Source of the DNA: a virus
Taxonomy: Duplodnaviria > Heunggongvirae > Uroviricota > Caudoviricetes
DNA length: 64,000 nt
Direction: 5' to 3' (one strand)
Virus record (IMG/VR): IMGVR_UViG_2576861193_000004
Span: 1-64,000 of that record
The position numbers were made by a program, and so were the translations under genes. Below the pieces are notes generated by a model. It did no database searches. It was not told where the DNA came from and saw nothing but the letters and a program-made list of their open reading frames with translations. Positions 1-64,000 of the stretch are shown one piece after another (the stretch's first letter is position 1; the number at the start of each line of letters is the position of its first letter).

Positions 1-53
1 GCCAGTAATGGGTTAAGTGATAACAGGTGTCTGGAAATATAGGGGCGAATCCA

Positions 54-767
54 ATGAAATTTGTTAAAAAAGCTTTAACGTTTATAGCTGTTATTTTAAT
101 CTTTAAAGCTGTATTTTACTTTTTTTACAAAGTCAATCGGTACGACAATAAGAATCTGTTAACAGAGAGTTCGTCTGTACAGACCTCGCACACAGAAAGA
201 ACCACATCCTCTGCACTGCCTGCACCAGGCTATCATAGGTATGTTATAGGATACGATATAAGTGTTGAGTTGCCTGAAAAATGGTCTTTATTGTCTCATA
301 CTGAAATCAGTGAGATAAAGAATAAATCTGCTACTATCGCGGGTTCTCCAAGCTCCACAACACTTGCAGCAAACGCTAACAAAGATGCCAAATTTAATGA
401 TGGCATTTTTAGAGCAAGCATCACTGATGCTAATTTCACTTCTGACGATTTAAAGTCGGCAAGCCCGGCTGAGTTGGACTCTGTTTGCAAGGAGATAAGC
501 AATAATATGAAGGTGTCCTTGCCGAAGATAGGGGCACGTTTAGCAAATGAAGCAAAATGTTCAATCTCAAAAATATCCGGCAAAGATGCTTTTTTGATTA
601 ATTATCAGCGTATAAATGCAGATAGTAATACTGTGTGGGATGTTTCTATCTATCAGGTTCCCATTAATGGGAAGTCGTTTATATTTACAGCATCGCGCAG
701 TACAGATGCACGTAAGGAAACCATAGAAGAACAAGAGCATATCCTTAACAGTATTAAATGGGATTGA
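54..767 (+). CDS. hypothetical membrane-anchored protein (moron-like)
   Basis: ORF 27..767; ATG at 54 preceded by AGGGG Shine-Dalgarno; the track start at 27 is GTG. N-terminal hydrophobic helix (ALTFIAVILIFKAVFYFFY), Ser/Thr-rich remainder, followed by a hairpin terminator. No recognisable family. Confidence 0.5.
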   Translation: MKFVKKALTFIAVILIFKAVFYFFYKVNRYDNKNLLTESSSVQTSHTERTTSSALPAPGYHRYVIGYDISVELPEKWSLLSHTEISEIKNKSATIAGSPSSTTLAANANKDAKFNDGIFRASITDANFTSDDLKSASPAELDSVCKEISNNMKVSLPKIGARLANEAKCSISKISGKDAFLINYQRINADSNTVWDVSIYQVPINGKSFIFTASRSTDARKETIEEQEHILNSIKWD

Positions 768-773
768 TTCTAA

Positions 774-806
774 GGAAAGCCTACTTAACAAGTGGGCTTT
801 TTTATT
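774..806 (+). terminator. rho-independent terminator candidate after the first gene
   Basis: Imperfect GC-containing stem (agcctac / gtgggct) followed by a T-run (tttttatt) immediately downstream of the stop codon. Confidence 0.45.
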
Positions 807-916
807 CTGGTTCCGCTGACTAATAAATTTATCAGCAGTAATGATGCGACTTCATTCTTCCTGAATATGCAGATCATTTTCGATCTTCCACAGATCTATG
901 AATCGCCACGGATAAT

Positions 917-1111
917 TTAGACACTTCCGAGCCGTTGATAATACTGGTTTTCATATTCTGTCGGTGACATCTGATCGCTGGAACCATGCCGACGCTTACT
1001 GTTATAAAACATTTCGATGTAATCAAAAATATCGCTGCGGGCTTCTTCCCGCGTTCCGTAGATCTTTTTCTTTATCCGTTCGCGTTTCAACCAGCAAACA
1101 GTAGATGAAAA
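917..1111 (-). mobile_element. IS3-family transposase (OrfB) C-terminal remnant
   Basis: Minus-strand translation gives ...GTREEARSDIFDYIEMFYNSKRRHGSSDQMSPTEYENQYYQRLGSV*, matching the conserved C-terminal pattern of IS3-family DDE transposases (iFdYIE-FYN-RRHs-SP-E); the frame is closed just upstream, so only about 65 codons remain. Confidence 0.5.
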
Positions 1112-1210
1112 CTACAGATATACCTGTAGCCACTGCCATCAGATAGAGTTTGATCATGTGTTTTCCTATGTGGCTATTGTGTGTAGATGATAAGTAGGTG
1201 CTTATATATT

Positions 1211-1245
1211 TTCAAGGTATAAAGGCGTCCATTCGGACGCCTGAA
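1211..1245 (-). terminator. terminator candidate downstream of the recombinase gene
   Basis: Hairpin aggcgtcc-attc-ggacgcct (1223..1242) just after the minus-strand stop at 1248; only a moderately U-rich tail on the minus strand. Confidence 0.4.
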
Positions 1246-1247
1246 AA

Positions 1248-3587
1248 TTAATCTTCTAATTCATCTGTCGGTGATGTCTTCTCGCGCCTGTCATCTATTG
1301 CCTGTAACGCAGCAATGATTTCAGCTAATGGCTTCTCCCGGTACATCTCGACGATCTGTGATTTGGTGTATTTCTTCTCGCCAATTTCCACACGCCCGCT
1401 GGCGCTCTTGGGCAGGTATCCTTCCTCCAGCATGTATTCGACCAGAGACTCGACGACGTCCAGCCCGCGAGTCGGGTCGAAGTAGAATTTCCATGAGCAT
1501 TTGCCAAACGGAGGCGCGACTTTGTTTTTAATGCACTCGGCGCCAACGTCCTGTCCGATCTTCTCTTTGCCATCCTTCATGACGGATGCACCCAGACGGA
1601 TGCGCACCGACGCGTAGAACTTCGGAGAGTCGCCACCCGGAGACGTAGTCGGATCGCCAAACATCACACCAATTTTGGTACGCACCTGGTTCAAGAAGAT
1701 GATGCACGCGTTGTACTTACGCGCCCAAAGCGCCAGAGTAGGGAAGTTCGCACTTGTCGCGCGCGCCAGCGCCGTGTTGTCGTTCATGTTCAGCTGATCT
1801 TTGTCCTTCGCAGTGCCTTCTGCCATCTTGTCGAACTTCTCAGCCTTCGAGTTCGGAACCATCGACGCCAGAGAGTCGGCTACGATGCAGATAGGGGCTG
1901 TTTCCGGAATAAGCTCTTCGTCGCGCACCAGCTTGAGGATTGTGCCGATCAGCTCTACGGAGTCTTCGAAGGTATCCGGCTGTTTGTAGACCCACTGACC
2001 GTCGTCTTCGTCGGCGTTCAGTCCGTTCGCTACCGCCAGACCAACGTCGAAACTGTTTTCGTGGTCAAGGAATACGGCCAGACCATCCTGTTTTTGTGCT
2101 GACACCATCGCAGCCGTCGCGAGGAATGTGTTGTGGCTGATAATCCCGTTAGACCAGAAAGAGTGTGTTTCCGGCATCGCTACGTCGAACGTTGGTGCTT
2201 CACCTTCCTCAATAGCCACGACTTCGTCGTAGAACAAGTTAGAGTCAATTACCGCTGCCAGTTGTGCAAACAGATGCTCGTTAAAACGATTCTTTCTGCC
2301 AATGAAGGAGACATAGATTTCTCGCAGTTTGTCTATTCCGACACGATCGCCGCGGCCAATAACGTGATCTACCAGAACGTAGTCTTTACGAGAGGTCTTG
2401 GTGAGTGACTCGTAGAGTGATTTCACTAAGCCGCTGATGTGCGGAACGTAGCCTAAATAAGTGCGGTCAAAACTAATGTCCCGTTTGGTTGCCACTGCTA
2501 AACGAGCCGGAGACTCGAACCCAATCGTTGACAGGAAAAGGTCGTAGTTAGAGCCACTGAATGACAGCCGGTAATATATGTTTTTATAACCTGCGACGTG
2601 TTTTTCAGAGATAGTTGACGTAATCCCCAGATTCAGGAGCATGAGGCGAATTTGCTGTAGCAGCAGCCCACTCGCGCTCACAACCTCAATGCAGCGACCA
2701 TCATTGACGTGGCATTCCAGCTCAAAGTAGCCGCGAAGGAATGCAATTTGAGCCTCGCTATTGGCGCGACGCACACTCAACGGAACCTGCTTGCCAGCAG
2801 CTTTCTCATACTCCAGACCATATTCTTTAAAAAGCAGCGAACGCACCTCTTTGCTAAACAGCACATGGTCTTCCGAGCCGTTATGTTTTCTCGTAACTGG
2901 CATCTTGTCTGATACCAGCGAAATGAGGCGGTAGTACTCATCCTTGATGAATGGATCTGTGTTAGAAACATGCACAGAATTTTCAGAGGCCACGTATCCG
3001 TCAGCAATTAAATAGCCCATCAGTTTTGCGATATTGGCATCCAAGTGCTGATCGCCGAATTGATGTGTGCCAACCATTGAAGGAATCGTGTCGCCTACAC
3101 TGATTTTTTCAGCATGTCGCCAGACGACATTACCTAAGTCGTCAACCACACGGATTGGGTGACGGAACGTAGCCTCGATATAACCGCCTGATGCCAGCTT
3201 AATACGCTTGAATTTGCGACGGTTGTTCCATGTCAGGTGTGAGGTCTTCTCTATCACGCCATTTTCATTGATGAGTCCAACGTTATGCTCTACATCGCGA
3301 GTAGTGCATGTCGCTTTGTACCCTTCAATCTCAAACAACTCTTTCACTGTTACCATTCCACGCTCCGTCAGCAGCATGGTGTCTGCGGTAACACATTTCC
3401 CCGCGCTTGGTGGCCCGAATACTTCTACGATACGACCACATGGGAAACCGCCATCGTAACGACCGGAAATAGCTTTGTTTAACGGAGGAAAGCCTGTGTC
3501 AATCCAATGAGTTACTTTCTGAATTTCGTCGTTGCTACCGATTTTCTTTTTCAGAGCAAGTGCCAGTGCGGATTTTCCTTTTGCCAT
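1248..3587 (-). CDS. RecA/UvsX-like recombinase interrupted by an intein
   Basis: N-extein ...GRIVEVFGPPSAGK then C-extein TFLATAAMVSAQKQDGLAVFLDHENSFD... reconstitutes a RecA P-loop and core (compare E. coli RecA [20 protein letters not shown]...). Spliced length about 357 aa. Confidence 0.9.
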   Translation of the reverse strand: MAKGKSALALALKKKIGSNDEIQKVTHWIDTGFPPLNKAISGRYDGGFPCGRIVEVFGPPSAGKCVTADTMLLTERGMVTVKELFEIEGYKATCTTRDVEHNVGLINENGVIEKTSHLTWNNRRKFKRIKLASGGYIEATFRHPIRVVDDLGNVVWRHAEKISVGDTIPSMVGTHQFGDQHLDANIAKLMGYLIADGYVASENSVHVSNTDPFIKDEYYRLISLVSDKMPVTRKHNGSEDHVLFSKEVRSLLFKEYGLEYEKAAGKQVPLSVRRANSEAQIAFLRGYFELECHVNDGRCIEVVSASGLLLQQIRLMLLNLGITSTISEKHVAGYKNIYYRLSFSGSNYDLFLSTIGFESPARLAVATKRDISFDRTYLGYVPHISGLVKSLYESLTKTSRKDYVLVDHVIGRGDRVGIDKLREIYVSFIGRKNRFNEHLFAQLAAVIDSNLFYDEVVAIEEGEAPTFDVAMPETHSFWSNGIISHNTFLATAAMVSAQKQDGLAVFLDHENSFDVGLAVANGLNADEDDGQWVYKQPDTFEDSVELIGTILKLVRDEELIPETAPICIVADSLASMVPNSKAEKFDKMAEGTAKDKDQLNMNDNTALARATSANFPTLALWARKYNACIIFLNQVRTKIGVMFGDPTTSPGGDSPKFYASVRIRLGASVMKDGKEKIGQDVGAECIKNKVAPPFGKCSWKFYFDPTRGLDVVESLVEYMLEEGYLPKSASGRVEIGEKKYTKSQIVEMYREKPLAEIIAALQAIDDRREKTSPTDELED
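2130..3395 (-). mobile_element. intein (about 422 aa) with LAGLIDADG homing-endonuclease domain inserted in the recombinase P-loop
   Basis: Begins with Cys right after GPPSAGK, ends with HN followed by Thr (+1); internal LMGYLIADGYV motif; boundaries computed from residue positions 65 and 486. Confidence 0.8.
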
Positions 3588-3589
3588 GA

Positions 3590-3862
3590 TCAGGCTCCTT
3601 TTGTTTCGTTGATTCGTTTTAAAGCGGCGGATTCGTCGAATACAATCGCATCGTGATTAAGGAGTCTGGATACACGAGCGAGGATTTTTACGACCTGCTC
3701 GCTGACTAATCCAAACTCGCGATCTGTCGCTTTCATTCCGGCAGCGCCTAGAATTGACGGCAGTGCGATGACAGCGTACTCACCGTGATAAAAGACAATC
3801 TCTTTTGCCAGTTGGGTGGGGGTGGTTGTAGCGCCATTAATAATCGATTTAAGCATTAGCAA
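3590..3862 (-). CDS. hypothetical protein
   Basis: 90-aa ORF between the flap endonuclease and recombinase genes on the same strand; no recognisable motif. Confidence 0.4.
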   Translation of the reverse strand: MLMLKSIINGATTTPTQLAKEIVFYHGEYAVIALPSILGAAGMKATDREFGLVSEQVVKILARVSRLLNHDAIVFDESAALKRINETKGA

Positions 3863-4800
3863 TACCTTTCGAATGGAAGAACAAACACTTCAAGGTCTTC
3901 AAGGAACGAACGGAAATTCAGCTCGTAGCACAGTTGCTCGAATGCTTTCACGTCACGATTGCCTTTGATTGTTTCGATTTCGGTAGGCGGAAACTTCGTC
4001 TCAATCAGGTTCATTAGCGTGATGTTTCTCTTGAACGCTTCGAGCATTCGACAGCCTGTTTTCTCGTTGAAGGCATTCTTCGCTAGTTTGTTGAAGGCGG
4101 TCTTATGGCGTCCTTTGTCAACCACGATTGAGCCGTCGTTGATGCCGCGTACCATCGTTGCGACACTTCCCCATTCATGCAGCAGCTCTTTCGCACCGCC
4201 AGCACCAATGCCACCAACACCGCTAATGTTGTCCGATTTATCGCCTTGTAATGCTTTTGCTTCCAAAAATGCGCGAGGAGTAGCGAATCCTGTCAGCTCC
4301 GCAAATTGCTCAAAATTAACCTGCTTGTTTTTGGCGTCTTCGCGCAGGCTTACCCAGCTTACGTTTTCGCGAACTAACTGAAGCCAGTCGCTATCGCCTG
4401 TTAACAGATAGATGTGTTCAACGGTTGGCTGCGGTGCCATGCGGGATACCAGCAGCCCGGCCAGATCATCCGCTTCTGCATCTTTTGCAATGAGTTGGGT
4501 AACTCCAAGCGCGGTCATCATTTTGAGGATGTATGGCTTCTGGATAGCAAAGCCTTCCTTCATCTTTTTCATATCAGGATCGTCGTCGCGATTTGCCTTG
4601 TAGTCCGGGTAAAAGTCGCGACGCTTGTCACTAAATCCATCCCAAAGAATCATAGGTCGGGCATGGAGGATGGAGGCATAACGACGGACGTTCTTAACAA
4701 AGCCGAAAGCAGCCTGTACTTCCATTTCGCCGTTGTGCAATTTGTCAGATTGTTGGTGGTAATAACCCAGGCTATTGCCATCTACGAAGAGATAATTCAC
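3856..4800 (-). CDS. 5'-3' exonuclease / flap endonuclease (FEN, T5 D15 / RNase H-like)
   Basis: VDGNSLGYY N-terminal motif, GDSDWLQL, and H3TH motif GVGGIGAGGAKELL. Start moved to GTG at 4800 (GGAAGG Shine-Dalgarno 9 nt upstream) because the track start at 4851 overlaps the upstream terminator hairpin. Confidence 0.85.
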   Translation of the reverse strand: MNYLFVDGNSLGYYHQQSDKLHNGEMEVQAAFGFVKNVRRYASILHARPMILWDGFSDKRRDFYPDYKANRDDDPDMKKMKEGFAIQKPYILKMMTALGVTQLIAKDAEADDLAGLLVSRMAPQPTVEHIYLLTGDSDWLQLVRENVSWVSLREDAKNKQVNFEQFAELTGFATPRAFLEAKALQGDKSDNISGVGGIGAGGAKELLHEWGSVATMVRGINDGSIVVDKGRHKTAFNKLAKNAFNEKTGCRMLEAFKRNITLMNLIETKFPPTEIETIKGNRDVKAFEQLCYELNFRSFLEDLEVFVLPFERYC

Positions 4801-4815
4801 CGGTACATTCCTTCC

Positions 4816-4850
4816 AAAAAGTAAGGCGTCCGTAGACGCCTTACTGGTCA
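4816..4850 (-). terminator. rho-independent terminator after the SSB gene
   Basis: Perfect 10-bp stem gtaaggcgtc / gacgccttac with a 4-nt loop, followed on the minus strand by TTTTT. Confidence 0.7.
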
Positions 4851-4860
4851 CGTAATGGGA

Positions 4861-5889
4861 TTACAGAGAGTCCAGCTCTCTCAGTAGGTCATCCAGACCT
4901 TCATCTTCCGTCGCAGATGCGGTTGCTACAGATGTCGCTGCGACTGCTTCAGACTCTTTGACTGATACGGCAACGGCAGCGGAACTTGCCTCTGGTTTAA
5001 ATTCAGTTTCAACGGCACGGAGGATTTCTTCATCAACCAGACTGGTTGGTTCAGAAGCCGGTGTGTGCGCGGTTGCTACAGCCGTCGCTCCTTCTGTATG
5101 ACCAGTGACAGAGCCAAATCCAGGTAGTGCCGCAGCCGATGTTTTCGCGGTTGAGGAAATTGCTGGTGCAGATGCTGCGGCAGTTGGTGCAGCGATGCCA
5201 ATCAGACGACCCATAGTGCGAACTGTCGACAGAAGACGAGTTTCATCAGCCTGATTTGCGTATGCGATCAGATCATGCTGGGTGTTCCAGAATTTATCTT
5301 CGATATCGCCTTTGTAGACTTTACGCTTAGGCGAGACGTCATATTTGGTATCGCGACCAGAGCCAGTACGTTTAATCAGGAATGCGTAGCCTTCCTCTTT
5401 GCTCAGTGGATTGCCGATATCATCAGCGATGTCTTCGGTGATTGCTTTGCAGATATCATCGAATACAGTAGACGGCAGCTCGATTAACTGGCATTTCTCA
5501 GCATCTGCGAAATCCTCACGAGCAGAAAGAATGCCGTTGACCAGGTAGCGAGGAGTGGCACGCATTTGACCGATGCGTTCTTCCATTGCTTTGTTACCCT
5601 TGTGACGAGCGCGACCTTCCATCACCATTTCGCATAGCTGACAAGCGCGACCATGAGTATGTTGCTCACAAATATAAGCGATGGTTGCTTCTTTACCTTC
5701 CTCGTTCTGATACTTAACGTAGTGCATACCGAAAGTCTGGAAGAACTTACCGTTTGGGTCGTCCTTATTCGGGAAGATACGGATATAGTTGACGCCATCT
5801 TTTAAGCGAGTCAGATCAACGTTGTTACCACGTTTGGCGGCAATGTCTTCACGAGTTTTGTTAAGCAAATCAAGTAATGTCTTAGACAT
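4861..5889 (-). CDS. single-stranded DNA-binding protein, T4 gp32-like (putative)
   Basis: YIRIFPNK resembles the gp32 IRFLPSK region; Cys/His cluster CEQHTHGRACQLC (possible zinc site); Ala/Ser-rich linker and acidic C-terminus DEGLDDLLRELDSL typical of SSB tails. By-eye similarity only. Confidence 0.5.
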   Translation of the reverse strand: MSKTLLDLLNKTREDIAAKRGNNVDLTRLKDGVNYIRIFPNKDDPNGKFFQTFGMHYVKYQNEEGKEATIAYICEQHTHGRACQLCEMVMEGRARHKGNKAMEERIGQMRATPRYLVNGILSAREDFADAEKCQLIELPSTVFDDICKAITEDIADDIGNPLSKEEGYAFLIKRTGSGRDTKYDVSPKRKVYKGDIEDKFWNTQHDLIAYANQADETRLLSTVRTMGRLIGIAAPTAAASAPAISSTAKTSAAALPGFGSVTGHTEGATAVATAHTPASEPTSLVDEEILRAVETEFKPEASSAAVAVSVKESEAVAATSVATASATEDEGLDDLLRELDSL

Positions 5890-6006
5890 GTGTTTCTCCT
5901 TGTTGTGATTTGGCCGATGGCGCTATGCGCGTTGGGCTTTCGTTCATTCGTGGCTCTTTCGAGCTGTTAAATGATAGATCAGCACTTACTTATTATCTAT
6001 CAAAAA

Positions 6007-6438
6007 TCAACGGGGAGTAATAAAGCGTTCAGAGCCTAATCGCTCTAATTCAACGATGGCCATCTTTGACGCCTGAACGATCATGTCTCGGCGATGCGAA
6101 AAGGCGGCGACAGCATGTTTGTATATGTCTGCGATGTGCCGTGCTTCATCCAACTTCTGCCGTTTAGACAGATACTGTGGGTTTGTTTTAACCTTAGCGT
6201 CCAGTACAGACTCGTTGAACTTAATGCCGTTCATACTCAAGTTCTTACGCTCTGTGTCGTATAGCTTTGCTTCAACAGCTTCAAGGTTAAGTTTTGCCTC
6301 TGCGACATCTCGATCTGCCTGCGCTAGTTTTGACCCATACTCCATTAAAAGCCGTGGCTGTTTACGCCATACTTCCTCAAGGTTGTCGCGGTCGAACTCC
6401 AGATCGGCCATGATTTTAGAAAAAATATCAGTGTTCAC
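6007..6438 (-). CDS. hypothetical protein, possible UvsY-like recombination mediator
   Basis: 143 aa, predicted helical; position next to the recombinase, FEN and SSB genes and weak pattern resemblance to T4 UvsY (137 aa). Not verified. Confidence 0.35.
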   Translation of the reverse strand: MNTDIFSKIMADLEFDRDNLEEVWRKQPRLLMEYGSKLAQADRDVAEAKLNLEAVEAKLYDTERKNLSMNGIKFNESVLDAKVKTNPQYLSKRQKLDEARHIADIYKHAVAAFSHRRDMIVQASKMAIVELERLGSERFITPR

Positions 6439-6645
6439 TCTAATAGGTTCCTACTTATAAAATCTGTATCAATTATATCAAACAGAGAACGGGTTTATGG
6501 CGTCATGTCAACTTTGTTCAGGGGAAGATATTGAGATCACCGAAGATAATTAGTTGTCTTATTTTGGTAAGCTGTGCTGACCATCTTTAGGTCACATACA
6601 TGAGATGGATGGGGTGTGGCATGAACGGATGAAATTCAGTCGCCG

Positions 6646-6674
6646 TTGACAGATGTCAACACTGTGAATAGAAT
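6646..6674 (+). promoter_or_regulatory. sigma70-type promoter with a palindromic overlap (TTGACAgaTGTCAA)
   Basis: TTGACA (6646..6651), 17-nt spacer, TAGAAT (6669..6674), then GGAGG Shine-Dalgarno and ATG at 6692; the -35 lies within a perfect 6-bp inverted repeat that could be an operator. Confidence 0.5.
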
Positions 6675-6691
6675 ACCATTATCGGAGGCGA

Positions 6692-6916
6692 ATGAAGCAA
6701 CATCCGAATAAGCATATTCAAGCAGCCATTGACTATGCATTAAGTAAAGGCTGGATCTGGGTAGCTGCTGGTGGTGCTGCACATTGTTTTTGCAGACTGC
6801 GATGCGGTAATCCAGAAGGTGAACACAAAACTCACCAAATGAGCGTATGGTCGACTCCGGGTAATCCCGAAAACCATGCCAAACAGATCAAACGAATGGT
6901 TGATCGTTGTAAATGA
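6692..6916 (+). CDS. small moron protein, weakly HicA-like (YcfA family?)
   Basis: 74 aa with KGW...GGAAH...P...IKRMV pattern loosely resembling HicA toxins; has its own promoter and terminator. Family assignment is tentative. Confidence 0.3.
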   Translation: MKQHPNKHIQAAIDYALSKGWIWVAAGGAAHCFCRLRCGNPEGEHKTHQMSVWSTPGNPENHAKQIKRMVDRCK

Positions 6917-6920
6917 TTTC

Positions 6921-6945
6921 AAGGCGGCATTAGCCGCCTTTTGCA
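6921..6945 (+). terminator. rho-independent terminator
   Basis: Hairpin aaggcggc-atta-gccgcctt followed by TTTG, 5 nt after the stop of the 74-aa gene. Confidence 0.55.
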
Positions 6946-6976
6946 GAAACTGTCCAACTATCTTCAAAGGAAAACT

Positions 6977-7540
6977 ATGGCGCTTTATAACTTCACTCTG
7001 ACGCTCTCAGGCGTATCGTATGAGACGGAAGGACTGGAAGACGCGCTGTACCAAAACGGCTGTGACGATGCGCTAATTTGCGCATATGGAAACTCCGTCT
7101 ATGTAGAATTTGACCGCGAAGCACAATCACTTGATGCAGCTATCGCATCTGCGGTCGACAATATTGAATCAGCCGGTATCGGTGCAATTGTTGAATCCGT
7201 CGACTCGGCTCTTGTGGGCTTAAGCGATATCGCGGAACTGACAGACCTGTCTCGCCAGGCAGTGGCGTTGCTCAAAGACGGTAAGCGCGGAAGCGGCGAC
7301 TTCCCTTGCCCTGTACAACGCATAAAAGGCCAGTCTCCTCTCTGGGATTGGGCTGATGTGGCTGAATGGCTCATGAATAACGGACGACTTAAAGAGGGCG
7401 ATCAAATTGTCCAAAATGCCCGAACTTTGAGTAAATGGAATCTGGCGCTTCGAAACAGCGTCTCGAAAGATTTCAACGAAATAGAGCAAATTGCGGAGAA
7501 ACTGATTAAACGCCGCAAAGATATTGCGAAATGCGCATAA
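6977..7540 (+). CDS. putative DNA-binding protein with central helix-turn-helix
   Basis: ATG at 6977 with AAGGA Shine-Dalgarno (track start 6941 is TTG); segment GLSDIAELTDLSRQAVALLKDGKRG looks like an HTH; N-terminal domain of unknown fold. Confidence 0.4.
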   Translation: MALYNFTLTLSGVSYETEGLEDALYQNGCDDALICAYGNSVYVEFDREAQSLDAAIASAVDNIESAGIGAIVESVDSALVGLSDIAELTDLSRQAVALLKDGKRGSGDFPCPVQRIKGQSPLWDWADVAEWLMNNGRLKEGDQIVQNARTLSKWNLALRNSVSKDFNEIEQIAEKLIKRRKDIAKCA

Positions 7541-7656
7541 TGATGCCCGCCAATTGGCGGGCATCTGTTCTCTGTAAAGGTGTCTGGCATCGTCTGGTTC
7601 GTTAACGTTTACTAAACCAATGGTGACAAAAATTAGTTATCTTTGAAAAATAAAGG

Positions 7657-7685
7657 TTGCATGAAAAGAAGGGGTATGCGTTAAT
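7657..7685 (+). promoter_or_regulatory. cspA-type promoter
   Basis: TTGCAT -35 and GTTAAT -10 separated by 17 nt, AT-rich upstream element; closely resembles the E. coli cspA promoter (TTGCAT / CTTAAT). Confidence 0.5.
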
Positions 7686-7691
7686 AGCATC

Positions 7692-7869
7692 GTTGGTTTG
7701 CAAGACAGACCTTATGTAAGCAGTTTTAGTAAAGCAGTCTCAGTTCAGTGTTATCTTCTGATTTCCCTTCTTCGTGAGTCTCCTCCTTAAGTGCCTAAGT
7801 AAGTCCCAATCTATACAGATCAAATTCTCGCCGCACTATGTGGCTCACAAAATTAAGAAGGTAATATCT
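7692..7869 (+). promoter_or_regulatory. long cspA-like 5' untranslated leader (candidate RNA thermosensor / cold box)
   Basis: About 178-nt leader with segments resembling the E. coli cspA leader (CAGACC, AAAGCAG, GTAGTAA, AAGGTAATA before the ATG). Compared from memory. Confidence 0.45.
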
Positions 7870-8085
7870 ATGTCTAATAAAATGACTGGTTTAGTAAAAT
7901 GGTTTAACTCTGATAAAGGCTTTGGCTTTATTTCTCCTGCTGATGGCAGTAAAGATGTTTTTGTACATTTTTCGGCAATTCAGAGTAATAATTTCCGCAC
8001 TTTGGAAGAAGGCCAGCAGGTCGAATTCTCTATCGAGAATGGGGCTAAAGGCCCAGCAGCAGCAAATGTCGTTGCTCTAAGCTGA
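7870..8085 (+). CDS. csp: cold-shock protein, CspA family
   Basis: 70 aa [38 protein letters not shown]... with RNP1/RNP2 motifs, near-identical in pattern to E. coli CspA/CspB/CspG; AAGAAGG Shine-Dalgarno 7 nt upstream. Confidence 0.95.
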
Positions 8086-8173
8086 TTCAACGCTGATGAT
8101 CCTCATTTCTACAATAACGAAGACGGTGTAAGCCTGAGTGGATAGATTTGTAGGATTGTACAAGTTGAATAAA

Positions 8174-8203
8174 TTAGCATGGTAAGGCCATGCTAATTAA
8201 ATC
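8174..8203 (+). terminator. hairpin terminator candidate after csp
   Basis: Stem ttagcatgg / ccatgctaa with taag loop, followed by TTAAAT. Confidence 0.4.
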
Positions 8204-8357
8204 GACACAACGGCCAGTTTATTCCATAAAAGTGAATTGCCCATTGTGGCGAAATGCGGGGTTGCCGCATGAATAGTCAAAGGCAGAAGCTAACTGCCGG
8301 CATGGCAAAACAAAGTGCGTAAGAGGAGTGACTTCCTCAACAAGCGCCATAATTCTT

Positions 8358-8390
8358 TATAAACCCGCCAACAGGCGGGTTTTCTTTATT
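8358..8390. terminator. bidirectional rho-independent terminator between csp and the polymerase gene
   Basis: Hairpin cccgcc-aaca-ggcggg flanked by an A-run upstream and ttttctttatt downstream; serves the plus-strand csp unit and the minus-strand polymerase gene ending at 8389. Confidence 0.6.
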
Positions 8391-11300
8391 ACTTATTTAT
8401 TGTCTCCGCGATATCAGCCAGAATGGCCTCCAGTCGCTCTCCTTCTTCCGGTCGGAAGTACAGGATATTCGGGTTAAATCCGTAGAAGACGGTTGCATCA
8501 AGCTCTGGGAAGTACTCCTTACGACCAATCAGATCTGATGGTTTACTCTTATTGTTAAATAGTGCGGTTGAACGACTACCACACGTCAAAATGTAGGTTG
8601 GTCGTACAAGATTAATTTCTTCCCGCATAAAGTCTGTGAACTGGCCTATCTCGTCTTTGGTATAGTCTTTCTCTTTGTCCTTAACCTTCTTACAAACACC
8701 CGTGACATAAAGATCGCCCATGCGCAGATCTCCAACTGTCAGTAGTTTTGCCTTAAAGTCGTCGTATCCGTTCTCCATGAAGTAGCCGGTACGAGCGTCA
8801 TTGCCGTTCGCATTGTCCAGAATGATCATGATTTTGGGTTTAATACCAATAGTCGGGCGTATCAACTCCTCACCCAAGCCCATTTCAGCCGCCATACGTG
8901 TCATGAGTACGTTGATTTCGGCAGAACGCTTAGGATTCATTTCGAACGGACGTGATGCTTTAACAGCGTCAATGATGAGATTGCCCATCAGCTCAGCCTG
9001 GTCGCGCAGTCGTTCAGGATCAGTTGCTGGCAGACTGCCTGGCTCAATTGACGCAAAAGCCCCTACTTTATGAAGCGACTCGCGTACACGACTGTTACAT
9101 GCACGCTTCTCGACCGCTTCATCGAATTGTGCCACTGACTCGAATTTGCCACCAACTTTCTCACGCGCACGCATAATTGCCTGACAACCATTTTCAGAAC
9201 AGCCTTTCACAGCAGAGAATGGCGCATACAGTGCCTGACTGCCGTCTTCGAGTGTGCGGATCTCAATTCGGTTAGATGACACATTAACGTCTGGTGGCAA
9301 TACGCGAATGCCATAGGTCAGCGCATCCTTCACCAGCCCCTGATGCTTATCCTCGCCCAGAATGGTGAGCGCAGCTGCGAAGAACTCAGCAGGGTAGTGC
9401 GTCTTTAGCCACATAGACTGATAACTGATTAAAGAATAAGCAACGGAGTGTGATTTATTGAAGGCATATCCACCGAACTTCTCAAAGGCGTCCCATATTT
9501 CTTGGGCTTTTTCCTTACTGAGACCTTCTTGTTCAGAGACGATCTCCACGTAGTCTATGCCGTCACTAATAGCCTCGCTGTAGCTTCTACGCTTACCGTC
9601 TGAGCAATCCAGTTTTGCGTGTTTGTGAACCTCTACAGTACCTCCATTTTTGAGTGACAGTGTCACCCAGCCTGCTTGTGCTCGTTCTACAAAATCGCTG
9701 CCGATCGCTTTCATCTTATCCATGTTCTTTTTACCGATAGCGGAACGCAGAGCGTCTGCTTCGGCCATAGAGAACCCGGCAAGTACTCGGGAACTTTGCA
9801 TGATTTGTTCCTGATAGAGCAAAACACCATTAGTCTCCCGGGTGACTTCCTCAAGACGCGGATGAATTGAATGTGGAGCCATGAAGCCTTTGGCCACGGA
9901 GACATAGTCGTCCAACATGCCGGATTGGATCGGGCCAGGTCGGAAGAGTGCGGTCGTGGCGACAACGGTTTTAAAGCTCATTGGCTCAATGCCACCGCCT
10001 AGATCTTTAAGCAGCTTGCGCATGGGGCCGGACTCCAGCTGGAATACGCCCTGTGTATACCCTGCAGCAAAACCATCCAGCACCTTGCGATCTTCAAGAG
10101 AAATGGCATCAAGATTGATATCTTCACCTGTGTTCTCTTTTATGTAGCGTTTTGCACTATCGAGCAAATCGAGAGTTGCCAGGCCAAGCACGTCCAGCTT
10201 AATTAGGCCCATAGCCTCGCAGTAACGCTTATCAAATGCGATACAACGCGCGTCACCACGGCGCTCAACCGGTGTACGTTCTGTCAGAGGAACACCTGCT
10301 ACAATCATCCCTGCCGCATGTCTACCAAAGCCACGCATAAGGCTTTGTAACTTGCAGGCTGCATTGAATGCATCAGGATATTTTGTTGCGTATTTGTCGA
10401 GACTTGCCAGTTGTTCGCGCAGCTCTTCCAATGGAAGGCTATCATCCTCGACGTTCTTCAGTTCTTTTGATACCGCCATATCTGCGGACTCCACACCATA
10501 AATACGAGCGGTGTCACGTAGTGCAGAGGCTGCGCCCAGGTAGGTGAAGTTCGGAATGCCTGCAACGTAATCTTCGCCGTAGCGTTCATTCAGATACTCG
10601 ATCACCTCATGGCGACGTGCCTGGCTGAAGTCCAAATCCGCATCTGGCAAGTCGAGACGCTCAGGGTTGATGAAACGTTCAAACAGAAGACCGTGACGGA
10701 TAGGGTCGACGTTGGTTATGCCTATGCACCATGCCACCAAAGAGCCAGCGGAGGAACCACGACCAGGCCCGACAGGAATGCCAGTTTCACGGCTGTGATT
10801 CATCAGATCGCGTACCATCAGGAAGTAACCACAAAATCCCAGGCGAGTAAGCGTGTCCATTTCGTACTTAAGTCGCTCAACATAAACCCTGTTCTCAGAA
10901 GCCGGTGGTGTGTATCCAAACTCTTTTGTGGTAAGACGTTTACGCAGCCCTGCAACAGCCAGTTTCATCAGCGTTGCAGGTTCGTCGTCTGCCATCTTGG
11001 GCAGTGCTGGTGGCAATTCATGCCAGCGCCATGTACAGGCTTCGATAATGGAGTCCTGCGTTGTTGAGGCCATTGCAGCTGTTACCGGCACATCCATGCG
11101 AACGGAGAAGGCTTTAAGCGCCTCAAGGAGATGGCGGCGACCATTGACGGCGTTATCTCGCTGGTGGGGTATACGCAGACGATGCGGCTGGTCGATTTTT
11201 ATGTTGTTCGTAACCATGTGCGCAATGTCTTTAATGTCTGCATCGTCGATCGATTCGTAATAAGCGGGATAGAACGCTACTGGCTCTATTTTCAGTGCGC

Positions 11301-11895
11301 TGGCTACTTTCATCGCTCGGACGTTAATCTGGTCGTAGAATGGGGTAGGGTGCGGATAAACCACGCTATAGAAGTTGTCTTTCCCGCCCGCTGTAATCAG
11401 TGAGCTTATGATTTTTGCAAAATCGTTGCGTTGGAACACGCTACCGATGTCGGAAGTGAGCAGGATGATGTTGCCTTTGGCATATGTAGAAACCAACTGT
11501 TCGAGCGAGAGACGCGGTACAAAGTAGAACTGTTCTCGTGTGTTGGCCACCGTCATTAGTTCGCAGATGTCGCGATATCCTTGCTCATTTTTAATTAGAG
11601 CGGTAAACGAGTAGTTACGTCCCCGCTCTAATGATTCCATACATCTCATAGATTCTTTAGCAAGTTTAGCCCGGTGCTCGTATGTGGGATCATCAACGAT
11701 ATTTAGTTTCACACCACAAATAACCGCCATGTCGTCACCAGCGGCACGTTGTAGTGGAATAACACTCGCAATATTCATGCTATCTGCTGAAATTACAGCG
11801 GTGTAGCCAGCTTCTCTGGCAATCTTCACCGCGTTTTCTGCTTTTAGAGCCGACTCCCCAAGTGAGAAGTCAGTTCGAACCATCAGTGCTTTCAT
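8389..11895 (-). CDS. dnaE: DNA polymerase III alpha subunit (DnaE-type replicative polymerase)
   Basis: 1168 aa; N-terminal PHP-like region, polymerase core motifs (e.g. GYAFNKSHSVAYSLISYQSMWLKTHYPAEFFAA) and a C-terminal OB-fold region aligning by eye with E. coli DnaE. Confidence 0.9.
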   Translation of the reverse strand: MKALMVRTDFSLGESALKAENAVKIAREAGYTAVISADSMNIASVIPLQRAAGDDMAVICGVKLNIVDDPTYEHRAKLAKESMRCMESLERGRNYSFTALIKNEQGYRDICELMTVANTREQFYFVPRLSLEQLVSTYAKGNIILLTSDIGSVFQRNDFAKIISSLITAGGKDNFYSVVYPHPTPFYDQINVRAMKVASALKIEPVAFYPAYYESIDDADIKDIAHMVTNNIKIDQPHRLRIPHQRDNAVNGRRHLLEALKAFSVRMDVPVTAAMASTTQDSIIEACTWRWHELPPALPKMADDEPATLMKLAVAGLRKRLTTKEFGYTPPASENRVYVERLKYEMDTLTRLGFCGYFLMVRDLMNHSRETGIPVGPGRGSSAGSLVAWCIGITNVDPIRHGLLFERFINPERLDLPDADLDFSQARRHEVIEYLNERYGEDYVAGIPNFTYLGAASALRDTARIYGVESADMAVSKELKNVEDDSLPLEELREQLASLDKYATKYPDAFNAACKLQSLMRGFGRHAAGMIVAGVPLTERTPVERRGDARCIAFDKRYCEAMGLIKLDVLGLATLDLLDSAKRYIKENTGEDINLDAISLEDRKVLDGFAAGYTQGVFQLESGPMRKLLKDLGGGIEPMSFKTVVATTALFRPGPIQSGMLDDYVSVAKGFMAPHSIHPRLEEVTRETNGVLLYQEQIMQSSRVLAGFSMAEADALRSAIGKKNMDKMKAIGSDFVERAQAGWVTLSLKNGGTVEVHKHAKLDCSDGKRRSYSEAISDGIDYVEIVSEQEGLSKEKAQEIWDAFEKFGGYAFNKSHSVAYSLISYQSMWLKTHYPAEFFAAALTILGEDKHQGLVKDALTYGIRVLPPDVNVSSNRIEIRTLEDGSQALYAPFSAVKGCSENGCQAIMRAREKVGGKFESVAQFDEAVEKRACNSRVRESLHKVGAFASIEPGSLPATDPERLRDQAELMGNLIIDAVKASRPFEMNPKRSAEINVLMTRMAAEMGLGEELIRPTIGIKPKIMIILDNANGNDARTGYFMENGYDDFKAKLLTVGDLRMGDLYVTGVCKKVKDKEKDYTKDEIGQFTDFMREEINLVRPTYILTCGSRSTALFNNKSKPSDLIGRKEYFPELDATVFYGFNPNILYFRPEEGERLEAILADIAETINK

Positions 11896-12075
11896 GTGTT
11901 TTTACCTTTATGGTTTTTTTGATTTTGTCATTGGGGAAGCCTACGAACTTCCCATACATCGAAATCGCAACTTCTTTTGCTGATTGGTGACAATCGGGCT
12001 TGTCTGGACATACCAGACAAGCCTTACCAGTTTCAGAAGCAGCGATAAGAGAGCCGAAACATCCTTTACGCACGA

Positions 12076-13311
12076 TCAACCAAATATTTTTTGAACAACT
12101 TCACGAGCCGCTTGTGCAGAAGCTGAAGGGAGTTTGTTAATGAAAGAACGCTCAATACCTGTCACAAAGTCGCCTCGCATCATTCCAATCTTGGCCGACA
12201 ACAAAAGTTCACGAGGGCCAATTGGCTGACTGATAAGGTGTTCTTCGTATCCATCGCGAACGATACCGGCAAACTTAACCATCTTTTCTGCGTATTCATC
12301 CACGATACCGGCATTTATCAACATGTTGATCTCTGCCTCTTTGCTCATGTATTTCACATTCGAAACGATGCCAAAACGCGAAAAGTTCGCGGCGTTCTGG
12401 ATGTTTGTACCCTGGTACAAGCCGGTTTCATCACCAGATCCGTTCGTGTTGCCAGTGCCAATGAAAGCAAACCGTTCATGCGGAGTAATGCGACGCCATT
12501 CTGGAGTCGCCTCTTTGATGACCAACGCTTCACCTTCCAGCACTGGCTGATACACGCCAAGAATCTGTGGAAACGCAAAGTCGTATTCATCCGCGAGGTA
12601 AACCCAGCCATGCTTCATTGCGAGCGCAAGCAAGCCAGGCTCGAAATACGTAGAGCCATCACGCGCCAGAATTTGCCCCGTAACATGTGCCTCTTCCATT
12701 GATGCTGTATGTTGGGCACGGATCAACGGACGATTGAGCAAAGCACATAGTTGTGTAGGCAATGACGATTTGCCTGTTCCTGCATGACCCCACAAATAGC
12801 CAGGTATGCCAAGTTCAAGCATCATGAAAATATCTTTGATCAGTTCGAAGTCGCCATATACGTAGCCTTTCTTCACTTCGGGAACGAACTCTGGATACGG
12901 CGTATTGACGTTGACGCTAACCATGAGCGGCGTCCCACGTTTTGTTCCGAGTTCTTCCACCGTTACGTTTAGCAGTTCGTGAGCTGCGACCAGATCTGTC
13001 TTGTACTCAACTGTGCCTGTGTAGCCAGGGCTACTGGTCAAGCCAGAAGATTTGGCCATTTCGCTTTTTTGCTCGGCACGTTTAGCTTGAATTGCATCAA
13101 GTGCCTTTTTCGATAGCGTTGGTTCATCTGGAAACTGCGTTGTGTACATTTTCAGTACGGTGTCAGGATCGGCATCTTTTACTGACTCAGGAATGCCCTC
13201 GCAATTACCATTGGCTACATGGGACTTAAAATAGTGAAATGATTTTCCGCACCACTTGCAAACAAGGTAATCAGAAGGATTTTTTTCATTTTGCAGTGCA
13301 GTAGTAGTCAT
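12076..13311 (-). CDS. CobS-like MoxR-family AAA+ ATPase with N-terminal zinc-ribbon
   Basis: Walker A GHAGTGKS, Walker B VYLADEYD, sensor region FAFIGTGNTNGSGD; N-terminal CKWCGK...C. Confidence 0.8.
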   Translation of the reverse strand: MTTTALQNEKNPSDYLVCKWCGKSFHYFKSHVANGNCEGIPESVKDADPDTVLKMYTTQFPDEPTLSKKALDAIQAKRAEQKSEMAKSSGLTSSPGYTGTVEYKTDLVAAHELLNVTVEELGTKRGTPLMVSVNVNTPYPEFVPEVKKGYVYGDFELIKDIFMMLELGIPGYLWGHAGTGKSSLPTQLCALLNRPLIRAQHTASMEEAHVTGQILARDGSTYFEPGLLALAMKHGWVYLADEYDFAFPQILGVYQPVLEGEALVIKEATPEWRRITPHERFAFIGTGNTNGSGDETGLYQGTNIQNAANFSRFGIVSNVKYMSKEAEINMLINAGIVDEYAEKMVKFAGIVRDGYEEHLISQPIGPRELLLSAKIGMMRGDFVTGIERSFINKLPSASAQAAREVVQKIFG

Positions 13312-13406
13312 GCGTTTTTCCTTTGTTTTCTAATGAGCGTTCAACTTCTTATATAAATATATCATTATCTATCGTAAGTGGTTACTTATCGTTAAGGCTG
13401 TTTTGT

Positions 13407-15515
13407 TCACTTTAAAATGATACGAGATAGTTCAGTAACTACAGATGAACCAAGACTATCAACGCTCGTTACCAGGGCATGATTTGAGTAAAATCTCTCC
13501 GGTGCGTCAGTCATGATGCCAATTGCCATCAAATCAATGTCAGTCTGCGTTTCAATTTGCTTCGCAACCGAACGCAAATGAGCGTCAAAACCTCTCCCAA
13601 CAGCCCACGGCTCGCCATCGCTCAGAACAAGCATGATCTTCCTGTCCTCCATGCGACCGGAAAATAACGATGCAAGGCTGGCTATGCTTTCACCATCCAC
13701 GTTATTAAGAAGTGGGAATGTGTAGCCTACGCACCCCATACGTGAGCGAACTTCGCGAGAATTTACCTTTTCATTCCAATTTTTGATGATAGGTAGCATT
13801 AAAGATTCAAAGCGAGAGAACTCATACTTGACAGCCTTAAGTTCTCCTGCCGCCATATGACTACCAAATGTAGTGAAGCCGGTGATAATGTTGGGAACAT
13901 TTATTCGATCAAGGGCATCGGCGATGGTATATGCACTTGCAAGAGCCAATTGTATCGTTATACCCCTCATTGAACCTGATAAATCAATCACTTGTTGAAC
14001 ACAGGCGTTAACGGCTTTAGATTCTTCTTTTTTACGAAACACGCGATCATCATTCATTGCTAATCTGTAGATACTAGAACCATGAATGCGCCCCCGACGC
14101 TGGCCCGGTATAAACTGAACTCTGTTTCTGCTTGCTATTGCTCGCTCCAGGTCTTTTGCCAGCGTCGACGAAACACCTGACGAAAGATGCTTTTCAATAT
14201 ATTTGTCGAAGAGCTGGTTGCCTTCAGGAACGATGCGATAGCGGCTGATTGGACATCCTCCTAAATCAATATCGGAGAATGTTTTAATAAGCCGTTTGAT
14301 ATGGGCTTCTGCCTGATCAATCGAGCCGATGAAGTCGTATGAGCGATTGTATGGCCTGTATTCGCTTTTCGAGCTTTCTGTTAACTCGCTTTTAATCGTT
14401 TCGGATAGAGCATCTTCTGTCATGCCTCCGACTTCATCTTCTATGCTATCCAGCTCCTCTAAAGCCTCTTCCAGACTCATTTTTGACGGAGTTGGAATAT
14501 CTGAAGAGCCGTCTTCTGTCGTTTTTCTTTTTTCGTGGTCAGCGGTTAATGATTCTGACGCCGCGTTATCAGAAGCATCAGAATCTGATACCTCTTTATC
14601 ATTTTCTGTATCATCGAATATTGTTTCTGATGATTCAGAATTATCTGAATCATCGCTGTCGTTATTATCATGTTTGTGCTTACTGTGTGATTCTGATTTG
14701 ATAGATTTGTGATTATCTAACGCTGAGGGTGTCTCATGATCTTCGTTGTCTTCATTGTTTTCTCCAGAGGCATCCGTCTGGTCAGCGTCTGAAGGATCGG
14801 AAGTTTTTCCCGGAGCTGACTCCTTACCTTTGCTTTCACTTTCAGTGTCTTTGAGGATCTTAGCTATGGTCGCAGCCACCTTTACACAATCCTCGGTGCA
14901 AGACATGTTACGCACGGCCACATCGATACCATGTTCTTTTAATAATGAAATTGGTTTCTCAATGACAGGCCAATATTCATCCATGAAATCTACGAACGGT
15001 GCTTGGCCATCCCAGGCTCTTACAACCGGACAGAGAAAGAAGTTTAGAAAAAGCGCGCGCTGATCTTTGCCACAATAAGCAATAGCCTCTGAAGCCTTTG
15101 GTTTAAAGACTTTTTCGATTATAAGGCGCTGAGTTGCCATCAGATTACGTCTTGTTCCGTTAAAGATCTGACCCATTTTTCGCTCGATGAACACGTCTTC
15201 TAAGGCATTCCATAGCGACCAGGAAGGAACGCGTCCTTTTTCTCTCATTTTGTTGGACACACGAATATCGGTAAACAAAATGTGAGCAACCTCATGATCG
15301 AGAAATCCGCGCACAGCATTCATCAATGCCGGTGTTGCGTTATCCGGGATTGATGGGATGTTTACGAGAATTGGCTCTCCATCATCGTTATAGCGTACAT
15401 AAGCGTCGTCCCCTCGTTCTGCAACAGGGATGTTTTTACCTGAAAGGAGAGCGACTACTCGTTTTACACTGTCACGGAAGTCCTGAACCTCTTTGATGGA
15501 ACGTTTTTTAGACAT
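13407..15515 (-). CDS. CobT-like von Willebrand factor A (VWA) domain protein with long acidic disordered linker
   Basis: C-terminal VWA-like region (VIDLSGSMRG ... LVLSDGEPW); central 150-aa stretch extremely rich in D/E/S; gene immediately downstream of the AAA+ partner. Confidence 0.75.
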   Translation of the reverse strand: MSKKRSIKEVQDFRDSVKRVVALLSGKNIPVAERGDDAYVRYNDDGEPILVNIPSIPDNATPALMNAVRGFLDHEVAHILFTDIRVSNKMREKGRVPSWSLWNALEDVFIERKMGQIFNGTRRNLMATQRLIIEKVFKPKASEAIAYCGKDQRALFLNFFLCPVVRAWDGQAPFVDFMDEYWPVIEKPISLLKEHGIDVAVRNMSCTEDCVKVAATIAKILKDTESESKGKESAPGKTSDPSDADQTDASGENNEDNEDHETPSALDNHKSIKSESHSKHKHDNNDSDDSDNSESSETIFDDTENDKEVSDSDASDNAASESLTADHEKRKTTEDGSSDIPTPSKMSLEEALEELDSIEDEVGGMTEDALSETIKSELTESSKSEYRPYNRSYDFIGSIDQAEAHIKRLIKTFSDIDLGGCPISRYRIVPEGNQLFDKYIEKHLSSGVSSTLAKDLERAIASRNRVQFIPGQRRGRIHGSSIYRLAMNDDRVFRKKEESKAVNACVQQVIDLSGSMRGITIQLALASAYTIADALDRINVPNIITGFTTFGSHMAAGELKAVKYEFSRFESLMLPIIKNWNEKVNSREVRSRMGCVGYTFPLLNNVDGESIASLASLFSGRMEDRKIMLVLSDGEPWAVGRGFDAHLRSVAKQIETQTDIDLMAIGIMTDAPERFYSNHALVTSVDSLGSSVVTELSRIILK

Positions 15516-15613
15516 GGCTAATCCTTTGTTATGAAAACAAATTATTTACTAGTGTGTTTAATGTAGCACTGCGCGAACAGGGAACTAAGCCATTCGCGCA
15601 GGGAGAAGAGGGG

Positions 15614-15826
15614 TTAACAGATTCTGACGGCTAAAGACCCGGAGCCGGTATTGAGAAGCGTGAAGCGTTTGTTGTTAAGTTCGAATATAAATCCAGTTGT
15701 GTCATTCACACCAACCTGAATCTGCTCATTCGGTAGATCGGTGAGGATGTCAGCTACACACTCATCAGCTAATTTCTGTACGTGTCCGATCTCAAGAGCG
15801 ATTAGGCTGGAAATAGTGGTGTTCAT
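15614..15826 (-). CDS. hypothetical protein
   Basis: 70-aa ORF downstream of the VWA gene on the same strand; no motif. Confidence 0.35.
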   Translation of the reverse strand: MNTTISSLIALEIGHVQKLADECVADILTDLPNEQIQVGVNDTTGFIFELNNKRFTLLNTGSGSLAVRIC

Positions 15827-16077
15827 TCAATCAATCCATTCTAACTTATACTATGGTAAGGAATACTACTAAAATTTGTATCAATACTGAATACATTCAT
15901 ATCATATGCAAGTTGATTTTCTTACCTGTTTTGGGCTAATTTTTCTCCGTGCAATGGCCTTTAACCGGTCTTTTAAGTGCCTATCGAAAAAAATGATAAT
16001 AGCTTTACAACCCTAACCTTTGATGTAATATCGGTAAGCACTTACCAGAGAGAATTGAACGCGCAAAGGTTGTAACC

Positions 16078-16464
16078 ATGTCTGATAACAAGATTGAATT
16101 TATAGAAAGTCGCTACGCTGCTTTTATCGCAGGGTTGATTGAATCCTCACCTATGAGCCAGGCCCAGATAGCCAAAACAATTGGGTATAAAAACGCCAAC
16201 AACCTTTCTTTAATTAAAAGCGGCAAAATTCCTTTGCCTATCGATAAGGTTCGTCCGCTGGCGCTGGCACTGGGTATTGAGCCAAGTCGTCTTATGATGA
16301 TGGTGCTGGAAGAACGCCAACCCGAACTCGCAGCATTTTTATACAAAGAAGGCACTGCTCCTCTTAACGAGGACGAAAAACAGGTTCTTGCTGCATATAA
16401 CGAGCGATTCGGTAAAGAGAAAGGCGCATCACAAAAGGTTGTTGAGGCCATAAAGTCTCTATGA
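16078..16464 (+). CDS. XRE-family helix-turn-helix transcriptional regulator
   Basis: HTH segment MSQAQIAKTIGYKNANNLSLIKSGK; 128 aa; convergent with the recombinase gene. Confidence 0.7.
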   Translation: MSDNKIEFIESRYAAFIAGLIESSPMSQAQIAKTIGYKNANNLSLIKSGKIPLPIDKVRPLALALGIEPSRLMMMVLEERQPELAAFLYKEGTAPLNEDEKQVLAAYNERFGKEKGASQKVVEAIKSL

Positions 16465-17562
16465 AAAATTTACACGAATAAGCTCTGTTGATAGACGATC
16501 TCCCTTAAATTTGTGGTCAATTTCGTCTAAATCCGGTTGCTCTACGATTGATGCGATGTACGTCGAGAAACTTTCTAAGGCGTCTCGCATCTCGTCCATA
16601 TAATCGTGCCGGTCGTAGACCCGATCTATCCCCTCAAGACTGTGGTTCATGATTTTACGTGATACCTCCTGGCTTATGCCTAATGCTGGGAAGTAACTAC
16701 GCGCAGTACGGCGCAAATCTCGGGGTGTAAATGGCTCAAGCTCCATCAGTTCTGGTCGTTCCAGAATACGACGTAATGCCTGGGCTATTGCCACTTTAGA
16801 CATAGGAAGGTCTTTCCCGATTTTTTTATTCGAAGGCACGAGCCACTGGCTGTCTTTACCATATTCGAACAACTCTTCAATACAAGTGCGCATTAATGAG
16901 CTTAAAGGCAGAGAATGCTCACGGGCAGATTTGTTCCTCTTGCCTTGATTCCAAACCCCACGCTTAAGATTGAACTCACTTTTTTTAGCCCGCAGTACTT
17001 CGTCAGGTCGTCTTGCGGATACAAGACATAGCCTGGCAGCCCATTTTGTACCAGCACACACATTGAAGTAGTCCCATATATTCCAGAACACCCATACCTC
17101 TGCGTCGGTCAGCTTCCGCTCGCGAGGTGTGGGCTTTGCGCCACCGGCAACTTTGTTAAGTGACATATCGTTTAACGGTGACACGTCTATCATCCCCTGG
17201 AAGGCGCACCAGCTAAGGAACTGCTTCATCAGAGAGAAAACGCGGCGGCCCATAACAATTTTGCCATCCAGTATTAGTGGGTTGACCAGTTGGTTCACCA
17301 TGAACCTATTAATGTCACTTACTTTTACATCGGCAATGTGCGGCAAAACATGTATCAAAATACAATGAACAGCGATCTCTGGCCGACGTCTGGTTATCAG
17401 CAGAGATAAGCGAGTGAATAACATGAATGCGTCCGAGAATCTCATGTCATTGCTAACCTGCGAGATCATAACGGCCTGCATTTGAGATGCTCTTTCGAGA
17501 TACTCTATCGCCTCTTTTGAGGTGTTCTCCGCAGCGCGTGCTCTGTCAAAGCTATTTTTCAT
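16459..17562 (-). CDS. int: tyrosine site-specific recombinase (phage integrase family)
   Basis: Catalytic-domain residues in order: ARRPDEV (Arg), PRDLRRTA, MNHS, RVYDRHDY (Tyr). Could be an integrase or a multimer-resolution recombinase. Confidence 0.8.
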   Translation of the reverse strand: MKNSFDRARAAENTSKEAIEYLERASQMQAVMISQVSNDMRFSDAFMLFTRLSLLITRRRPEIAVHCILIHVLPHIADVKVSDINRFMVNQLVNPLILDGKIVMGRRVFSLMKQFLSWCAFQGMIDVSPLNDMSLNKVAGGAKPTPRERKLTDAEVWVFWNIWDYFNVCAGTKWAARLCLVSARRPDEVLRAKKSEFNLKRGVWNQGKRNKSAREHSLPLSSLMRTCIEELFEYGKDSQWLVPSNKKIGKDLPMSKVAIAQALRRILERPELMELEPFTPRDLRRTARSYFPALGISQEVSRKIMNHSLEGIDRVYDRHDYMDEMRDALESFSTYIASIVEQPDLDEIDHKFKGDRLSTELIRVNFS

Positions 17563-17660
17563 ATGACAATCACCGAGTTACGCCGATGCACTGTATAAGT
17601 AAACAGTATATTAGGCATAGATTCTTATAGGATCAAGAGTAAAAGTAACTCATTTTCAGC

Positions 17661-17693
17661 AATGATTCCATACATAGTAGGTATGGAATCATT
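17661..17693. repeat. perfect 13-bp inverted repeat AATGATTCCATAC / GTATGGAATCATT with 7-bp spacer
   Basis: Read directly; the right arm recurs as single copies at 19434..19446 and 20446..20458. Confidence 0.8.
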
Positions 17694-17772
17694 TTGACGT
17701 TGTTTTTTGAATTTTAAGGGAAATGGGAGTGAGTTTGGTGGGAATAAAAACGGCTCCTGTGAGCCGTTAAAA

Positions 17773-18018
17773 TCAGAGGGTGCTGACGTATGCAGCCAGT
17801 TCTGTGTATCCGCCAATCGGCTGGCCATCGATCAGCACCTGGGGGATAGTCTCTACCGGTTTACCAACAATTTCACTTAGTTTTTCCTTGTCGATACCGG
17901 CAGTGGTGATGTCGATGTACTCATAATCACCGTAGCCATGTCCCTTTAGTTGCTTCGCCAGCTCGACCGCACGTTTGCAGTATGAGCAGTTATCTCGTCC
18001 GTAGATAGTGATCGTCAT
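17773..18018 (-). CDS. glutaredoxin-like protein (NrdH/GrxA type)
   Basis: 81 aa with CSYC active-site motif near the N-terminus and glutaredoxin-length fold. Confidence 0.8.
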   Translation of the reverse strand: MTITIYGRDNCSYCKRAVELAKQLKGHGYGDYEYIDITTAGIDKEKLSEIVGKPVETIPQVLIDGQPIGGYTELAAYVSTL

Positions 18019-18365
18019 TGCTTTGCCTCATGCCACTTTTGCTTCAGGAGATAGCCTTCCAGGGGCCAGATTTGATCGATAGCATCTTTTCGAGCGTACT
18101 CGCGACCAACATCAAAGTTGAAGATTTCTGGTCTTACGCACGCAGATTTTCCCGTTACGGTATATCCATTTTTGAGAACCATAACGCAGAACGTTAAGAG
18201 TTTTAACGACTCATGACCTTTGTCGATATCTGTTTTTGAATTGTAAACAGAGATGAAGTTATCCCCGTGGCTGGCATCATATGCAGTGAAATAATGTTCA
18301 CTTTGAATGAGTTGTTCAATGTGTTCAGGGGTGACTTTTAGTGGTGTGTTATCTTTGCTGGTCAT
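18015..18365 (-). CDS. hypothetical protein
   Basis: 116-aa ORF whose stop overlaps the glutaredoxin start by 4 nt (coupled); no motif. Confidence 0.45.
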   Translation of the reverse strand: MTSKDNTPLKVTPEHIEQLIQSEHYFTAYDASHGDNFISVYNSKTDIDKGHESLKLLTFCVMVLKNGYTVTGKSACVRPEIFNFDVGREYARKDAIDQIWPLEGYLLKQKWHEAKQ

Positions 18366-18406
18366 TATTTCTTCCTACAAAGTTCGTAGACTTGACTCTT
18401 TCAGTT

Positions 18407-18438
18407 GCAAAAAAGGGGCCGAAGCCCCTTTGAATTTT
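18407..18438. terminator. bidirectional hairpin terminator candidate
   Basis: aggggcc-ga-agcccct stem flanked by an A-run upstream and T-rich sequence downstream. Confidence 0.5.
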
Positions 18439-18586
18439 GCGCTGAAAAAAAGTGTTGCTAGGATGTTAGCAAGCTATGGTTAAGAACGTCTGCCGTAATT
18501 GTCTATCACAGCGTTGAGCGGTCTGGTTTATGTTAGCGGAGTCTTAATCTGGGTGATTAAAAGGCCAAACCGCTCAACGCTGTGTC

Positions 18587-18673
18587 TGGCGGAGAGTAAT
18601 GGAATCGAACCATCATCGCTTGCGCAATGGGACGGTTTTCAAGACCGCTTGAGCACCATGCTCCCTACTCTCC
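18587..18673 (-). tRNA. tRNA-Ser: tRNA-Ser (anticodon UGA), type II with long variable arm
   Basis: Manual fold of the reverse complement: 7-bp acceptor stem GGAGAGT/ACTCTCC, discriminator G, encoded CCA, T-loop TTCGATT, anticodon loop CTTGAAA. 87 nt. Confidence 0.8.
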
Positions 18674-18772
18674 AGCTATTGTGATGGTCGGTGCTGAACT
18701 CCGACACAGGGTTGTAGCAAGCCCCGCAAAGCGCGCACTACTGTAGTTGCGGCACATCAGCCTGTGCATTCA

Positions 18773-18862
18773 TCACAACGGTAAGATCACTACCTTTCGA
18801 CCAGTCATTGTGCACATGAACGACGATTAACCGTAATGATCTTATCGTTGTGTTGTGAAGCC
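18773..18862. repeat. long stem-loop 1 in tRNA spacer (arms CACAACGGTAAGATCA / TGATCTTATCGTTGTG)
   Basis: About 17-bp inverted arms with one mismatch, separated by about 50 nt; paralogous to stem-loop 2. Confidence 0.6.
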
Positions 18863-18900
18863 AGATGCTTATCTTCTGGTTGCTTCAAAGAGCTGCACTT

Positions 18901-18996
18901 CCTCACAACGGTAAGAGCACTGGTCTGACTCTATCGATTTACGGGCTTGTGGGTCAGTATCGCCGATTCGCCCAATGCTCTTACCTGTTGTGTTGG
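18901..18996. repeat. long stem-loop 2 in tRNA spacer (arms CACAACGGTAAGAGCA / TGCTCTTACCTGTTGTG)
   Basis: About 17-bp inverted arms separated by about 50 nt; right arm abuts the 3' end of tRNA-Thr. Confidence 0.6.
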
Positions 18997-19069
18997 TGCC
19001 GGTTAACGGGATCGAACCGCTGACATCCTGCTTACAAGGCAGGCGCTCTACCAACTGAGCTAAACCGGC
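18994..19069 (-). tRNA. tRNA-Thr: tRNA-Thr (anticodon UGU)
   Basis: Reverse complement GCCGGTTTAGCTCAGTTGGTAGAGCGCCTGCCTTGTAAGCAGG...GGTTCGATCC...AACCGGCACCA: D-stem GCTC/GAGC, anticodon stem CCTGC/GCAGG, loop CTTGTAA. 76 nt. Confidence 0.85.
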
Positions 19070-19073
19070 AATT

Positions 19074-19160
19074 TGGTGGGGAGTGATGGAGTCGAACCAC
19101 CCGAGTCGCAATGACAGTAGATTTACAGTCTACCCCGCTGCCCCTACGGACTAACTCCCC
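19074..19160 (-). tRNA. tRNA-Tyr: tRNA-Tyr (anticodon GUA), type II
   Basis: Acceptor GGGGAGT/ACTCCCC, anticodon arm GTAGA-CTGTAAA-TCTAC, long variable arm, T-loop TTCGACT, CCA encoded. 87 nt. Confidence 0.8.
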
Positions 19161-19165
19161 TAAAT

Positions 19166-19240
19166 TGGCGATGGTGGGTGGATTCGAACCACCGACCAGT
19201 TGGTTAACAGCCAACTGCTCTACCGCTGAGCTACACCATC
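19166..19240 (-). tRNA. tRNA-Asn: tRNA-Asn (anticodon GUU)
   Basis: Acceptor GATGGTG/CACCATC, D-arm GCTC-AGCGGTA-GAGC, anticodon arm GTTGG-CTGTTAA-CCAAC, T-arm GGTGG-TTCGAAT-CCACC, CCA encoded. 75 nt. Confidence 0.85.
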
Positions 19241-19506
19241 AATTCAGCACTGCCAGTATTTATTACTCAACAGTGCCAATCGCGACGGTTTAGTTTCTGC
19301 CAGGAAACGCACCGCTACTTGCACTTTTCGTTAGTGCCAGACGCTTTCGACTTCGCTCAATAGTAGAAGGCAAAATCTTTAAGTAGATGATGTTTCTGAG
19401 GACAGCACCTACTTTGTAATTTATACAATGTGATGTATGGAATCATTTGTTGTGAAAACAGGCACCAATGGCAACAGTGGTTAAACCTACACAACAATCC
19501 TGTCTT

Positions 19507-19628
19507 CACAACGTTGAGGCCACTACTCCGATTGAATGTTTGCCCAACATGTTACATATCAACGCTCGCCGGTATCTCTGTGAATAGAACCTTAGAATTG
19601 ATAAAAATGTAATGGCCTCAACGTTGTG
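19507..19628. repeat. perfect 15-bp inverted repeat CACAACGTTGAGGCC / GGCCTCAACGTTGTG separated by 92 bp
   Basis: Read directly (arms 19507..19521 and 19614..19628); shares the CACAACG core with the tRNA-spacer stem-loops. Confidence 0.7.
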
Positions 19629-19789
19629 TGCTGGCTAACCATACCAGCCGGGCTACGTCGCCGCTTTTTAACCCAGTATAAACGACATAATTGAACAAAA
19701 TGACGTAACAGGATGGGCGGTCAGTGGCTAAGAATCCGGGAGTCATATGGAGTTGAAAATATACCAACCGCCCATTCTGTTACTTCATC

Positions 19790-19813
19790 GGAGGGAACAT
19801 GAATGTTCCCTCC
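19790..19813. repeat. strong palindromic hairpin GGAGGGAACAT-ga-ATGTTCCCTCC
   Basis: 11-bp perfect arms read directly, in a 780-bp stretch without convincing ORFs. Confidence 0.7.
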
Positions 19814-20018
19814 TGCGTTCTGCAATCACACTCGCTCAGTGTGTCCCATTTCGGTAACGAGGCTGGAAACTGACCTCGCTGGTGTTTGGCTTATTAGGCT
19901 ACTGCCAGATAGACTTCTTCGTTTGCACTTGTATTTAAGTTCAAACAGTCGCGTCTCAACGAAAACAAAGTCATCTTATACATAAAAGATAAGTAAGTAA
20001 ATACTTATCACCATGTTT

Positions 20019-20309
20019 TTATTCGGTTGTGACTTTTTTGATCAAGGCCACTCTACGACTAGGTGTTCTTGTGATGGTGGCAGTGAATCGTTTCGCTTGG
20101 ATAGTAATGGTTTCGTTCTCCTTAAGTTGCCCGTAGCGAGTTTCCACCAGGGTGCCAAGACGCCACAGACCATCATCGATACGTTTATGACTGGCAAATT
20201 TAATCAGCAGCAGTTTTACGACTAACTGACCTACGTAAAAGGCGAATGCGACTCCGGCCGCTAAGAAATAGGTGGCCAACCACCAGTCCCAAGAAGTTAA
20301 ATTGCTCAT
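20019..20309 (-). CDS. hypothetical membrane protein
   Basis: 96 aa with N-terminal hydrophobic segment WWLATYFLAAGVAFAFYVGQLVV; AAGG Shine-Dalgarno before the ATG. Confidence 0.45.
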   Translation of the reverse strand: MSNLTSWDWWLATYFLAAGVAFAFYVGQLVVKLLLIKFASHKRIDDGLWRLGTLVETRYGQLKENETITIQAKRFTATITRTPSRRVALIKKVTTE

Positions 20310-20458
20310 TTTCTAACCTTTGTTTCATGAACTACCCGATACACACGCTTTCCGATGCACAGTGTTTTGGTTTTAAGTTCCTGCTTAATTAAATCACGAC
20401 AGATGCCGAAGCCGATAAGGAAGCCACCCATAAAAGCTAATGAGATGTATGGAATCAT
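20306..20458 (-). CDS. small hydrophobic protein (50 aa), not in the ORF track
   Basis: MIPYISLAFMGGFLIGFGICRDLIKQ...; its stop overlaps the ATG of the downstream gene; its start lies inside a copy of the GTATGGAATCATT motif. Confidence 0.25.
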   Translation of the reverse strand: MIPYISLAFMGGFLIGFGICRDLIKQELKTKTLCIGKRVYRVVHETKVRK

Positions 20459-20670
20459 TTTAACGCTCCTGATTCTACTAATTGCTGTAGCAATACTTTC
20501 CCTTTATCAGTTAACTGGTAGTTGGCCGAACACCACGTTTCAGAAACGTTTGCAACCAACCCTAACCGCTCTAACTTAGCTCGCGTTTTAGGCTTCCAGT
20601 ACTCAGGGAACTCCGGCCACTTACTTATTTCATGAAGCGTTTCTTTCTCCCGTTTACTTAATACGATCAT
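20455..20670 (-). CDS. hypothetical protein
   Basis: 71-aa ORF whose start overlaps the ligase stop by 4 nt (coupled). Confidence 0.45.
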   Translation of the reverse strand: MIVLSKREKETLHEISKWPEFPEYWKPKTRAKLERLGLVANVSETWCSANYQLTDKGKVLLQQLVESGALK

Positions 20671-21989
20671 TCTTTATCTCCGATTCGATCTTCGGTATCG
20701 CGTAAGCAACGCGGCCATTTCAGTCGTGGGTGGCGTAAGCTGCCATCCGGCGTTTTCTCGTGACAATGAACCTCGACAATACGACCACGGTACTTCTCTT
20801 TGTTGTTCCAGATCTCGTCCAGATATTTATGCTTAATGCCGCTCGCACGAACAATCACACCGTTTTCAAGGCGAATAACAATTTTTCCAAGCGTGTTGGC
20901 AAAACCAGAGTCCGGGTCGCCAGGCTCAAAGTCGATAATTTCACCATCTTCTGAATCTTCGTCTTTTAACTTCCACCAGCTGCGGGTACGTTTAAACTCG
21001 TAAACAGAGTTCGGATCTTTGCCCATCTCCCCTTCTTCGTTATCGTCCAGGCGTTTCATGAAGCGTTCGATGAAGTCTTCGTGGCTATGGATGATATAGA
21101 ACGGATGCAGGTGAATGTCTTGTGCGTAGCCTTCACTGCGATCGTTTTTAAACAACGCCACCAGCATAGCCAGGCGCTCTTTCAGCTTCATACCTGTCTT
21201 TGCATACTCTTTGGATTTAGCCTGTGCCCGCCATTCCGGTAGGAAGAAGTCGAAAACATGATAAATAGCGCCAATTGCCTGCACGTTCTTTTTGCGCAAT
21301 GCAGATACGGACTGGTTAAATGAACCGGCTGTTCCTTCACCATCGAAGAAGATGTGTTTGTGGCCTGAAAGTTTGCCTAATTCGAGCATTGCTGGCTTTA
21401 GGTGATCGAGAGACGTGATTGGATTACCAGTACGAGAAAGGAAGTTAACCTCTTCCTCGTCAACAATAACCTCACAAATTACTCGCAAACCATCGAGCTT
21501 AAGGCTGCCAATCATCGGCCATTTGGCTTTAGGATTTGGCTTGAAGGGGTATTTGTCGCCTTTTTCTTTATACGGTGACGCCAGCTGCACCTCGAATTTC
21601 GGAATGGGATTTTCAAAAACCTTGTTGCATAGGCTAATCCCAACACCTGCTTTCGGGTCTTTTAAGAGGAAACGACGGAACACGTCCTGCCCATCGGCGC
21701 ACATTGACGCCACGATAGACTCAACAGCTGCTATTGCTGCGTTCCCCGTCAGCTCGCGAGAGGCCAGCTTATTCAGTATATCAATGGCTTTTTCGTCACT
21801 TGGGACGGACTCACTAAGCGGCTCTGCCACTTTGTATTTCTTTACCCCAAAACGGATGAAAGGGTTGAGCATCAATGAAACCATGCTTTGCTCGAAGTCA
21901 TCCATGTTGGCCAATGCCTCTTTTTTTGCATTGGTTCCCATAGCTTTCATTTCGTCCAGCTTATGCTTAAGTGCGATCAACTTTTTCAT
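20667..21989 (-). CDS. ATP-dependent DNA ligase
   Basis: Adenylation motif I KLDGLR (catalytic lysine), nucleotidyltransferase-superfamily layout, 440 aa. Confidence 0.85.
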   Translation of the reverse strand: MKKLIALKHKLDEMKAMGTNAKKEALANMDDFEQSMVSLMLNPFIRFGVKKYKVAEPLSESVPSDEKAIDILNKLASRELTGNAAIAAVESIVASMCADGQDVFRRFLLKDPKAGVGISLCNKVFENPIPKFEVQLASPYKEKGDKYPFKPNPKAKWPMIGSLKLDGLRVICEVIVDEEEVNFLSRTGNPITSLDHLKPAMLELGKLSGHKHIFFDGEGTAGSFNQSVSALRKKNVQAIGAIYHVFDFFLPEWRAQAKSKEYAKTGMKLKERLAMLVALFKNDRSEGYAQDIHLHPFYIIHSHEDFIERFMKRLDDNEEGEMGKDPNSVYEFKRTRSWWKLKDEDSEDGEIIDFEPGDPDSGFANTLGKIVIRLENGVIVRASGIKHKYLDEIWNNKEKYRGRIVEVHCHEKTPDGSLRHPRLKWPRCLRDTEDRIGDKE

Positions 21990-22468
21990 TGTTGTTTTGC
22001 CTCCATATGTTGATCGATTTGCTCATGTGTTTCTTTTGTTGTTTCTTCAAGCAACGCCGCATACACGTCAGTGATCGCTGTTTGTGATGTGGTGCTCTTC
22101 TTAACCATGCTATTAATCGTTACACTGTCACGTTTTCGTTTTATAGTTCTGGCTTGTTTATTCCGTTCTTCAACCTCCTTAATGAGCGCGGTCATATCTT
22201 CGAAATACAGAGATTCTCCTTTACGAATCTCTTCAACCATCATTTTTAACGCCTTGCATTTGCCTGCTTTAATAGCGGTTGCGCACGACTGGAAAGAAGT
22301 TCGAGGAAGACGGTTTTCTTTGAAGGCAAGAATGGTGTGCTGGCAAACGGAATAGCTGCAATATGCCGACTCACCGTTTATCTTTACTTCCTCACAACGA
22401 AGTGAATAACCGTTATTTCCTGAAATAGAAGGGATTTTTGACAAATCAGCTTTCACAACTACCGCCAT
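21986..22468 (-). CDS. hypothetical protein (Cys-containing)
   Basis: 160 aa with several Cys (possible metal site); stop overlaps the ligase start. Confidence 0.45.
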   Translation of the reverse strand: MAVVVKADLSKIPSISGNNGYSLRCEEVKINGESAYCSYSVCQHTILAFKENRLPRTSFQSCATAIKAGKCKALKMMVEEIRKGESLYFEDMTALIKEVEERNKQARTIKRKRDSVTINSMVKKSTTSQTAITDVYAALLEETTKETHEQIDQHMEAKQQ

Positions 22469-22523
22469 AAATAATCTTGTACTTACCTATCGTTATTTGC
22501 GTAAAAAACGACGCGCGGAGAGA

Positions 22524-23300
22524 TTACCAACTTCCCCAGCTAACCATCTTGCGCTGATTGCTTTCTAAGCGATAGGGGACAAGAAGCTCTGTGACATGAT
22601 TGGTGGCGTATGATTTGGCCTCTTGCTCTATCATCGGTAATTCGTTAGCAATCCTGACCACCTTCCAAGCAAATTCCGCCATTACGCCATCACATGCCTT
22701 CCCAGCATCAATAACGATATGCACCAGATCCAACTGGCTTTTGCACATGTCGCAAAGAGACGCATACTCACTCTCTCTGATTACATTTACGGCATCATTA
22801 GCCCCTTTATTAAGCAAGACTTCCAACAGGTTTTTCGGGGTAACGAAATCTGCTTTCAGAGATAATGTCTTTTCACCACTTATCGAACGCAAGTACTCTT
22901 CGTAGTTATTCTTCATCAAACCGCTGCTGCGCATTGCTAGAACTGCTTCTTGAATGGCCGCTTCAATAGTTTCGTCGTTTGAAAGACAAAAAACGGTATT
23001 TGTGTAGATCACTTTGCCATCCATCCATGCACCAACCTGCACTTTAAGACTGAGCGGGTTTTCTTTGCTAATAAAAACAACTAATGCAGAACGCCGTGCA
23101 CAAGAAGGTTCACCCCATACGTGTAACTCAACTTTCAGATAAGGTAGCCCTGGTAGCGGGATCTCAACCAAACGAGTGGCGATATGATCCATTGCTGTTT
23201 TTACCGCTTTTTCAATGATGTCTAGTCGATTGCTCTCGCTGATTTCTAAACCAGTTTTATCAATGATGTCGCAGGCTAATTTCTGAATTTCGTCTTTCAT
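22524..23300 (-). CDS. hypothetical protein
   Basis: 258-aa ORF in the replication operon; no motif. Confidence 0.45.
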   Translation of the reverse strand: MKDEIQKLACDIIDKTGLEISESNRLDIIEKAVKTAMDHIATRLVEIPLPGLPYLKVELHVWGEPSCARRSALVVFISKENPLSLKVQVGAWMDGKVIYTNTVFCLSNDETIEAAIQEAVLAMRSSGLMKNNYEEYLRSISGEKTLSLKADFVTPKNLLEVLLNKGANDAVNVIRESEYASLCDMCKSQLDLVHIVIDAGKACDGVMAEFAWKVVRIANELPMIEQEAKSYATNHVTELLVPYRLESNQRKMVSWGSW

Positions 23301-23375
23301 ACCAACTCCTAGCTAACAGATGAAAGTATTCTTACAGAAAGATAAGTAATCATCTACTTATTTTAGCGGCACTTG

Positions 23376-24629
23376 TTACGATAGCGCCTTAATGCCCAAA
23401 ACCTTGCTTTGCAACTCCAACTGTTTGGTATACGGTTTTGCCCGATAATAGGCTTTGATAATTTGTTCTGGCGTTGCATCGCCTGGGTCGAGTCCTTCCT
23501 CGCCCAAACATGCTACTTTGACATTAAGACCAATACTGGTCAGTCGCCTGGCTGCGGCCATAGTGTTGCGTATAGCTTGCTTTTCACTATCCCACATCAT
23601 GATCACATTACGTAATCCACGCGCCTTGAGCGTCAGGAACGCGCCCAACTGATCTTCTGCATCCTGAGTGGTGTTACCAGATAGATGCATCCCGAACGTT
23701 CCTATCGGTTCCACGTAATCACGTAATGTTTCTTCATCAAAAATAGCTCGTTTAACTCCCATAACATCGAACGCCCCCTCACAGACAACTACAGTCTGTT
23801 TGCCGACCGCATTATGGCCGTTGTAGAGAAACTTACCTGAAGCTGGAAGCTGCATAGGAAAGAGGTAGCGACGTTCAGCTGTACCGGTAATGTCTCGCCC
23901 CTGAAATGTCTTCATTACCCCATCCAGATCGTAAACCGGTATCAGTATTCGCATATCGAATATCTGTCCTTTAACCTGATCTGTATACGGATCTACATAA
24001 GCGTGCTTGCCTTCGACGCAGTATCGTAGGTCAAAATACTTTGCCATTTCAGGCGATATGTTTCGTTCAACCAGATAGTCTGGAAGACGGCCATCTATAG
24101 GAAGTTCGTAATGACGAGGGAGTGCAAGTGGTCCCTCTAACTCGACTGTGCTTGCAAGCACTATCTCTTCTTTCTTTGGTGCCCACCCCTGGGAAAGAAG
24201 GGCGTTCTGCACATATTCCTCGAACTGTCGTCGTGATTTGCCGCTGTAGTGCTTGAGGAAGACCAGCTTATTGAACTGAATCTCTTCGGGATGATCACCA
24301 GCGAAGCATTTACCGACGCCACTGGTCAGATTGAAATATACCTTCCAGTTGGAGCTGCCACATACCGGACACTCCTTGATATTCACTTCACGACCGCGAG
24401 TACTCACGCCTCCACGTCGATAAACGATACCTTCAGTATCCAACCATTGTTCAAAATCTAATTCGGTAATTAGCTCTTTCAGCTCGCTCACGATAATTCC
24501 ACTTTTAACAGGCAATATTGTGACCAACCTAAATGTTGATATAACATAAAGGCTCATGTGTTTTTCTTTTGTGGTTTGGCAAAAGAAAAGTTGTTTCACC
24601 AATGAATCAAGCGTGGAGGTGTTCTCCAC
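23376..24629 (-). CDS. dnaG: DnaG-type DNA primase (zinc-ribbon + TOPRIM)
   Basis: Zinc ribbon CPVCGSS...C..GDH, TOPRIM-like VVVCEGAFD; located directly downstream of the helicase gene. Confidence 0.8.
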   Translation of the reverse strand: MENTSTLDSLVKQLFFCQTTKEKHMSLYVISTFRLVTILPVKSGIIVSELKELITELDFEQWLDTEGIVYRRGGVSTRGREVNIKECPVCGSSNWKVYFNLTSGVGKCFAGDHPEEIQFNKLVFLKHYSGKSRRQFEEYVQNALLSQGWAPKKEEIVLASTVELEGPLALPRHYELPIDGRLPDYLVERNISPEMAKYFDLRYCVEGKHAYVDPYTDQVKGQIFDMRILIPVYDLDGVMKTFQGRDITGTAERRYLFPMQLPASGKFLYNGHNAVGKQTVVVCEGAFDVMGVKRAIFDEETLRDYVEPIGTFGMHLSGNTTQDAEDQLGAFLTLKARGLRNVIMMWDSEKQAIRNTMAAARRLTSIGLNVKVACLGEEGLDPGDATPEQIIKAYYRAKPYTKQLELQSKVLGIKALS

Positions 24630-24638
24630 GCTTATTTT

Positions 24639-25979
24639 TTAGGTAACGTCTAAGATTCGCTCAATGAAGCGCATTTGTTCGAGGTTTTGTTTAACGCGAA
24701 TGCTGATCCCTCCCTGCTGGTTACGTGAACCAGCAAAGTAGAGACGAGCCTCTCCTTTCGCTTCTTCTTCTTCTGTTTTGTTGATCGTTATTACCAGGTC
24801 AGCAATACGTACTTTTTCGATGTTGTCGGCAGCGTGCATCATTGTGGCAACTTCTGACGCGCCACCTTCACGGTTTGTCTGCGATGCCGTGATCCCAGCA
24901 ACGTTATGCTTGTCATAAAGAGCACGTAAATCGGTGTAGATACTACGAATGTTGGCGCGATCATCACGAAGGTCATAACTGGCACGCATCAAATCTGCGT
25001 AGTCGACAACAACCATGTCAGGTACCATGCCGTTGGCTTTCATGCTGTTAAGCATACGGTCCAGATCTGCCGGTGACATACTTCCTGACGGACGCTCAAC
25101 CACCCACAAACTACCAATCCCCTTCGTGGCTCCCAACTCTGCCAACTTACGATGAACCTCATCGCGCCGTTCCACCAGCTTGGACATTTCTGTCTCCGAC
25201 AATCTTGCATCAAAACGGTCGGATAAAATGGTGGTGTGAACCTCCAGCGAGAGATACAGAACATTGTAGCCAGCAAGCGTTGCGTTTATGGAAAACTCAC
25301 CCATTGCGGTCGATTTACCGGATTTAGCGAACCCCATGAAGAGCACCATTTCACGCTTCGCCCAGCCTTTTTGGTACAGCAACCTATCGAGCAGAGGGAG
25401 TCCAGTTGTAATGCTGTTTGGCACATACTCCTCTGAAGCCTCATATTCACGCGCTTTCAATCGCTCACTTGCGGAGGTGTAGTAGTCATAGATTCCGGTC
25501 GCTTCGTTCGATCCAATCTGCTGAACCTTGGCCATGATTGCCATCGCCCCCTGAAAGTCGCCCTTCTCTTTCAGTTCAGCAGCCTTAATCAGAGCATCAT
25601 CAAACGCTACGCTTTTTGCGAAGGTTGATACCTGGTCAACCATGTACGAGGTATCAGACAATTTTTCTGCAAGGATGCGCTTAAACGCAGCAACAACATC
25701 GGCGAATAGTTCCTCACGGATAGTCTTATCGCGTTTCGCACGCTTAAGCATATCCAGAATCGCAGATGAAGAGGGCGCGCTCTTGTACATACGGTAATAG
25801 CCCGAAACCATATTAACCAATATGGCATTGGCCGCATTGGCAAATTGGCTAGGTACAACCAGATCTCCAGCACGAGTAAGAAACTCGTGATCACGACAAA
25901 AATAGGCCGTCAATCTGTTCTGAAAATCTTCATCAAACTCTTCGGACAGCCCGCGTCCTGTATGGCAAAGTTCGGTCAT
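24639..25979 (-). CDS. dnaB: DnaB-family replicative helicase
   Basis: RecA-like C-terminal domain with Walker A GFAKSGKST and hexameric-helicase motifs; 446 aa. Confidence 0.85.
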   Translation of the reverse strand: MTELCHTGRGLSEEFDEDFQNRLTAYFCRDHEFLTRAGDLVVPSQFANAANAILVNMVSGYYRMYKSAPSSSAILDMLKRAKRDKTIREELFADVVAAFKRILAEKLSDTSYMVDQVSTFAKSVAFDDALIKAAELKEKGDFQGAMAIMAKVQQIGSNEATGIYDYYTSASERLKAREYEASEEYVPNSITTGLPLLDRLLYQKGWAKREMVLFMGFAKSGKSTAMGEFSINATLAGYNVLYLSLEVHTTILSDRFDARLSETEMSKLVERRDEVHRKLAELGATKGIGSLWVVERPSGSMSPADLDRMLNSMKANGMVPDMVVVDYADLMRASYDLRDDRANIRSIYTDLRALYDKHNVAGITASQTNREGGASEVATMMHAADNIEKVRIADLVITINKTEEEEAKGEARLYFAGSRNQQGGISIRVKQNLEQMRFIERILDVT

Positions 25980-26022
25980 GTGCTTTCCTTTGTTTTTTAA
26001 ACAAATTGTTTTCTAGTATTAG

Positions 26023-26772
26023 TTAATTAGATAGGGGATCAATAAACCGCCGTGCTTCTTCCAGTTCTTCTGGAAAGTGGGCGGAAATAAGGCGCTCTGG
26101 AACGATTTCCATTAGCCAGATAGCGGAGAAAATTGCGCGTATGCGCTTGCTGCGGGGGATGGTGCGTAAACGCTCCAGAATCCACTCAAAATAGCTTTCC
26201 TGAATCGGGTTGAACTGCATGTCTCCCATATGCTTAAAGCTAACCAGAGAGTCATCCAGACGGGTTGTTGCGCGTCTGGCTAATTTCTCTTCAAATATCT
26301 CAATCAGTTCTGGCTGCCACAAATGCTGTGGGCGCGGCAGCTTGTCCCACAGCCGTCGTGCAGCTGCGGAAAGAACGGTGGAGATAAAGTAGTCGTATGA
26401 GCAGCAATAGCGATCCGCAAACTGGCGTGCTTTCCATAGCGACGTTTTATTGGCAGTCGACAACTCCTGATAAGGCAGGCGTTTTAACCCGGTGGTGAAC
26501 GGAGCTGTTTCAAAGTGTTCGCGACCGTGCGTCAGCATGATATTTGAGTACTGACGTTTGTATGCCTCCGTAAAAAGACAGGTGGCCATGAGAGGATGCA
26601 TGTCGCGGTAATCAAACCACTTCGTCTCGAAGAGTTCAGCCTCGTCTTTACAGCGCGACAAACCAATGTTATCAGCGACCCACTTGTCCATAACAGCGGT
26701 ATTCCACTCTGTCATGAAGTCGTACTGGTCGTTGTCGATGGTATCGAAAAAGATTTGGCTCATGTGGCTCAC
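26023..26772 (-). CDS. hypothetical protein, first gene of the replication operon
   Basis: 249 aa, no P-loop; position upstream of dnaB suggests a replication accessory role. Inference only. Confidence 0.45.
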   Translation of the reverse strand: MSHMSQIFFDTIDNDQYDFMTEWNTAVMDKWVADNIGLSRCKDEAELFETKWFDYRDMHPLMATCLFTEAYKRQYSNIMLTHGREHFETAPFTTGLKRLPYQELSTANKTSLWKARQFADRYCCSYDYFISTVLSAAARRLWDKLPRPQHLWQPELIEIFEEKLARRATTRLDDSLVSFKHMGDMQFNPIQESYFEWILERLRTIPRSKRIRAIFSAIWLMEIVPERLISAHFPEELEEARRFIDPLSN

Positions 26773-26879
26773 CTGGTAGGTAGTTACTTACTTATCACAA
26801 TGAGCGGATGATAGCGACTGGTGGCAGTTTTTGGAAGTGGAAACGGAAGGGAGTTGTTCTGGTGGTGTCTTTTAAAAGA

Positions 26880-26934
26880 CCTGCTTCCGTATATATTTAA
26901 TAAGTTACTTATTATTTATATATACAGAAGCAGG
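26880..26934. repeat. 55-bp imperfect palindrome, copy A (CCTGCTTCCGTATATATTTAATAAGTTACTTATTATTTATATATACAGAAGCAGG)
   Basis: Identical 55-mer also at 58829..58883; 17-bp arms with one asymmetric position around an AT-rich palindromic core AATAAGTTACTTATT; flanked by perfect palindrome GTCTTTTAAAAGAC. Confidence 0.9.
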
Positions 26935-27045
26935 CATAACTTGTCGTCTTAGACGCCCAGAAGCTCTACACTTTGAGCCTGTTAAATTGATTAAAAACTT
27001 ATGTGTAAAATAGAACGCATTAGTCAGTAGCAAAGAGATGCAATA

Positions 27046-27813
27046 ATGGACGATTTATCGGTATACGCGAGATCATTGGATAAGGCTAAATACTATGTTT
27101 ACTGTCTCTATGATACAGAAGACAAGATGAAAAGACCGTTTTACATAGGAAAAGGCAAATCGACTCGTTGTCTCGATCACATCAAGTATCCCGATGACTC
27201 TCCCAAATCCATGCGGATCAAAGAACTTTTGGCTAATAAAAAATTAGGCATAGATATACTTCGTCATGGTATGGATGAAACCACAGCCAAACTTGTTGAG
27301 GCGACATGCATCGACCTTATGGGGGTCGGAGAGCTTACGAATAAGGTACGAGGAAGTGGTTCCATGATGGGCAGAATATCACTGGACGCCTACCATCACT
27401 TAGTGCTGCAAGAGGAAACTGAAATTGCTCCTGAGCACGCCGGTCTTGCCTTCCTGCTAAACAGCACCTACAAGTCAGGAATGTCCGCTCTGGCATTATA
27501 TGAAGCTACGCGTGGCGTATGGGCAAAGGTTCCAAGAGACGAGAATCTCAAATATGCCTACGCTACATATGGTGGGCTGATAATGGAAGTTTATCAGATT
27601 GAATGCTGGGTCAAAGCCGGTTCTCAGCAGTACTTTACAAGGGATATAGCTCTTGGCCCCGACACAAAACGTTATGAATTTGTTGGCAGAATAGCCGATG
27701 AGCATATTAGAAAACTGTATGTAGGCAAATTAATCAAGAAGCCACCAAGCTACGGTAGCCCTTTTGTGAAGGTTGGGGTGGTTAGGACTGAACATAGTGT
27801 TAGCGCGGCATAA
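27046..27813 (+). CDS. GIY-YIG domain nuclease
   Basis: N-terminal YYVYCLYD...PFYIGKGKSTR (GIY-YIG core); 255 aa with uncharacterised C-terminal half. Confidence 0.7.
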   Translation: MDDLSVYARSLDKAKYYVYCLYDTEDKMKRPFYIGKGKSTRCLDHIKYPDDSPKSMRIKELLANKKLGIDILRHGMDETTAKLVEATCIDLMGVGELTNKVRGSGSMMGRISLDAYHHLVLQEETEIAPEHAGLAFLLNSTYKSGMSALALYEATRGVWAKVPRDENLKYAYATYGGLIMEVYQIECWVKAGSQQYFTRDIALGPDTKRYEFVGRIADEHIRKLYVGKLIKKPPSYGSPFVKVGVVRTEHSVSAA

Positions 27814-27829
27814 AGCTGACACTGTAGTT

Positions 27830-27867
27830 ATGCATTGGCGCAATGTACGCGCCAATGCATGATTTTT
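27830..27867. terminator. bidirectional terminator between convergent genes
   Basis: Perfect 12-bp inverted repeat ATGCATTGGCGC / GCGCCAATGCAT with 7-nt loop, followed by gattttt. Confidence 0.6.
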
Positions 27868-28225
27868 AACCTTTCTTCATCAACTCTCGTTTGATTTCAT
27901 CGGTACGCATCGTGACATCGGCAGCGGTGATCGCCTCATTCAATTTCACGATGTCCTCGATTTCCTGCGGTGACTTCTCTGCCAGATGGAAAATGGCTGC
28001 TCGAATCACGTCAGAACGAGTGAACTTCTCGAAGCGAGGGATGAACTTCATCATCTCCAGCAGTTCGAAGTATTCGTCCTCCAGTGACATTGTGCGGCTT
28101 TTAATTTTCTCTTTGCCACGAGTCGGGCGTCCCTGTGGTCTGACTGGTTGGCGCAAAGGAGTTGTGTTCTTAGCCGGTGCATCAGGCTCTTTGCGCTTTG
28201 CTAGGTCACCCATTTTCATGGACAT
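27866..28225 (-). CDS. small basic partner of ParA (ParG-like, putative centromere-binding protein)
   Basis: 119 aa, basic N-terminus; gene start abuts the parA stop. Role inferred from position. Confidence 0.4.
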   Translation of the reverse strand: MSMKMGDLAKRKEPDAPAKNTTPLRQPVRPQGRPTRGKEKIKSRTMSLEDEYFELLEMMKFIPRFEKFTRSDVIRAAIFHLAEKSPQEIEDIVKLNEAITAADVTMRTDEIKRELMKKG

Positions 28226-28893
28226 TATTCTTCTTCCTCCAGACTCAACAGATAATCTACAAATTCTTCAAACTCGGCTTCCGCCTTTTTGTCGCGCTCG
28301 CTACCGGTCATTTCAAAGATAGAACGACCAGACTCTTCCGCATCATCATAGACGTTGCGGTTATACAGATTGACTGGCGCAGACTCGATTCCAAACGTCT
28401 CAACAATCTCTTTAGCCGCCAGAATGCGAGACACTTGTGATGGCAAAGCCGGACACTGGTTCATGACCGCGCGGACCTTCACTTTATCGTTTACATTGCG
28501 AACATTGTCGATAATAGGATCGATGTCACGTAAAGATTTCAAATCACGACGCTTAGGACGCAGCGGGATAATGATAACGTCAGCCATCAGCATCGCTTGT
28601 CGCTGAATTTCGGAGTCGAAGCCACCAGCATCTACCACTACAAACTCAGCTCTACCCTGAAGCGATTTTAGGTGCTTAATGATGTCATCCTGAACGTATG
28701 CAAAAGGAATCAGCTCAAGGTCTTCGTTCTGTCGACGGTCTTCACACCAGCTCGTTGTCGTGCGCTGAATATCTATATCGGTAATATAAACCTTCTTCTT
28801 CTTTTTGACTTTCAGGCAAACGGCAATTTGCTGGGCAACGGTGGATTTGCCAGGCCCGCCCTTTGTGCCGCCAACCACAAAGATCTTGGTCAT
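28225..28893 (-). CDS. parA: ParA-family partition ATPase (small type Ib)
   Basis: Deviant Walker A KIFVVGGTKGGPGKST at N-terminus, 222 aa. Confidence 0.85.
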   Translation of the reverse strand: MTKIFVVGGTKGGPGKSTVAQQIAVCLKVKKKKKVYITDIDIQRTTTSWCEDRRQNEDLELIPFAYVQDDIIKHLKSLQGRAEFVVVDAGGFDSEIQRQAMLMADVIIIPLRPKRRDLKSLRDIDPIIDNVRNVNDKVKVRAVMNQCPALPSQVSRILAAKEIVETFGIESAPVNLYNRNVYDDAEESGRSIFEMTGSERDKKAEAEFEEFVDYLLSLEEEE

Positions 28894-29211
28894 TGGAGAG
28901 TTCCCTTTGCGTATATAATTATCGTCTGAAACAACTTGTTTTCTTATATGTGATATAGCCTAAATGCCTACGGCTGCGGTGTAAAGGTTAAATGGTAGGT
29001 TGTGATTAACAATTGGCAATCATAGCTTGTATTTGTCTGTTGAAAAAAGTAACAATGACCTCTATATTACAAGTACGGTGATATGCCGTACACAATTTGA
29101 TAATGCACACGTAATGGGCTATAGCCTTTTAAAGTAATTTTTGAGTCGAAAACTCAGTTTGAACAGAGGAGATTGATGGCCTTCCTACATCACGGCCATC
29201 AGGAGGAATAC

Positions 29212-29481
29212 ATGTCAGCACTAAAAAAGCAGCGCATCGATTTGAGATTAACCGATGACGATAAAAGCATCATCGAGGAAGCTGCCGCAATGTCTAACCA
29301 GAGCATTACTCAGTTTATGGTTAGCAGTGCATCTGAACGTGCCGTGAAAGTTATAGAGCAACACCGTAGACTAGTTCTGAATGAAGAATCCTGGAATCTG
29401 GTTATGGACGCTATAAGCAATCCTCCGGCACCGAACGACAAGCTGAAACGAGCTGCTGATCGTCTGAAAAGCATGGAGTAG
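29212..29481 (+). CDS. DUF1778 (TacA/AtaR-family) antitoxin
   Basis: 90 aa MSALKKQRIDLRLTDDDKSIIEEAAA...NPPAPNDKLKRAA; AGGAGG Shine-Dalgarno 6 nt upstream of ATG 29212 (track start 29173 is TTG). Confidence 0.85.
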   Translation: MSALKKQRIDLRLTDDDKSIIEEAAAMSNQSITQFMVSSASERAVKVIEQHRRLVLNEESWNLVMDAISNPPAPNDKLKRAADRLKSME

Positions 29482-29488
29482 TTTACTC

Positions 29489-30010
29489 GTGAGCAATACA
29501 ACGATAGAGATTTTCTCTGGAGAGAAAGATTATGATCTAAACGGTTTTGATTGCGGCGAAGAGTCACTAAACGCCTTTTTAGCCAACCACTTAAAAAGGC
29601 AGCATGAGGGAAAAATTCTTCGTGCTTATGTGCTTTGCACTCAAGAAGAAAGGCCAAAAGTGTTAGGATATTACACTTTGTCAGGTAGTTGTTTTGAAAA
29701 GGAGTCCTTACCTTCAAGAAGCAAACAAAAGAAGGTTCCTTATCGGAATGTTCCAAGTGTTACTTTGGGTAGGCTGGCTTTGGACAAGTCCCTTCAAGGT
29801 CAAGGATTTGGCTCAATGCTTGTAACACATGCAATGCGCGTTGTGTACAATGCATCTCTTGCTGTAGGCATTCATGGACTTTTCGTTGAGGCGTTAAATG
29901 ACAAAGCCAAGGCGTTTTATAAAAGTTTAGGCTTTATCCAGCTGGTTGGTAACAACGAGCGTTCTTTGTTCTATCCTACAAAATCTATCGAAAAATTGTT
30001 CGAAGAATAA
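29489..30010 (+). CDS. GNAT-family acetyltransferase toxin (TacT/AtaT-like)
   Basis: 173 aa, GNAT motif A LQGQGFGSMLV; starts 8 nt after the antitoxin stop. Family members acetylate aminoacyl-tRNA. Confidence 0.85.
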   Translation: MSNTTIEIFSGEKDYDLNGFDCGEESLNAFLANHLKRQHEGKILRAYVLCTQEERPKVLGYYTLSGSCFEKESLPSRSKQKKVPYRNVPSVTLGRLALDKSLQGQGFGSMLVTHAMRVVYNASLAVGIHGLFVEALNDKAKAFYKSLGFIQLVGNNERSLFYPTKSIEKLFEE

Positions 30011-30042
30011 TGTGTTCCCCTCATTTGAGGGGAACTTCGACA

Positions 30043-30258
30043 TCACCAACCACAAACCCTCTCTCCCATCGTATTGTGAAAAAGGATTTGGCGTTCGGTT
30101 TCTTCAGTCATTACATCATTATTGCTGATATAGATAGGCTCAGCCCCATCGCAGAACAACACGCTGGCTGTTTGTGGTTTAATGACGCACCCACTTATCA
30201 TACAACTCACGATGAACGGCAGAAGCATCTTTCTGACGTATTTTACTGCTCGTCTCAT
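30043..30258 (-). CDS. Rz1-like outer-membrane lipoprotein spanin candidate (overlapped in Rz)
   Basis: Signal-peptide-like MLLPFIVSCMISGC with lipobox-like ISGC; overlaps the 3' end of the Rz-like gene in another frame. Confidence 0.35.
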   Translation of the reverse strand: MRRAVKYVRKMLLPFIVSCMISGCVIKPQTASVLFCDGAEPIYISNNDVMTEETERQILFHNTMGERVCGW

Positions 30259-30430
30259 TCACCACTTTCACTGTGTTTTGAAGTCGTTTTCTGTCTTCCT
30301 GTTTTGCCTTCTCTTCCATTGCTCGTCGCGCCGCATTCCCGCCCATCGTGTAAGCGCCGACAAGAACGAAAAGAACGGCAGCCAGCGTAATCAAAGCAAC
30401 TTTTAGCTTTGTCATCAGGCTGCCTAGCAT
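30179..30430 (-). CDS. Rz-like inner-membrane spanin candidate
   Basis: 83 aa: N-terminal TM (VALITLAAVLFVLVGAY) followed by charged helical region; located downstream of the putative lysin. Confidence 0.45.
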   Translation of the reverse strand: MLGSLMTKLKVALITLAAVLFVLVGAYTMGGNAARRAMEEKAKQEDRKRLQNTVKVVNETSSKIRQKDASAVHRELYDKWVRH

Positions 30431-30431
30431 A

Positions 30432-31151
30432 TTAGACCATCCCTTTCTGGTGTTTTCTTACCTGCGACCAGGCAATGAATCCTGCCACAACAATAGTGGC
30501 AATACCGAAGATGATGCGTACTGTATCCCCGCTAGAGATATGACCTTGTGCTTTATCCATAGCAGCGGAAACCTGCGGCATAACATCGGCCAGCTGCGCC
30601 AGACCAATACCTGCTGTAACAGTTGCGCCTGCGGTTTCTTTAGTTACAGGAACAGCCTTCACGGTTTTCACCGGCTTAACAACGCCAGCTCGACGCAGAC
30701 CTTCCTCAATAACTTCTGCCGCATACCAGGTGTTCAGCGTTTTTAGCGGGCCTCGGCCATTCTCGTGGCGAATGATTGCCTCAACCAAAGGTCGAAGGAT
30801 GTCGTAATCATGCAGATCGATGATCATGTCTGCGGTTACACCAACGGCTTTAGACACCTCATTAATGTAGGCGTCAGTATTGTTTTCATTCGGCGGTGCC
30901 CAGCGTTCAATAACTTCACGAATGGTATCGATACTTGTGCCGTCTTTTGCGCGACGTTTATCGTGGTAGGTAATTAGAGTCACCGCCAGCGCACGAATCC
31001 CCCAAACAGGGTCTTTAAACGTGCAAAAGCGCGGTTCGTCTGGATTCGCAACCAGACCTTGCCACGGTGATCCTTTATCAAGATTACCGGGGTTATTATT
31101 ACGAATGCCTCTCGGAGTTTTCATCCTTGATCTCCTGTTATTGCAGTCCAC
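30432..31151 (-). CDS. putative cell-wall hydrolase / endolysin with C-terminal transmembrane helix
   Basis: 239 aa with GIRNNNPGNL motif near the N-terminus and C-terminal hydrophobic segment IIFGIATIVVAGFIAW; assignment rests mainly on position between holin-like and spanin-like genes. Confidence 0.35.
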   Translation of the reverse strand: MDCNNRRSRMKTPRGIRNNNPGNLDKGSPWQGLVANPDEPRFCTFKDPVWGIRALAVTLITYHDKRRAKDGTSIDTIREVIERWAPPNENNTDAYINEVSKAVGVTADMIIDLHDYDILRPLVEAIIRHENGRGPLKTLNTWYAAEVIEEGLRRAGVVKPVKTVKAVPVTKETAGATVTAGIGLAQLADVMPQVSAAMDKAQGHISSGDTVRIIFGIATIVVAGFIAWSQVRKHQKGMV

Positions 31152-31473
31152 TTTTTACGCCATACGCGGCTAACCCCAAAAGCAGTGCGGTAATAATGAA
31201 CGACGTTATTTTAGAAACAATGCCGCCAAAGAACCCACTGGAGATGGTGTCGAGCCGGTTAAGAAGTTTGTCCAGATTGGAGTGCTGAATGCTGTGTTGT
31301 GCGGGCGTCATATCGCCAAAGTAGGTTTTGAGCTGGTCATTGACCTCCTGACCAATTTCCTCGCGTATTTCTTTACCTAATTTGCCTACGACTTCCCGAG
31401 CAACGATTGAGGCGATGCGCTCAACCTGTTCAGTTGTGACTCCCGCCATCTCGTTCGACATGTTTTCCTCCAT
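31138..31473 (-). CDS. tail-anchored membrane protein (holin candidate)
   Basis: 111 aa, hydrophilic N-terminus and single C-terminal TM (ITSFIITALLLGLAAYGV); first gene of the lysis cluster. Confidence 0.3.
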   Translation of the reverse strand: MEENMSNEMAGVTTEQVERIASIVAREVVGKLGKEIREEIGQEVNDQLKTYFGDMTPAQHSIQHSNLDKLLNRLDTISSGFFGGIVSKITSFIITALLLGLAAYGVKSGLQ

Positions 31474-31594
31474 GAAAAGTCAAATCGGGATGGCGTGTTT
31501 ATATCATATTTTAACCATTTGTAGTAGGTATGTACTTACCTACTATATATCTTGCAAACTAATCGTTGTTAATAATGCAGATATAATCTGCCCC

Positions 31595-32176
31595 TTACTC
31601 TGCTGGTATTGTTGGCCACTCAATATCAGGTGCAGTTGATGTATCAACACGGTTCAGCAACACCCGATACTTTTTCCAGGCTTCCAGCAATGAGTTTTCT
31701 TCCTCCGTTGCGATTTCCAGATCTACAGCATCCTGAAGTGGCGCAATATGCTCACTGGCTACCTGCATCAGGTTGTTTTTTGTTTCTTCCGCCTCCCGGA
31801 TCCGGAACAGTTTTTCTGCTTCCGTATCCTTCAACCAGGCTGTGCCGTTCCACTTCTGATATTCCCCTTCCGGCGATAACCAGGTAACATTTTCCGGTAA
31901 CGGACCGAGTTCAGAAATAAATAACGCGTCGCCGGAAGCCACGTCATAAACCGTTTTACCCCGATGATCTTCAACGAGATGCCACGATGACTCATCACTG
32001 TTGAAAACAGCCACGAAGCCAGCCGGAATATCTGGCGGTGCAATATCGGTACTGTTTGCAGGCAGACCTGTATGAGGTGGAATATATGCGTCACCGTCAC
32101 CAATAAATTCATTAGTTCCGGACAACAGATTATAAATTTTTATGGTCCGTGCTTGTTCACTCATTCTGAATGCCAT
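31595..32176 (-). CDS. tfa: tail fiber assembly protein (Tfa, lambda Tfa / T4 gp38-like)
   Basis: 193 aa; start overlaps the stop of the fiber gene; typical Tfa layout and sequence character. Confidence 0.8.
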
Positions 32177-35100
32177 TATGCAAGCCTCACAATATAGTTA
32201 AATGCGATGTTTTTGACGGTGTTTTCCGCGTTACCAGCAGCGTTAACGGTGATGGTGTGTCCATGTGAGCCAATCGCAACCGAGTGCGTATGCGCACCAA
32301 TACCTACAGTATGTGCATGTGCGCCAGAACTTGCTGCAGTACCAGACAGCGAGTGGGTATGAGCACCTGCTGACTGTGTCTGAATACGTTGATAATACGA
32401 TCTACTGGAAGAAGTCCCCGGGCTTACTTGATACTGTGAATCCTGGACATAAGTGAACCCACCGCCATCATAAAATGCTAACGCAGAACCGCCGCCTCCT
32501 GGCCAACGAATACCATTACCATGAGTATGAGCACCGGCAGCCCCCGTAGAGCCACTCAGACTGTGCGTATGCGCCCCGGTGTTATTCGTGGATTTAGTGC
32601 CGTAATCAAACGACGATGTGGTTTTCGTCCCCAAATCCGTACTGGATGCGCTGGCGCTGTGGGTGTGCGATTTAATGCCGTCCTGTTCCTGAGACAATAC
32701 GGCGCGACCACTGGCAGGTTTGCCCTTAATCGTCCAGCCACGCATATCAGGGATCACGCCTGACGGATAAGCGGCTGCAAGTTTCGGGTAAGCAGATTTG
32801 TCAAAAGTCTGCCCCTGCATCAGGGCATAGCCAGACGGAACGGTATCTGATGGCCACGGGATTGGTGCACCGACTGGATAAAACTCTGCAGGAGGATGAG
32901 CCGAGGTGTAAAGCTGCGCCCACGGCGACCAGTTTGCGTCGGTCGTATCCCGTCGTGAACGAATAAATGCCGGAGCATGAGCACCGCTTGTACCACTCCA
33001 GCCAATTAGCAACTCTCCCTCACCAGCAACTCTCGCACCTTTCATGTGCAATACGTTGCCATACGTGGTCGGGTAGCTATTGTTGTACGCCTCGTACATT
33101 TGAATGCCAGCAGTGCCTTGAGTAGAGCCGCTTAACGCCGTAACTTGGCCACGAGATACCAATGTATTAATGTTGATATCGCCTGAGCCATCAAACTTAA
33201 CACCATTGATGTTTCTCGCTGTTTGCAACTTCGTAGCTGTTGAAGCATTACCGTTCAAACTACCATTTACGCCACCAGTCACATTTAGTCCATTACCGAT
33301 CGTAACAGCACCATTGGCATTGTTAATGATAAGCGGCCTTAAACTATTCCATGATCCAAGATTGTCACCCGAGGCGGTCAACATGAAGTATGTGTTTGAA
33401 CCATCGTTTCGGATAAAGAATCCGTAGTTTCCGCAGACAATGCGCAGACCATTCGCCGATTTTGAAATGATCTCACCAGAAGATGTCAAACCTCCAGATA
33501 ATGTACCACCGGTAAGAGGTAATGCACCGACATCAGAGGCTGTTGGTTTGTTTTTCGTGTTATATACTCTTCGCCATCCTGGAGAATAATCTGTGCCATT
33601 AAATACATAGATAAACTCCGCATTAGTGAGAGCACCAGAGACACTCGTCGTTGTGGCCGTTGTTATACGGATCGTATAATTGTTTGAGCTACTACCGTTA
33701 TTAAATACCTCTATAACAGCTCCTGCCAATGGAATAACGCCACAACCAGTTTCACTATTTGGTATGGTTGCACTATTGGCATAGGCCCACGCACATCGAG
33801 CAATCCATGACCTTGTGGTAAACGCGCCGTTATTTTGCAATAACGTCACTAACTGTGCTGTTGTTATTGCTCCGCCATTACTTCCTGTAGTTAACCAACC
33901 AGTAGGAGATGCCGGGCAACCTATATCGGCAGGCCCCAACGATATATTTCTTGTGCCATCAAACGCAATACCGTTGATGGTTCTTGCGGTTTGCAACTTC
34001 GTAGCAGTAGCCGCGTTGCCCGTTGTATTCTGATTACCAGTCGTATTAACACCTGGCAAATTAATATTCGCAGTACCATCAAAGCTCACGCCGCCGATAG
34101 TTCTTGCCGTCTGAAGTTTTGTAGCAGTTGCAGCATTACCAGTGGTGTTCTGATTACCCGTAGTATTTACACCTGGAAGGTTGATATTTGCAGAACCGTC
34201 GAAACCAACTCCACCGATAGATCTTGCCGTCTGCAATTTCGTTGCTGTACTTGCATTACCATTTAATGTTCCGGTGATCCCACCAGTAACAGACAACGGA
34301 CCTGAAACTGTTCCTCCGGTTGTTGGCAGTGCACCAATATCTAACGGCGTCGGTTTCTTATGTGTGCTATACATCGTATAAACAACACCATCGGTAACGC
34401 TGGAAGGCTTACTCGCTGAATATGTTGGCGATGTATAAATAGAAACTGTCGCATTTGCAGTACAATCCCAATGGATATTTACACTAGTCGCATAATTGCC
34501 AATCTCAACGTAAATATCATATGTATCGCCGGATGTGTTGATCCAGGCGAAATTCGTTAATCCGACGGCTGTACGCTTCCACAAAGCCCCGGTAATTCCT
34601 TTGGGCATTCCATTGCCTGCTCGTAGAACCAGTTCTGAAATGCCTGCCTGTTGAGGTGACCCCACGTTAAATCCCGCGCCACCAATCAATGCGATGTAAA
34701 CGATGGAACTATTTTGTGGCATGGTAACCGTAGCCAGTTTGAACCACCCAGCCCCGCCAGAGAAAGACATCGTTATTGAATTTAAAGTACCAATATCTTT
34801 CGGCGTTAATGTGATATCCGCAGTCAGTGCTTTCCCGTTAATTTTTCGGTTAGATGGCACCCTGCTGTTCGCATTGTCATTGACTACTTTAACTGCTTTT
34901 GGCGTTGCGGCCAGCGATTCACTGGTGCTGTCGACAGCACTGCTAAGTTTCACAACACCTTTAGTTGTAAGGCTTGCGTCTTCCATCGCAACTGCACCGG
35001 CAATCTCTTCAGCACGATCAGCAGCAGCTTCCGCACGGGTCGCAGCGGATTCAGCAGCAGTTTTGCTCTGAGATGCTGCCGTCGCACTGCCAGCTGCCTC

Positions 35101-36348
35101 TGTCGCCTTCGTGGATGCCGTCGTGGCGCTGCTCTTCGCTGCTGACGCCTGTCTGGTCGCCTCATCTTTTGAAGCAGACGCCGATGATGCCGATGACGCC
35201 GCCGAACTGGCGGACGATGCGGCTGCCGTTTTTGAGGATTCTGCACGGGTTTCCGACGCTTTCGCGTTCGTTTCGGATGTCTTCGCTGCGGAAGCAGACC
35301 TCGCTGCTGCGCTGGCCTGTTCAGTGGCTTGGCCAGCCTTCGTTGTGGCAGTTGAAGCAGACGATGCGGCACTTTCTGCCGATTTTCCGGCGGCGGTGGC
35401 ACTGGCTGAGGCCTGCCCGGCACTTGTTGACGCGGCACTGGCAGACGACGCAGCCGCTGTTTTTGAGCCTGCCGCAGCCGAGGCGCTCTGTCCCGCTGCC
35501 GTTTCAGAAGACCTGGCGTTCGTCTCGGACGTTTTTGCCGCCTTCGCGGAATTTCCTGCCGCCGTTGCCGAGGAAGCGGCATTACTGGCGCTCGAGGCTG
35601 CGCTCGTTTCTGATGATTTCGCTGCCTCTTTTGAGGCCGCCGCATCCCGGGCTGAGGTGGCAGCTTCTGACGCCTTCGTGGTCGCGGTGGATGCAGAAGT
35701 GGCTGCAGATTTTTGTGACGCTGCAGCATTCGTTTCAGATTTTTTCGCATCAGTTGCACTCGCACTTGCGGCACTTTGTGAGGATGCCGCAGCGGATGCA
35801 CTTTGAGACGCTTGAGAGGCTTTTTCTCCAGCGGCATTGGCGCTTTTTGCTGCTGCGGCAGCACTGGCCGCCGCCTCACGAGCTTTGTCGCCAGCAGCAT
35901 CAATCGCGTCAGTGTTATTTTTATACCACTCAACGTTTTCGTTGTGCTCGTTGACGATCTGCATTAGCGGCTTAACGGTCACTTCTGTACCGTCTTCACG
36001 CTCGATTGTCACCTCATCCAGCGCAGTCAACCAACTGCGTATGGACTTGGAATCAGCCGACATACGCGACATTAGCGCAGTAAAGCGCGCGCTAAACTGT
36101 GTTAAGTCGCCTTCATAGGTCGTAATGATTCGGCACGGAACTTCAGACTGAGTTTCGCCGGTATAAGGTTCTGAGAGAACAATGTTCGTATCACTGGTTA
36201 CGCGCTTGATCTCATACAGCTTATTGTCGGGGCCAATGACGATCATCCCCGGCAACACACCATTAGCTGTTACGTTCCAGGCTGTCCCTGCCCCAACCAG
36301 AGTATTGCTGCCCTGTGTAAATGTGATAGTACCTTCCCTGTACCACAT
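32176..36348 (-). CDS. stf: side tail fiber protein (Stf-like) with Ala/Ser-rich rod and Phage_fiber_2-type repeats
   Basis: 1390 aa; repeated units [40 protein letters not shown]; C-terminal His-rich GAHTHS repeats typical of T4 gp37 / lambda Stf distal regions. Confidence 0.85.
33930..34330. repeat. tandem DNA repeats (about 111 bp units) encoding fiber repeat motifs
   Basis: Three near-identical consecutive units visible in the DNA within the fiber gene. Confidence 0.7.
34990..35900. repeat. low-complexity GC-rich region encoding the Ala/Ser/Thr-rich fiber segment
   Basis: All six frames are open here (spurious ORFs 34950..35933, 34974..35954, 35111..35806) because of biased GCN/TCN codon composition. 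Confidence 0.8.
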
Positions 36349-36440
36349 GTTGAATATGCTCCTTGATTTGGCGGGCTATCCTTGCCCGCCATTAAGTATA
36401 TACTTACCTATTTTTACCGATATAAAATTTTTTTCCACCA

Positions 36441-39400
36441 TCACAGACGGCCAATTCTTACTCGTAAGACGTTGTTATCGTCATAAACGTCAATCCGCTG
36501 ACCATTTATAACCAATCGCCCATTGCCGCCGCTATTACCGTTGATCTCCAGCGTTCCATTTTTGCCGAACCGCCATCCAGATCTACCGCTAACAAAATTG
36601 GTAGATTGCAGATCGCCTACTTTTGCATTGGTGATTGTGCCATCCTTGATATACGCTCCATTCATATAGGCGATACTGTTTTCGATAACAAATGGCGTTG
36701 TGATCTTCCCGTTAACAGAGTTGACCAAACCAAACCTGTCCGCCTGAACCAAAAACTGAGATAGCCCAGTGGTGTCAATACCAAGCGCAATACCGGCAAC
36801 ATACTTCTGCCCTCCGCTCGTTGAAGTCTCCATTTTCAACGTCCACGCGGTTGATACTTTTTTGTTGGTATCAGCAATAGCTGTTGCCTGCTGTTGAATT
36901 GTCGCGGTATTTCCATCCACCTCTGCTTTCAGAGTATCGATTCGCCCACTCAGAGCATTATCTGCCTGCGTTCTCGCTGTCGTTTCAGTTGTTACCGCCG
37001 CGGAAATGTTGGCTGCCGTTTGAGACTCTAAGTTTGTGATTTGAGTCGCCAATGCAGCATCTTGCTCTGTACGCGTTTTCGTTTCGGTTGCTACAGCCGC
37101 TTTAATATCCTCTTTGTATTGAGAGGTCAGCTTGGTGATCTGAGACGACAACGCCGAGTCAGCATCAGTTCGAGCCTGCGTTTCAACTGCAACGGCCGCA
37201 CTAATATCTTTCGCTGTCTGTGCTTTTAAACTTGAAACCTCTTTTGTTAAAGCGGTATCACCATCTGCACGAGCCGTTGTTTCTCTGGCAAGAGACGCCT
37301 CGAGATCATTAGCTTTTGCTGTAAGAGACGTAATCTGGGTAGACAATGCACTATCGGCATCAGTCCTTGCTTTTGTCTCTACAGCAACCGCTGCGGCAAT
37401 ATCAGTTCCGGTTTGTGCTCGCAGGCTGTTAATTTCTCGTGAGAGCGCCTGGTCAGCACTTGCCCTGGCCTCCTGCTCCTGAGTGATGGCAGCGGATATA
37501 TCACCGTCAACCTTTGACTGAAGCTGGTTTATTTGTTTGGCTAACGCAGAGTCCCCGCTTGCTCGAGCCTCCTGCTCACTACGTATTGCAGCAGAAATAT
37601 CATCATCAACCTTTGCCTGAAGTTGGGTGATCTGGCTTGCCAGAGCCGAATCTTCCGTTGCTCGGGCTTCTTGCTCTTCCTTAATAGCTGCGACGATATC
37701 GTTGCTTACTTTCGACTCAAGCTGAGTGATCTGTGTCGTCAGAGCTTCATCGGCAGATGTACGAGCCTCCTGCTCTGTACTAATCGCCGCGCTGATATCT
37801 CCTTCAAACTTAGATTGCAGCTGAGTGACACGCTTTGCCAACGCTTCATCGCCATCGGCACGAGCGGTGGACTCTTCCAGAATACTGGCCTTAATGTCTT
37901 CGCCAATTTCTACGCGAATTTCCTCAACCTTCGTGGCCATTGCAGACATATCATCAGCAAAGGTTTTCTGTGTTGTTGCGATCTTCGCGTTATTGACCAT
38001 CTGCTTGTGCTGGTCTTCATCTTGACGAAGAGCCAGGTCAATATTTGTTTTGGCTAACGCCTCAATGTTCGTAGTCAGTTCTGCACTGGCACGATCGACC
38101 TCTGCAACCGTCTTTTTCATTTCTTCAACGGCAGCGGAGCTTTCCTCTACCGTTGACTGCAACACTTCCAGTTGTTTAGCGTTTGCAGCATCGCCTTCAA
38201 CACGAGCCTCGCTTTCCTTAGCAATAAGAGCCGCCGCTTCATCTCTTGCAGCCTTTATTGCCTCGACTGTATTAGCGAGAGCTTTATCGTGTTCAGATAC
38301 GGTGTTTTCGATTTCAACAATTGCAGCATCAGTAGCATCAATTTTTTCAAACGCTTCATTGACCTTGTCGATCGTTGCCGAAACCTCACCTTTAAGCTCG
38401 GTTTGTGCGTTCTCCAAAGCATCGCTACGCTCGTTGAATTTTATTTCAAAATCCGCGAGGTTATCGCTGAACTGCTTATCTAATTCAGCTATATCTTCCT
38501 TAACGTCGTTTACCGACCCCTCCAAAGATTCGACGCTCTGGTTGATATGCTCATTTAACTCGTCAACTGCTTCTTGAGAGGCTTTGCTGTTGATGTCCTC
38601 AAGCAGAGCCTGACCAAGCTCGGAAGATGTAATTTTGCCAGTCAGGAACGACAGTACATCGCGAGTTGTCGCCTCTGTACCCAAGTTTGAGTTCGGAGGA
38701 CTTAACATACCTCGCTTGTTCGATGCTCGAACCCAGTAATACCACGTTTCGCTATCCCCAAGACCAGCATGTGTAAAGGTGGTGCTTGCAGACTCTGCGA
38801 TCAGTTTCGCCGTATCCAGATTGTTGGTCTGGGATGCGTAAACATTAATGTGATCAAGGTCTACCGAATCTGGATTAACCCAATTCAGTATCACATTACG
38901 ATAGTCTCCAACGGCCGTTAATGACGTTGGGGAATCCGGCGGTGTCATTGTGCCCAACACCTGATAAACGGTACTGATAATCTCTGTTTTTTTACCGTTG
39001 AATGAAACCGCATACAGCTGGAAGTCGTAGCGTCCATTCTCCGCGACATTAACGATTTCGTATTGCTCTTCGGTTACACGCGCCGATTGCCAGTTCGATA
39101 CATTGTTTTCATCAGAACGTCGCCAACTGATCCAATACTCTGGAGATTTCCCTTCCCATGTTGCAGTCAGTTTTACTGACAGGTTGCCAGGGCTTGAGAG
39201 ATAAGTCCCTTCGGTGATTTGCAAATTAGACGGCTTGGAGTAAGTCGGGTCCAATACCGTCGTATTCTGCGGGATAAGCGTTGCACCATTGTCGATTGCC
39301 TCATATTTAGACGGATTGTTCTCAACAGCGGTGATGTCAAAGCTACCCGGCGTTTCCCCCTGCGCGATGTTAACGATGCGAACGCGCATAGGTTCGAGAT

Positions 39401-41174
39401 CTGGTTCTGTAATAGTCCAGACGCCGTTCAAAACAGGCGTTTCAGCCGAAGACAGGGATTTTGAAAACGTAACTTTTGTTATATTTTCGCCAGTTTCAAG
39501 AACATCGCGTTCAACGATTTTGCCTTCATGATTCAGTATTCGAATAAAGCAGCCGCCTTTGGCTAACGACACCGGCGCATCGAGTGTGACGCTGTTTTTG
39601 GTAAACGCCACAATTCGACCTGAGTTACGTTTGCCTGCGCGATATTTGTTCTGAATCAGAACGGTTTCACCAGGCATCAGAAATGACGCGTCTAAGCCGG
39701 CAGTAAATGTAATTACATCCGACTCCATTCTGGCGGTATATAAAAGCCACAAACCAACTCGGTGAGCCTGCCCTCGGCTTGTACAGCCAAATGCTACGAC
39801 TTCTGTCTTACGCTCACCATAACGGCGCATTGCGTCCTGATCTTCAACGTACTCGATGTTTTGCTTATAACCGTCCTCCTTGTTGTTGTAGGTTACGAGC
39901 GCAACGGATGGGCGATCTTTACGCGCAGAACCTTTATAGGTAAACAATCCATCTTTGACGTTAGAGTTGGTAAACATCATTACCGGATCTGATGGGCTAT
40001 CCTGCATGATGTTAACCATGCCACCAGCCCAAAACACCATACCGCGGAATGCACCGGCAATATCCTGAATTAGTCGGTATGCGTCCTGTCGACTGGTGAT
40101 CTGCGTATTGATTGCAAAGCGTTTCTCTTTGCCACCAAAGCCATCATCGACCTCTTCGTCACAATATCGACCAATCTGGTACAACTGGCCAAGGTCAATC
40201 ATAGATTCCGACACATACTGACCAAGGCCATATCGAGCATTGGTCAGCAAATCAAAGAGAATCCACGCGGGGTTCGAAGAAGACAACAGCTTAAAAGTGC
40301 CATCCCATACCCCAGCGTAAGTGTTACTGGACTCGTTATAGTTTGAAGGTACTCGAATTTTTAGGCCACGCACCAGATAAGAGCGAGATGGCATGGTGCT
40401 GCCGAATTGCTCAGAGTTTACCTTCAATCCAACTAAAACAGAGTTTGGATAGTTCATCGGTGTATCGACAATTTCCCCGATTGAATCCACCCATGTATCG
40501 TTATAGAGATACTGGCTACTGTTATCATCGGTAATACGGACTACACGAACCTTGTATGCGCGTCCAGGCTTAGGCAGCTTCAGCTCGTAGCTACGGTAAT
40601 AAACGCCGGTCTTCTTTGCTGTTAGCTTAATGCCAACGCTTTTTTCACCTTCCGCGACCACATCTACAAATGTTGAGTCGCCATTTGCTATCTGGAACTT
40701 GTACTCAACAGTCGTACCGTTCGTGTCACCAGTTTTTTTATCTATGCTTCGCAAAGAAGGAAACTTCATGATGACACGAACCCGATCAGCTTCATCGTTA
40801 TCGATTGAAACCGTTACATAATGTGTTTTTTTTAACTGGATATTGACGGATTTAGGCGTTTCAACGAAATCAAAGCCAGACATTGGAGTCTGGTCTTGTG
40901 AACCGTCGCGAAAATCCCATGTGATTCCGCTGAAGTTGGAGGAACCGTCTTCATTTACAATCGGCAGATCGTCGATAAAAATAGATCTTGCGCCATTTAC
41001 TAAGCCGCCAATTACCCCTTCCCCAAGAAGATCGAGGATAGCGGCCATTGCACGAGAATTTACGGTATCGTCGGCTTCAACCGGTGTACGGCTGGAGCTT
41101 TTGCTGCTTTTTTTACCACCCGCACCGGCAATAAACAGCGGTAGCTTTTTCTTCTTGAACTGTTCCATGTTCAA
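36441..41174 (-). CDS. central tail fiber / host specificity protein (lambda gpJ-like) with embedded coiled-coil repeat rod
   Basis: 1577 aa; N-terminus resembles lambda J; about 13 tandem 32-aa repeats (ISAAI..EQEAR...D.AL..QI.QL.SKV). Confidence 0.85.
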   Translation of the reverse strand: MNMEQFKKKKLPLFIAGAGGKKSSKSSSRTPVEADDTVNSRAMAAILDLLGEGVIGGLVNGARSIFIDDLPIVNEDGSSNFSGITWDFRDGSQDQTPMSGFDFVETPKSVNIQLKKTHYVTVSIDNDEADRVRVIMKFPSLRSIDKKTGDTNGTTVEYKFQIANGDSTFVDVVAEGEKSVGIKLTAKKTGVYYRSYELKLPKPGRAYKVRVVRITDDNSSQYLYNDTWVDSIGEIVDTPMNYPNSVLVGLKVNSEQFGSTMPSRSYLVRGLKIRVPSNYNESSNTYAGVWDGTFKLLSSSNPAWILFDLLTNARYGLGQYVSESMIDLGQLYQIGRYCDEEVDDGFGGKEKRFAINTQITSRQDAYRLIQDIAGAFRGMVFWAGGMVNIMQDSPSDPVMMFTNSNVKDGLFTYKGSARKDRPSVALVTYNNKEDGYKQNIEYVEDQDAMRRYGERKTEVVAFGCTSRGQAHRVGLWLLYTARMESDVITFTAGLDASFLMPGETVLIQNKYRAGKRNSGRIVAFTKNSVTLDAPVSLAKGGCFIRILNHEGKIVERDVLETGENITKVTFSKSLSSAETPVLNGVWTITEPDLEPMRVRIVNIAQGETPGSFDITAVENNPSKYEAIDNGATLIPQNTTVLDPTYSKPSNLQITEGTYLSSPGNLSVKLTATWEGKSPEYWISWRRSDENNVSNWQSARVTEEQYEIVNVAENGRYDFQLYAVSFNGKKTEIISTVYQVLGTMTPPDSPTSLTAVGDYRNVILNWVNPDSVDLDHINVYASQTNNLDTAKLIAESASTTFTHAGLGDSETWYYWVRASNKRGMLSPPNSNLGTEATTRDVLSFLTGKITSSELGQALLEDINSKASQEAVDELNEHINQSVESLEGSVNDVKEDIAELDKQFSDNLADFEIKFNERSDALENAQTELKGEVSATIDKVNEAFEKIDATDAAIVEIENTVSEHDKALANTVEAIKAARDEAAALIAKESEARVEGDAANAKQLEVLQSTVEESSAAVEEMKKTVAEVDRASAELTTNIEALAKTNIDLALRQDEDQHKQMVNNAKIATTQKTFADDMSAMATKVEEIRVEIGEDIKASILEESTARADGDEALAKRVTQLQSKFEGDISAAISTEQEARTSADEALTTQITQLESKVSNDIVAAIKEEQEARATEDSALASQITQLQAKVDDDISAAIRSEQEARASGDSALAKQINQLQSKVDGDISAAITQEQEARASADQALSREINSLRAQTGTDIAAAVAVETKARTDADSALSTQITSLTAKANDLEASLARETTARADGDTALTKEVSSLKAQTAKDISAAVAVETQARTDADSALSSQITKLTSQYKEDIKAAVATETKTRTEQDAALATQITNLESQTAANISAAVTTETTARTQADNALSGRIDTLKAEVDGNTATIQQQATAIADTNKKVSTAWTLKMETSTSGGQKYVAGIALGIDTTGLSQFLVQADRFGLVNSVNGKITTPFVIENSIAYMNGAYIKDGTITNAKVGDLQSTNFVSGRSGWRFGKNGTLEINGNSGGNGRLVINGQRIDVYDDNNVLRVRIGRL
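36950..37900. repeat. tandem about 96-bp repeats encoding the coiled-coil heptad repeats of the J-like protein
   Basis: Periodic recurrence of near-identical DNA segments; generates spurious antisense ORFs (37041.., 37623.., 38050..). Confidence 0.7.
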
Positions 41175-41185
41175 AAAATCCTTGT

Positions 41186-41779
41186 TTACATTAGCTGGTC
41201 AATCGTGATTGAAGAACTCACAACCTGTGAGCCAACCAGAATTTCCTCGCCATAGATAAGTTGTACTGGGTTGCCCTGGTTTTCTGTATTTTGAGGGCCG
41301 TCGAAATAATAAGAGTTCGAGTTATCTGCCTGTCTCACACTTTCGTTAGTGGCTTGCGGCGATATGATTTGTGATATGCCGCCCATCATCAGTGACAAAC
41401 CGAGAGGTGCTAAAGCAGGCATCACTACCGCCGATACAACCAACAAAGCGGCCCCTACTACCGTCTGAAACCACCCAAAAGCAGATCCACCGCTTCCTCG
41501 CGGAACAGGTGTAATGCGGATTTTGGCAATGTTGTCAGACTGCCCCATCATCTGATATTCACTTTCGTCAACAGACCACTTGTGGCCCTGTTTATTGGTG
41601 ATCTGGATGTGGTAACGGTCATAGGTTTTGATATTGCGCTTCATCCATGCTTTAAACCCAGGCTTGTTGGCCTCAATTAAATCCAGAGCCTGTTTTGTAT
41701 TGCGCACCTTTAGATGCCAGTGGCGGCCAAAATGTTTGGCCATAGGGCCGCCAAGCTGCACATGAACTAACTCAGACAC
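41186..41779 (-). CDS. tail assembly protein (lambda gpI-like)
   Basis: 197 aa with C-terminal hydrophobic/Gly-rich region; position between K-like and J-like genes. Confidence 0.75.
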   Translation of the reverse strand: MSELVHVQLGGPMAKHFGRHWHLKVRNTKQALDLIEANKPGFKAWMKRNIKTYDRYHIQITNKQGHKWSVDESEYQMMGQSDNIAKIRITPVPRGSGGSAFGWFQTVVGAALLVVSAVVMPALAPLGLSLMMGGISQIISPQATNESVRQADNSNSYYFDGPQNTENQGNPVQLIYGEEILVGSQVVSSSITIDQLM

Positions 41780-42591
41780 GTCTCATCTCCCTTGAGCAAG
41801 TCTCTGTGACGCAAGTGATGCGTCGTATGTTTCTGATACATTCCGCCGTAATAAGCACGACAACTAAGACGGTCGATCTGGTGATGAAGAATCATTCCAT
41901 CGCCGATATAAACCGCGCAGTGATCTGGCATTTTCCCGTATTGAATAAAGAAGACGTCCCCACGTTGAGGCTCTGTTCCAGGCGCAAGCCGTACCAATCC
42001 TTCGTTTCGGTAGTTCTGGTCGAGAATGTCGTTATCGCCGGTGTACCACGATGGAATATGCAGGTGTGCGTTCGGGTTTAGTTCGACGTTAAACTCACGC
42101 TTCAAATAGTCCCGACACAACATCCAGCAATCAAATACGCCAAATACATACGGTCTGCCCAGGTATGGCATTTCGAAACCATCAGGTGTGATCACATTCA
42201 TCTCGCTAAAATGGAAAGGGGCATCTCCCTCAACATTCTTGCGAATAGCCAGAATCATCCACGGAACTTCCGTCGTTTCGCAGCCTGCACGATCGGCATA
42301 AGATGCTTCTGCTGATTCATCAGTATGTGAATGCCAGATTGCGATAACATCACCCGCATCCTCTGCCGCCATAATGTCGTCAACGTGCATTACAAAAGTG
42401 TTCTGCGGGTTCTCCGAAACATTCCGCGCTTCCATAAAGCGATATTTGTCGCCATTAGTTCTAACCAGAAAGCCACACGCTTCATTAGGGTAGCGATTTA
42501 TGGCGCAGAGATAGATTTGCTGCATAACGTCAGAGCCAAGCTCAGGGATTGCTTTATTACCCATACCGCGTAGCTCCAATAAATCCGCCAA
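41767..42591 (-). CDS. tail assembly protein (lambda gpK-like; JAB/MPN + NlpC/P60 domains)
   Basis: JAMM-type motif HSHTDESAEASYAD and a Cys/His peptidase-like region (DCWMLCRDY). Confidence 0.85.
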   Translation of the reverse strand: MADLLELRGMGNKAIPELGSDVMQQIYLCAINRYPNEACGFLVRTNGDKYRFMEARNVSENPQNTFVMHVDDIMAAEDAGDVIAIWHSHTDESAEASYADRAGCETTEVPWMILAIRKNVEGDAPFHFSEMNVITPDGFEMPYLGRPYVFGVFDCWMLCRDYLKREFNVELNPNAHLHIPSWYTGDNDILDQNYRNEGLVRLAPGTEPQRGDVFFIQYGKMPDHCAVYIGDGMILHHQIDRLSCRAYYGGMYQKHTTHHLRHRDLLKGDETCLS

Positions 42592-43255
42592 AATGGATCA
42601 CACCGTCGGCAAAATAATTCCGACGCGCATTACAGGCGTCATAACGTTTTGTGCAGTAATCCGCACCAGACATAGACGTCTGCTGGTTATTTTTGTCGAA
42701 ATATGGACCGGTATAGCCGCATTCTGGCCCTCGGTATTTCCACGGGCAGGTGTTTTTAATGATCTGACGATACGGCAGTTGCACCCCCATCAAATCGAAC
42801 ACACTGGACAATTCAAACTCGACAACCTGATGAGTTTCGAGAGTTTTCTGTTCGATAAACCACATTTCATCCGGGAAATGTTGGTTTGGATCTGCTGTTG
42901 GGTTGCCGTCTTTAAAATTAACGGCATCGAGGAAGCGAGCCAGCGTCATCTTGCGAATAATGCGGCAGCCAACAAGATCGTCGTTCGCCTGAACTTCCGC
43001 AGAGACGGTTCCGGCAAAGTTCGATACCTGAATTTTTGGACGTGGCAACGTTCCCTGGCCAGTTTTGTCAAAGCCTGATGCTTTGATTGGCCACGGCTCG
43101 TATGTCACTCCTTGCCAGACGACCGGTTGCATCAGTTCGTTTGTTCCGGCGTGGAAGAATAGCTTCCCCCCTGAAGTTGTGTTCGACATATCCAATACGA
43201 ACAACTCAATGAGTGCAGAGGGAGATAAGCTCTGAATATCAGCTTTAATTCCCAT
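42557..43255 (-). CDS. minor tail protein (lambda gpL-like)
   Basis: Start set to ATG 43255 (AAGGA Shine-Dalgarno 7 nt upstream); conserved Cys cluster CPWKYRGPECGY...C..C as in lambda gpL. Confidence 0.85.
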   Translation of the reverse strand: MGIKADIQSLSPSALIELFVLDMSNTTSGGKLFFHAGTNELMQPVVWQGVTYEPWPIKASGFDKTGQGTLPRPKIQVSNFAGTVSAEVQANDDLVGCRIIRKMTLARFLDAVNFKDGNPTADPNQHFPDEMWFIEQKTLETHQVVEFELSSVFDLMGVQLPYRQIIKNTCPWKYRGPECGYTGPYFDKNNQQTSMSGADYCTKRYDACNARRNYFADGVIHFGGFIGATRYG

Positions 43256-43337
43256 TGTTTCATCCTTGAAATAAGTAGGCGCTAACATCCTGTCAGCGCC
43301 ACAATGATAGTAAATTAGTACTTACTTATCCAGATGC

Positions 43338-43673
43338 TTAAGCCTCAAATACTTGTCTGAATGTAGCAGTTAAGACACAGTACCCCTGATATCGCTTGAC
43401 CGTATGACTGTCACATACAACTACAATCTGCTTGCCTCTTGGATTAACCCAATAGAACGATTCAACACCTGATCGCTCAGTCAGGAAGTCATCGATTGCA
43501 TTAATTTCGTTGTATGATCTGGTAAAGGTTAACGACCATTCTTCTTTAATACGATTAAGACCTTGAGCCTGTCGCTGCTCGTAGTCATCACCAAAATTAA
43601 GTACCGTTACATTCGGTTTTACGCTCTTTTCAGATTCGTAATCTGGATACCAATTAAACGTTTGTCTTTCCAT
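43338..43673 (-). CDS. minor tail protein (lambda gpM-like)
   Basis: 111 aa; position between tape measure and L-like genes. Confidence 0.75.
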   Translation of the reverse strand: MERQTFNWYPDYESEKSVKPNVTVLNFGDDYEQRQAQGLNRIKEEWSLTFTRSYNEINAIDDFLTERSGVESFYWVNPRGKQIVVVCDSHTVKRYQGYCVLTATFRQVFEA

Positions 43674-43715
43674 CTCACATCCTTGTGAGACTGCCCCGGT
43701 CGGGGCAGTCGATAG

Positions 43716-46700
43716 TTAGTTACGTTGAGTGTTTGGGTTGAGTGATCCGCCAGGGCGTTTCTCTTGAGCGATAGTCTCAAGCGCGATTGCTTTCATCCGT
43801 TGAGCGGCATTGTTCCATATGCTTTCTGTATCGCCGGATTCTGTCGTGCTACCGTCACTATGGACGTTGATCTCAATTGATACAGGAGAAAGAACATTTC
43901 CGCCTCCACTCATACCATCGGTACTGAGCGTTACAGGGATTGTTCGGCCATCAGGCAATGGAACATACGCCTCATTCATAGAACCTTCCCCAAACAACGC
44001 TAATTGAGGCGAGTTAGCAATACCGCCTTTCTGGTATGCCCGGAGCGGGATCACGCCGTCTTTTCCGAATATTCCTCCATTTGCAAACTTCGGGATTGCA
44101 GGAATGCCTTTAGTTCCGTCAGCCACACTGCTGGTTGCGGTTTTAGCAGAGCTTGATGTCACGCTGTCGAAACCACCGCCAGCCCAAGCTGAAACAAGAC
44201 CAGATGCAACCGTTGCTCCAAAACTCAACCACTTATTACCAGAGCCGGAAGCATTAGCTCCAAGCATTGCAAACGCGGCAGACAGCGCGCCGGTAACAGA
44301 GCTTAGGTTCTGCATCGAGAAGATGGAGTCCTTCACTGCTTTTGTCTCAGCATCTTTGGCTTCAGTGCTATCAAATAGCCCTGATACCCAGCTACCAATC
44401 GCATTTGTTGCTGTGCCAATTGCGCTGGTGGTCTGCTGTGTTGTTTGCCCCAATCCAGTTACCGAACTGGACGTCTCCTTCGTGGCTTCTCCTACTGACT
44501 TGTCGCCGTTAACAGTGTTACCCATTCGTACACCTTGATTGGCAACTGCGGAAGCAACCCCGGTGAGCAAATTACCACTCTGTAAACTACCAGCTGCGGT
44601 GGTTCCCATCCCCAACATGTTCATTAGAGGCAGCGTGATCTGCGACTTCACGACCATATTGGTGATATCTTTCAAAATGGACTGAGATAGGCTGGAGAAG
44701 CTCATCTTCCCGTTAATAACGAAATCAGTCAGGACATCAGTTAAGCCACTAAACAAATCAGTCCAGGTGCTTTCGATCTGCTCTGCCAGGTTTTCGTATT
44801 CCAGTGCCAACTTCTGCGTCGCAGTCCCCGTCTCTTTAATAAGCGCGGTATTGCCAGCAGCAATCAGTTGATTGATTTTCTTTGTATAAAGCGCCACAAC
44901 TTTAGGATCAGACGCCTTATCACGAAGTTCTATCAACGCTTTGAGATTGCGGTTGTAGGTGTCTTCGAAATCAGCAACTTTCTCTTCACGAGACGGCGTA
45001 TAGCCAGCACTAATAATGGAATCCGACTCCGGTGCCCAGGTGGAGATCATTTGCTCAACATTGCGGCGATTAAACATCTCGCGATATTCAGGTGTCGCAT
45101 TTTTGAGGTCTTCAAGACGTTTTTTCGCCTTGTCGATCATCTCTTGAGTGATGAACTCGTTAGGAACCGCATTAGCCAAATCAGTCAGCGATTTCGTTGT
45201 ATCGCGAAGAGACTGATCAAACGATACCGTAGCCTTAGAGCTTTCACCCATTTGCCCCATAAGCTGATCGGCTTTGTCCAGAGCCTTCTGGTATCCGGCT
45301 GCCAGTTTCTGTTGCGCTGCCTGTTCCTTCTTGGCCGCACGCTGCGAGGCGTTAGCTGATCGTTGGGCTGCTTTCTCGGCTGCTGCTGCATCCTGTTCAC
45401 GAGCTTTAGTCAGTGCGGCAATGGCTGCGGCACGCTCTTCATCGCTCATTTTCTCCAGAGAGCTGGCACTGGATGCTTTCTGCAAATTAAGCTGCGTCTT
45501 GAGTTGTTTAGGCCCAATAATCGGCTTACCTTCGAAGTCCATCATCGGAGTGCCGTCAGGCAAAGTACGTTGATAAGTCGCAGAATCCATCTGGTTTCGC
45601 ATATATTGCGCCAGCGCCTTCTGAGCTGCTTTATCAGTTGTACCTAACCCCAGAACAGTCCCCTGGTTTGACATTACGCCCTTACCAGTTTTGGCCGCGT
45701 TATCTCTCTCGAACTCTGCCTGAGTCAGTTCCTGAGCGACGACTTCCAAATTCTCCTGATAACCACGAATACTGCCTTGCAGTTTCTTGATCTGCTCGGT
45801 GTTTCCTTCCTTTTTCGCTTTTTCAAGCTGATCATTAAGAGTGGCTATTTGCCCCTCGACAGCATTCTTACGAGAAGAAAGTGAATCAACCAGTTTTTGC
45901 GCAGGCTCCAGATAGCTTTTGTTTACCGTTTCACGTAACGGTGCCAATAGTTTGTTCTTTTCGTCATCAGAAAGTGAATCGTCATCATTGATTTTTTGGA
46001 TCTTCTCCAGAGCCTCTTGACGAGCTTTAGCGAATGTTGCCGCAAAGTCTCTATTCTCTTCCCGTATTTTCTCTATCTGTGATTCTGCCGCATCTTTTGC
46101 AAGACGTTTGGCTACAGCAATGTCTCCGCGTTCAATTGCCCCAGTAGTTTTATCGCGTTTCTTACGAAGGTCATTTAGCTCATTTTCTATACGCTTACGT
46201 TCATCCTGATTAATCTTTACTGTAGTTCCGGCCATACCCGGCCCATAAACCACCTTTTCGCCAGATTTTAACTCTTGTTCCTTTTGCGTGATTTGTTGCT
46301 CAAGACGCGCTTTATACTCCGCCATTTGTGCACGTTTGGCCGCTGTCATCGCTTCTGGTATTTTCCTAATCTCGTCAACGACCTTTGAAGTTTCGCTGCG
46401 GAGCATGGTCATGTACGTGATTAGGCCAGCAACAGCTACAGTGGCAACTGTAAATGCTGCCCCTATAGGGTTTGCTGCAATGAACGCCGTTAATCCAGCA
46501 AAAGCGCCTTTAAGCCCCGTAATCGCCCCACGGATGGCGAAAATAAGAGAGGGGATCGGAGCCAGCCCCATACGTGCCGCACGATTGAATCGAGTTACTG
46601 CTGTAGCGCCGAGGTTAAATGGAGTCTGTATGGCGGTCGCCATCGTGGCAAAGGTGCTAACCATCTGGCTGCCTGCGCCAACTACCCCCATGATCCCTGC

Positions 46701-48296
46701 TCGCATCAGTTTGAACGCAACCATCGCGGCCACGACCTTACCGAGATTAATTACCAGCTCTTGGTTCTTTGCTAACCATTGAGCAAGCTGACGCAACCCA
46801 TCGATTGCCGTCGTTAACCCCGAACCTAAAGAATTGGCAAACGAAATCCCTTCGGCGCTATTCATGATTGAAGCCAGTTCTTTCATCCCCTTCGATAGAG
46901 AATCCAGATATCCGGCCTGACCAACCCGATCAGCAAATAACGTGAATGACGTCTGAAGTTGCGCCAGCGCACCTGTGTAGGTTTGCATCATGTCTTTCGC
47001 TGCGTTCTCATTCTCCGCACGCAGACCAACAAACATCAGAGACAACGCCTGTTTTGCCTCAACCGTACCGCTGGCAACGGCTTTAGTCAGTTCCCCCATA
47101 GTGATGCCTGCGGCGTCTGCCATTGCCTGCATCGCGTTAGGAACGGCTTCACCTAATTGCTGACGTAGCTCTTCCATTGACACAACGCCCTTACCGGACA
47201 TCTGCTGAACGGCCACAGCCGCACGTTTCAACAGCTCACTATCACCACCAAAACGAGCAACGGAGTCCACCAGCGCCTTCAGAGAACCATCGGTTGGATC
47301 TAAGCCAGCAGAACGAAACTTCACGAAGGAGTCTGTTAACGCCTGCATCGCGAACGGCGCATTTTGAGCCATGTCTACGATGTACTTCATATCATCAGCG
47401 GCAGCCTGGCCCGGGTTGGACTTCTCCTTATTCAACCCTCGAAGCATCACCCGCATACGTTCCATTTCGGCCGCAGCTTCAACAATAGGCTTCTGCCACC
47501 CAAACATGATGTCAGTAACCGTTCTGGCTGCATCTCCGATCTCGCCAAGCAGGAAAATGTTGCCACGAAGGCCAGAGAACATACCTCCTTCGTTACTTTT
47601 ACCGCTATGGCCAGAAGCGCCGCTACGCCGCCCGCTACCACCATCGCCACTTCCAGATGTACGAACGCGTACCGGCTTGCTAATCAGTTGCTGACGTCCG
47701 ATAACTTCGTCCATCTGCTCACGAACCTTTTTCAGTCCCTCGGCAGCCTGACTCGTTGTGACACCCCAATTACTGAGTCGCTTCGTCGTGGTATTAAGGC
47801 GCGTATTCATGCCACTCACGGACGCAGAGGCTTCTTTGACCTCCGTACCAAAGCGGCTTGCGCTTTTGCTTGCATAGGTCGCCCAATCAGAGAAATCATT
47901 TAGCTCTGATTGCACTTTACGTAATGACGCGGTGAGTTTATCTACTGAAGAAGTTGTCGTATCGACGCGCTCAATCAGGGCTTTAAGACCAGAATTGAGG
48001 CTGGTGATGTTGCCACGCATTTTACGCGTAGCATCTGAAGCAAGCTCAAAACCGGCAGCTACATCCTGTAGTTTATCTGCCGTAGAATCGAGCTTGCTTT
48101 CCAGAACGCCAATGATACGGGCGACCGAACCCAAAGAGCGTTCAAAGGTTTGGATTTTTTGAGCAGGCTTTGTTACCTGCTCACCAAATCGAGTAAGCAG
48201 TTTCCCCGCACGATCGATTGACGCTGTAAACTGTTTGTCTTCCAGCGACAGGATAAACTCTACGTTTTGTGACATTCCCTTGTCATCCTCTGCCAA
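43716..48296 (-). CDS. tail tape measure protein
   Basis: 1526 aa, long helical regions, internal hydrophobic segments and Gly/Ala-rich stretches; directly downstream of the G/T chaperone genes. Confidence 0.85.
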   Translation of the reverse strand: MAEDDKGMSQNVEFILSLEDKQFTASIDRAGKLLTRFGEQVTKPAQKIQTFERSLGSVARIIGVLESKLDSTADKLQDVAAGFELASDATRKMRGNITSLNSGLKALIERVDTTTSSVDKLTASLRKVQSELNDFSDWATYASKSASRFGTEVKEASASVSGMNTRLNTTTKRLSNWGVTTSQAAEGLKKVREQMDEVIGRQQLISKPVRVRTSGSGDGGSGRRSGASGHSGKSNEGGMFSGLRGNIFLLGEIGDAARTVTDIMFGWQKPIVEAAAEMERMRVMLRGLNKEKSNPGQAAADDMKYIVDMAQNAPFAMQALTDSFVKFRSAGLDPTDGSLKALVDSVARFGGDSELLKRAAVAVQQMSGKGVVSMEELRQQLGEAVPNAMQAMADAAGITMGELTKAVASGTVEAKQALSLMFVGLRAENENAAKDMMQTYTGALAQLQTSFTLFADRVGQAGYLDSLSKGMKELASIMNSAEGISFANSLGSGLTTAIDGLRQLAQWLAKNQELVINLGKVVAAMVAFKLMRAGIMGVVGAGSQMVSTFATMATAIQTPFNLGATAVTRFNRAARMGLAPIPSLIFAIRGAITGLKGAFAGLTAFIAANPIGAAFTVATVAVAGLITYMTMLRSETSKVVDEIRKIPEAMTAAKRAQMAEYKARLEQQITQKEQELKSGEKVVYGPGMAGTTVKINQDERKRIENELNDLRKKRDKTTGAIERGDIAVAKRLAKDAAESQIEKIREENRDFAATFAKARQEALEKIQKINDDDSLSDDEKNKLLAPLRETVNKSYLEPAQKLVDSLSSRKNAVEGQIATLNDQLEKAKKEGNTEQIKKLQGSIRGYQENLEVVAQELTQAEFERDNAAKTGKGVMSNQGTVLGLGTTDKAAQKALAQYMRNQMDSATYQRTLPDGTPMMDFEGKPIIGPKQLKTQLNLQKASSASSLEKMSDEERAAAIAALTKAREQDAAAAEKAAQRSANASQRAAKKEQAAQQKLAAGYQKALDKADQLMGQMGESSKATVSFDQSLRDTTKSLTDLANAVPNEFITQEMIDKAKKRLEDLKNATPEYREMFNRRNVEQMISTWAPESDSIISAGYTPSREEKVADFEDTYNRNLKALIELRDKASDPKVVALYTKKINQLIAAGNTALIKETGTATQKLALEYENLAEQIESTWTDLFSGLTDVLTDFVINGKMSFSSLSQSILKDITNMVVKSQITLPLMNMLGMGTTAAGSLQSGNLLTGVASAVANQGVRMGNTVNGDKSVGEATKETSSSVTGLGQTTQQTTSAIGTATNAIGSWVSGLFDSTEAKDAETKAVKDSIFSMQNLSSVTGALSAAFAMLGANASGSGNKWLSFGATVASGLVSAWAGGGFDSVTSSSAKTATSSVADGTKGIPAIPKFANGGIFGKDGVIPLRAYQKGGIANSPQLALFGEGSMNEAYVPLPDGRTIPVTLSTDGMSGGGNVLSPVSIEINVHSDGSTTESGDTESIWNNAAQRMKAIALETIAQEKRPGGSLNPNTQRN

Positions 48297-48665
48297 ATAT
48301 TTGCATCAGTTGCTCTTTGGCGTCAGGGTCTGCCTTATCCTGGCTTGGATCGTAGACTTTATCTGTTACGACTGGTCTTCCAATCCTGAGTTGCAAACCC
48401 TCCATGAACGCCTTCACAGCCTCGCCATCCGCCTGGGACGCACGAGCGACTTGTAAGTTGCGGACATCCTCTTCCGCACGCAGACGGTCTATATTGCGAC
48501 TGAGCATCCAGAACATCGTGAGAGGAACGTTCAGTAGCTCTAATGGCGACACGGCGTAGTGAGCAACTACACGACTGAAATAGAATCCGAGATCTATTGA
48601 GACGGTCCTTGTCCCGGATTCATCGCGGGAAATTACTTTGCCCCTTCGCCAGCCGCTTTTTCGTT
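48283..48665 (-). CDS. tail assembly chaperone T-frame segment (expressed as G-T fusion by -1 frameshift, putative)
   Basis: Open frame overlapping the last 12 codons of the G-like gene in the -1 frame and continuing to 48283; synteny with lambda G/T. Confidence 0.55.
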
Positions 48666-48950
48666 TTCTTCATCAATCACTTCCATAGCGAAGGTGAAGA
48701 TCTGCTGGAGTTGCGGAACAGTCAGTTTTTCAAGAACTTCGTCAGGTACTGAAGGGATAACCTTACGAACCAGATCTGCATAAGCTGTCACTTGCTCAAC
48801 AGGAGACATGTTCTTGAGATCTTTGCCTTCCATCTGCTTGATGGAAACAAAGAGGCCGACGGTCATTTCAACGATGGGATATTCTTTGCCACCAAATTTG
48901 ATGCTTTTTTTCGGCGGCAGAATGGAGTCGAGATCGAGTAATTTGGTCAT
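48633..48950 (-). CDS. tail assembly chaperone (lambda gpG-like)
   Basis: 105 aa acidic protein immediately downstream of the major tail gene, followed by the overlapping T-frame. Confidence 0.75.
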   Translation of the reverse strand: MTKLLDLDSILPPKKSIKFGGKEYPIVEMTVGLFVSIKQMEGKDLKNMSPVEQVTAYADLVRKVIPSVPDEVLEKLTVPQLQQIFTFAMEVIDEENEKAAGEGAK

Positions 48951-48960
48951 GGTTTAAATC

Positions 48961-48997
48961 CTTTTAAACTCATACAGAGGCCCATCCATGGGCCTCT
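48961..48997 (-). terminator. hairpin (attenuator/terminator candidate) between major tail and chaperone genes
   Basis: Perfect 10-bp stem agaggcccat / atgggcctct; weakly U-rich tail on the minus strand. Confidence 0.4.
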
Positions 48998-49011
48998 TGG
49001 GTTATCACAAT

Positions 49012-49758
49012 TTAGCTTGCGGCAGTTACAGAGACGGCTTTGGTCGCCTTCTTGGCACCGTCATTAGTTGTGAAGGTGATATTGGCTGAACCGACAGCTT
49101 TACCAGTTACCAGTCCGTTCTGATCTACGGTCGCTTTATCAGTCGCATCAGAGCTCCACACGCCAGTCTTATTGGTTGCATCGGCCGGGGTGAAGGTTGC
49201 GCTCAATTGAACTTTAGTGCCCACTTTTACGGTCGGTGAAGACGGGGTCAGCGTGACGCTCTCAACCGGCTTTGGGAGGCTCATTTTCCCCAACACGCCA
49301 GCGTCGTCCGGGTAAGCGGAAAACTCAACTGAGAACACGCGAACGTCGTCAGACTGGTAGGTCATGGTGAAGTTACCCGCGGTTGCTGCTTTAGGGATGG
49401 TCAGAACATAATCCGTCGCATCCTGCGGGGTCAGCACCAACTCTTTCGCAACGTCGATCAGGTTCACTCCCTGCGCAGACGTGATGGTTACGGTATCTTC
49501 GCCAGAACTCAGCGTGGAACCTGGCATCAGATCGACCATGTTTTTCAACACGGATTCAGCCAGCGGCGCAGTAATGGTGATGTTGCGGCCCTGGATCAGC
49601 TCGGAGATCGTGGTCTGGCCCAGCTGGTCTACGGTCACTTTCAGCGTTTCGGTTGCGATTTCAACCTGAACACCACCTTTGGTGTAACCCAAATCCACAC
49701 CACCAAACGACACCTTACAGGCACCAAGTTTGATGTTTTTTACATGGGTATTAGACAT
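49012..49758 (-). CDS. major tail protein (lambda gpV-like) with C-terminal Ig-like (Big_2) domain
   Basis: Start at ATG 49758 with AAGGAG Shine-Dalgarno 9 nt upstream; C-terminal region shows the Big_2-type pattern (TVKVGTKVQLSATFTPADATNKTGVWSS...). Confidence 0.85.
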   Translation of the reverse strand: MSNTHVKNIKLGACKVSFGGVDLGYTKGGVQVEIATETLKVTVDQLGQTTISELIQGRNITITAPLAESVLKNMVDLMPGSTLSSGEDTVTITSAQGVNLIDVAKELVLTPQDATDYVLTIPKAATAGNFTMTYQSDDVRVFSVEFSAYPDDAGVLGKMSLPKPVESVTLTPSSPTVKVGTKVQLSATFTPADATNKTGVWSSDATDKATVDQNGLVTGKAVGSANITFTTNDGAKKATKAVSVTAAS

Positions 49759-49832
49759 TGATGGAAAACTCCTTTTTCCGTTAATTCTACGCATTCATTG
49801 CGCTAATAGTAAGTATATACTTACCAATTGAG

Positions 49833-50216
49833 TTAATTCAATAAATAGCCAGCAAATTCAACAGGAATGCCTGCTTCTATTAATGCCCCATCATTTTTGG
49901 GATAAATGATTGGCATCGCCATCGGTCGTACAAGTCGAAAATACACACCACCAGATTCCGTTTCCTCTACTGGAAACATCTCAATGATTTTATTGGCTTT
50001 CTCAACCGTCGTAGTAATTGACGAACCACGCACAATGATTGTGAATGATTCGTGATAAAAGCCCTGTAGCTCATGATCGATGCTGATGCCGGTATTTGGA
50101 TTAATAAGCAGGACGCCAGATTTCACATTGGCAGGCAAGTAGTGACAGAAAATGTCAGTCCCGACCGTGCCAATCTTTGCCTTCTGCATCAAACTTGCAA
50201 ACGCTTCAATAAACAC
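49833..50216 (-). CDS. tail terminator candidate (gpU-like by position)
   Basis: Start placed at GTG 50216 (GAGAGG Shine-Dalgarno) because the track start overlaps the upstream gene; about 128 aa. Confidence 0.4.
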   Translation of the reverse strand: MFIEAFASLMQKAKIGTVGTDIFCHYLPANVKSGVLLINPNTGISIDHELQGFYHESFTIIVRGSSITTTVEKANKIIEMFPVEETESGGVYFRLVRPMAMPIIYPKNDGALIEAGIPVEFAGYLLN

Positions 50217-50217
50217 A

Positions 50218-50691
50218 TTAACCTCTCGTAAATCCGGCTTTTCTGGCAGCCTCAAGAATCGCTTCTGAGAACTGCTTCTCGCTAATTTCCACCGCTCTTT
50301 CCAGAAAGTGTGGCCCAACACGGGGTTTAACACCGGCAATTGGTGGGTTTGTCACGTTCTTCATTCGAGAAAGATAACCGAGTCGGTATTTACCCAGCTC
50401 CATGTACTTAGCATAGTCACCTACTTCTACACCCGGATGCCCCTGACGTGGTTTTGCTCCAGACACAGAAAGCTCAATGCGCAGCCCTGAATAACCTTCT
50501 TTAATCACCCTGGCAAAGATAGCTGTCTCCAGAGATCCGGTTTCCAGCGGGGCCATTGCACGGCTGAGGCGCTCAACCAAACGCGCCAGCTTTTCCATGT
50601 CCCGAATAAGATATCGCTTAAATGCTTTCTGGCTGTTATTGAGTCTATTCCCCGCACGTTTGAACTGATGCGCATCGTATTTCAGACCCAT
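50218..50691 (-). CDS. head-tail joining / tail completion protein candidate (gpZ-like by position)
   Basis: 157-aa ORF in the neck gene block; assignment by synteny only. Confidence 0.4.
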   Translation of the reverse strand: MGLKYDAHQFKRAGNRLNNSQKAFKRYLIRDMEKLARLVERLSRAMAPLETGSLETAIFARVIKEGYSGLRIELSVSGAKPRQGHPGVEVGDYAKYMELGKYRLGYLSRMKNVTNPPIAGVKPRVGPHFLERAVEISEKQFSEAILEAARKAGFTRG

Positions 50692-51026
50692 ATATTCGCC
50701 CCTACTTCAAGATGCCCAGGTCTTCCTCGTAGCCCCCAGCGGCGATGAACACTGGACACCTTTAATTTTTGACCTTCAAGGATCAGTACATCATCAAGTT
50801 GTACAGCCGCTTCTAAAGGGACAACTAACACAGCATCAAACAGCTCCAGACTCGCCTTACCACGACTACCAGAGCTATCAGCACGAACTGACGATTTCTC
50901 ATTACTCTGTTCGAACTTAACCACGCCGACATTCGTCTTCCTGACGAATTGTAATTGCGCCTCACCGTAAACGTTCTTTGCGCCAAAGCGGTAGATCGCA
51001 ATTTCTGTTTGCCATGAAATATTCAT
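50682..51026 (-). CDS. head-tail adaptor candidate (gpFII-like by position)
   Basis: Start at ATG 51026 with GGGAGAGAG Shine-Dalgarno; about 114 aa. Confidence 0.4.
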   Translation of the reverse strand: MNISWQTEIAIYRFGAKNVYGEAQLQFVRKTNVGVVKFEQSNEKSSVRADSSGSRGKASLELFDAVLVVPLEAAVQLDDVLILEGQKLKVSSVHRRWGLRGRPGHLEVGANIWV

Positions 51027-51105
51027 GCTCTCTCCCTGTTGTTGTCGGTCGCTCTCATTACTGGCCAAAAACCCTTTAGACCAAAAGTAAATAATGCGAC
51101 TGGCG

Positions 51106-51939
51106 TTACGCACGGCGAACAATCATACGGTTGTTGATGTAACTGACCAGCAAGCGCCAGGTGCTACGAGCCACATGCACGTTTGCAGCTTTACCGGTAC
51201 GGTACATGTTGGTTGTTTCACCGATGGACTCTGACAAAATGCCATCCTCTCGTGCTGCGGCTACATCATTGCCATTTGCGATCTCACACGCTTCGTTGAC
51301 AACGGCAAGCATCAACGCTTCTTTGAAGTAGTCAGGGAACTCTTCAAACTTCTCCTGCGTCATCTTTTCCCAATCGACTAAATCATGCCGGTACGCTCCA
51401 TCTGCTCCCCACGGAATATCATACACATTCAGCATATTTTGAGGGCGATCGTATCGGTCAAAGTCGATACGTAGAATTTTGCGGATTGAGAACGGTAAAG
51501 TTTTAATTCGTCTGGTAGCCTCAATGAGACGCTTGCGCATTAAGCCTTCACCATCCGACAGCAAAGTGTCCCCATTCAGCATATCGATCGCCTGCATTTG
51601 AGCATCAGCGACAGTTGCAAACGACTGTTCTGGTATCGACAGTTCAAAACTATTCAGCAGAACATACATTTGCCGCTCTTCATGCGTCAGACCCGATGCA
51701 ACAGCCTTCACAATGACGTACCGCAGATCTCGCTCTTTCTCAGAGAGCTGGTTATATTCAGCCGACACGACAACCGGAATCGACATTTGACCGTTGGTAA
51801 TTTCTAGCGGCTCGCCATCAACGAGAATAGCCCCGGTGCTGTCCTTTACTGTGTAGGTGGCAGATTCGATATCCAGCACGTTGAAGGCAAATGAAAGAGA
51901 AACAGCTTCACCGCTACGATACGAGTCGATCTGCGCCAT
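51106..51939 (-). CDS. structural protein of unknown role (head completion / connector candidate)
   Basis: 277-aa ORF between capsid and neck genes; no motif. Confidence 0.4.
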   Translation of the reverse strand: MAQIDSYRSGEAVSLSFAFNVLDIESATYTVKDSTGAILVDGEPLEITNGQMSIPVVVSAEYNQLSEKERDLRYVIVKAVASGLTHEERQMYVLLNSFELSIPEQSFATVADAQMQAIDMLNGDTLLSDGEGLMRKRLIEATRRIKTLPFSIRKILRIDFDRYDRPQNMLNVYDIPWGADGAYRHDLVDWEKMTQEKFEEFPDYFKEALMLAVVNEACEIANGNDVAAAREDGILSESIGETTNMYRTGKAANVHVARSTWRLLVSYINNRMIVRRA

Positions 51940-52373
51940 TACTCACCACCTTGTGCTTTCAGGATGCCGTCAATCATTTCGACAATTCCTTTCGCTTTGA
52001 CACCAACCTGATTACCAATAACTCGTAGACCGGCAATACCTTCGTTGTCTGCAATTGACTCCAGTTCTTCTCGTGTGAAAGTCTGGATCTGTTTGGCCGG
52101 TTCATCTGGTGTCCCACGTTTCATTGGCACAATGTCAGGCGCTGCTGGCTCGGTAATCAGGTCTGCTGTCAATTCACCACGATCACTGTATGCGGCAGAC
52201 GGAGAAACATTTTTGCCCTCTACTGTTGACGCTCGCATTGAAGCACAAATCCTCTGCTGATCGATAAAAGGCAACTCCGCTACGGATACCCCGTTCTCGA
52301 ACTGAACGCCACACAGCATTCCCGAATAACCGGAAAATTGCGGTTCTAATAAAACAATTTTTGCTGGTTTCAT
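51939..52373 (-). CDS. hypothetical structural-module protein
   Basis: 144-aa ORF whose stop overlaps the downstream start. Confidence 0.4.
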   Translation of the reverse strand: MKPAKIVLLEPQFSGYSGMLCGVQFENGVSVAELPFIDQQRICASMRASTVEGKNVSPSAAYSDRGELTADLITEPAAPDIVPMKRGTPDEPAKQIQTFTREELESIADNEGIAGLRVIGNQVGVKAKGIVEMIDGILKAQGGE

Positions 52374-52417
52374 AACGCTTTCTCTCCACTTGGGCGGCGA
52401 AAGCCGCCCAATATCGG

Positions 52418-53338
52418 TTATTCCTGTGCGGCAGTAACTTCTACAGTTGCTGTCGCTTTGTGGCTACCATCTTGGGTAGTAACCTCGATTGTGGCAGTAC
52501 CAGCCGCAACGCCAGTTACAACACCGGTTTCGCTATCCACCGTTGCAAACTCGGTATTTTTGGATTCCCAAGTAACGGTTTTATTTGTGGCTCCTGCCGG
52601 CTCGACATTTGCGGTCAGCTGAACAGTTTTGTTTGCCTCAACGGTTGTGCTATTTGGGTCGATTTCGACGGCGGTAACAGCCACAACAGGCGCAGTTACT
52701 TCCACCGTTGCAGTTGCCTTTTTGCTGCCATCTTGGGAAACGATCTCAATCGTCGCAGTGCCAACTTCTACACCAGTAACGTTCCCGCTCTGGTCTACCG
52801 TTGCCTTATCTTCATTTTTGGAAGACCAGGTAACAGCCTTATTCGTCGCATTTGACGGCTGAACATTCGCTTTCAGACTGACTGATTTCCCTTTCTCAAC
52901 AGACGTTGATTCTGGCGTTACCGTTACGGATTGAACGGCTACCGGATTTACGGTGACTTCCACTGAAGCGGAAAGCTGGGTTTCCTGATCAGTTGCAGTA
53001 ATTTTTACTTTGCCTGGTGCTACGCCAGTTACTAATCCAGTGCCGTTAACGGTTGCAATTTGGTCATTTGCTGACTTCCAGGTGAATGAACTGGCACTCT
53101 TACCCATACTAATACCTGCACTAAGTTGAACAGTTTTCCCAACCAAAACTGACGGTGAAGCCGGGGTTATGTTTACGGATTGGGAGAGGGGAACCGCCTG
53201 CAAACAAGCAGATAGCTGACTTTGTTGCCGCTCGGTTAAAGGTTCATCGGAGATAGAATTGGTAAATCCGGCACGGCACATATGCCCCGTAAAATCCGAA
53301 AATGCCTCTTCCGTAATCTTCATCTTTTGTTCTGGCAT
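52418..53338 (-). CDS. capsid decoration candidate with three Ig-like (Big_2) repeats
   Basis: Three tandem about 80-aa units with the pattern V..V.V.P......G..V.L.A.V.P..ATNK.VTW.S......ATVD..G.VTGV..G.A.I. Confidence 0.65.
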   Translation of the reverse strand: MPEQKMKITEEAFSDFTGHMCRAGFTNSISDEPLTERQQSQLSACLQAVPLSQSVNITPASPSVLVGKTVQLSAGISMGKSASSFTWKSANDQIATVNGTGLVTGVAPGKVKITATDQETQLSASVEVTVNPVAVQSVTVTPESTSVEKGKSVSLKANVQPSNATNKAVTWSSKNEDKATVDQSGNVTGVEVGTATIEIVSQDGSKKATATVEVTAPVVAVTAVEIDPNSTTVEANKTVQLTANVEPAGATNKTVTWESKNTEFATVDSETGVVTGVAAGTATIEVTTQDGSHKATATVEVTAAQE

Positions 53339-53349
53339 TTCTCGCTCCT

Positions 53350-53380
53350 ACAAAAAGGGTGGGCGTATAGCCCACCCTTT
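53350..53380 (-). terminator. rho-independent terminator after the major capsid gene
   Basis: GC-rich stem gggtgggc / gcccaccc followed on the minus strand by TTTTT; the next gene's AGGAG Shine-Dalgarno follows immediately. Confidence 0.6.
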
Positions 53381-53411
53381 AACATAGATAACTACTTATC
53401 TACTACACTGA

Positions 53412-54287
53412 TTAAATTTTTACATTGGTCAGTGCAGCGATAGCCTTATCGTGCTTATTCGCCAGAGAGCAGTACCACTTCACACGGGTACGTACTGCGT
53501 CTTTGTTCTGTACAGTACCAATGTTTTCAACAACGATACCTGCGTTGTCGCCGCCATACAGACCAGTAACGCCGTTCTCTTCTGACAGATGCAGGCAGTA
53601 GATGCTTGCTTTGCCAGAATCGGTCGGGATGAAGTCGTTGATGATGAACGGAACGCCGTTATGACACAGCATCGGACGACCGAAGTTCTCCATCATGATT
53701 TCAGACGGACCTACGTTTACTGTACGCAGCAGCGCACGGTAAGCACGCAGGTGCTCTGAACGCATCATGATGCAGTCAGCACCAAGATCTTTCACCGCAT
53801 CGACCAGTTCGTCGAACATAGAGAAAGTCATAGATGCACCGGCGATATCGATCTTCTGATCTGCGTGCATCAGGCGTGGAATGCCGTCAAACGCCTTGTT
53901 GTTGGAGCTGGAGTCACCCAAAATCAGGTTGCGACGGAACGCACGAGCCAGACCTTTAACTTTCTGACGAACCTGAATAGCCAACTGGTTGTTGGTGTCG
54001 GCCATAGTGGTCGCCAGGAATTTATCAACGTCTACGTCACCAGCCAGAATACGCAGTTTCGCAACGCATTCTTCGAAGGTTGCTGCACCTTCAGGGATGG
54101 TGTCGTTAACGTCGATGAAGGTAGCTTCACTCAGCGTTTTTTCACGGTTGTACAGATATGCCTTTGAATTAATTTTCATAAAAGGCAGGATGGCAAACAG
54201 GTCATCGCGATCGATGATAGTTTCGATCACACCCTGTTCAAGTTCGTTGTTAGACAGCTTTTCAGCTTCTTCACGCAGTAATGGCAT
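53412..54287 (-). CDS. major capsid protein (putative)
   Basis: 291 aa; follows the scaffold-like gene and precedes a strong terminator, as is typical for major capsid genes. Fold not verified. Confidence 0.55.
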   Translation of the reverse strand: MPLLREEAEKLSNNELEQGVIETIIDRDDLFAILPFMKINSKAYLYNREKTLSEATFIDVNDTIPEGAATFEECVAKLRILAGDVDVDKFLATTMADTNNQLAIQVRQKVKGLARAFRRNLILGDSSSNNKAFDGIPRLMHADQKIDIAGASMTFSMFDELVDAVKDLGADCIMMRSEHLRAYRALLRTVNVGPSEIMMENFGRPMLCHNGVPFIINDFIPTDSGKASIYCLHLSEENGVTGLYGGDNAGIVVENIGTVQNKDAVRTRVKWYCSLANKHDKAIAALTNVKI

Positions 54288-54312
54288 CTATCAATTCCCT
54301 TTGATTTAGATG

Positions 54313-55200
54313 TTACTTAAGTCCAATTTTCCCCAGACCGGAGGCCAACTTATCCATAGTCGACTTGTTCTTCGGTTGGGATATTGTGTAGGTCGATTTG
54401 GAATGTGAGCCTACACCCTGCTTGGCTTCGCTACGCATCAATGCGTCAGCTTCCGGATCTGCCCGCACAATGCGTTCAATCGCGGATTCAAACGGCAACG
54501 GCTTACCTTCACCGTCAACCAGAACAGCTCGTTCTTTGTGACCTGCCGGTTTGTCATAACCCACTACGCTACCGTCTTCACCCACTTCAAAATGAGAACC
54601 GTAGATCACGCGGGCTTTTGCCGGGGTCATCAGAACTTTGTCACGTAGGAAGAGAGAGTTACTGAAGGAAGCGCCCACGGTCATCTCGACTAATTGAGAT
54701 TTCAGTGATGCGTTTTCACTTTCCAGTGCTGCATAACGTTCGTCACGCTGTGCCAGCTCTGCCTGGTGTGCTTCGATCATCTGTTTTTTAACAGCATCGA
54801 ACTCACCACGACGCTCCAGTTCAGCTTGCTCCGCCTCACGACGTGCGTTTTCTGCGGCCTGTTCAGCTTCTAAAAGCTGGCGAGCACGAGCCGGATCGAT
54901 ATCACCGTACTGAGCAAGCTGATCGGCCAATGTGCGCTCTTTCTCTTTGCGCTTCATGTTCTCCTTCAGCAGTTCAGCACCAGCTTTCTTGGTTTTACGA
55001 AGTTCGGCCAGTAACTCTTCCTGAGTCATGCCAGCGTATTCGTCATCGCCCTTCGGCTGCTCTTTTTGTTCACCCTGTTTGTCAGGATCTTGTGTACTCT
55101 GCTCATTATCAGCAGCTACACCGCCAGCGCCTCCACGCTCATGCGCTTCAGCAACATCCATCAGACCACGACGGGCCAAAAGCATTTGCCACAGATTCAT
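54313..55200 (-). CDS. scaffolding protein (putative)
   Basis: 295 aa, highly charged Glu/Ala/Lys/Arg-rich predicted coiled coil; between portal and capsid genes. Confidence 0.5.
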   Translation of the reverse strand: MNLWQMLLARRGLMDVAEAHERGGAGGVAADNEQSTQDPDKQGEQKEQPKGDDEYAGMTQEELLAELRKTKKAGAELLKENMKRKEKERTLADQLAQYGDIDPARARQLLEAEQAAENARREAEQAELERRGEFDAVKKQMIEAHQAELAQRDERYAALESENASLKSQLVEMTVGASFSNSLFLRDKVLMTPAKARVIYGSHFEVGEDGSVVGYDKPAGHKERAVLVDGEGKPLPFESAIERIVRADPEADALMRSEAKQGVGSHSKSTYTISQPKNKSTMDKLASGLGKIGLK

Positions 55201-55221
55201 AAAAATTCCTTTTGTTACTTA

Positions 55222-56796
55222 TCACTCGTTCTCTTGAGTAGATGAGTCCCCATTCCCTCGGGGTTGATCTTGCCCGCTTTCTTGGGCCGCACCACGATCA
55301 TAAGTAAGTACTGACTTATTTTCAAGGGTATTTAGATCATTTTTTGGAGGAAAATTCAAGAGATCTTTATCAAATTCCTTTTTCATCGCCTCAGTAATGT
55401 TCGGGAAAATCTTCTCAATAAGCATTTCCATCTGGTGACGACGTACAGAGTCCGGTGCCTGAAGTAATGACAGTTTCTCGGCAACAGAAAATTCATCAGT
55501 AAGGCCACGAATATCGAAACTTTCTGGATACGCAATTAAAGAGTGGTCTTCGTCCAGATCTACCCCCATCCATTTCGCAACCAGTAGCATGATTTGGCGT
55601 TCAGCCCTTTCCAGACGCTCTGCTTTTGTGACAAGCAAGCTATTTACACGCTGGAAGTCATACATTTTTGCGGCACCAGATGAATTATCGATTCCCTGTG
55701 CGTTGTCCTGCTTCGTTCGCTCACCAGCTACACCAACTGAATGGTAGATTTCGTTAATCACCGTCTTAATCGTAGTGATGATCATCTGAGCTTGTTTCGG
55801 GTCTGGTGACAGATAAAACGGCTGGTTTCCACCTTCAGAATCGTAGGTGAAGACTCGCTTTGTGCCCATTTCAAGCACTTTAGTGTGGTTTTCATCACCA
55901 GGTAAAAGCGACTGTACCGGTATAGCCAACTGGCTAAATGTCTGATCCTGAATAATGGCATCAAGGTTTGACAGATAGTTTGCAACCGCACGATCAAGAT
56001 AAGCAATATCATCGATCAACGATGGGCTGAAATACGGTGATTCACTTTCTCCAATACAATCAACAGGAAACACAGGAACTACGCCGAGATTATGCGCGCC
56101 GCTGTCCTCTAAAATAACTTTTGCCTGACGACGACCTGCTCCACCAGCCCCCTTCTTCACTTCCTCACGGAACAGATACCACTCGTTTTGTGTCCACAGA
56201 CGATAACGTTGGTATTCCTGACCTGTAGAAGTAAAAGGATCTGCGTCATCGCGAGCGACTTCCACAATTAACGCCCATAACATATTCCCGTCGTCGTCCC
56301 ATGCCACATCCAGCATTTGCTGAGGTGAAATCCAGTAGGCGTAGGCGCGAGCATCTTTCTTTTTCTCGTCAGCTACTGACTCAACATCACCACTCATCGT
56401 GCTATCGACAACAACCCATATGCGACCGTAAATAGACGACTGCAAATCAATAGCGGCCATAAATGAGTCAATAGAGGCATTCTGGCGAGTCGCACGTTTC
56501 CAGAAATTGCGGATCTGCTCTGGTGCCTCTTCGATATTTCTATGAATGTCTTCTTTAAAGAGATATTTGTTGATGAGGTTTACCACCTCACGAGTGTGGT
56601 TGAAGCGATAAGCACGCTCAACTCGCTCCTTAAACTCCTGATCTCCCTCTTTAAAGTAACGAAAGATATTGTCTGTAAACCAACCACGCCCGCCAGCGTA
56701 AGTGCTGGCGAGGAAGTCCCAATGTTCTTTTTTCTTTTCGTATTCCGGGTGGCGTCGCGCCACCAGATCCTTAATTTGTTTGTCGTTCAATTCCAT
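55222..56796 (-). CDS. portal protein
   Basis: 524 aa immediately downstream of the large terminase gene; acidic C-terminus. Confidence 0.7.
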   Translation of the reverse strand: MELNDKQIKDLVARRHPEYEKKKEHWDFLASTYAGGRGWFTDNIFRYFKEGDQEFKERVERAYRFNHTREVVNLINKYLFKEDIHRNIEEAPEQIRNFWKRATRQNASIDSFMAAIDLQSSIYGRIWVVVDSTMSGDVESVADEKKKDARAYAYWISPQQMLDVAWDDDGNMLWALIVEVARDDADPFTSTGQEYQRYRLWTQNEWYLFREEVKKGAGGAGRRQAKVILEDSGAHNLGVVPVFPVDCIGESESPYFSPSLIDDIAYLDRAVANYLSNLDAIIQDQTFSQLAIPVQSLLPGDENHTKVLEMGTKRVFTYDSEGGNQPFYLSPDPKQAQMIITTIKTVINEIYHSVGVAGERTKQDNAQGIDNSSGAAKMYDFQRVNSLLVTKAERLERAERQIMLLVAKWMGVDLDEDHSLIAYPESFDIRGLTDEFSVAEKLSLLQAPDSVRRHQMEMLIEKIFPNITEAMKKEFDKDLLNFPPKNDLNTLENKSVLTYDRGAAQESGQDQPRGNGDSSTQENE

Positions 56797-56822
56797 TTGA
56801 ATAACCTTAGATAATTACTTAC

Positions 56823-58079
56823 CTATCTAGAACCACCAAGAATAACACGGTTTTTGACTGGATACCTACGATGTACTGGATAGCCCAATGCGTCTGCACT
56901 ATGCTCAATGCCACCTGTCTTATCCATATCTCGTGTTCCAGGCTTGTAGATGACTTTTTCCAATGAATCAATCAAATGCTTGCACTTCGGATCGATATAC
57001 AGCCGGATATCTCCAGATGCGGTCATCAGCATTCGGTTAACAGCATTAACACGATCCGCAATTGGCGGGTGCTTTTTCGAATAATCGACACGTAAGAATC
57101 CCTTCTCTTTGAATATGTCGACGTCAGACTCCCCGCGAGCATGTTGGCGATAAGCACCTGCCGGATCTGGAAATACCGTTATCTGTGATTTCCAGCGCCA
57201 GAAGCGTCTCTCAAGCTCATCACAAACCTCTGCCGTGTTAGAGGAAAAGAGCACCAATTCATCAATTGCCCATAGCTCACCATTTGGCTGAGGTTGCAAA
57301 ATTACTGAAGACATCGGGTCAATGTTGAAGTCCTGCCCTACCCATATAGGCAACCGAGGGTTGAACTGAAGCGGTTTTACATGCACGTTACGATCGAACG
57401 GGTAGTAAACGCGCCCGGACATGTTCTCAAAGCTCGCCAGGTACTCCTGAGCGAACGATTTCGGGTCCATATCGTTCTTAGCAGCTTCAATTTCCGCCGT
57501 AGGCACAAACGGAGAATCGGCAGTTACAAACTGCCAGCTCTTCCACTGTCCCTTTCTTTGCAGCTCTACGTTCTGGCCTATAGTCCACAGTTTGTGAAAT
57601 TCCGAGAAGCCTTTTGGCGTACCAATGATCAGTGCACCGCCGCGTGTCGATGAAAGAGTAGGTCGTAACACCTTGTACCAGGTGTCAGCCTTCATATCCT
57701 GAAATTCATCAAGCACTACAAAATGCAACGCTACGCCGCGCAGAGTGTCAGGCTTATCAGCACCTTTGAGGGCGATCTCCGAACCGTTCTTCAACACGAT
57801 TGTCATCGTGGTGTCGTTCTTTTTCCTAACCCACTTACGAGGCAGAACTTCCTGTAGATCGTCCCACAAAATCTGGCGAGCCATCTGGTAAGTAGGAGCG
57901 ACATACCAGACCCTTTGCTTTTTTTCCTTTGCCGCCGCACGAATAATAGTGGAGATCGACAACCGGGATTTTCCCCAGCGTCGACCAGCACAAACAACTT
58001 TAAATCGATGCGGAGACTGGAAGACTTTCATCTGTCCAGAATGCAGTTGCACAAGACTGAGCGAGGACGGGATTGCCAT
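56823..58079 (-). CDS. terL: terminase large subunit
   Basis: Walker A VCAGRRWGKS, Walker B VVLDEFQ, C-terminal nuclease-like region with conserved acidic residues; 418 aa. Confidence 0.9.
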   Translation of the reverse strand: MAIPSSLSLVQLHSGQMKVFQSPHRFKVVCAGRRWGKSRLSISTIIRAAAKEKKQRVWYVAPTYQMARQILWDDLQEVLPRKWVRKKNDTTMTIVLKNGSEIALKGADKPDTLRGVALHFVVLDEFQDMKADTWYKVLRPTLSSTRGGALIIGTPKGFSEFHKLWTIGQNVELQRKGQWKSWQFVTADSPFVPTAEIEAAKNDMDPKSFAQEYLASFENMSGRVYYPFDRNVHVKPLQFNPRLPIWVGQDFNIDPMSSVILQPQPNGELWAIDELVLFSSNTAEVCDELERRFWRWKSQITVFPDPAGAYRQHARGESDVDIFKEKGFLRVDYSKKHPPIADRVNAVNRMLMTASGDIRLYIDPKCKHLIDSLEKVIYKPGTRDMDKTGGIEHSADALGYPVHRRYPVKNRVILGGSR

Positions 58080-58711
58080 TATTCGTCCTCCCCTTCACTT
58101 CCATCATCTGTCGCATCAAATTCGCTTAGAGCTTCTTCTTCCAACGTCTCAAGCAATTCGTCATCGATGATTTCAGGCTCGTCGTCTTCCTGACGTAATT
58201 TCGCCACCTGGGAAGGCGTAAGCTCACCAAATACCAGGTTCGGAATTTCTTCCTCGTCATTTTCCGCATGATCCATGCCCAATGCTTTGGACGAAACTTC
58301 AAAGCATTTTGCAAGGGTATTACTGGCTCTCTGTAAGCTCTTGAGAGAATCCTCAATCGCCCCTAAAGGCCTACCCTCACGTTTGGCCGTAGTGACTTCG
58401 ACCATCACCATCTGCCCCAACGCATACGCCCAGCCGTCATAACGTGTACGACGTTCTTCTATCTTTTCCGCACGGGCTTTAGCGCGAAGCTCTGCGTCAG
58501 ATTTAAGAGACTCACGAACCATCTTCCCAACAGAGTCCGCGCCTTTCTCTAATCCTCGCTTTTTGAAATGTCTGGAGAGTGTTTCACGACGAATGCCGTA
58601 CTCTTCCTCCAGCTTTGAGAGTGTATATTCGCCTGACGTCCATTTGGCTTCAGCTTCGGCCCACTCCGCTGGTGTCAGGCGAGTTTTTACCTCGTCTTTT
58701 TCGACCGTCAT
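58079..58711 (-). CDS. terS: terminase small subunit (putative)
   Basis: 210 aa, N-terminal HTH-like region and very acidic C-terminus; stop overlaps the terL start. Confidence 0.6.
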   Translation of the reverse strand: MTVEKDEVKTRLTPAEWAEAEAKWTSGEYTLSKLEEEYGIRRETLSRHFKKRGLEKGADSVGKMVRESLKSDAELRAKARAEKIEERRTRYDGWAYALGQMVMVEVTTAKREGRPLGAIEDSLKSLQRASNTLAKCFEVSSKALGMDHAENDEEEIPNLVFGELTPSQVAKLRQEDDEPEIIDDELLETLEEEALSEFDATDDGSEGEDE

Positions 58712-58828
58712 AGATCCCTCTAAAACACACAGAGCGCGTCCATGCGCTCTAAAACAACTTGTTTACTGCATCTGCTAACCAACTTGTTTTCTGGGGTGTT
58801 TAATTAGGTCTGGGCATGTCTTATTAAG

Positions 58829-58883
58829 CCTGCTTCCGTATATATTTAATAAGTTACTTATTATTTATATATACAGAAGCAGG
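58829..58883. repeat. 55-bp imperfect palindrome, copy B (identical to 26880..26934)
   Basis: Exact 55/55 match on the same strand; nested inside a larger inverted repeat (GGTCTGGG ... CCCAGACC); 118..172 nt upstream of the terS start. Confidence 0.9.
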
Positions 58884-58907
58884 TCTTTAAATAAGCTCCC
58901 AGACCGA

Positions 58908-59174
58908 TTACATCACCAGTAACTTCGCTTTGGCTCGACCTAAAGTGGTTAACCCAAGAGTTCGGCGGTGATAGCGATTGTCACTGCGTTGGCGCGTATG
59001 CCCTTTCTCCACCAGCCCCTTTTTTATCAGAGCGCGAATTGAGAACTGGATACTTTGCTTGGTTGTCTTGTACGGCAAAACTTCAAGCAATTCGTCCAGA
59101 TCAAGTAAATGACCTCGCTCATAACCGAGATTGAGCGTTTTGATGATGTCCTTTTGTTTATCGGTTAACGTCAT
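58908..59174 (-). CDS. winged-helix DNA-binding protein
   Basis: 88 aa with segment KQSIQFSIRALIKKGLVEK; AAGGA Shine-Dalgarno overlapping the upstream stop (coupled). Confidence 0.5.
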   Translation of the reverse strand: MTLTDKQKDIIKTLNLGYERGHLLDLDELLEVLPYKTTKQSIQFSIRALIKKGLVEKGHTRQRSDNRYHRRTLGLTTLGRAKAKLLVM

Positions 59175-59183
59175 GGCAAATCC

Positions 59184-60074
59184 TTATGCCGGTAAAGCAA
59201 TTTCTAACGGTTTATCCAAAGGTTGTTTGTCGAATGCCAGCAGTGGCAGCGTGTCAGGCAGTCGACGACCAAAGTCAGGGTTTCGGTACACACCATACAA
59301 CGGAGACGTAAAGCTCAGGTTGTGAATGTCCTTGAGCAGCTTCACAATGCTGGCCTCGTCCACCAGACTGTCGGCAATGTCCTGAATCGTCGTGCCACGA
59401 TTCCGCCCAGCTTTTGCCAGGGAACTGTTCTTGTGGTAGTCCGCCACCAGATCACGCAGTGCACGGCGACGACGAGACTCGCTCATTGCGAACAACTCTT
59501 TGACGATCGCCTCGTTATCACCAGGGTCGGAACGGAAATGGCGCTGGAATACACGCAGTGCACTTTCATAGCTCTTCGGTCGCTCAGGGCGGATGAACTT
59601 AAACCCTGCTTTCATGGCGAAGGGATTGTATTTGCTCATCGAGGACTGGATCTCAATGATTGGCCGGTCATGCATCCTGCTAACCAGGTTAATCATTCGA
59701 TAAGAGACGCCTACGCCACGATACTGAGTATCCACAACTGAGCGACTGATCACCGCAAAGTTGTTATTCACGTACCGACCCCAGTACTGGTTAGCCACGG
59801 TGGTATTAGTGGTTGGTTTCAACTTAGGAAACATGCGGTGGCGAGGTGCCAGCAGTAGTTTCGGGTAAGCCATAACCACGACGCCCACCAGACGGTCATC
59901 AAGTTCGCAGCGATAGTAAGTTGGCGCGAAAGGTTTGCCGTCTGTTTTGTAGTGAAGCGACTTAAGAGCGTGCCAGTCCTCTACAGTTCCCTTTGTGACA
60001 GTCATTCGCTCCAGAAAGTCCAGATGACGCGGAAACTCTTCAGGGCGGTAGCGTTTAATGATGATGTCCGTCAT
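59184..60074 (-). CDS. GNAT-fold acetyltransferase domain protein with C-terminal extension
   Basis: GNAT motif A-like VVDTQYRGVGVSYRMINLV and YNPFAMKAGFKF; 296 aa; start overlaps the ABC ATPase stop by 4 nt. Confidence 0.6.
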   Translation of the reverse strand: MTDIIIKRYRPEEFPRHLDFLERMTVTKGTVEDWHALKSLHYKTDGKPFAPTYYRCELDDRLVGVVVMAYPKLLLAPRHRMFPKLKPTTNTTVANQYWGRYVNNNFAVISRSVVDTQYRGVGVSYRMINLVSRMHDRPIIEIQSSMSKYNPFAMKAGFKFIRPERPKSYESALRVFQRHFRSDPGDNEAIVKELFAMSESRRRRALRDLVADYHKNSSLAKAGRNRGTTIQDIADSLVDEASIVKLLKDIHNLSFTSPLYGVYRNPDFGRRLPDTLPLLAFDKQPLDKPLEIALPA

Positions 60075-60736
60075 AAATGAACCTCATCATGACTACCATT
60101 GTGATATTCCACCTTCACGCGTTCTTTGTAGTGCTTGGTGATCTGCATATCCGGGCGCAGCGCGTTCTTCAGGTCTTCGTGAGTCGTCGCCACCATTACC
60201 GTCGCACCAACCTTTCGAGCGGCACGCTGGAGGTTAGATGCCACAACCTGAGCGGTTACACGGTCTAGAACAGCACCGAACTCGTCAGCAGCCCACACTT
60301 TAGCGCCTGACTCAATCAGTTTGGCAATCTTGAGACGATATTTCTGACCGTCTGACATTTCAGAAGGCTTGCGAACAAACAGATATGCATCGTTCAGACC
60401 AGCCATAGATAACAACCCAAGCGCATCGCTGGTCGTTTTGCCCAACTGATCGATGACGTTAACCTCATTATCGAAGGTAAAATCATCGATGGAGGCTACA
60501 GACAGCCCTTCATCCTTCATCTGTCGTTGCAACTCGCGCAGCACAACGGATTTGCCGGAACCGGATTGGCCGGTGATGTACACCACATCGCCCTGCTTCA
60601 CTTCCAGCTCCAGATTGTCGTAAAGCGTCCACTCTTTTTCGTCCAGGCCAAGCCCGAACGACTCAGCGATTTCCAACGTGCGCGTGGTTTTATTTACGCG
60701 TGTCTGAAACGATACGTTGATGATGTATTTGCTCAT
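60071..60736 (-). CDS. single-cassette ABC-type ATPase (no transmembrane partner)
   Basis: Walker A GQSGSGKS, signature-like MSDGQKYRLKIAKL, Walker B VWAADEF, H-loop ATTHED; 221 aa. Confidence 0.75.
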   Translation of the reverse strand: MSKYIINVSFQTRVNKTTRTLEIAESFGLGLDEKEWTLYDNLELEVKQGDVVYITGQSGSGKSVVLRELQRQMKDEGLSVASIDDFTFDNEVNVIDQLGKTTSDALGLLSMAGLNDAYLFVRKPSEMSDGQKYRLKIAKLIESGAKVWAADEFGAVLDRVTAQVVASNLQRAARKVGATVMVATTHEDLKNALRPDMQITKHYKERVKVEYHNGSHDEVHL

Positions 60737-61401
60737 GCAGCCATCTCCCCGGAAGAGATCTTCTCCGCATATGCCACAAATGCGTCTACACCGCTTTCTC
60801 CCGTCATTTCTTCCATATGGGCAAGCAAATCACCAACAACAATGGCAGAGCCAGCAGGGAGCGTTTTAAAGCCCAATACGTCGACAACACGTACTTCTTC
60901 CGCTGCAACTTCATGACTGATCTCGGTGTGTTCATCCTTCTGTCGTTTAGTTTCTTCGCCAAGATCGATAACTAGCGAGTCGGTGTCCATTTCTTCTGTC
61001 ATGCTGCCAACGAGAACATTCAACTCACGCTCTTCAAAGCCGAAAACCTCGATATCGTCCAGAACAAGCGACTCAAGCTCTTTCTGTAGCTTAATTGCAT
61101 CGTAATCAATGCTGGCAAGTCGGTTATCTTCAAGACGCTTCGCACGAACCTCGTCATCACTGAGATCATCGCGAACAATAACCGGTACGCGCTCAAGTCC
61201 AGCAAAAATTGCAGCCTCACGGCGGCCGTGGCCAGTAATAATTACGTCGTTCTTATCGACCGTAATTGGCTGGTCAAATCCGCGCTTTTTAATGGCTGCG
61301 GCCAGATCTCGGATCTGCTGTTCATCATGCTTTTTGGCATTCATCTCATAGGGAATAAGATCTGCCGGGTCGCGATATACGATTTCAAACTTTTTGGTCA
61401 T
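60733..61401 (-). CDS. ParB/Srx-fold N-terminal domain protein (ParB-like nuclease domain) 1
   Basis: Pattern LIPYEMNAKKHDEQQIRDLAAAIKKRGFDQPITVDKNDVIITGHGRREAAIFAGLERVPV; start ATG overlaps the upstream stop (TAATG). Confidence 0.75.
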   Translation of the reverse strand: MTKKFEIVYRDPADLIPYEMNAKKHDEQQIRDLAAAIKKRGFDQPITVDKNDVIITGHGRREAAIFAGLERVPVIVRDDLSDDEVRAKRLEDNRLASIDYDAIKLQKELESLVLDDIEVFGFEERELNVLVGSMTEEMDTDSLVIDLGEETKRQKDEHTEISHEVAAEEVRVVDVLGFKTLPAGSAIVVGDLLAHMEEMTGESGVDAFVAYAEKISSGEMAA

Positions 61402-62081
61402 TACATACGCTCCTTGTAGTAGTCGACCAGCCACACCAGAGCCTCACCAGCGTTTTCCATTTCATTGCCAGTATTAATTGCCTGGTCTTTGATGATGTTT
61501 TTTATGGTTTCTGCAACGCGATCTGACGCATCGAAAGTTACTTTGAAGCGCATGGTCTGATGTTCCGCACCGACACGTTCGGTTTTCTCTCGTTTGTCGG
61601 TATCGACAGGCTCATCACTACCACGAGACAACGCCTCCAGTGCTTCAAGGTCGATTGCCGCCTCTTTTGCTAAAACCATCGAGATTTCGTCGTCATACGG
61701 GGCGATTTCAGACAGTTGATAGTCAAGTTCTGACTGAATTTCTTCAATGAAGCGCTGCAATGCGATTTGGTCGTCTTCACCGTATCGCTCGTTGTCCACC
61801 AGTGACATCTGTTTAGCTACGACATCGCTAATTTTGCCCACAGAAAGCACCGGAACCGTTGAAATTCCTTGCTCAATAGCAGCACGCCAGCGATGTTCGC
61901 CGCCGAGGATTTCAAAAAATCCATCTTCAAGTTCACGAGCCAAAATTGGCTTAAAAAAGCCCAATTTTTCGATAGAACCTTTCAGTTTTTCAAAATTCTG
62001 CGCACCAACCGAATTGGTGTTCCAGGTATTCGGGCGAAGGTTGGCAACATCAACCTGCAAAATCGTGATTTTTACATCCAT
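61401..62081 (-). CDS. ParB/Srx-fold N-terminal domain protein (ParB-like nuclease domain) 2
   Basis: Pattern LRPNTWNTN...KLKGSIEKLGFFKPILAREL..GFFEILGGEHRWRAAIEQGISTVPV; start set to ATG 62081 (track start 62099 is GTG). Confidence 0.7.
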   Translation of the reverse strand: MDVKITILQVDVANLRPNTWNTNSVGAQNFEKLKGSIEKLGFFKPILARELEDGFFEILGGEHRWRAAIEQGISTVPVLSVGKISDVVAKQMSLVDNERYGEDDQIALQRFIEEIQSELDYQLSEIAPYDDEISMVLAKEAAIDLEALEALSRGSDEPVDTDKREKTERVGAEHQTMRFKVTFDASDRVAETIKNIIKDQAINTGNEMENAGEALVWLVDYYKERM

Positions 62082-62163
62082 TTTATTGCTACAATCCACT
62101 ATGTAATCACTTACTTATTATAATAGCCAAATAACATACAAAAGGCACTAAGGAAAGAGGTTT

Positions 62164-63723
62164 ATGACTGTTCGGATTGTATCTAACGCAGTAAATGCAC
62201 TTATTTCTGGCGCAGATGACAAGGTAAAGCAACTGGTGCAACAGATGTTGAGCTACGAAGTCGAGACTGGCGACTGGAAGGGCACAAGCACGATGTTCAA
62301 CTGGAGTAAAAACTCGTTCCCTGCTGGCTTTGCCAAGCCTGTAGCGGCGAACTTGAACAAGGCGGGCATCAAATGTGTTCATATCCGCAAAGACAAAGCC
62401 CCGGCGCTTGGAAAGCCAAATCCGGCGGTCAACCCATTCCCATACAATCCTGATTATGCATATCAGGATCAGACTGTGGAAACACTGGTTCGAGAGGGAA
62501 TGATGATTGCGCAGATCGCTACTGGTGGCGGGAAATCTAATGTTGCCTGCAAAGCAGCTGCACGTATCGGTCGAATGACATTATTTTTAACAACCCGCTC
62601 TGTTCTGATGTTTCAGATGGCCGAAAACTTCCAGAGATCCATCGACTACCGCGCCGAAAATGGCGAACCGTGGTTAAAAGACCAAAAGGTTGGAGTCATT
62701 GGCTCGGGTGAGTTCCAGGTATCACGACATATCAACGTCGCTACAGTTCAAACTCTGGCAAGTTTCCTTGAAGAACCACCACGCGATGCAACTCCAGATA
62801 AGAAGAGCTACCACCTCAAACGTCGGGACTTGGTGAAACGCTTCCTTTCAAGTGTGTCTCTTCTTATTCTGGAAGAGGCGCATGAGTCTTCAGGCTCTAA
62901 TTTCTATGACATCGCCAGATTATGTGCGAACGCAGACTATCGCCTGGCGCTTACGGCAACGCCGTTCATGAAGGATTCTACGGAAGCCAACATGCGTCTG
63001 ATGGCAGTGGCCGGGCGAATTGAAATAAAAGTCACGGAAAAGTATCTGATTGATAGAGGCATTCTGGCAAAGCCATACTTCCTTTATCATAAAGTTGCCT
63101 ACAAGCCGGACGAGGCCAGAATCAAGGCAGAACTTGCCAACAAACACCTCAATTTTAGAGTAGGTATGAGCACTGCCTACCAAAAGGCTTATCAGTTGGG
63201 GATCGTGTATAATTTGGGACGTAATGAGGCCATTGTTCGCGAAGCATTGCTCTATAAGCAACATTCTCTCAATTGTATGACTCTGGTTCGTCTTAAACGC
63301 CACGGGCAAATCCTGATGGAAATGATGAAAGAGTCCGGCCTTAGAGTTGACTTCATTTATGGGGAATCGAACCAGTCGACAAGGCAAGCAAAGCTGAACA
63401 GTTTAGCGTCTGGCGACATAGATGTTTTAATAGGCTCGACTATTCTGGATGTCGGTGTTGATGTGCCAAACGTTGGTGCGGTCATTCTTGCTGGTGGTGG
63501 GAAAGCAGAAGTTGAAATGAGACAACGTGTCGGTCGTGGCTTACGAGCCAAGAAGAATCAGGCAAACGTGTGTTTTGTCACTGATTTCATTGACATTAGC
63601 AACAAATACCTGTTGTCTCACTCTTATGAGCGAAAACACATCATCGACACCACACCTGGCTTTGCAGAAGGTGTATTGCCTGTTGATGGCGCATTCGATT
63701 TTGGAGTTCTGAAACGAGATTAG
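62164..63723 (+). CDS. SF2 DEAD/DEAH-box DNA helicase (UvsW-like candidate)
   Basis: Motif I ATGGGKS, motif II LEEAHE, motif III TATP, motif VI RQRVGRGLR; 519 aa; transcribed divergently from the ParB operon. Confidence 0.85.
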   Translation: MTVRIVSNAVNALISGADDKVKQLVQQMLSYEVETGDWKGTSTMFNWSKNSFPAGFAKPVAANLNKAGIKCVHIRKDKAPALGKPNPAVNPFPYNPDYAYQDQTVETLVREGMMIAQIATGGGKSNVACKAAARIGRMTLFLTTRSVLMFQMAENFQRSIDYRAENGEPWLKDQKVGVIGSGEFQVSRHINVATVQTLASFLEEPPRDATPDKKSYHLKRRDLVKRFLSSVSLLILEEAHESSGSNFYDIARLCANADYRLALTATPFMKDSTEANMRLMAVAGRIEIKVTEKYLIDRGILAKPYFLYHKVAYKPDEARIKAELANKHLNFRVGMSTAYQKAYQLGIVYNLGRNEAIVREALLYKQHSLNCMTLVRLKRHGQILMEMMKESGLRVDFIYGESNQSTRQAKLNSLASGDIDVLIGSTILDVGVDVPNVGAVILAGGGKAEVEMRQRVGRGLRAKKNQANVCFVTDFIDISNKYLLSHSYERKHIIDTTPGFAEGVLPVDGAFDFGVLKRD

Positions 63724-63725
63724 TT

Positions 63726-64000
63726 ATGAGCGAAAAGAAAACAACTTATTGCCAAGTGGCATTGTCTGATAAGGCCAATGAAAAACTTGGAAAATTTCAA
63801 ATAAAACTCAAAGAGAAAAAAATCAAGATGTCTAAGGCTGAAGTTATCAATGCCATTCTGGAGACGATGACTATGGCTGAATTTGACAAAGTCACATCTG
63901 CCGTTGGGGTTTCCGCTAAGACGCGTGAGAAAATCATGCGCATCTATGAGAACTCCAATATGACAAAAAAAGATCTAGAGGAAATACTGAGCAGGTTGCC
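63726..64000 (+). CDS. hypothetical protein, 3' truncated by window end
   Basis: ATG at 63726 three nt after the helicase stop; open to the end of the window (MSEKKTTYCQVALSDKANEKLGKFQ...). Confidence 0.4.
   Translation, partial: MSEKKTTYCQVALSDKANEKLGKFQIKLKEKKIKMSKAEVINAILETMTMAEFDKVTSAVGVSAKTREKIMRIYENSNMTKKDLEEILSRL

Follow-up and report, generated by a model that had tools for sequence, protein, structure and literature searches.

A predicted −1 frameshift at a stop-adjacent A_AAG tetramer in the putative tail assembly chaperone genes of SSU5-type phage-plasmids

How is a reading frame expressed that has no conserved start codon and that is not preceded by a recognizable slippery heptamer? 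The question is raised by a pair of overlapping open reading frames, here called G and T by analogy with phage lambda, that lie between the major tail and tape measure genes in a stretch of 64,000 nucleotides of viral DNA (hereafter, the window). A first-pass annotation had pointed out that the T frame is open in −1 across the end of G and that the overlap lacks a canonical site, and had left two options: either the ribosome shifts at a non-canonical site, possibly at low efficiency, or T is made in another way. The comparison of related and distant loci presented here favours the first of these options and points to a short motif, A_AAG, that abuts the stop codon of G.

The overlapping frames and their setting

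All the genes of the region are carried by the minus strand, in the order major tail – G – T – tape measure. The major tail protein gene (49012–49794, 260 aa), located directly upstream of G, encodes a C-terminal Ig-like Big_2 domain (Pfam, E = 4.9e-23) and matches PHROG major tail and Ig-domain families. The G-like ORF (48633–48950) encodes 105 aa ending with AAGEGAK and matches phrog_893 (E = 4e-49); its 3' end reads GAA GGG GCA AAG TAA (terminal sequence, GAAGGGGCAAAGTAA). The UAA stop (48633–48635), which directly follows the predicted shift codon and is replaced by UAG in some relatives, overlaps the T-frame codons GUA and AUU. From this GUA, the T frame runs for 117 codons (48283–48636, beginning VISRDESG) to a TGA at 48283–48285 and matches phrog_1131 (E = 5e-40). 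The tape measure protein gene (43716–48275 in the ORF list) likely begins with the ATG at 48275, 7 nt past the T stop; in the records of relatives, a 'tape measure protein' also starts 7 nt after T, and the homologue found in two distant loci, L102 and L103, matches the Pfam families TMP_3 and Tape_meas_lam_C. In one relative, the Klebsiella pneumoniae plasmid pCRKP18622-1 (L003), an IS1B transposase is annotated just after T, at the expected start of the tape measure gene, and the tail module of this plasmid is therefore probably disrupted.

Reading of the frames bears out the first-pass annotation. The −1 frame is indeed open over the last 12 codons of G, and the coordinates given for it were correct: two consecutive TGA codons occupy 48670–48675, and the frame is then open from 48669, across the G stop, to the TGA at 48283–48285. 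The overlap comprises 11 full −1 codons ahead of the junction and covers the final 12 codons of G. It contains no in-phase X_XXY_YYZ heptamer, and the closest candidate, G_GCA_AAG, differs by a single base from the lambda site, which reads G_GGA_AAG in NC_001416. The +1 frame, also considered, closes after 5 codons.

The window belongs to an SSU5-type phage-plasmid. The segment is 100% identical to the Escherichia coli plasmid NZ_CP074008.1 and 90–97% identical to phage SSU5, Escherichia phage Cyrano, Klebsiella phage-plasmids and Yersinia pestis pMT1, and the locus is carried by at least 785 plasmids of PLSDB in addition to SSU5-type phage records. In the annotated records, both ORFs are called 'hypothetical protein' and no joined feature is found in any of them. 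Calls of T invariably begin at an internal ATG or GTG (74–89 aa; starts at 48552 or about 48516), so that 117 nt seem to be intergenic.

The location of G between the genes of the major tail (tube) protein and of the tape measure protein is the classical position of a tail assembly chaperone. A Pfam search gave no match for either G or T, and phrog_893 and phrog_1131 are both families of unknown function. The AlphaFold (AF2) model of G has a pLDDT of 71; searched against the PDB, it returned no structural match, and in BFVD the top match of this model, whose pLDDT is only 71, was a 'Tail assembly chaperone' (E = 2.3e-4, TM 0.68), followed by further TAC-labelled proteins. Comparison of the G profile with lambda gpG by hhalign gave a probability of 0.1%, i.e. 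no similarity. G is treated here as an analogue of gpG that may be related to it very remotely, rather than as part of the gpG sequence family; the two ORFs probably form a G/G-T tail assembly chaperone pair.

Another structure of the region is a hairpin at 48976–48999 (minus strand), between the stop of the major tail gene (49012) and the start of G (48950), with the sequence GAGGCCCAU...GGGCCUC. The 65-nt stretch that includes it folds at −21.4 kcal/mol (z = −4.0, 0/200 shuffles as stable) and is not followed by a T-run; it may act as a partial terminator or as an mRNA-stability element that sets the ratio of the major tail transcript to the chaperone/tape measure transcript. Elsewhere in the window, two RNA families scored above the Rfam gathering score, a cspA thermoregulator 5' UTR (7692–8110, plus strand, 185.7 bits) and an IS009 small RNA (31635–31833, minus strand, 226.4 bits).

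Coding constraint in T and position of the shift

The comparison covered 96 related loci, drawn from plasmids, phages, genomes and viral contigs, which represent 67 distinct G-to-T sequences with nucleotide identities down to 67%. At the level of substitution patterns, this comparison shows that the T frame is coding from the junction onward. In the 39 codons that separate the G stop from the first ATG, the variable sites are distributed 21/6/34 over T-frame positions 1/2/3; G (53/33/87) and the annotated part of T (30/21/62) show this pattern too. Over the last 12 codons of G, by contrast, variation (1/3/8) follows the G frame only, with no T-frame constraint upstream of the junction; the constraint on the T frame therefore starts at the junction itself. 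The N-terminal stretch of T encodes a conserved VI[ST]R.E.G..[ST]IDxGFYFSRV, and the amino-acid conservation of T reaches down to 27% identity in Pseudomonas and Rhizobium phages.

These observations bear on the simplest way in which T could be made without any frameshift, namely ordinary initiation at an internal GTG or ATG. All the annotated public records examined call two separate hypothetical proteins, and start codons do exist in the T frame of the window at codons 29, 41 and 44. However, no conserved start codon is found before codons 41–45 of the T frame among the compared loci: the GTG at codon 29 is missing in L003, L006, L015 and others, and the first ATG, GTG or TTG of L003 is codon 45. 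Yet the 28–44 codons located upstream of these starts are conserved as protein and carry the coding signature given above, the frame is unbroken from the junction to the internal starts in every full-length locus, and distant homologues carry canonical slippery heptamers at the junction. As a conserved N-terminal part that lacks a conserved start codon cannot be produced by independent initiation, this explanation appears improbable, and the option that T is made another way is disfavoured by 39 codons with a coding signature and no conserved start. It could also be imagined that the N-terminal stretch of T is unexpressed and is conserved as an RNA or DNA element, since a conserved helix can be drawn in it; but the substitutions are three-periodic, amino-acid conservation extends to 27% identity and the match to a PHROG family covers T, all of which makes such an element an extremely unlikely explanation.

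Termination followed by reinitiation would account for translation from the junction by a restart, after the stop at UAA, on the overlapping AUU (codon 2 of T), giving a free T protein. In the window, AUU does overlap the stop (GUA AUU) and an SD-like AAGGGG lies 7 nt upstream. In relatives with a UAG stop, however, the corresponding codon is GUU or GUA, which is no start (L055, L070–L072 and L103), the AAGGGG is missing in L002–L004, L014 and L015, and reinitiation leaves unexplained the invariance of the A at 48639 described below. Furthermore, T of lambda acts as part of a fusion (PMC5009743). A restart at the junction is therefore given very little credence.

If the ribosome enters the T frame by a −1 shift, the variation among relatives places that shift within a few codons. 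In 42 of the 96 loci, a −1-frame TGA arises from a synonymous GGC to GGT change (GGT GAA) and leaves only three overlapping codons; the distant locus L102 is likewise closed by a TGA until three codons ahead of the stop. The shift must therefore take place within GAA-NNN-GYA-AAG, where cognate re-pairing is possible only for AAG to AAA. The predicted shift site is thus the hexanucleotide GCA_AAG (48636–48641, minus strand), within which the slippery tetramer A_AAG (48636–48639) would allow tRNA-Lys to re-pair from AAG to AAA. The remainder of the −1-open overlap (48640–48669), which contains GAA_AAA_G and the SD-like AAGGGG, is considered not to be used for shifting.

An event farther upstream, either a ribosomal shift on GAA_AAA_G (A_AAA, 48657–48660) or slippage of the RNA polymerase on the A5 run, has to be weighed against this assignment. 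In-phase A_AAA and a run of five A (48657–48661) are present in the window, and A_AA.A is weakly shift-prone (PMC4066793). However, the −1 TGA lies between this site and the junction in the 42 relatives mentioned above, three loci (L003, L004 and L015) have GAA GCC instead, and variation in the overlap follows the G frame only. Moreover, five A are too short for productive transcriptional slippage. It is thus highly improbable that the T frame is entered at this upstream position.

Conservation at the A_AAG site itself is strict. The junction occurs as 15 haplotypes in the 96 loci, and the sole string common to them is NA_AAG_TAR_T; A_AAG followed by a stop is invariant in 67/67 distinct sequences. 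Adjacency of A_AAG and stop is kept in the 96 loci and in the distant loci L102–L104. L102 (G 49% identical), reached like L103 through an exhaustive profile search, ends with GCA AAG TAA, and L103 (G 39% identical) with GCA AAG TAG, both with T in the −1 frame. Among the 67 distinct sequences, third codon positions vary in 95 of the 105 codons of G, and only one of the 49 codons of four-fold type, codon 104, has an invariant third base. This base is the A at 48639, i.e. the first base of A_AAG. Codon 104 is GCA, or GUA in two sequences, with no other codon seen, and codon 105 is AAG in all of the 67 and AAA in none. Chance alone would place an in-phase A_AAG in roughly 5% of overlaps of 12 codons, which is not rare, and it is the conservation of the motif, i.e. 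A_AAG plus stop in 67 distinct sequences and a lone invariant third base, that raises it above chance. As far as comparison of sequences can tell, this shows a motif under selection beyond the needs of the encoded protein.

The suggestion of a frameshift at a non-canonical site is thus supported, and within G_GCA_AAG it is the A_AAG half to which the comparison of loci assigns the shift. The base ahead of codon 104 varies (G, A or C), and the 5' half of the candidate heptamer is neither slippery nor conserved, which argues for a tetra- or hexanucleotide site read by a single tRNA rather than for a degenerate tandem-slip heptamer. Tandem slippage on G_GCA_AAG was rejected because neither the base in front of codon 104 (G, A or C) nor the codon itself (GCA or GUA) is fixed, and because re-pairing of tRNA-Ala on GGC is impossible.

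A run of seven A is also found inside G (48905–48911, minus strand; codons 14–16, CCG AAA AAA AGC). The −1 frame entered from this run stops after about 14 codons, and codon 15 (AAA) accounts for one of only seven third positions that are invariant in G. The run could be a slippage site giving a truncated product, or its conservation could simply be that of a Lys.

Predicted slippage and candidate stimulators

Taken at this site, the most likely mechanism is a programmed −1 frameshift by slippage of a single tRNA-Lys from AAG to AAA on A_AAG, which would produce a G-T fusion of 222 aa, a prediction that we hold with good though incomplete confidence. Most ribosomes would stop at the UAA and release G (105 aa), and a minority would slip one base back on the last sense codon. 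There, the single enterobacterial tRNA-Lys (anticodon UUU) would leave AAG (48636–48638) and re-pair with AAA (48637–48639); decoding would then continue in −1 with GUA AUU UCC, giving a fusion that reads ...AAGEGAK-VISRDESG.... The motif would be a minimal Z_ZZN tetramer, A_AAG, in a GCA_AAG context (GUA_AAG in some relatives). As it is not of the X_XXY_YYZ type, only one tRNA finds a cognate codon in the new frame. That the slippage is ribosomal is what we infer, as are its efficiency and its stimulator. A literature search for a frameshift or a fusion protein in SSU5-type elements found no paper.

Tetramers of this kind are documented in E. coli. Among the 16 Z_ZZN tetramers, A_AA.G far exceeds the others in shifting efficiency and reaches up to 5.6% with the IS3 pseudoknot, because pairing of the single tRNA-Lys with AAG is poor whereas its re-pairing with AAA is cognate (PMC4066793). 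Among elements of the IS1 and IS3 families, 87 use tetramers versus 403 that use heptamers, and a tetramer that lacks a stimulator barely exceeds the background in E. coli (0.147% versus 0.112%) (PMC4066793). Natural hexanucleotide sites include G_CGA_AAG in IS1222 and A_CGA_AAG in cdd of Bacillus subtilis, and shifting on NNA_AAG increases when the tRNA of the 5' codon has a greater wobble propensity (PMC5009743). Since lambda requires only about 1 G-T per 30 G (PMC5009743), a weak site would be adequate, and a low efficiency of the shift is plausible. None of the four tRNA genes clustered at 18587–19240 of the window (minus strand; Ser(UGA), Thr(UGU), Tyr(GUA) and Asn(GUU)) is a tRNA-Lys gene; the element therefore supplies no decoder of its own for the shift codon. 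The tRNAs that decode GCA and GUA carry cmo5U34, in agreement with the class of 5' codons that favours shifting. Tetra- and hexanucleotide −1 frameshift sites of the NNA_AAG type were reportedly described by Licznar et al. in 2003.

The slippage could take place at either of two steps. In the first sub-model, AAG would be in the A site with tRNA-Ala or tRNA-Val on GCA or GUA in the P site, aided by a 3' stem-loop; in the second one, AAG would slip in the P site while the stop occupies the A site ('shifty stop'). Both predict an identical protein and are inseparable in silico.

The stem-loop invoked in the first sub-model may correspond to a structure at 48570–48627 (minus strand), which starts 8 nt after AAG and consists of an inner helix (48612–48621/48583–48592) and an outer one (48622–48627/48570–48575). 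It is a candidate stimulator on its conservation, not on its stability: its MFE of −17.9 kcal/mol (z = −0.65) is not significantly lower than that of shuffled sequence. The inner helix, of 8–10 bp, is paired in 18/18 distinct sequences of the SSU5 clade, three of its pairs are changed on both sides, its covariation score is reached by 2/500 shuffles, and its pairing amounts to 98% versus 13–68% in slid controls. The structure falls within coding sequence, and L102 and L103 do not clearly retain it.

Upstream of the motif, SD-like stretches are present in every haplotype, either GGUGA 6 nt or AAGGGG 1 nt from it (spacing 0–6 nt). With energies of −5.7 to −8.7 kcal/mol, they are at or beyond the 5th percentile of the gene (−5.8) in all haplotypes but one; they coincide with conserved Gly-Glu codons, and their sequence and position are not conserved independently of these codons. 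The SD spacing that favours −1 shifts is 10–14 nt, i.e. farther than in this locus.

The third candidate is the stop codon next to the motif; this arrangement is invariant and is met again in distant homologues. A stimulation by the stop would imply P-site slippage. UAA-U is a context in which termination is strong, so that prolonged pausing at the stop is not favoured. That the adjacency of A_AAG and stop is functional, the slip occurring with the P site filled by tRNA-Lys and the A site by the stop, is a tentative and rather doubtful proposal.

Distant homologues, known systems and consequences

Word-indexed protein searches with G and with T retrieved the SSU5 clade only; an exhaustive profile search, which gave 432 hits for the G family, and a tblastn search in which the fused protein was compared with phage records were required to reach the more distant homologues. 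All of these have T in the −1 frame, and in most of them G ends with, or close to, a canonical heptamer, from which it follows that the −1 frameshift is ancestral to the chaperone family. Their T domains have in common the motifs IDFxFxFSR...FW...DR[IL][RQ]A. The shift sites are G_GGA_AAA in Pseudomonas phage hairong and C_CCA_AAG in Pseudomonas phage ZY21 (both Nickievirus), G_GGA_AAG in Rhizobium phage V1VFA-S, G_GGA_AAC in Rhizobium phage RHEph10 and A_AAA_AAA in Stenotrophomonas phage BUCTxx99. In metagenomic loci, the site lies flush with the stop: G_GGA_AAC with TGA (L107), A_AAA_AAG with TAG (L108) and G_GGG_AAG with TAA (L105 and L106). Only three codons overlap in L106, and in these last two loci the shift probably uses the tetramer G_GGG one codon before the stop, another solution that is not a heptamer. 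More generally, many G-family proteins end with GK, GN or KK. The last 12 residues include GK, PK or KK in 90 of 136 full-length G-family representatives; of these 136, 49 end with K and only 5 with AK or VK. Stop-flush shift sites thus seem to be a recurrent feature of the chaperone family. Judged on their sequences, the SSU5 clade and L102/L103 retain only the A-site half (A_AAG) of the usual site. These loci share with the distant homologues a homologous T domain in the −1 frame and a site at, or within a few codons of, the G stop; they differ from them by A_AAG alone in the SSU5 clade, in place of canonical heptamers or G_GGG_AAG.

One close parallel is lambda, whose G / G-T tail assembly chaperone frameshift was reportedly established by Levin, Hendrix and Casjens (1993) and by Xu, Hendrix and Duda (2004). 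As in lambda, two overlapping ORFs separate the major tail gene from the tape measure gene, the second one is in −1, lacks a start and is entered shortly before the first one ends, a fusion protein is expected as a minor product, and the A-site half, A_AAG, is the same. In contrast, lambda uses a full heptamer, G_GGA_AAG, five codons before the stop (GCG GGA AAG, then five sense codons, then the G stop in NC_001416), whereas here the P-site half is GCA or GUA and the site abuts the stop; furthermore, G displays neither detectable similarity to gpG nor a match to a Pfam TAC family.

The site itself resembles the NNA_AAG sites of IS1222 and cdd and the tetramers of IS1 and IS3, which rely on the slip of a single tRNA-Lys from AAG to AAA behind a non-slippery 5' codon ending with A. 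Such sites have a low to moderate efficiency, which depends on stimulators and on the tRNA of the 5' codon (PMC5009743, PMC4066793). Unlike in IS1222 and cdd, the 5' codon is here GCA or GUA instead of CGA and the motif includes the last sense codon, and the gene concerned encodes a phage tail chaperone instead of a transposase or a cytidine deaminase. A different parallel is prfB, in which a +1 shift takes place at CUU_UGA with an upstream SD. Like this 'shifty stop', the junction described here combines a slippery last sense codon with a stop, and an SD-like AAGGGG lies just upstream in the window; but the shift is −1 instead of +1, and the SD-like element is not conserved across the SSU5 clade.

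The locus is therefore an unannotated member of the conserved tail-chaperone frameshift, with a known type of site, A_AAG, placed on the last sense codon. The understanding of frameshifting is unchanged by it, and the site would be mechanistically new only if the stop codon were the stimulator. In that doubtful case, competition with release factors would determine how much G-T is made relative to G, tail assembly of SSU5-type elements, including relatives of Y. pestis pMT1, would be tuned by the termination capacity or growth state of the host, the junction, located in a structural gene, would be to −1 shifting what the prfB-type 'shifty stop' is to +1 shifting, and the stop-flush sites of L105–L108 would reflect a family-wide design rule.

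The main value of the finding concerns annotation. Y. pestis pMT1 and many phage-plasmids of E. coli, Klebsiella and Salmonella are annotated with a false gap of 117 nt, and the true products are very likely G (105 aa) and the predicted G-T fusion (222 aa). PRFect lists no four-base −1 motif (PMC10885494), and tools that seek only heptamers or longer motifs would miss the A_AAG site. Finally, a single protein family provides a natural series that extends from full heptamers to a bare A_AAG, in which it can be asked how little slipperiness is sufficient and what role the adjacent stop may play.

Follow-up and report, generated by a model that had tools for sequence, protein, structure and literature searches.

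Several replicons carry one short DNA site at many dispersed positions. The late promoters of phage P1 (n = 11) have the form AAGT(G/T)ACTT-N4-TAnnnT and lack a –35 element; their 9-bp box, AAGTnACTT, is centred near –21/–22, 4 bp from the –10, and they are confined to late (morphogenesis and lysis) operons. In the IncP plasmid RK2, the palindromic KorA and KorB operators (OA, GTTTAGCTAAAC; OB, TTTAGCSGCTAAA) recur at many promoters of the replicon, with 7–12 sites; one operator class overlaps the –10, and one of the regulators, KorB, is a ParB homologue. The stoperators of cluster A mycobacteriophages (13 bp; gp71 of L5) and the dispersed C1 operators of P1 are asymmetric, orientation-dependent sites bound by the immunity repressor. 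The ParB–parS, Noc–NBS and N15 SopB systems combine palindromes of 14–18 bp in many copies (parS, 16 bp, TGTTNCACGTGAAACA; NBS, 14 bp) with an element-encoded ParB-family protein.

The stretch of DNA analysed here (the window, 64,000 nucleotides of the virus record IMGVR_UViG_2576861193_000004) belongs to an SSU5/Cyrano-type phage-plasmid and carries a recurrent palindromic motif. A literature search for this motif found no description of it, and it is apparently an undescribed DNA site, for which protein binding is predicted from the sequence. It resembles the P1 late promoters in its phage-plasmid setting, its many dispersed copies, the lack of a –35 element, and a short palindromic box with AAGT…ACTT inside it ahead of a TAnnnT –10. 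However, only the AAGT and ACTT tetranucleotides are common to the P1 box and the motif (six P1 late promoters were extracted for comparison), and the motif spans 18–26 bp, is centred near –19.5, overlaps the –10 and heads early as well as late genes. Homologues of P1 Lpa and C1 were sought in the element and none was found; the best tblastn match to Lpa (gp10) across the window, Cyrano and SSU5 had an E-value of 0.73, and the profile of an 88-aa protein described below aligned to Lpa by hhalign with a probability of 0.05%. The working mode is most likely analogous to that of the P1 Lpa late promoters but not homologous; the box differs, and the protein would be unrelated.

As in RK2, one palindrome stands at many promoters of a replicon (~24–26 per genome here) and a ParB/Noc-like gene is present, but the motif is unrelated in sequence to OA and OB, the sites number ~25, and the context is a phage lytic programme. 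The dozens of copies in short co-directional gaps, often at the upstream stop codon, are reminiscent of the L5 stoperators and P1 C1 operators; unlike these, the motif is palindromic, persists in SSU5 in the absence of the putative repressor, and is conserved far past the usual range of an immunity group. Its sequence is also unrelated to parS and NBS, although some relatives have a CAC..GTG core, and in contrast to parS, NBS and SopB sites its position is linked to a –10-like hexamer and to the starts of transcription units.

Sequence and distribution of the sites

Sites were aligned on their dyad centre and scored as matches to an 18-bp consensus (x/18), with a position weight matrix (PWM) score given additionally for weak sites. 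The consensus is the quasi-palindrome TARGTAAGT/ACTTACYTA (the slash marks the dyad centre) with flanks aTGA and TCAt, giving an extended dyad of ~26 bp, aTGATARGTAAGT/ACTTACYTATCAt. The two halves fit the consensus about equally (191 versus 175 matches over 10 positions). A first-pass annotation of the window had described a family of TAAGTA-N-TACTTA palindromes, and a related site was present at all 11 places it listed, with offsets of a few bases. The perfect palindrome it gave at 49.8 kb is indeed there (GTAAGTATATACTTAC, 16 bp, 49809–49824), but this 16-mer is one register of a unit now redefined as 18–26 bp, with its centre usually after TAAGT. Loci beyond that list are 1191, 5975, 6440 (weak), 7796, 16031, 22472, 26777, 26894 and 58843.

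The motif is strongly enriched. Allowing up to three mismatches, the 18-mer TARGTAAGTACTTACYTA was observed 11 times in the window against 0.05 expected from dinucleotide-preserving shuffles, TAAGTA-N0-12-TACTTA 5 times against 0.03, and RTAAGTA 32 times against 9.7 (highest shuffle value, 16). A PWM scan returned 53 matches, which collapse to ~19 loci, while Markov shuffles gave 3.1. The most enriched non-coding hexamer is TAAGTA, on the gene (minus) strand only, with 23 occurrences in 6.9 kb of non-coding DNA versus 5 in ~57 kb of coding DNA, so that AT-rich composition as the sole source of the motif was not borne out. Such a composition effect, a host transcription factor site or a plain sigma70 promoter would fit the AT-rich, intergenic character of the sites and the existence of TAnnnT hexamers. 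Besides the shuffles and the one-strand excess, which speak against composition, a consensus scan for sigma70 promoters with a –35 gave 12 observed versus 20.9 expected, and the chromosomes of 5,426 complete E. coli genomes contain no copy of the 30-nt consensus, on which grounds plain sigma70 promoters and a host-factor site were rejected; this group of explanations is very improbable. In the same genomes the 30-nt consensus occurs at 1,270 places in 241 genomes, all on plasmids of 100–116 kb.

The sites and two related repeat elements are as follows.

1191–1208, minus strand: site, 14/18, after a RecA/UvsX-like gene and before a small membrane-protein gene, flanked by TTGAAA-17-TATCAT (orthologues at Cyrano 57447 and SSU5 55696)
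5975–5992, minus strand: site, 15/18, upstream of a gp32-like SSB gene; TAAGTAAGT/GCTGATCTA-tcat
6440–6457, minus strand: weak site, 12/18, PWM 18.6, upstream of a UvsY-like gene
7796–7813, minus strand: site, 14/18, in a stretch without annotation in Cyrano, followed by AAGGAGG (orthologue at Cyrano 50839)
13371–13388, minus strand: site, 13/18, PWM 19.7, between cobT and cobS, with hexamer TACGAT
16031–16048, minus strand: site, 14/18, in the divergent gap between a putative repressor gene (16078–16464, plus strand) and a small ORF (15614–15826, minus strand) that heads the cobT–dnaE unit
19990–20007, minus strand: site, 16/18, ~750 nt upstream of a tRNA cluster (18587–19240)
22472–22489, minus strand: site, 14/18, upstream of a 160-aa ORF and DNA ligase unit
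23343–23360, minus strand: site, 14/18, between the primase gene and a 258-aa ORF
26777–26794, minus strand: site, 16/18, in a divergent gap, heading the unit with the DnaB gene
26880–26934, minus strand: 55-nt element, copy 1, containing a motif-like core (AATAAGTAACTTATT)
31525–31542, minus strand: site, 17/18, upstream of holin and lysis genes (the SSU5 counterpart is a perfect 26-bp palindrome)
36393–36410, minus strand: site, 16/18, between the genes for tail protein J and the tail fibre, then a hairpin at 36370–36390
43311–43328, minus strand: site, 16/18, between minor tail genes M and L, then a hairpin at 43278–43300
49810–49827, minus strand: site, 15/18, between the tail-completion and major tail genes; TTGGTAAGT/ATATACTTA-ctat, overlapping the perfect 16-mer
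53385–53402, minus strand: site, 15/18, directly after the major capsid gene, then TATGTT and an intrinsic-terminator-like hairpin at ~53351–53380
55301–55318, minus strand: site, 17/18, within the 3′ end of the portal ORF, filling the 17-bp spacer of TTGAAA-17-TATGAT
56808–56825, minus strand: site, 16/18, across the stop codon of TerL and 12 nt ahead of the portal ATG
58829–58883, minus strand: 55-nt element, copy 2, identical to copy 1, upstream of terS
62100–62117, no strand assigned: site, 15/18, in a 64-bp divergent gap between a UvsW-like helicase gene (plus strand) and a ParB-like operon (minus strand)

Among the 16 sites scoring at least 14/18, 14 lie in intergenic gaps, one in the 3′ end of the portal gene and one in a probably spurious ORF. 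The intergenic location claimed at first therefore holds for most sites but not for 55301–55318, which lies within the portal ORF ~80–100 nt before its stop codon, and the statement that the motif separates almost every operon segment was too strong, since sites of at least 13/18 occupy 16 of 36 non-coding gaps of at least 20 nt. Most of the virus-production genes have a site ahead of them. The units preceded by sites cover replication, recombination, structural, lysis and tRNA functions; early-type genes with sites upstream include those for SSB, UvsY, cobS, ligase and DnaB and the NrdA region, in addition to the tRNA unit. A small unannotated gene may lie downstream of the 7796 site, because AAGGAGG follows it. 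All three divergent gaps of the window carry sites (16031; 26777 and 26894; 62100), while none of its convergent gaps does. Sites are also found after terminators, at the start of new transcription units, as at Cyrano 96687. The plasmid-maintenance and toxin–antitoxin modules have no sites, and in Cyrano and SSU5 none lies upstream of the toxin–antitoxin, ParA, RepA or integrase modules. The genes reported to be expressed in the LF82 lysogen include several from the latter modules and do not include the motif-carrying units (PMC9928086).

Promoter-like geometry and RNA folding

Of 48 sites, 20 have the hexamer TAnnnT at one fixed offset and a further 10 have it 4 bp downstream of that (30 of 48 in both registers); the hexamer opens with the palindrome's outer TA. 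A T stands at position +13 in 15 of 24 Cyrano and 15 of 26 SSU5 sites, the downstream consensus being TAtcaT; a –35 element is present at only 2 of 24 sites. The first-pass idea of a promoter or operator in which a –10-like element is embedded describes the motif fairly. The evidence points to a promoter-associated, probably protein-bound site that acts as DNA: the sites are palindromic, element-specific and co-evolving, lie at unit starts as well as in divergent gaps, and have an outer TA that begins TAnnnT. The –10-likeness itself is largely symmetric, because it forms part of the extended palindrome ATGATA…TATCAT, in which the TCAT flank mirrors ATGA, and the excess of TAnnnT on the gene side is small (roughly 15 versus 10 of 23 sites).

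The 17 bp between the two elements of a good sigma70 promoter (TTGAAA/TATnAT) are precisely where the conserved sites at 55301 and 1191 lie; the promoter at 55301 is the best sigma70-like match of its region, and this arrangement is a classic operator layout. A dyad spanning –28 to –11, over the –10, is likewise more typical of repressors. The sites might accordingly be global operators, at which an element-encoded repressor occludes the –10 of ~25 dispersed promoters for lytic silencing or timing, as the RK2 KorA/KorB operators, the dispersed C1 operators of P1 and the L5 stoperators do in resembling ways. The near-perfect symmetry of the site, its cover over the –10-like hexamer, the presence of one site within the putative immunity region and the absence of motif-bearing units from the list of lysogen-expressed genes all agree with such a role, as does the site after the capsid gene. 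A transcript begun there might end within ~30 nt, because the terminator follows at once, so that a promoter makes little sense at this place; the order site, hexamer, terminator is found after the capsid gene also in SSU5, L118, L116, L146 and RHph_N1_10. The site ahead of the portal gene leaves almost no leader. However, most sites lack a –35 and would offer a repressor little promoter to repress, and immunity specificities usually diversify, while this motif is constant across genera.

The first-pass annotation had also considered an RNA processing site, and the motif did not behave as one. Folding energies range from 0 to –10.8 kcal/mol, and although folding is good at 31.5 kb (–10.8 kcal/mol) and 49.8 kb (–6.8 kcal/mol), 6 of 10 tested sites fold no better than shuffles (z above –1.5), and half of the sites are unable to make a hairpin. 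Departures from symmetry show no G:U bias (30 versus 29), variation is not compensatory, and within a genome it is the sequence rather than the pairing that is kept. The GC hairpins noted after several sites do exist, following those at 36393, 43311, 49810 and 53385, and the one in the tail-gene gap serves as a comparison.

49789–49803, minus strand: RNA hairpin GCGCA-AUGAA-UGCGU, beginning 6 nt past the site and followed by the tail-gene Shine–Dalgarno sequence (start codon 49758)

In this hairpin 94.6% of cells are paired, four of the five pairs have changed on both sides, and none of 500 shuffles matched the covariation score. Genuine covarying hairpins thus exist just downstream of the motif, but the motif itself shows no covariation and lacks the compensated stem of an intrinsic terminator or processing hairpin that the 49789–49803 hairpin has. 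An RNA hairpin as the function of the motif was rejected on folding and G:U counts, and it is hardly credible that the motif acts as a transcribed processing site, stabiliser or terminator.

Conservation and candidate binding proteins

Comparison with related phages, proposed in the first-pass annotation, found the motif recurring at orthologous gaps genome-wide (Cyrano, n = 24; SSU5, n = 26). In 40 distinct orthologous sequences of the tail-gene gap, GTAAGTATATACTTA is nearly invariant, with three single-base exceptions, while the flanks vary. Relatives from E. coli, Salmonella and Klebsiella share the motif unchanged, as does the L111 lineage (65% TerL identity). Lineages at 56–65% TerL identity have different palindromes (TAAGTCAGT/ACTGACTTA, and others with the left halves TCAGTCATT, TTAGTAAGC and GTAAATCAAT) in an unchanged layout: the palindrome's outer TA opens a TAnnnT hexamer, and most of the sites lack a –35. 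As far as sequence comparison goes, these data show that the motif shifts between lineages while its geometry stays constant, and that it is specific to this type of element. A clear recurrent palindrome was seen in six of eight distant relatives taken from isolate genomes, which because of that origin are probably resident elements; the related lytic phage nickie has no recurrent palindrome.

Two proteins of the window are putative binders of the motif.

61401–62099, minus strand: first candidate, ParB/Noc-like protein with ParB_N (Pfam, 3.4e-13) and a helix-turn-helix
58908–59174, minus strand: second candidate, 88-aa winged-helix-like protein encoded just upstream of terS, with weak Sta1/Lrs14 matches

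Residues 13–160 of the first match the Spo0J chain 1vz0 (E = 2.7e-9), and a ParB/Noc-like protein is encoded in every locus that reaches far enough upstream of TerL. The window's two ParB-like genes lie at 61401–62099 (ParB-like 1, or ParB1) and 60733–61434 (ParB-like 2). An HMM search detected the 88-aa protein in 79 of 81 loci; the remaining two contain little sequence upstream of TerL. Presence and absence were rejected as a pointer to the binder, as both candidates occur in every locus covering the region, including nickie (E = 7.6e-20 for the 88-aa protein), which keeps both though it has no motif. Covariation of the 88-aa recognition helix with motif variants was likewise rejected, being non-discriminating because the helix hardly varies and the motif classes track phylogeny. 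Scans of 16 regulatory-region and candidate proteins against PHROGs, Pfam and NCBIfam returned two ParB_N proteins, a FljA-like repressor and a weak winged-helix match, and no sigma factor, Lpa or known late activator.

Some of these data bear on the operator role. In its favour, a ParB/Noc-like helix-turn-helix protein heads the operon whose divergent gap contains the 62100 site, and this gap is also occupied in six distant lineages (L146, L118, L127, L152, L111 and L137); at this site the better half and TATTAT/TATAAT face UvsW. Against it, CYRAN_45, a putative repressor and the only one annotated, lacks a homologue in SSU5, where every site is retained, and CYRAN_117, an RHH-like, lysogen-expressed protein, is limited to close relatives and diverges (52–58% identity) under an unchanged motif; both were rejected as binders. 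No other conserved lysogen-expressed protein was found. Neither ParB1 nor the 88-aa protein appears in the published list of lysogen-expressed genes (PMC9928086), which also disfavours a repressor. A global-operator role of the KorA/KorB kind is a serious rival, if a somewhat unlikely one.

The ParB_N proteins raise the further alternative that these ParB/Noc-like, CTPase-fold proteins load at the sites, which would then be parS- or NBS-like and serve partition, genome organisation or packaging, influencing transcription only secondarily, if at all; N15, with its dispersed SopB sites, offers a parallel. In the lineages examined, two ParB_N proteins are kept beside the best site, the motif is a multi-copy palindrome of 16–20 bp, variants such as TAAGTCAC..GTGACTTA have a parS-like CAC/GTG core, and a clear recurrent palindrome is present in six of the eight probably resident distant relatives. 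However, loading would not require a fixed position relative to TAnnnT and gene starts or the avoidance of convergent gaps and coding DNA, ParA lies ~35 kb away with no site nearby, and nickie has ParB-like genes without the motif. We consider this alternative improbable.

A predicted regulator of the lytic programme

The reading we prefer, with a probability of roughly 45%, is that the sites mark factor-dependent, "–10-only" lytic promoters at which a dimeric regulator encoded by the element binds; they are read in this way because the dyad overlaps a –10-like hexamer and a –35 is normally absent. A dimeric DNA-binding protein made by the phage-plasmid would bind the palindrome at ~20 copies in the window and ~25 per genome, heading the lytic units for replication, recombination, nucleotide metabolism, tRNAs, head, tail and lysis. 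Each site would place its dyad centre near –19.5, over the hexamer, and transcription would start ~6–8 nt past the hexamer. We infer activation over repression: the promoters would be off in the plasmid prophage and would all switch on when the factor is produced. The binder would be either the ParB/Noc-like protein (61401–62099) or the 88-aa winged-helix protein (58908–59174).

A wider proposal, which we regard as unlikely, is that throughout a large and widespread lineage of ~100-kb siphoviruses and phage-plasmids, spanning SSU5/pHCM2-like elements of Enterobacteria, Rhizobium phages and many metagenomic relatives, one element-encoded factor unrelated to Lpa and a co-evolving, –10-overlapping palindrome drive essentially the whole lytic programme. 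Either a CTP switch of the ParB/KorB type or a small winged-helix protein working as a promoter-specificity subunit could be this factor.

SSU5-like phage-plasmids are common in clinical Enterobacteria, motif-bearing elements being present in 241 of 5,426 complete E. coli genomes, and phage-plasmids, SSU5-like ones included, have been reported to carry resistance genes. The lysis–lysogeny control of SSU5-like elements is essentially uncharacterised, and one palindrome common to ~25 lytic units offers a direct handle on it: the motif predicts transcript starts and would allow the master regulator to be pulled down. It also provides a compact signature by which these elements can be recognised and typed and their operons annotated, and its variation between lineages, with the geometry kept, provides a natural experiment on how a regulator and its whole regulon co-evolve. 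If a single lineage-wide factor and its address are confirmed, they would constitute a new class of phage transcription factor–promoter pair.

Setting and shape of the recurrent palindrome

Judged by its sequence, the window is an SSU5-type phage-plasmid, with 96% identity over 10 kb to Escherichia phage Cyrano (pLF82) and ~81% identity to Salmonella phage SSU5. Nearly all of its genes lie on the minus strand, and the motif is therefore described on that strand. The modules of the window are as follows.

Recombination and replication genes: UvsX/RecA-like, gp32-like, UvsY-like, PolIII alpha, cobT/S, ligase, primase, DnaB
18587-19240, minus strand: tRNA cluster (Ser, Thr, Tyr, Asn)
Putative repressor and integrase
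Toxin-antitoxin and ParA
Lysis, tail and head genes; terminase
Operon with two ParB_N proteins, divergent from the UvsW-like helicase gene

The RecA/UvsX-like ORF (1248-3587, minus strand) encodes 779 aa, compared to 358 aa for the SSU5 recombinase, and may contain an intein or inserted domain. The Cyrano tRNA annotation lists Asn, Thr and Ser only, compared to the four in the window. Outside the window, Cyrano CYRAN_114 (L003 18781-19302) bears the annotation 'transcriptional regulator' and matches Pfam Flag1_repress, the FljA-type repressor of phase-1 flagellin, over its full length (E 1e-80); such cargo is unexpected in a phage-plasmid.

The first-pass annotation had listed palindromes at eleven intergenic places; a related sequence is present at all eleven, and that at 49809-49824, GTAAGTATATACTTAC, is indeed perfect. 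TAAGTA-N0-12-TACTTA occurs 5 times in the window (0.03 expected) and RTAAGTA 32 times (9.7 expected). In an unbiased hexamer comparison, minus-strand TAAGTA was by far the most enriched non-coding word (23 copies, compared to 5 in coding DNA eight times larger), and a position weight matrix (PWM) from 16 sites gave 53 matches in ~19 loci, compared to 3.1 in Markov shuffles.

Alignment of the window, Cyrano and SSU5 sites on the dyad centre yielded the 18-bp quasi-palindrome TARGTAAGT·ACTTACYTA (the dot marks the centre), with flanks that are symmetric as well (a-t-g/a-A … T-c-a-T); the 16-mer at 49.8 kb is this site in a register shifted by two bases. The two half-sites match their consensus nearly equally (191 vs 175), the inner right positions being somewhat looser. 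Strong left/right asymmetry and several spacing classes proved to be artefacts of anchoring on TAAGTA, and were gone on the dyad alignment. In the close relatives L105, L108 and L110 the inner positions are degenerate and the outer TAnGT(A)…(T)ACnTA is kept.

The window holds 11 copies of the 18-mer with at most 3 mismatches (0.05 expected). Sites with at least 14 of 18 consensus matches number 16, of which 14 fall in intergenic gaps or at gene boundaries, and the remaining two at the 3' end of the portal ORF and in an ORF call without Cyrano annotation. Sites of at least 13/18 occupy 16 of the 36 non-coding gaps of at least 20 nt; all divergent gaps carry them (16031; 26777 and 26894; 62100), and no convergent gap of the window does. 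The tRNA cluster may have its promoter at the site 19990-20007.

Over the whole genome, 24 sites were counted in Cyrano and 26 in SSU5, in orthologous places, and in both genomes the toxin-antitoxin, ParA, RepA and integrase modules have no site upstream. In the LF82 lysogen, the genes reported as expressed include several from these modules, and ciprofloxacin induction of Cyrano was 39-fold (PMC9928086). Among 5,426 complete E. coli genomes, 241 contain the 30-nt consensus, at 1,270 places in total; every one is on a plasmid of ~100-116 kb and none is on a chromosome. A host site was rejected on this distribution, and the motif is very improbably a host-factor site or an effect of base composition.

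Conservation, RNA structure and lineage versions

The gap upstream of the major tail gene was compared across 76 IMG/VR relatives (40 distinct sequences). GTAAGTATATACTTA is nearly invariant, with a single-base difference in 3 of the 40; variable bases lie upstream of the site and in the 20 nt downstream. A 5-bp RNA hairpin (49789-49803, minus strand) starts 6 nt past the site, before the Shine-Dalgarno of the tail gene. Across ~40 relatives 94.6% of cells are paired, four of the five pairs have changed on both sides (GCGCA/UGCGU, GUGUC/GACAC, GCACC/GGUGC, GCACA/UGUGC), and the observed covariation score was reached by 0 of 500 shuffles. The gap thus holds a true RNA structure, which may stabilise the transcript 5' end or act as a processing barrier.

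The motif behaves otherwise. Departures from symmetry in 48 sites are G:U-compatible 30 times on the sense and 29 times on the antisense strand, and ten sites have predicted RNA stabilities between 0 and -10.8 kcal/mol, six folding no better than shuffled sequence (z above -1.5). With no sense-strand G:U excess and most tested sites folding like shuffled sequence, the motif as an RNA element was rejected as scarcely credible.

In 80 loci fetched via TerL alignment (56-100% TerL identity), enriched intergenic words and recurrent palindromes were lineage-specific variations of one theme.

Half-sites of the palindrome by lineage (the dot marks the centre)
SSU5-like, L111, L112: TAAGTAAGT·
L146: TAAGTCAGT·ACTGACTTA
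L118, L122, L137 and others: TAAGTCAC(n)·
L129, L136, L139: TCAGTCATT·
L127, L128: TTAGTAAGC·GCTTACTAA
L116: ATAGTCAAA·
L152: ACTAACTAA·TTAGTTAGT
Rhizobium phage RHph_N1_10 (13 copies): GTAAATCAAT·ATTGATTTAC

In most of the lineages examined, the palindrome closes with a TA from which a TAnnnT-like hexamer starts, at +7 or +8 relative to the centre. Because the sequence varies and the geometry is fixed, these comparisons imply a putative site-binding factor that is encoded by the element and co-evolves with its sites.

RHph_N1_10 has a second repeat family, TCGCTAA(A/T)T, distinct from the palindrome, which clusters near ParA and in several gaps (e.g. L165 1032-1111, 3597-3633, 5605-5700, 11817-11860) and may be centromere-like. 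The lytic Pseudomonas phage nickie has the gene order of the window, and no recurrent palindrome was found in it. In its gaps (e.g. L084 41939-42005, 43738-43816, 47547-47617), -10-like hexamers (TATACT, CATAAT, TACAAT) are instead placed in palindrome loops, and the GC-rich arms of these palindromes vary between sites. This is a design of another type, based on structure, in a relative whose gene order is the same.

Two identical copies of a 55-nt element, CCTGCTTCTGTATATATAAATAATAAGTAACTTATTAAATATATACGGAAGCAGG, lie on the minus strand, at 26880-26934 upstream of the gene preceding DnaB and at 58829-58883 upstream of terS. The element forms a large, imperfect palindrome whose outer arms are GC-rich, and may serve as a pac site, an origin or a strong promoter. 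In nickie and RHph_N1_10 the same two positions hold analogous palindromes, AT-rich and GC-clamped.

Candidate binding proteins

The following gene products were considered.

16078-16464: putative repressor, with a 14/18 site lying 30 bp before its start
58908-59174: 88-aa protein
61401-62099: ParB-like 1
63724-64000 (L003 21222-21500): CYRAN_117, the gene after UvsW, which looks ribbon-helix-helix

The putative repressor was rejected as the binder, as it has no SSU5 homologue, yet SSU5 keeps all sites. CYRAN_117, also rejected, is confined to close relatives and fast-diverging (only 52-58% identity in relatives with 95% identical TerL). Its expression in the LF82 lysogen has been reported (PMC9928086), and it could be an immunity determinant.

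Every locus covering the region conserves a module of UvsW, divergent from ParB-like 1, ParB-like 2, an ABC ATPase, an ATPase-acetyltransferase-like protein, the 88-aa protein, TerS and TerL. ParB-like 1 aligns with Spo0J across the N-terminal domain and helix-turn-helix; that the motif is a ParB loading site is improbable, though less so than the RNA reading or the host-factor or composition reading. The 88-aa protein looks like a winged helix from its sequence, and has an HMM match in 79 of 81 loci, nickie included, the other two having little sequence upstream of TerL. Its putative recognition helix is near-constant between motif classes, and the classes track phylogeny, so covariation could not tell the candidates apart. 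The genes for which lysogen expression is reported (PMC9928086) include neither ParB-like 1 nor the 88-aa protein, which favours a lytic-phase role if one of them is the binder.

Promoter reading and comparison with P1

SSU5-like sites have T-A-t-c-a-T downstream of the dyad, and position +13 is T in 15 of 24 Cyrano and 15 of 26 SSU5 sites. Of 48 sites, 20 have TAnnnT at one fixed offset and 10 more have it 4 bp further on, with a modest bias to the gene side; the hexamer is partly a by-product of the extended palindrome ATGATA…TATCAT. No signal for a -35 at the proper distance was detected at the sites, bar two conserved exceptions (55301 and 1191), in which the dyad fills the 17-bp spacer of TTGAAA…TATGAT or TATCAT. 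Sigma70-type promoters are not enriched overall (12 found, 20.9 expected).

In the P1 record, late promoters consist of a 9-bp '-22 region', 4 bp and then the -10, and six that we extracted read AAGT(G/T)ACTT-N4-TAnnnT. Eleven P1 late promoters are described, the inverted repeat being the Lpa-binding site (PMC10695390). Both systems are phage-plasmids with a dispersed palindromic box and a -10 but no -35, and the AAGT/ACTT core is common to both boxes. They differ in box length and box centre, and in the overlap of the motif with the -10; no encoded Lpa or C1 homologue was found.

We hypothesize, at a little under even odds (roughly 0.45), that the sites would act as lytic promoters through the -10 alone, dependent on a factor. 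This is favoured by the lack of a -35 at most sites, their position at the heads of transcription units, the retention of the motif far beyond the usual range of immunity specificity, its persistence in SSU5 without the putative repressor, and the working precedent of P1. The main rival, possible but distinctly less probable, is a global operator of the KorA/KorB or stoperator kind, which the near-symmetry of the site, the overlap of the dyad with the -10, the two sites within spacers of full promoters, and the ParB-like regulator gene with a site in its own promoter gap all support.

The operator also gains from the capsid gene, where a strong intrinsic-terminator-like hairpin (53351-53380, minus strand) lies directly 3' of the motif, not 5'. 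The order capsid gene, site, hexamer, terminator is kept in distant lineages, and is awkward for a simple promoter model. In a variant of the promoter reading, a lambda-Q-like factor would load at the promoter and make RNA polymerase terminator-resistant, which would explain why a hexamer and then a hairpin or terminator repeatedly follow the site.

No mention of the motif was found in the literature searched. A dispersed regulator site in a phage-plasmid is of an already known kind; what appears undescribed is this particular box with its geometry, the breadth of lytic genes that it covers and the way it has diversified between lineages.

Follow-up and report, generated by a model that had tools for sequence, protein, structure and literature searches.

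A nested palindrome with a paralogous core upstream of terS as a possible RNA-level operon-boundary hairpin in an SSU5-type phage-plasmid

Overall organization of the terS upstream region

The window, which denotes the whole analysed stretch of 64,000 nucleotides of viral DNA (IMGVR_UViG_2576861193_000004:1-64000), harbors a 99-bp composite palindrome in the gap upstream of the small terminase gene terS. We tentatively interpret this composite, built around a 55-bp core termed copy B, as an RNA-level hairpin that marks an operon boundary or controls late genes, and not as a genome end (probability roughly 0.45). Copy B looks like a twin, devoid of a U-tract, of the terminator-type hairpin formed by a second core, copy A. 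SSU5-type phage-plasmids are common, and relatives carry CTX-M-15 according to the literature. Their lytic replication and packaging genes are silenced in the plasmid state and later switched on. Located at the entries to both the replication operon and the packaging/structural operon, the two-copy hairpin therefore provides a concrete, mutable handle on the lytic switch.

Judged by its megablast relatives, the window is an SSU5-type phage-plasmid. The terS region is 99% identical to Escherichia phage CMS-2020a and ~80–98% identical to PhiR41_1, Cyrano (pLF82), Salmonella phage SSU5 and Klebsiella relatives, and the part alignable to SSU5 shows 85% identity. The minus strand carries all genes around the composite palindrome. 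In the direction of transcription, these are two ParB-like genes (61401-62099 and 60733-61434), an ABC-type ATPase gene (60071-60736), the gene of a 296-aa protein (59184-60074) and an 88-aa winged-helix gene (58908-59174, stop codon at 58908-58910), followed by terS (58079-58711, 210 aa), terL (56823-58079, with a Terminase_6N match) and the portal gene (55222-56796). The 210-aa gene is called terS because it overlaps the start of terL; the PHROG label of its product reads DNA-binding domain only. The 88-aa protein is predicted to be a minimal MarR-like winged helix (pLDDT 82), with a Foldseek TM-score of ~0.75 to MarR/MepR. Both genes that the earlier note had placed on either side of the palindrome, the winged-helix gene and terS, are borne out by these assignments. 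They are separated by 196 nt, and the composite occupies this sole sizeable intergenic gap between the ParB/ABC/winged-helix genes and the terS-terL-portal genes on the same strand.

The composite palindrome around copy B

The composite is separated by 2 nt from the winged-helix stop codon and by 95 nt from the terS ATG. It is composed of outer arms, middle arms and the core, all assigned to the minus strand. On the plus strand, the outer arms read GGTCTGGG (58807-58814) and CCCAGACC (58898-58905), which form the 3' and 5' outer arms of the sense transcript, respectively. The middle arms CTTATT (58820-58825) and AATAAG (58890-58895) pair with each other and flank copy B (58829-58883), an imperfect palindrome. 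The core contains a 10-bp GC-rich stem base, which reads CCUGCUUCYG/CRGAAGCAGG in both copies, a (TA)n stem and an apical ATAAGT-N-ACTTAT palindrome. The palindrome of about 100 bp that had been claimed at copy B is real, with its arms located and its fold far beyond that of shuffled sequences; the arms are as described, and the positions first given for them (58805 and 58895) are off by 2–3 nt.

Folded as DNA, the composite reaches -25.3 kcal/mol (z -7.6), and none of 200 shuffles is as good. As sense-strand RNA it reaches -50.6 kcal/mol (z -10.2), again with no shuffle as good. The predicted RNA stem comprises ~40 pairs with small internal loops, and part of it is backed by covariation. It includes the feature of RNase III sites, at least ~20 bp of near-continuous double-stranded RNA. 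A search of Rfam 15 returned no match at gathering score, only sub-threshold generic long hairpins such as miRNA precursors.

The outer arms of copy B are intact in the E. coli and Klebsiella lineages and carry one mismatch in the SSU5 group. They are partly compensated in three contigs (L054, L056 and L078) and broken in another (L050). Because they are kept in most related lineages, their conservation at the sequence level marks them as no chance match. The middle arms are found in the E. coli lineage, and the spacer is unconserved in the Klebsiella and SSU5 lineages.

Two copies of the core and their conservation

The window contains a single further copy of the core, copy A (26880-26934, minus strand), which is 100% identical to copy B where 0 copies are expected by chance. 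The identity between A and B in the window is limited to the core. Copy A is located upstream of the replication operon, which encodes a 249-aa protein, a DnaB-like helicase, a primase and a ligase. It is followed by the U-tract TCTTTTAAAA (sense; 26870-26879, minus strand), and the core and this tract together constitute an intrinsic-terminator signature. In contrast, copy B has no U-tract on either strand in the window and is not called by the terminator scan; it has the outer and middle arms where copy A has the U-tract. This dichotomy holds among the relatives: a TCTTTT(T/A) or TTTTT-type start lies directly after the copy A stem in ~57 of 62 distinct contexts, whereas a T4 run follows the copy B stem in none of 37.

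Copy A also possesses weaker outer arms, TTCTGG on the plus strand (CCAGAA in the sense direction; 26857-26862) pairing with plus-strand CCAGAA (26957-26962), both assigned to the minus strand, so nesting is not unique to copy B. In the SSU5 and Klebsiella lineages, these arms read GTCTGG and CCAGAC. As weak outer arms flank copy A in many lineages, the whole composite looks, from sequence comparison, like an ancestral duplicated unit. A generic test of outer-arm pairing around copy A gave results no better than shuffled controls. As sense RNA, the copy A composite folds with -42.5 kcal/mol (z -6.4).

Conservation was assessed in 78 related terS-upstream loci from IMG/VR and GTDB (the GTDB scan with TerS contributing 4 loci only) and, for copy A, in 80 loci upstream of the 249-aa gene. 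Of these loci, 77 yielded copy B, in 19 core variants, and 75 yielded copy A, in 27 core variants. Both cores sit just 3' of a sense-strand gene, with 150–175 nt from the core start and ~95–125 nt from the core end to the ATG of the next operon. The orientation of the core relative to the downstream gene is constant, except in a few contigs with a flipped copy A core. In addition, 259 of 5,426 complete E. coli genomes carry the terS region, always on plasmids, with a median of two core places per plasmid.

The copy B core differs at 3–4 of 55 positions among the E. coli, Salmonella/Yersinia/Kluyvera and Klebsiella lineages. It is 93–95% identical between genera, in surroundings of ~80% identity and with adjoining spacers that are barely alignable. 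The terS-proximal half, ACTTATTAAATATATACGGAAGCAGG, is almost invariant. In the other half, pairs are broken by some of the changes, such as CTGCATC and CTGCGTC. This base-by-base conservation of the core exceeds what pairing alone would demand and suggests a partner that may bind in a sequence-specific manner.

The DNA on the 5' (sense) side of copy A consists of hypervariable cargo; the relatives have at least 12 unrelated sequences there, and the homology between them stops at the distal edge of copy A. In most of them, a minus-strand gene ends ~20 nt before copy A. This cargo hot spot (26935-28225; loci L096-L175) holds in the window a plus-strand gene for a LEM-3-like GIY-YIG nuclease (27046-27813). 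In a few contigs (L136, L101, L105), copy A has its asymmetric centre in the opposite orientation to that of copy B, and A and B are identical in five contigs as well as in the window. Taken at the sequence level, the flipped centres and the identical copies imply that part of the palindrome has inverted and that gene conversion has acted on A and B.

Pairing, covariation and strand signature

With RNAalifold, both the outer stem and the core stem are recovered, along with two extra covarying pairs at the base of the core. One of the extra pairs (columns 28/91) is AU in 9 sequences and GC in 8, and the second is AU in 15 sequences and GU in 9. Columns 39/80 run through CG, UG and UA, and position 5 of copy A through C-G, T.G and T-A, so that the series C-G, U.G, U-A is seen at two stem positions. 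Moreover, the outer stem shows GC to AU and UA to AU changes.

The non-Watson–Crick cells of the copy B composite comprise 28 G.U versus 6 A.C when read on the sense strand, and 96.4% of the cells are paired on the sense strand versus 92.8% on the antisense strand. The corresponding count in the core stem of copy A is 29 G.U versus 2. Counted by independent columns, the bias in copy B amounts to 6 versus 4 only. This strand bias is suggestive of a sense-strand RNA; it could also reflect a C-to-T mutation bias.

Transcription across both copies in the relative Cyrano

Per-gene RNA-seq values for Cyrano are available from the LF82 study (PMC9928086, S1 table). The genes before copy A show values of 49.8 (parA), 89.1 (relE/parE) and 54.6 (CYRAN_30), compared with 6.2 for CYRAN_31, the 249-aa gene after copy A, at a background median of 9.8 (PMC9928086). 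In other conditions, the log2 values are 8.6–10.4 before copy A versus 2.3–4.2 after it (PMC9928086). The transcript level thus drops ~9-fold or more across copy A. The Cyrano gap holding copy A is 193 nt long, and the hairpin in it is followed by TCTTTTAAAG. Given the RNA-seq drop and the hairpin with its U-tract at this place, lysogenic transcription of the cargo and partition genes stops in the copy A gap, as an intrinsic terminator would do. A pair of a TacA-like antitoxin and a GNAT (TacT-like) toxin is encoded at 29173-30010 of the window, and its Cyrano counterparts are highly expressed in lysogens.

The genes around copy B are near background in Cyrano lysogens (PMC9928086). Two conditions show signal, with log2 values of 5.5–6.6 for the winged-helix gene, 3.7–5.6 for terS and 3.2–4.1 for terL, and of 2.9–3.7 for the upstream neighbour of the winged-helix gene (PMC9928086). 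The upper parts of these ranges, 6.5–6.6 for the winged-helix gene, 4.9–5.6 for terS and 4.1 for terL, likewise show a partial decrease. The drop from the winged-helix gene to terS across copy B is ~2–3 fold, hence partial at most, and concerns near-background lysogen levels. In the same study, the winged-helix gene CYRAN_123 exceeds the gene upstream of it, CYRAN_122, by a factor of 6–8 in two conditions (PMC9928086). This excess suggests a promoter of its own or selective stabilization by the 3' hairpin B.

The segment between copy B and terS

Two 13-bp palindromes of the form AAACAAnTTGKTT (58752-58764 and 58777-58789, minus strand) are located between copy B and terS. The same palindrome precedes the DnaB-like helicase gene (25999-26011) and parA (28929-28941), and the Klebsiella relatives have one copy only before terS. 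By its sequence and distribution, it resembles an operator recognised by a global regulator, for which the two ParB-like genes upstream of terS suggest a KorB/ParB-like protein as a candidate.

Just before the terS ribosome-binding site (RBS), a GC-rich hairpin (58730-58751, minus strand) is followed by UGUGUGUUUU (58720-58729, minus strand). This terminator-like element, as judged by the scan, ends 9 nt before the RBS. An alternative predicted fold of the terS leader covers the RBS, and a direct repeat of UUUUAGAG in the leader (58712-58765, minus strand) permits such an RBS-sequestering fold. These modelled folds suggest that the leader may control the late operon by attenuation or antitermination. 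A scan for sigma-70-like promoters in the gap between copy B and terS found none; therefore, terS is probably reached by transcription through copy B and controlled by the downstream signals.

Proposed role of copy B and comparison with known systems

We infer that copy B acts as RNA, and the fate of this RNA, along the following lines. Copy A with its U-tract would serve as an intrinsic terminator that shields the lytic replication genes from the constitutive transcription of the cargo and partition genes. Copy B would have lost the U-tract or never had it, and its two added stems would extend it into an imperfect RNA duplex of ~40 bp. This duplex would form in the mRNA from the ParB-ABC-winged-helix genes and may pause or partly stop the RNA polymerase, be cut by an RNase III-type enzyme, or both. 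The upstream message would thereby gain a protective 3' hairpin and become uncoupled from terS, whose expression would then be set by the operator-like palindromes and by the GC-rich hairpin with its U-run before the RBS.

Nothing here is a new kind of system. Copy A is like the intrinsic terminators that close phage moron or cargo cassettes: it has a GC-rich hairpin with a U-tract, in the sense orientation, 3' of expressed cargo and with a transcript drop. Compared with such terminators, the stem is unusually long (~25 bp, with an AT-rich upper part) and conserved in sequence, and copy B is without a U-tract. At lambda tI/sib, an inner hairpin lies within outer arms that pair only after read-through, giving an RNase III duplex 3' of a regulatory gene. 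Copy B likewise has nested arms that could pair only upon read-through, in principle into a long duplex that would suit RNase III, and lies just 3' of a regulatory gene. In contrast to sib, there are two copies per genome, the sequences are not similar, and both RNase III cleavage and antiterminated read-through are putative here. The intergenic RNase III sites of T7, about ten in number and with a defined internal loop, are also paralogous imperfect hairpins between genes on the transcribed strand, whereas here two hairpins of another shape are found and the role of RNase III is a prediction.

Counterparts in distant relatives

The gene order of ParB, ATPase, a protein of ~290 aa, a winged-helix protein of ~85 aa, a gap, terS, terL and portal is shared by Rhizobium phage B1VFA, Pseudomonas phage nickie and Stenotrophomonas phage BUCTxx99. 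The small winged-helix protein and TerS have recognisable orthologues in distant relatives, those of the winged-helix protein being at the same position in B1VFA and BUCTxx99. In the B1VFA gap, 10-bp GC outer arms 104 nt apart are accompanied by 20-nt arms and an AT-rich centre with TAAGTAATT/AATTACTTA; a search for a second copy of the B1VFA palindrome found none. The BUCTxx99 gap contains 8-bp GC outer arms 108 nt apart and an inner hairpin followed by GGGTTTTTG. The nickie gap has a different palindrome, ACAAGTTGTTAA (L177, 2013-2052), and a clear hairpin with a T-run just before terS, analogous to the GC-rich hairpin of the terS leader in the window. Of the three distant relatives, B1VFA and BUCTxx99 thus have a nested, GC-armed inverted repeat in the orthologous gap, with differing sequences.

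A joint reading would make copy B either an early/late gate in ~110-kb siphoviruses and phage-plasmids (SSU5-like, Rhizobium B1VFA-like and Stenotrophomonas BUCTxx99-like) or the recognition site of this terminase family, and we consider it unlikely. As a gate, an RNA hairpin or DNA cruciform would be recognised by a phage factor, for example the syntenic MarR-like protein, and entry into terS-terL-portal would be decided either by retroregulation of the sib type through RNase III or by antitermination at the terminator next to terS.

Copy B and the question of packaging

The earlier note had proposed a packaging or late-control site next to terS. The late-control half is plausible, given the position in the gap, the conservation and the twin copy A with its transcript drop. 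The packaging half is unsupported, given the break of the SSU5 record at a repeat boundary, the terminal repeat of B1VFA and the second copy. The same note had argued that a second copy speaks against a unique packaging site, and this argument stands: cos and pac are single sites per genome, and the window and its relatives carry two core copies, the second being kept 32 kb away.

As a packaging site, copy B would be recognised and cut by the terminase, at a cos or a terminal-repeat boundary, while copy A, lacking the B flanks, would be skipped; we hold this to be quite improbable. The element is located 95–203 nt upstream of terS, as lambda-like cos sites are, its terS-proximal half is nearly invariant, and direct repeats lie between the core and terS. 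In addition, the linear SSU5 record (JQ965645.1 / NC_018843.1) begins and ends inside the core of copy B (...ACTTATTA/AATATATACGG), ending with ...ACTTATTA and starting with AATATATACGGAAGCAGG, and the Cyrano record starts 1 nt from the SSU5 start. However, copies A and B of SSU5 are identical at 35 of 37 nt from CCTGCTTC to ...ACTTATTA and diverge exactly at the record cut, so that the break coincides with the end of the stretch shared by A and B. The joined SSU5 ends rebuild the commonest B sequence with no base missing or duplicated and without gain or loss of an overhang, a junction pattern not expected from polished cohesive ends. The SSU5 and Cyrano starts were therefore rejected as cos ends. 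On this sequence evidence, the start of the SSU5 record points to an assembler break at a repeat boundary, and it would be wrong to read coordinate 1 of the SSU5 reference as a physical end that had been mapped. The Cyrano record re-annotates a plasmid and was probably aligned to SSU5; its authors compared it with SSU5 and reported no termini analysis. None of the ~78 related contigs ends inside copy B, but the majority derive from plasmid-state assemblies.

The terminase also argues against this reading. TerL is of the Terminase_6N type and not of a cos-associated type. Its closest relatives outside the group (54–57% identity) belong to ~110-kb siphoviruses of Rhizobium, Pseudomonas, Stenotrophomonas and Xanthomonas, and T5-like phages are among the more distant ones (~25% identity). 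Among the TerL relatives in the phage collection, B1VFA (54% identity) is the closest with a termini report that we found; PhageTerm indicated that its ends are fixed and carry a direct terminal repeat of 3,605 bp (3.6 kb) and are not cos ends. Our literature search found no report of termini, cos or headful packaging for the SSU5 group. Copy B resembles a lambda-type cos (cosQ-cosN-cosB) in its location upstream of terS, its partial dyad symmetry and the repeats towards terS. It differs in its palindrome of 55–99 bp, which greatly exceeds cosN in size, and in its second copy. In addition, the sole evidence for an end is a break of the assembly type, and the closest TerL relative that we found with reported termini uses terminal repeats.

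Several related candidates were rejected. Ends of IMG/VR contigs are no proxy for physical ends, since short-read assemblies break at identical 55-bp repeats, as happened at copy A in L098 and L111. The idea that A and B delimit a terminal repeat was discarded: with 31,949 bp between them, the resulting 140-kb chromosome would be too large, presumably misfitting a ~76 nm head by rough volume scaling. A protelomerase (telRL-like) site, suggested by the 55-bp size, was dismissed as the plasmid records are deposited as circular; no protelomerase was found among the scanned proteins of the window.

DNA-level alternatives

Copies A and B might instead act as DNA, as protein-binding sites, perhaps forming a cruciform at the AT-rich centre, through which a phage regulator switches the late and replication operons jointly. 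We regard this as doubtful, though it accounts for several observations. The core is more conserved than the neighbouring DNA, particularly in its almost invariant terS-proximal half; the apical ATAAGT-N-ACTTAT is present in both A and B, the related TAAGTAATT/AATTACTTA is central in the Rhizobium element, and two copies before two operons suit a shared regulator. Candidate binders are the adjacent MarR-like protein, a predicted dimeric DNA binder encoded immediately upstream and syntenic in distant relatives, or a factor recognising genome-wide TAAGT..ACTTA palindromes. The motif TAAGT-N(0-14)-ACTTA occurs 10 times in the window versus 0.57 expected, mostly in short gaps between co-directional genes. 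However, the ATAAGT and ACTTAT half-sites of the core are 1 nt apart, too close for a standard MarR-type dimer, which fits N4-spaced sites better. Likewise, MarR-family operators resemble the palindrome in adjoining a MarR-fold gene, but the palindrome lies downstream of that gene and not in its promoter, and the 1-nt spacing is atypical. Moreover, a pure DNA site leaves the copy A U-tract, the transcript drop and the covariation of the non-conserved flanking pairs unexplained. N4-spaced TAAGT/ACTTA versions occur elsewhere in the window. The TAAGT-N(0-14)-ACTTA sites include those at 13375, 19990, 23343, 36393, 49810 and 55301 and those in the cores at 26901 and 58850, and they are often located 16–100 nt before a start codon.

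A role in DNA metabolism, as a hairpin for single-strand initiation or priming or as a recombination hotspot at module boundaries, is highly improbable in our view. It would fit the location of copy A exactly at the junction between hypervariable cargo and conserved backbone, where homology ends at its distal edge with at least 12 unrelated sequences on the 5' side, and abutting the helicase-primase operon. Identical A and B in some genomes (gene conversion) and a flipped A in a few are also in line with it, and the G.T bias would suit a single-stranded DNA hairpin as well. Nevertheless, a terminator that closes a moron-like cassette would account for the cargo boundary equally well, no GC-skew switch occurs at A or B, and iteron-like repeats together with a tyrosine recombinase gene are found elsewhere, at 16.5–20.5 kb. 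Recombinase sites in direct repeat would lead to the loss of 32 kb, and ~75 contigs showed neither inversion nor deletion polymorphism; on these grounds, the copies were also rejected as sites of the tyrosine recombinase (16459-17562). The recombinase gene adjoins families of 20–23-bp direct and inverted repeats (D6, D8, I13 and I14; 17673-20460), which probably represent a plasmid iteron, partition or resolution region. Inside a 1390-aa tail-region gene, there are three diverged direct repeats of 120 nt (family D1, 33176-34183).

Follow-up and report, generated by a model that had tools for sequence, protein, structure and literature searches.

A conserved operon of ParB-like, ABC ATPase and GNAT genes upstream of the terminase in SSU5-type phage-plasmids, probably encoding an undescribed DNA-handling machine

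Five adjacent genes upstream of the terminase genes of an SSU5-type phage-plasmid probably encode an as yet undescribed enzyme machine that handles, and perhaps modifies, DNA. They were located in a window of 64,000 nucleotides, the whole stretch of DNA analysed (IMG/VR record IMGVR_UViG_2576861193_000004), which originated from an SSU5-type phage-plasmid of E. coli with 99% identity to phage Cyrano. The products are two ParB-like proteins, an ABC ATPase, a GNAT-like protein and a small winged helix-turn-helix (wHTH) protein (Table 1). No function for these genes was found in Pfam, NCBIfam, PHROGs, PADLOC or the literature searched, and a machine that has not been described is therefore the probable explanation; the claim of an earlier note on this DNA that the operon corresponds to no characterised module was upheld by the same searches. 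It is very likely that ParB, ABC and GNAT proteins form one machine, and likely that this machine serves phage DNA metabolism or packaging. Tentatively, and at somewhat less than an even chance, we read it as an NTP-driven acyltransferase machine whose target is phage DNA at about the time of replication and packaging; the reaction may be a DNA modification like that of Mom. Covalent modification of DNA, taken by itself, is rather doubtful.

Table 1. Positions of the operon genes, their neighbours and associated sequence elements in the window.
Feature	Position	Strand	Length	Remarks
ParB1	62081..61401 from ATG, or from GTG at 62099	-	226 aa (ATG) or 232 aa (GTG)	
ParB2	61401..60733	-	222 aa	One base in common with ParB1 (TAATG)
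ABC ATPase	60736..60071	-	221 aa	ATGA overlap with ParB2
GNAT-like protein	60074..59184	-	296 aa	ATGA overlap with ABC gene
Small wHTH protein (probable)	59174..58908	-	88 aa	9-nt gap after GNAT gene, TAAGGA across the stop codon
SF2 helicase (ResIII/DEAD + Helicase_C)	62164..63723	+		Divergent, conserved neighbour
ParB1-helicase gap	62082..62163		82 bp	
Weak sigma-70-like match	62107..62080	-		In the ParB1-helicase gap; no better than chance
terS-like HTH protein	58711..58079	-		phrog_867 'DNA binding domain'; terS call by position
terL	58079..56823	-		Terminase_6N/6C, PHROG terminase family
Portal	56796..55222	-		PHROG portal family
ParA	28225..28893			MipZ/ParA Pfam; separate from operon
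Small ParA partner	27866..28225		119 aa	
Operon-terS intergenic region	58712..58907			
AT-rich hairpin	~58832-58884		~24-bp stem	GC clamps
Palindrome AAACAA-N-TTGTTT	58752-58764			Exact
Palindrome AAACAA-N-TTGTTT	58777-58789			One mismatch
GC hairpin + T-run	58751-58722			Just ahead of the terS ATG

The open reading frames and the minus-strand sequence confirmed five successive minus-strand genes at 58908-62099, overlapping or abutting at each junction as the earlier note had described, together with the divergent SF2 helicase gene that it had placed beside them. The limit at 62099 in the note is the alternative GTG start of ParB1. This divergent arrangement was kept in nearly all related loci having that flank. 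The note had argued from the junctions that the genes make up one unit. Stop/start overlaps are common in this phage type, with about one quarter of the same-strand neighbouring genes overlapping in the SSU5 annotation (own count) and four overlaps in a row among small ORFs at SSU5 40950-41776, so that coupling alone is weak evidence of a complex. The unit itself was strongly supported by natural fusions, which occurred in 67 (ABC-GNAT) and 4 (ParB-ABC-GNAT) of the best 148 representative clusters matched by the GNAT profile. Conserved synteny and these fusions are the decisive evidence. SSU5 and many relatives contained a small variable ORF between the ABC and GNAT genes. The operon of RHEph10 contained an anti-Thoeris Tad2-like gene, which was inserted in that lineage at a variable position and is not a part of the module.

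The module was carried by 772 PLSDB plasmids. A gene-neighbourhood survey of the kind the earlier note had proposed covered 29 genome loci, one of them a 5-kb contig with the ABC-to-terL part only. The order helicase, ParB1, ParB2, ABC, GNAT, (wHTH), terS, terL and portal was kept in nearly all of them, down to about 40% identity (37-45%). Hosts of this order were phage-plasmids of about 110 kb and isolated phages, e.g. nickie and RHEph10, of Alpha-, Beta- and Gammaproteobacteria. The module was also core in phages without a known plasmid state, and 33-60-kb phages of other phyla had the same genes. The catalytic motifs of the module enzymes were all invariant among relatives. To judge from this synteny, the operon belongs to the conserved core of the SSU5/nickie/RHEph10 phage clade and is no variable accessory island. 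The universal core consists of ParB, ABC and GNAT, with the second ParB and the wHTH protein restricted to that clade. The module lay in late/structural gene orientation and was found in phages isolated on lawns or by plaque formation. In the Cyrano lysogen, the operon genes were missing from the list of expressed genes (PMC9928086). Among the options listed in the earlier note (DNA handling, anti-defence, exclusion and packaging specificity), this absence and the core conservation favour lytic DNA handling and disfavour exclusion or defence.

The ParB-like and ABC-like motifs, which the note had considered might be spurious, proved genuine. ParB_N of Pfam scored 49.9 bits for ParB1 and 35.1 bits for ParB2 (cutoff 26.3), ABC_tran scored 50.1 bits for the ABC protein (cutoff 25), and the motifs were conserved in relatives. 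Box I, box II (GxxR) and box III (N/R) of the ParB/Srx N-domain were present, with GGEHR/GHGRR and DNER/DNR invariant per family. ParB1 belonged to phrog_723 (E 2.7e-79). Its residues 7-154 aligned to Spo0J 1vz0 in phmmer, spanning the N-domain and the HTH region, and further matches were to structures of CTP-binding ParB and Noc. GGxHR, DN.RYG and the N-terminal N..N of ParB1 were invariant in 13-25 relatives. ParB2 belonged to phrog_930 (E 3e-112), with GHGR and DN invariant among relatives. Its N-terminal part, corresponding to the N-terminal ~150 residues of ParB-domain/DNA methyltransferase fusions, matched phrog_498 'DNA methyltransferase' (E 5e-32) and PADLOC MTase_II (PDLC03229, E 3.7e-17), and it also aligned with the lone ParB genes of SL25, EastWest, Jace, Axumite and LE4. 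ParB1 is assigned on these matches as the more canonical ParB/Srx N-domain protein and ParB2 as the ParB type that occurs in fusions with phage DNA methyltransferases and that partners ABC-GNAT in other phages. Both proteins were very acidic (pI ~4.5), which fits poorly with extensive DNA contact. The predicted structure of ParB2 had a pLDDT of 42. The label 'DNA methyltransferase' on ParB2 homologues in RefSeq and PHROG is an annotation carry-over; there is no methyltransferase domain in ParB2.

The ABC protein (phrog_293, E 6e-59) showed the superfamily motifs in canonical order: Walker A GQSGSGKS, signature MSDGQ, Walker B WAADEF with the catalytic Glu and H-loop TTHE, all conserved in 26 relatives. 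A family-specific insert, R..L.IAE.FGLG, was located in the N-terminal part. By sequence, the nearest solved structures were nucleotide-binding domains of the transporter type and not of the SMC/Rad50/DndD class. No membrane protein or permease was present in the operon or in any syntenic locus, and annotations as 'ABC transporter' are therefore misleading. The protein is best classified as a soluble single-cassette ATPase. In one relative, the ABC domain contained an intein.

The alpha/beta fold of GNAT proteins was recognised in the fourth gene product. Its pyrophosphate-binding loop (R/Q-x-x-G-x-G/A, following strand 4) was Y-R119-G-V-G122-V-S, with R119 and G122 invariant in 28 diverse members. 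The protein was basic (pI 9.8), as was the family throughout (median pI 9.5), and held a helical insertion of ~90 residues. It is classified from these features as a GNAT-fold, acyl-CoA transferase-like protein matching the C-terminal half of a fused ABC-GNAT family. The basic GNAT family, together with the likeness of ParB2 to the methyltransferase-fused ParB domain, points to DNA as the substrate. The fifth product, basic with pI 10.2 and assigned to phrog_900 (E 1.9e-45), occurred in 20 of 25 diverse loci and was less conserved than the enzymes. The winged-helix call of the earlier note met with weak matches only (LexA_DNA_bind, E 0.07; Sta1 and Lrs14, E 0.003-0.004), and the protein is probably a wHTH protein.

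The ABC gene, an orphan in the earlier note, and the GNAT gene are the two halves, separated here, of a very large family of ABC-GNAT fusions with lengths of ~360-560 aa, which they matched domain for domain. The 67 single-polypeptide fusions mentioned above matched the GNAT profile at 1e-19 to 1e-32, and their ABC halves matched the ABC profile of the window family at 1e-20 to 1e-82, mostly below 1e-40. The four triple fusions had the architecture ParB-(Zn ribbon)-ABC-GNAT and the ParB motifs NPN, GEQR and NK. Fused proteins of Jace, SL25, LE4 and Axumite comprised Pfam ABC_tran and Acetyltransf_1, the latter scoring 35.9 and 37.6 bits in fused relatives (Pfam cutoff 20.7). With hhalign, A1 aligned to the C-terminal halves of LE4, Axumite and Jace at E 5e-5 to 1e-3, sharing the motifs W..L..HY and R.VV..Y.G.G. 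Both domains were thus specifically related to the family and adjacent or fused; in the window, unlike in the fused family, the halves were separate, translationally coupled genes. The fusion gene was preceded by an overlapping or abutting ParB_N gene in Gordonia phage Axumite, Rhodococcus phage Jace, Arthrobacter phage EastWest, Leptospira phage LE4, Pseudoalteromonas phage SL25 and marine contigs, and these pairs were mostly directly upstream of the terminase. The family is named 'ABC-type ATPase fused to/with a predicted acetyltransferase domain', a name that the Cyrano annotation and JGI apply to the window proteins. We take it to be COG2401/MK0520. It is already catalogued but unstudied, and since it is itself without known function, membership leaves the mechanism unexplained.

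The ABC-GNAT core immediately preceded terS/terL/portal in at least five unrelated lineages with differing terminases, outside the SSU5 clade in Axumite, LE4, SL25 and the marine contigs L126 and L133. It was also found far from the terminase and without ParB. There it was fused to family-B DNA polymerase within a Prim-Pol/RecA replication module (at least 24 contigs), located directly upstream of a DnaE-type polymerase, or part of DnaB/DHH/gyrase or primase/helicase modules. The core was also found flanked by N6/N4 and C5 DNA methyltransferases. The SSU5 genome encoded separate DNA methyltransferases, and the literature searched contained no account of unusual bases in SSU5-type phages. Between operon and terS, the region of the window contained hairpins and a repeated palindrome (Table 1). 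AAACAA-N-TTGTTT was present in five copies in the window against 0.52 expected, and the intergenic hairpin and repeats were kept in the related loci L003 and L006. The structure is a candidate terminator, operator or packaging site.

Several known systems resembled the module in part. ParB-domain/DNA methyltransferase fusions likewise couple a ParB/Srx domain to an enzyme, which in the window is ABC plus GNAT instead. Phage Mu Mom, a GNAT-fold DNA adenine methylcarbamoyl-modifying enzyme (PDB 8bv8), had no detectable sequence similarity to the window GNAT. The structural score between the two was hardly above that of generic GNATs. As far as we know, Mom acts with neither ABC nor ParB partners, has no counterpart of the helical insertion of ~90 residues and is encoded by an accessory gene at a genome end. 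Dnd phosphorothioation employs the ParB-family protein DndB and the ABC ATPase DndD with DndC/A/E, and the Dpd 7-deazaguanine system employs the ParB-like ATPase DpdB with DpdA (PMC10853773, PMC12839542). By analogy, the module may combine an NTPase of the ParB superfamily with an ATPase and a modifying enzyme in a proposed action on DNA. PADLOC gave a marginal DndF match for the ABC protein (E 0.002) and weak DpdF matches for the neighbouring helicase, and homologues of DndA, DndC, DndE, DpdA and DpdC were absent from the window. The signature enzymes of Dnd and Dpd (DndA/C/D/E; DpdA TGT, DpdC) were not found, and the module is not a member of either system. Whereas DndD is an SMC-like ABC protein with a coiled coil, the window ABC is a compact transporter-type domain; the modifying enzyme would be a GNAT, the genes belong to a phage and not to a host defence island, and there is no restriction partner. 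ParB CTPase clamps (Spo0J, Noc, KorB) share the N-domain with three ParB boxes. ParB1 has GEHRWRAA and DNERY where Spo0J has GERRxRAA and ENLQR. In contrast to the clamps, the window ParBs are very acidic, have unrelated C-terminal halves, score below curated cutoffs, lack an adjacent ParA and are accompanied by ABC and GNAT.

The position upstream of terS fits packaging as well as modification. As a packaging accessory, the ParBs would recognise or nick the packaging site, while ABC and GNAT would regulate this step or prepare terminase, portal or DNA ends; how specifically or how efficiently DNA is packaged would then depend on the operon. The location directly ahead of terS-terL-portal, both in the SSU5 clade and in lineages unrelated to it that have other terminase families, argues for this, as do the structured, palindrome-bearing intergenic region and the ParB-like genes that stand upstream of the terminase without the rest of the module in other phages, e.g. 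DLP3 gp104. HNH endonucleases act at the packaging site in HK97-type cos phages. ParB/Srx proteins capable of nicking DNA are cited in a passage of PMC12839542, and one Nickievirus terL groups with 3'-cos phages (PMC8537276). Nevertheless, this role is unlikely: the ABC-GNAT core also occurs away from the terminase and without ParB, and a distinct terS-like gene is already there. We know of no precedent for an acyltransferase in packaging. Protein acetylation for host takeover or counter-defence, with GNAT targeting a nucleoid protein, polymerase, nuclease, defence sensor or other host or phage protein and with ABC and ParB as nucleotide-dependent regulators or adaptors, is quite unlikely. Instead of binding DNA, the acidic ParBs could associate with proteins or mimic DNA, and the Tad2-like gene of RHEph10 shows that counter-defence genes lodge at the locus, but that gene is an insert of one lineage. 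Counter-defence genes turn over fast, and strict core conservation with fixed synteny across very distant hosts is unusual for them. The basic GNAT points to DNA instead, and so do the DNA polymerases and DNA methyltransferases to which the core is repeatedly fused or adjacent.

Defence or superinfection exclusion by the resident phage-plasmid, protecting the lysogen, is very improbable. ParB/Srx domains and ABC-like ATPases are known from defence systems (GmrSD, Dnd, Septu-like), and the ABC protein had weak P-loop matches to mad3/mad8 and PtuA in PADLOC. However, no system model of PADLOC 2.0 fitted, GNAT had no match and the ParB matches were to the N-terminal domain of a methyltransferase; a core, syntenic module in late orientation, present in plaque-isolated phages and missing from the lysogen list, likewise argues against defence. 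Least credible of all is a second plasmid partition or maintenance system with the ParBs as centromere binders, despite the ParB_N domains, the Spo0J-like N-domain and HTH of ParB1 and the label 'ParB-like partition protein' in PHROG and RefSeq. As the earlier note had pointed out, a separate ParA with its own small partner is encoded at 27866..28893; it is the only ParA in the window, 30 kb from the operon, and none adjoins the ParB genes. The partition model TIGR00180 gave 43 bits for both ParBs, far below its cutoff of 58.45, and no parS-like site linked to ParB1 or ParB2 was identified. The genes are core in phages not known as plasmids and in the 33-60-kb phages of other phyla, and in some lineages ParB is fused to ABC-GNAT. 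ParABS partition was rejected on the ParA and TIGR00180 results.

For the acyltransferase machine acting on phage DNA, the catalytic core would be an ATP-driven acyl-CoA transferase composed of the ABC ATPase and the basic GNAT, which are separate proteins here but a single one in most relatives. Its obligate partners would be NTP-binding proteins of the ParB/Srx fold, ParB2 presumably being the ancestral one and ParB1 a more canonical, Spo0J-like paralogue gained in this clade, and the wHTH protein may be a clade-specific DNA-binding accessory or regulator. In the likeliest chemistry, acyl-CoA would donate an acyl group to DNA, as in Mom, or else to a nucleotide or a substrate bound to DNA, and ATP-dependent dimerisation of ABC and nucleotide binding by ParB may gate or target the reaction. 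The operon products would thereby constitute one multi-subunit machine of the lytic programme, acting on the phage's own DNA as replication gives way to packaging.

The ORF listing and the minus-strand sequence bore out the five consecutive minus-strand genes (see table). On their 3' side followed a 196-bp structured spacer and then a terS-like gene, terL and the portal gene. On the 5' side, an SF2 helicase was encoded divergently, 82 bp away. The window is from an SSU5-type phage-plasmid of E. coli. Its positions 58700-62200 were shared at 98.4-99.2% identity with the Escherichia phages CMS-2020a, PhiR41_1 and Cyrano; identity was 85% with Salmonella phage SSU5 and 81% with Klebsiella phage-plasmids. 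The earlier note had argued from the overlapping or abutting junctions that the genes form one unit. Coupling alone is little evidence of this, because gene overlaps are common in this phage type: in the SSU5 annotation, roughly one in four pairs of adjacent genes on the same strand overlaps, and four overlaps in a row occur among small ORFs at 40950-41776 (both our own counts). The unit itself was upheld by comparative evidence, namely conserved order and gene fusions. Promoter and terminator scans gave matches at chance level only.

Positions of the operon genes, hairpins and palindrome copies in the window
Feature	Position	Strand	Remarks
ParB1	62081..61401	minus	ATG start; end 62099 in the earlier note is an upstream GTG
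ParB2	61401..60733	minus	TAATG junction to ParB1
ABC ATPase	60736..60071	minus	ATGA junction to ParB2
GNAT-like, 296 aa	60074..59184	minus	ATGA junction to ABC
88-aa gene (winged helix)	59174..58908	minus	9-nt gap from GNAT gene, TAAGGA across stop codon
AT-rich hairpin	~58832-58884		~24-bp stem, GC clamps (CCTGCTTC.GTATATATAAATA...TATTAAATATATACGGAAGCAGG); conserved in comparison loci L003 and L006
GC hairpin and T-run	58751-58722		~10 nt before terS ATG
AAACAA-N-TTGTTT	58752-58764		
AAACAA-N-TTGTTT	58777-58789		
AAACAA-N-TTGTTT	28929-28941		
AAACAA-N-TTGTTT	25999-26011		
AAACAA-N-TTGTTT	15535-15547		

The palindrome AAACAA-N-TTGTTT was present in five copies against 0.52 expected in the window, a number reached in none of 100 shuffles. 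Two copies were located just upstream of terS, 25 bp apart, and one 36 nt before the start codon of parA. The palindrome may be an operator that partition genes share with late or packaging genes. In GenBank, SSU5 and Cyrano are given as linear records cut within the AT-rich hairpin (window ~58846/7).

Both ParB proteins scored above the Pfam cutoff for ParB_N and the ABC protein above that for ABC_tran, in agreement with the assignments made from the sequence at the outset. An alignment of 25-26 diverse relatives showed conserved box II/III motifs in ParB1 (GGEHR, DN.RYG) and ParB2 (GHGR, DN), an ABC protein with conserved Walker A, signature MSDGQ, Walker B and H-loop, and many conserved residues in the GNAT protein. 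The winged-helix protein was far less conserved; this 88-aa protein is basic (pI 10.2) and had only weak winged-helix matches. ParB1 and ParB2 are very acidic (pI ~4.5), and the GNAT family is basic throughout, with a median pI of 9.5. ParB2 was nearest in likeness to the ParB domain fused to phage DNA methyltransferases. Its structure, predicted from a two-sequence alignment, reached a pLDDT of 42 and gave no usable model. The ABC protein was transporter-like, not SMC-like. A search of PDB sequences with the GNAT family profile returned chance coiled-coil matches only.

With a single genome scanned for each species, the module was present at 29 loci, one of them a 5-kb contig covering only the ABC-to-terL part. 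The order divergent helicase, ParB1, ParB2, ABC, GNAT, (winged helix), terS, terL and portal was kept in nearly all of them, and module synteny persisted at protein identities down to 37-45%. Most loci were on ~100-115-kb contigs of Gamma-, Beta- and Alphaproteobacteria. Isolated siphoviruses of ~106-122 kb shared this order, among them nickie of Pseudomonas, RHEph10 of Rhizobium with its relatives, and Stenotrophomonas and Xanthomonas phages; the hosts of the isolated phages include plant pathogens and rhizobia. In PLSDB, 772 plasmids carried the module, among them 307 from Klebsiella, 218 from Escherichia, 91 from Enterobacter, 62 from Yersinia and 49 from Salmonella. The SSU5-type phage-plasmids of Salmonella and Yersinia pestis are named pHCM2 and pMT1. 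The module is a conserved core of these phages, not an accessory island. The ABC homologue search retrieved near-identical relatives only, and an IMG/VR scan with the GNAT profile mostly close ones. The chromosome of Halomonas sulfidaeris (L031) held the whole helicase-to-portal block, with the helicase, ParB2, GNAT, terS, terL and portal genes each split into several ORFs, apparently as the remnant of a prophage in decay. Module copies of the proteobacterial type, 99%, 90% and 44% identical, were found in MAGs labelled Bacillota (L005), Candidatus Fimivivens (L006) and Candidatus Saccharibacteria (L013), where binning was probably contaminated by phage or plasmid contigs.

The junction between the ABC and GNAT genes was a variable slot. 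It is occupied by a translationally coupled ORF of 79 aa (MPDLKIVELKPSKEADNN...), with no Pfam match, in SSU5, in Klebsiella and in many E. coli relatives. The lineage of the window, with Cyrano and PhiR41_1, has lost this ORF through a clean deletion of ~230 bp (window 60071-60100 vs L003:7740-7995), and the ABC protein gained eight residues extending into the ATGA overlap. In RHEph10, the same slot held gp080 (L033:6393-6695), a Tad2-like anti-Thoeris gene by its DUF2829 match (81.8 bits, cutoff 25). It is a predicted counter-defence cargo lodged within the conserved operon of this phage.

In the phage collection, the distantly related homologues of the ABC protein were ~356-401 aa long and combined ABC_tran with a Pfam-significant GNAT domain. 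Directly before this ABC-GNAT fusion, and usually overlapping it, a ParB_N gene was located in phages of Gordonia (Axumite), Rhodococcus (Jace), Arthrobacter (EastWest), Leptospira (LE4) and Pseudoalteromonas (SL25). The C-terminal halves of the fusions aligned to the GNAT family of the window with hhalign E values of 5e-5 to 1e-3, sharing W..L..HY and R.VV..Y.G.G. The SL25-type fusion alone accounted for more than 6,119 metagenomic clusters at 90% identity. The GNAT family profile matched 899 clusters among 1.84 billion representatives. The best 148 of these comprised 67 ABC-GNAT fusions, whose ABC half matched the ABC profile of the window family, four triple fusions of ParB, (Zn ribbon), ABC and GNAT, and 77 GNAT domains alone, many of them fragments. 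The triple-fusion N-termini bear ParB hallmarks. These natural fusions argue strongly for a joint action of the three proteins. In one ABC-GNAT fusion (P0405, 847 aa), the ABC domain was interrupted at Walker B by an intein of the LAGLIDADG/Hint type. A TFIIB repeat was present in an archaeal relative.

Genomic contexts tied the ABC-GNAT core to phage DNA replication and packaging. On the packaging side, one triple fusion immediately preceded a terS-like gene, Terminase_6N and portal, and marine contigs showed ParB_N, ABC-GNAT, a 153-aa gene, Terminase_3 and portal in that order. Axumite gp1-gp4 encode ParB, ABC-GNAT, a formyltransferase-like protein and the terminase. Annotated as 'tRNA-methyltransferase', gp3 (L116:1805-2452) matched Formyl_trans_N with 35.6 bits (cutoff 26.1) and is predicted to be a second amine-acylating enzyme of that operon. 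On the replication side, family-B DNA polymerase and ABC-GNAT were joined in one protein in two architectures (P0447 and P0422). P0447 (L130:6001-9783) has 1,260 aa, with exonuclease and polymerase domains joined to ABC-GNAT; this fusion was found on at least 24 metagenomic contigs within a replication module of Prim-Pol, RecA, RNA ligase and SMC-like genes. Another ABC-GNAT fusion lay directly upstream of a DnaE-type polymerase, and others had DnaB, DHH and gyrase genes around them or were flanked by primase and helicase. A further triple fusion was located between N6/N4 and C5 DNA methyltransferases. Directly downstream of the 908-aa ABC-GNAT protein P0478 was an ASCH-domain gene (L138:7859-8119; 33.3 bits, cutoff 21.2). 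The ASCH family includes N4-acetylcytidine amidohydrolases, and this neighbour at one locus is a single weak hint at acyl-cytosine chemistry. Enterococcus phage 9184 (L122:2857-6373) has a related ABC ATPase gene (25% identity) that stands alone between two ORFs both annotated 'DNA polymerase'; either the polymerase gene is split or the ABC gene has been inserted.

The fusions, the replication and packaging contexts and the pointers to DNA as the object favoured a reading of the module as an NTP-gated, DNA-directed acyltransferase machine. DNA as the object is suggested by the basic GNAT family, by the likeness of ParB2 to methyltransferase-fused ParB and by analogy with Dnd and Dpd, DNA-modification systems in which ParB-family proteins are likewise combined with ATPases and a modifying enzyme (PMC10853773, PMC12839542). 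In a more far-reaching and less likely version, the machine, gated by ATP and NTP, would acylate phage DNA or incoming nucleotides, giving for example N-acylated cytosine or adenine; polymerase fusions would link it to replication, and a place upstream of the terminase to packaging. Within the favoured reading, the most specific guess is a DNA modification like that of Mom, the GNAT-fold enzyme of phage Mu. However, the likeness of the window GNAT to Mom scarcely exceeds the generic GNAT level, and this, the acidic ParB pair and the transporter-like ABC protein are substantial caveats. A role as packaging accessory would suit the position beside the terminase equally well.

The earlier note had also considered anti-defence or exclusion. 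A defence or exclusion system expressed in lysogeny was disfavoured by the core synteny, by the lack of a PADLOC match and by the LF82 study of Cyrano, where CYRAN_119-123 were not among the genes expressed in the lysogen (PMC9928086). Partition was rejected because ParA is encoded elsewhere and not adjacent to the operon, and the module occurs in non-plasmid phages; this ParA and a small partner, encoded at 27866..28893, were confirmed. A true ABC transporter was rejected in the absence of a permease. Overall, the module was rated among ParB-assisted nucleic-acid-modifying or -processing modules. That ParB-ABC-GNAT is a previously unrecognised ATP-/NTP-gated acylation machine for phage DNA or nucleotides, and hence a new DNA modification pathway, is a tentative proposal and on balance unlikely.

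The expectation that no named system would match held: no function was assigned to these genes in the libraries or literature searched. PADLOC and NCBIfam gave neither system-level nor equivalog assignments for the operon proteins, and a full-text literature search found no functional description of the module. The genes are already catalogued, as PHROGs 723, 930, 293, 886 and 900 and, for the ABC/GNAT family, as what the sources call 'ABC-type ATPase with predicted acetyltransferase domain', and they are commonly misannotated. In the L032, L033 and NC_018843 annotations, ParB2 homologues are labelled 'DNA methyltransferase' though they have a ParB domain only, the GNAT-like protein (phrog_886) 'ABC transporter ATP-binding subunit', and the ABC protein 'ABC transporter' though a permease is absent. 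The present analysis corrects the widespread labels 'ABC transporter', 'DNA methyltransferase' and 'partition protein'.

The module is not peculiar to one element, as it is shared by plasmids, including phage-plasmids of Klebsiella, E. coli, Enterobacter, Salmonella and Yersinia pestis, and by isolated phages. A conserved machine of three enzymes, catalytically intact, encoded next to the terminase and in places fused to the replicative polymerase, for which the searches found no described function, marks a sizeable gap in the basic understanding of phage DNA metabolism. The question of modification or packaging is directly testable, because the recorded host of PhiR41_1 (99% identical over the operon region) is E. 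coli K-12 MG1655. A packaging role would define a new class of terminase accessory. DNA modification would add new chemistry and enzyme architecture to phage anti-restriction biology and would affect sequencing, cloning and transduction of such phage DNA. An acylation pathway would be spread over thousands of lineages of phages whose hosts belong to different bacterial phyla; SSU5-type phage-plasmids from E. coli, Klebsiella, Salmonella and Yersinia pestis would be among them.
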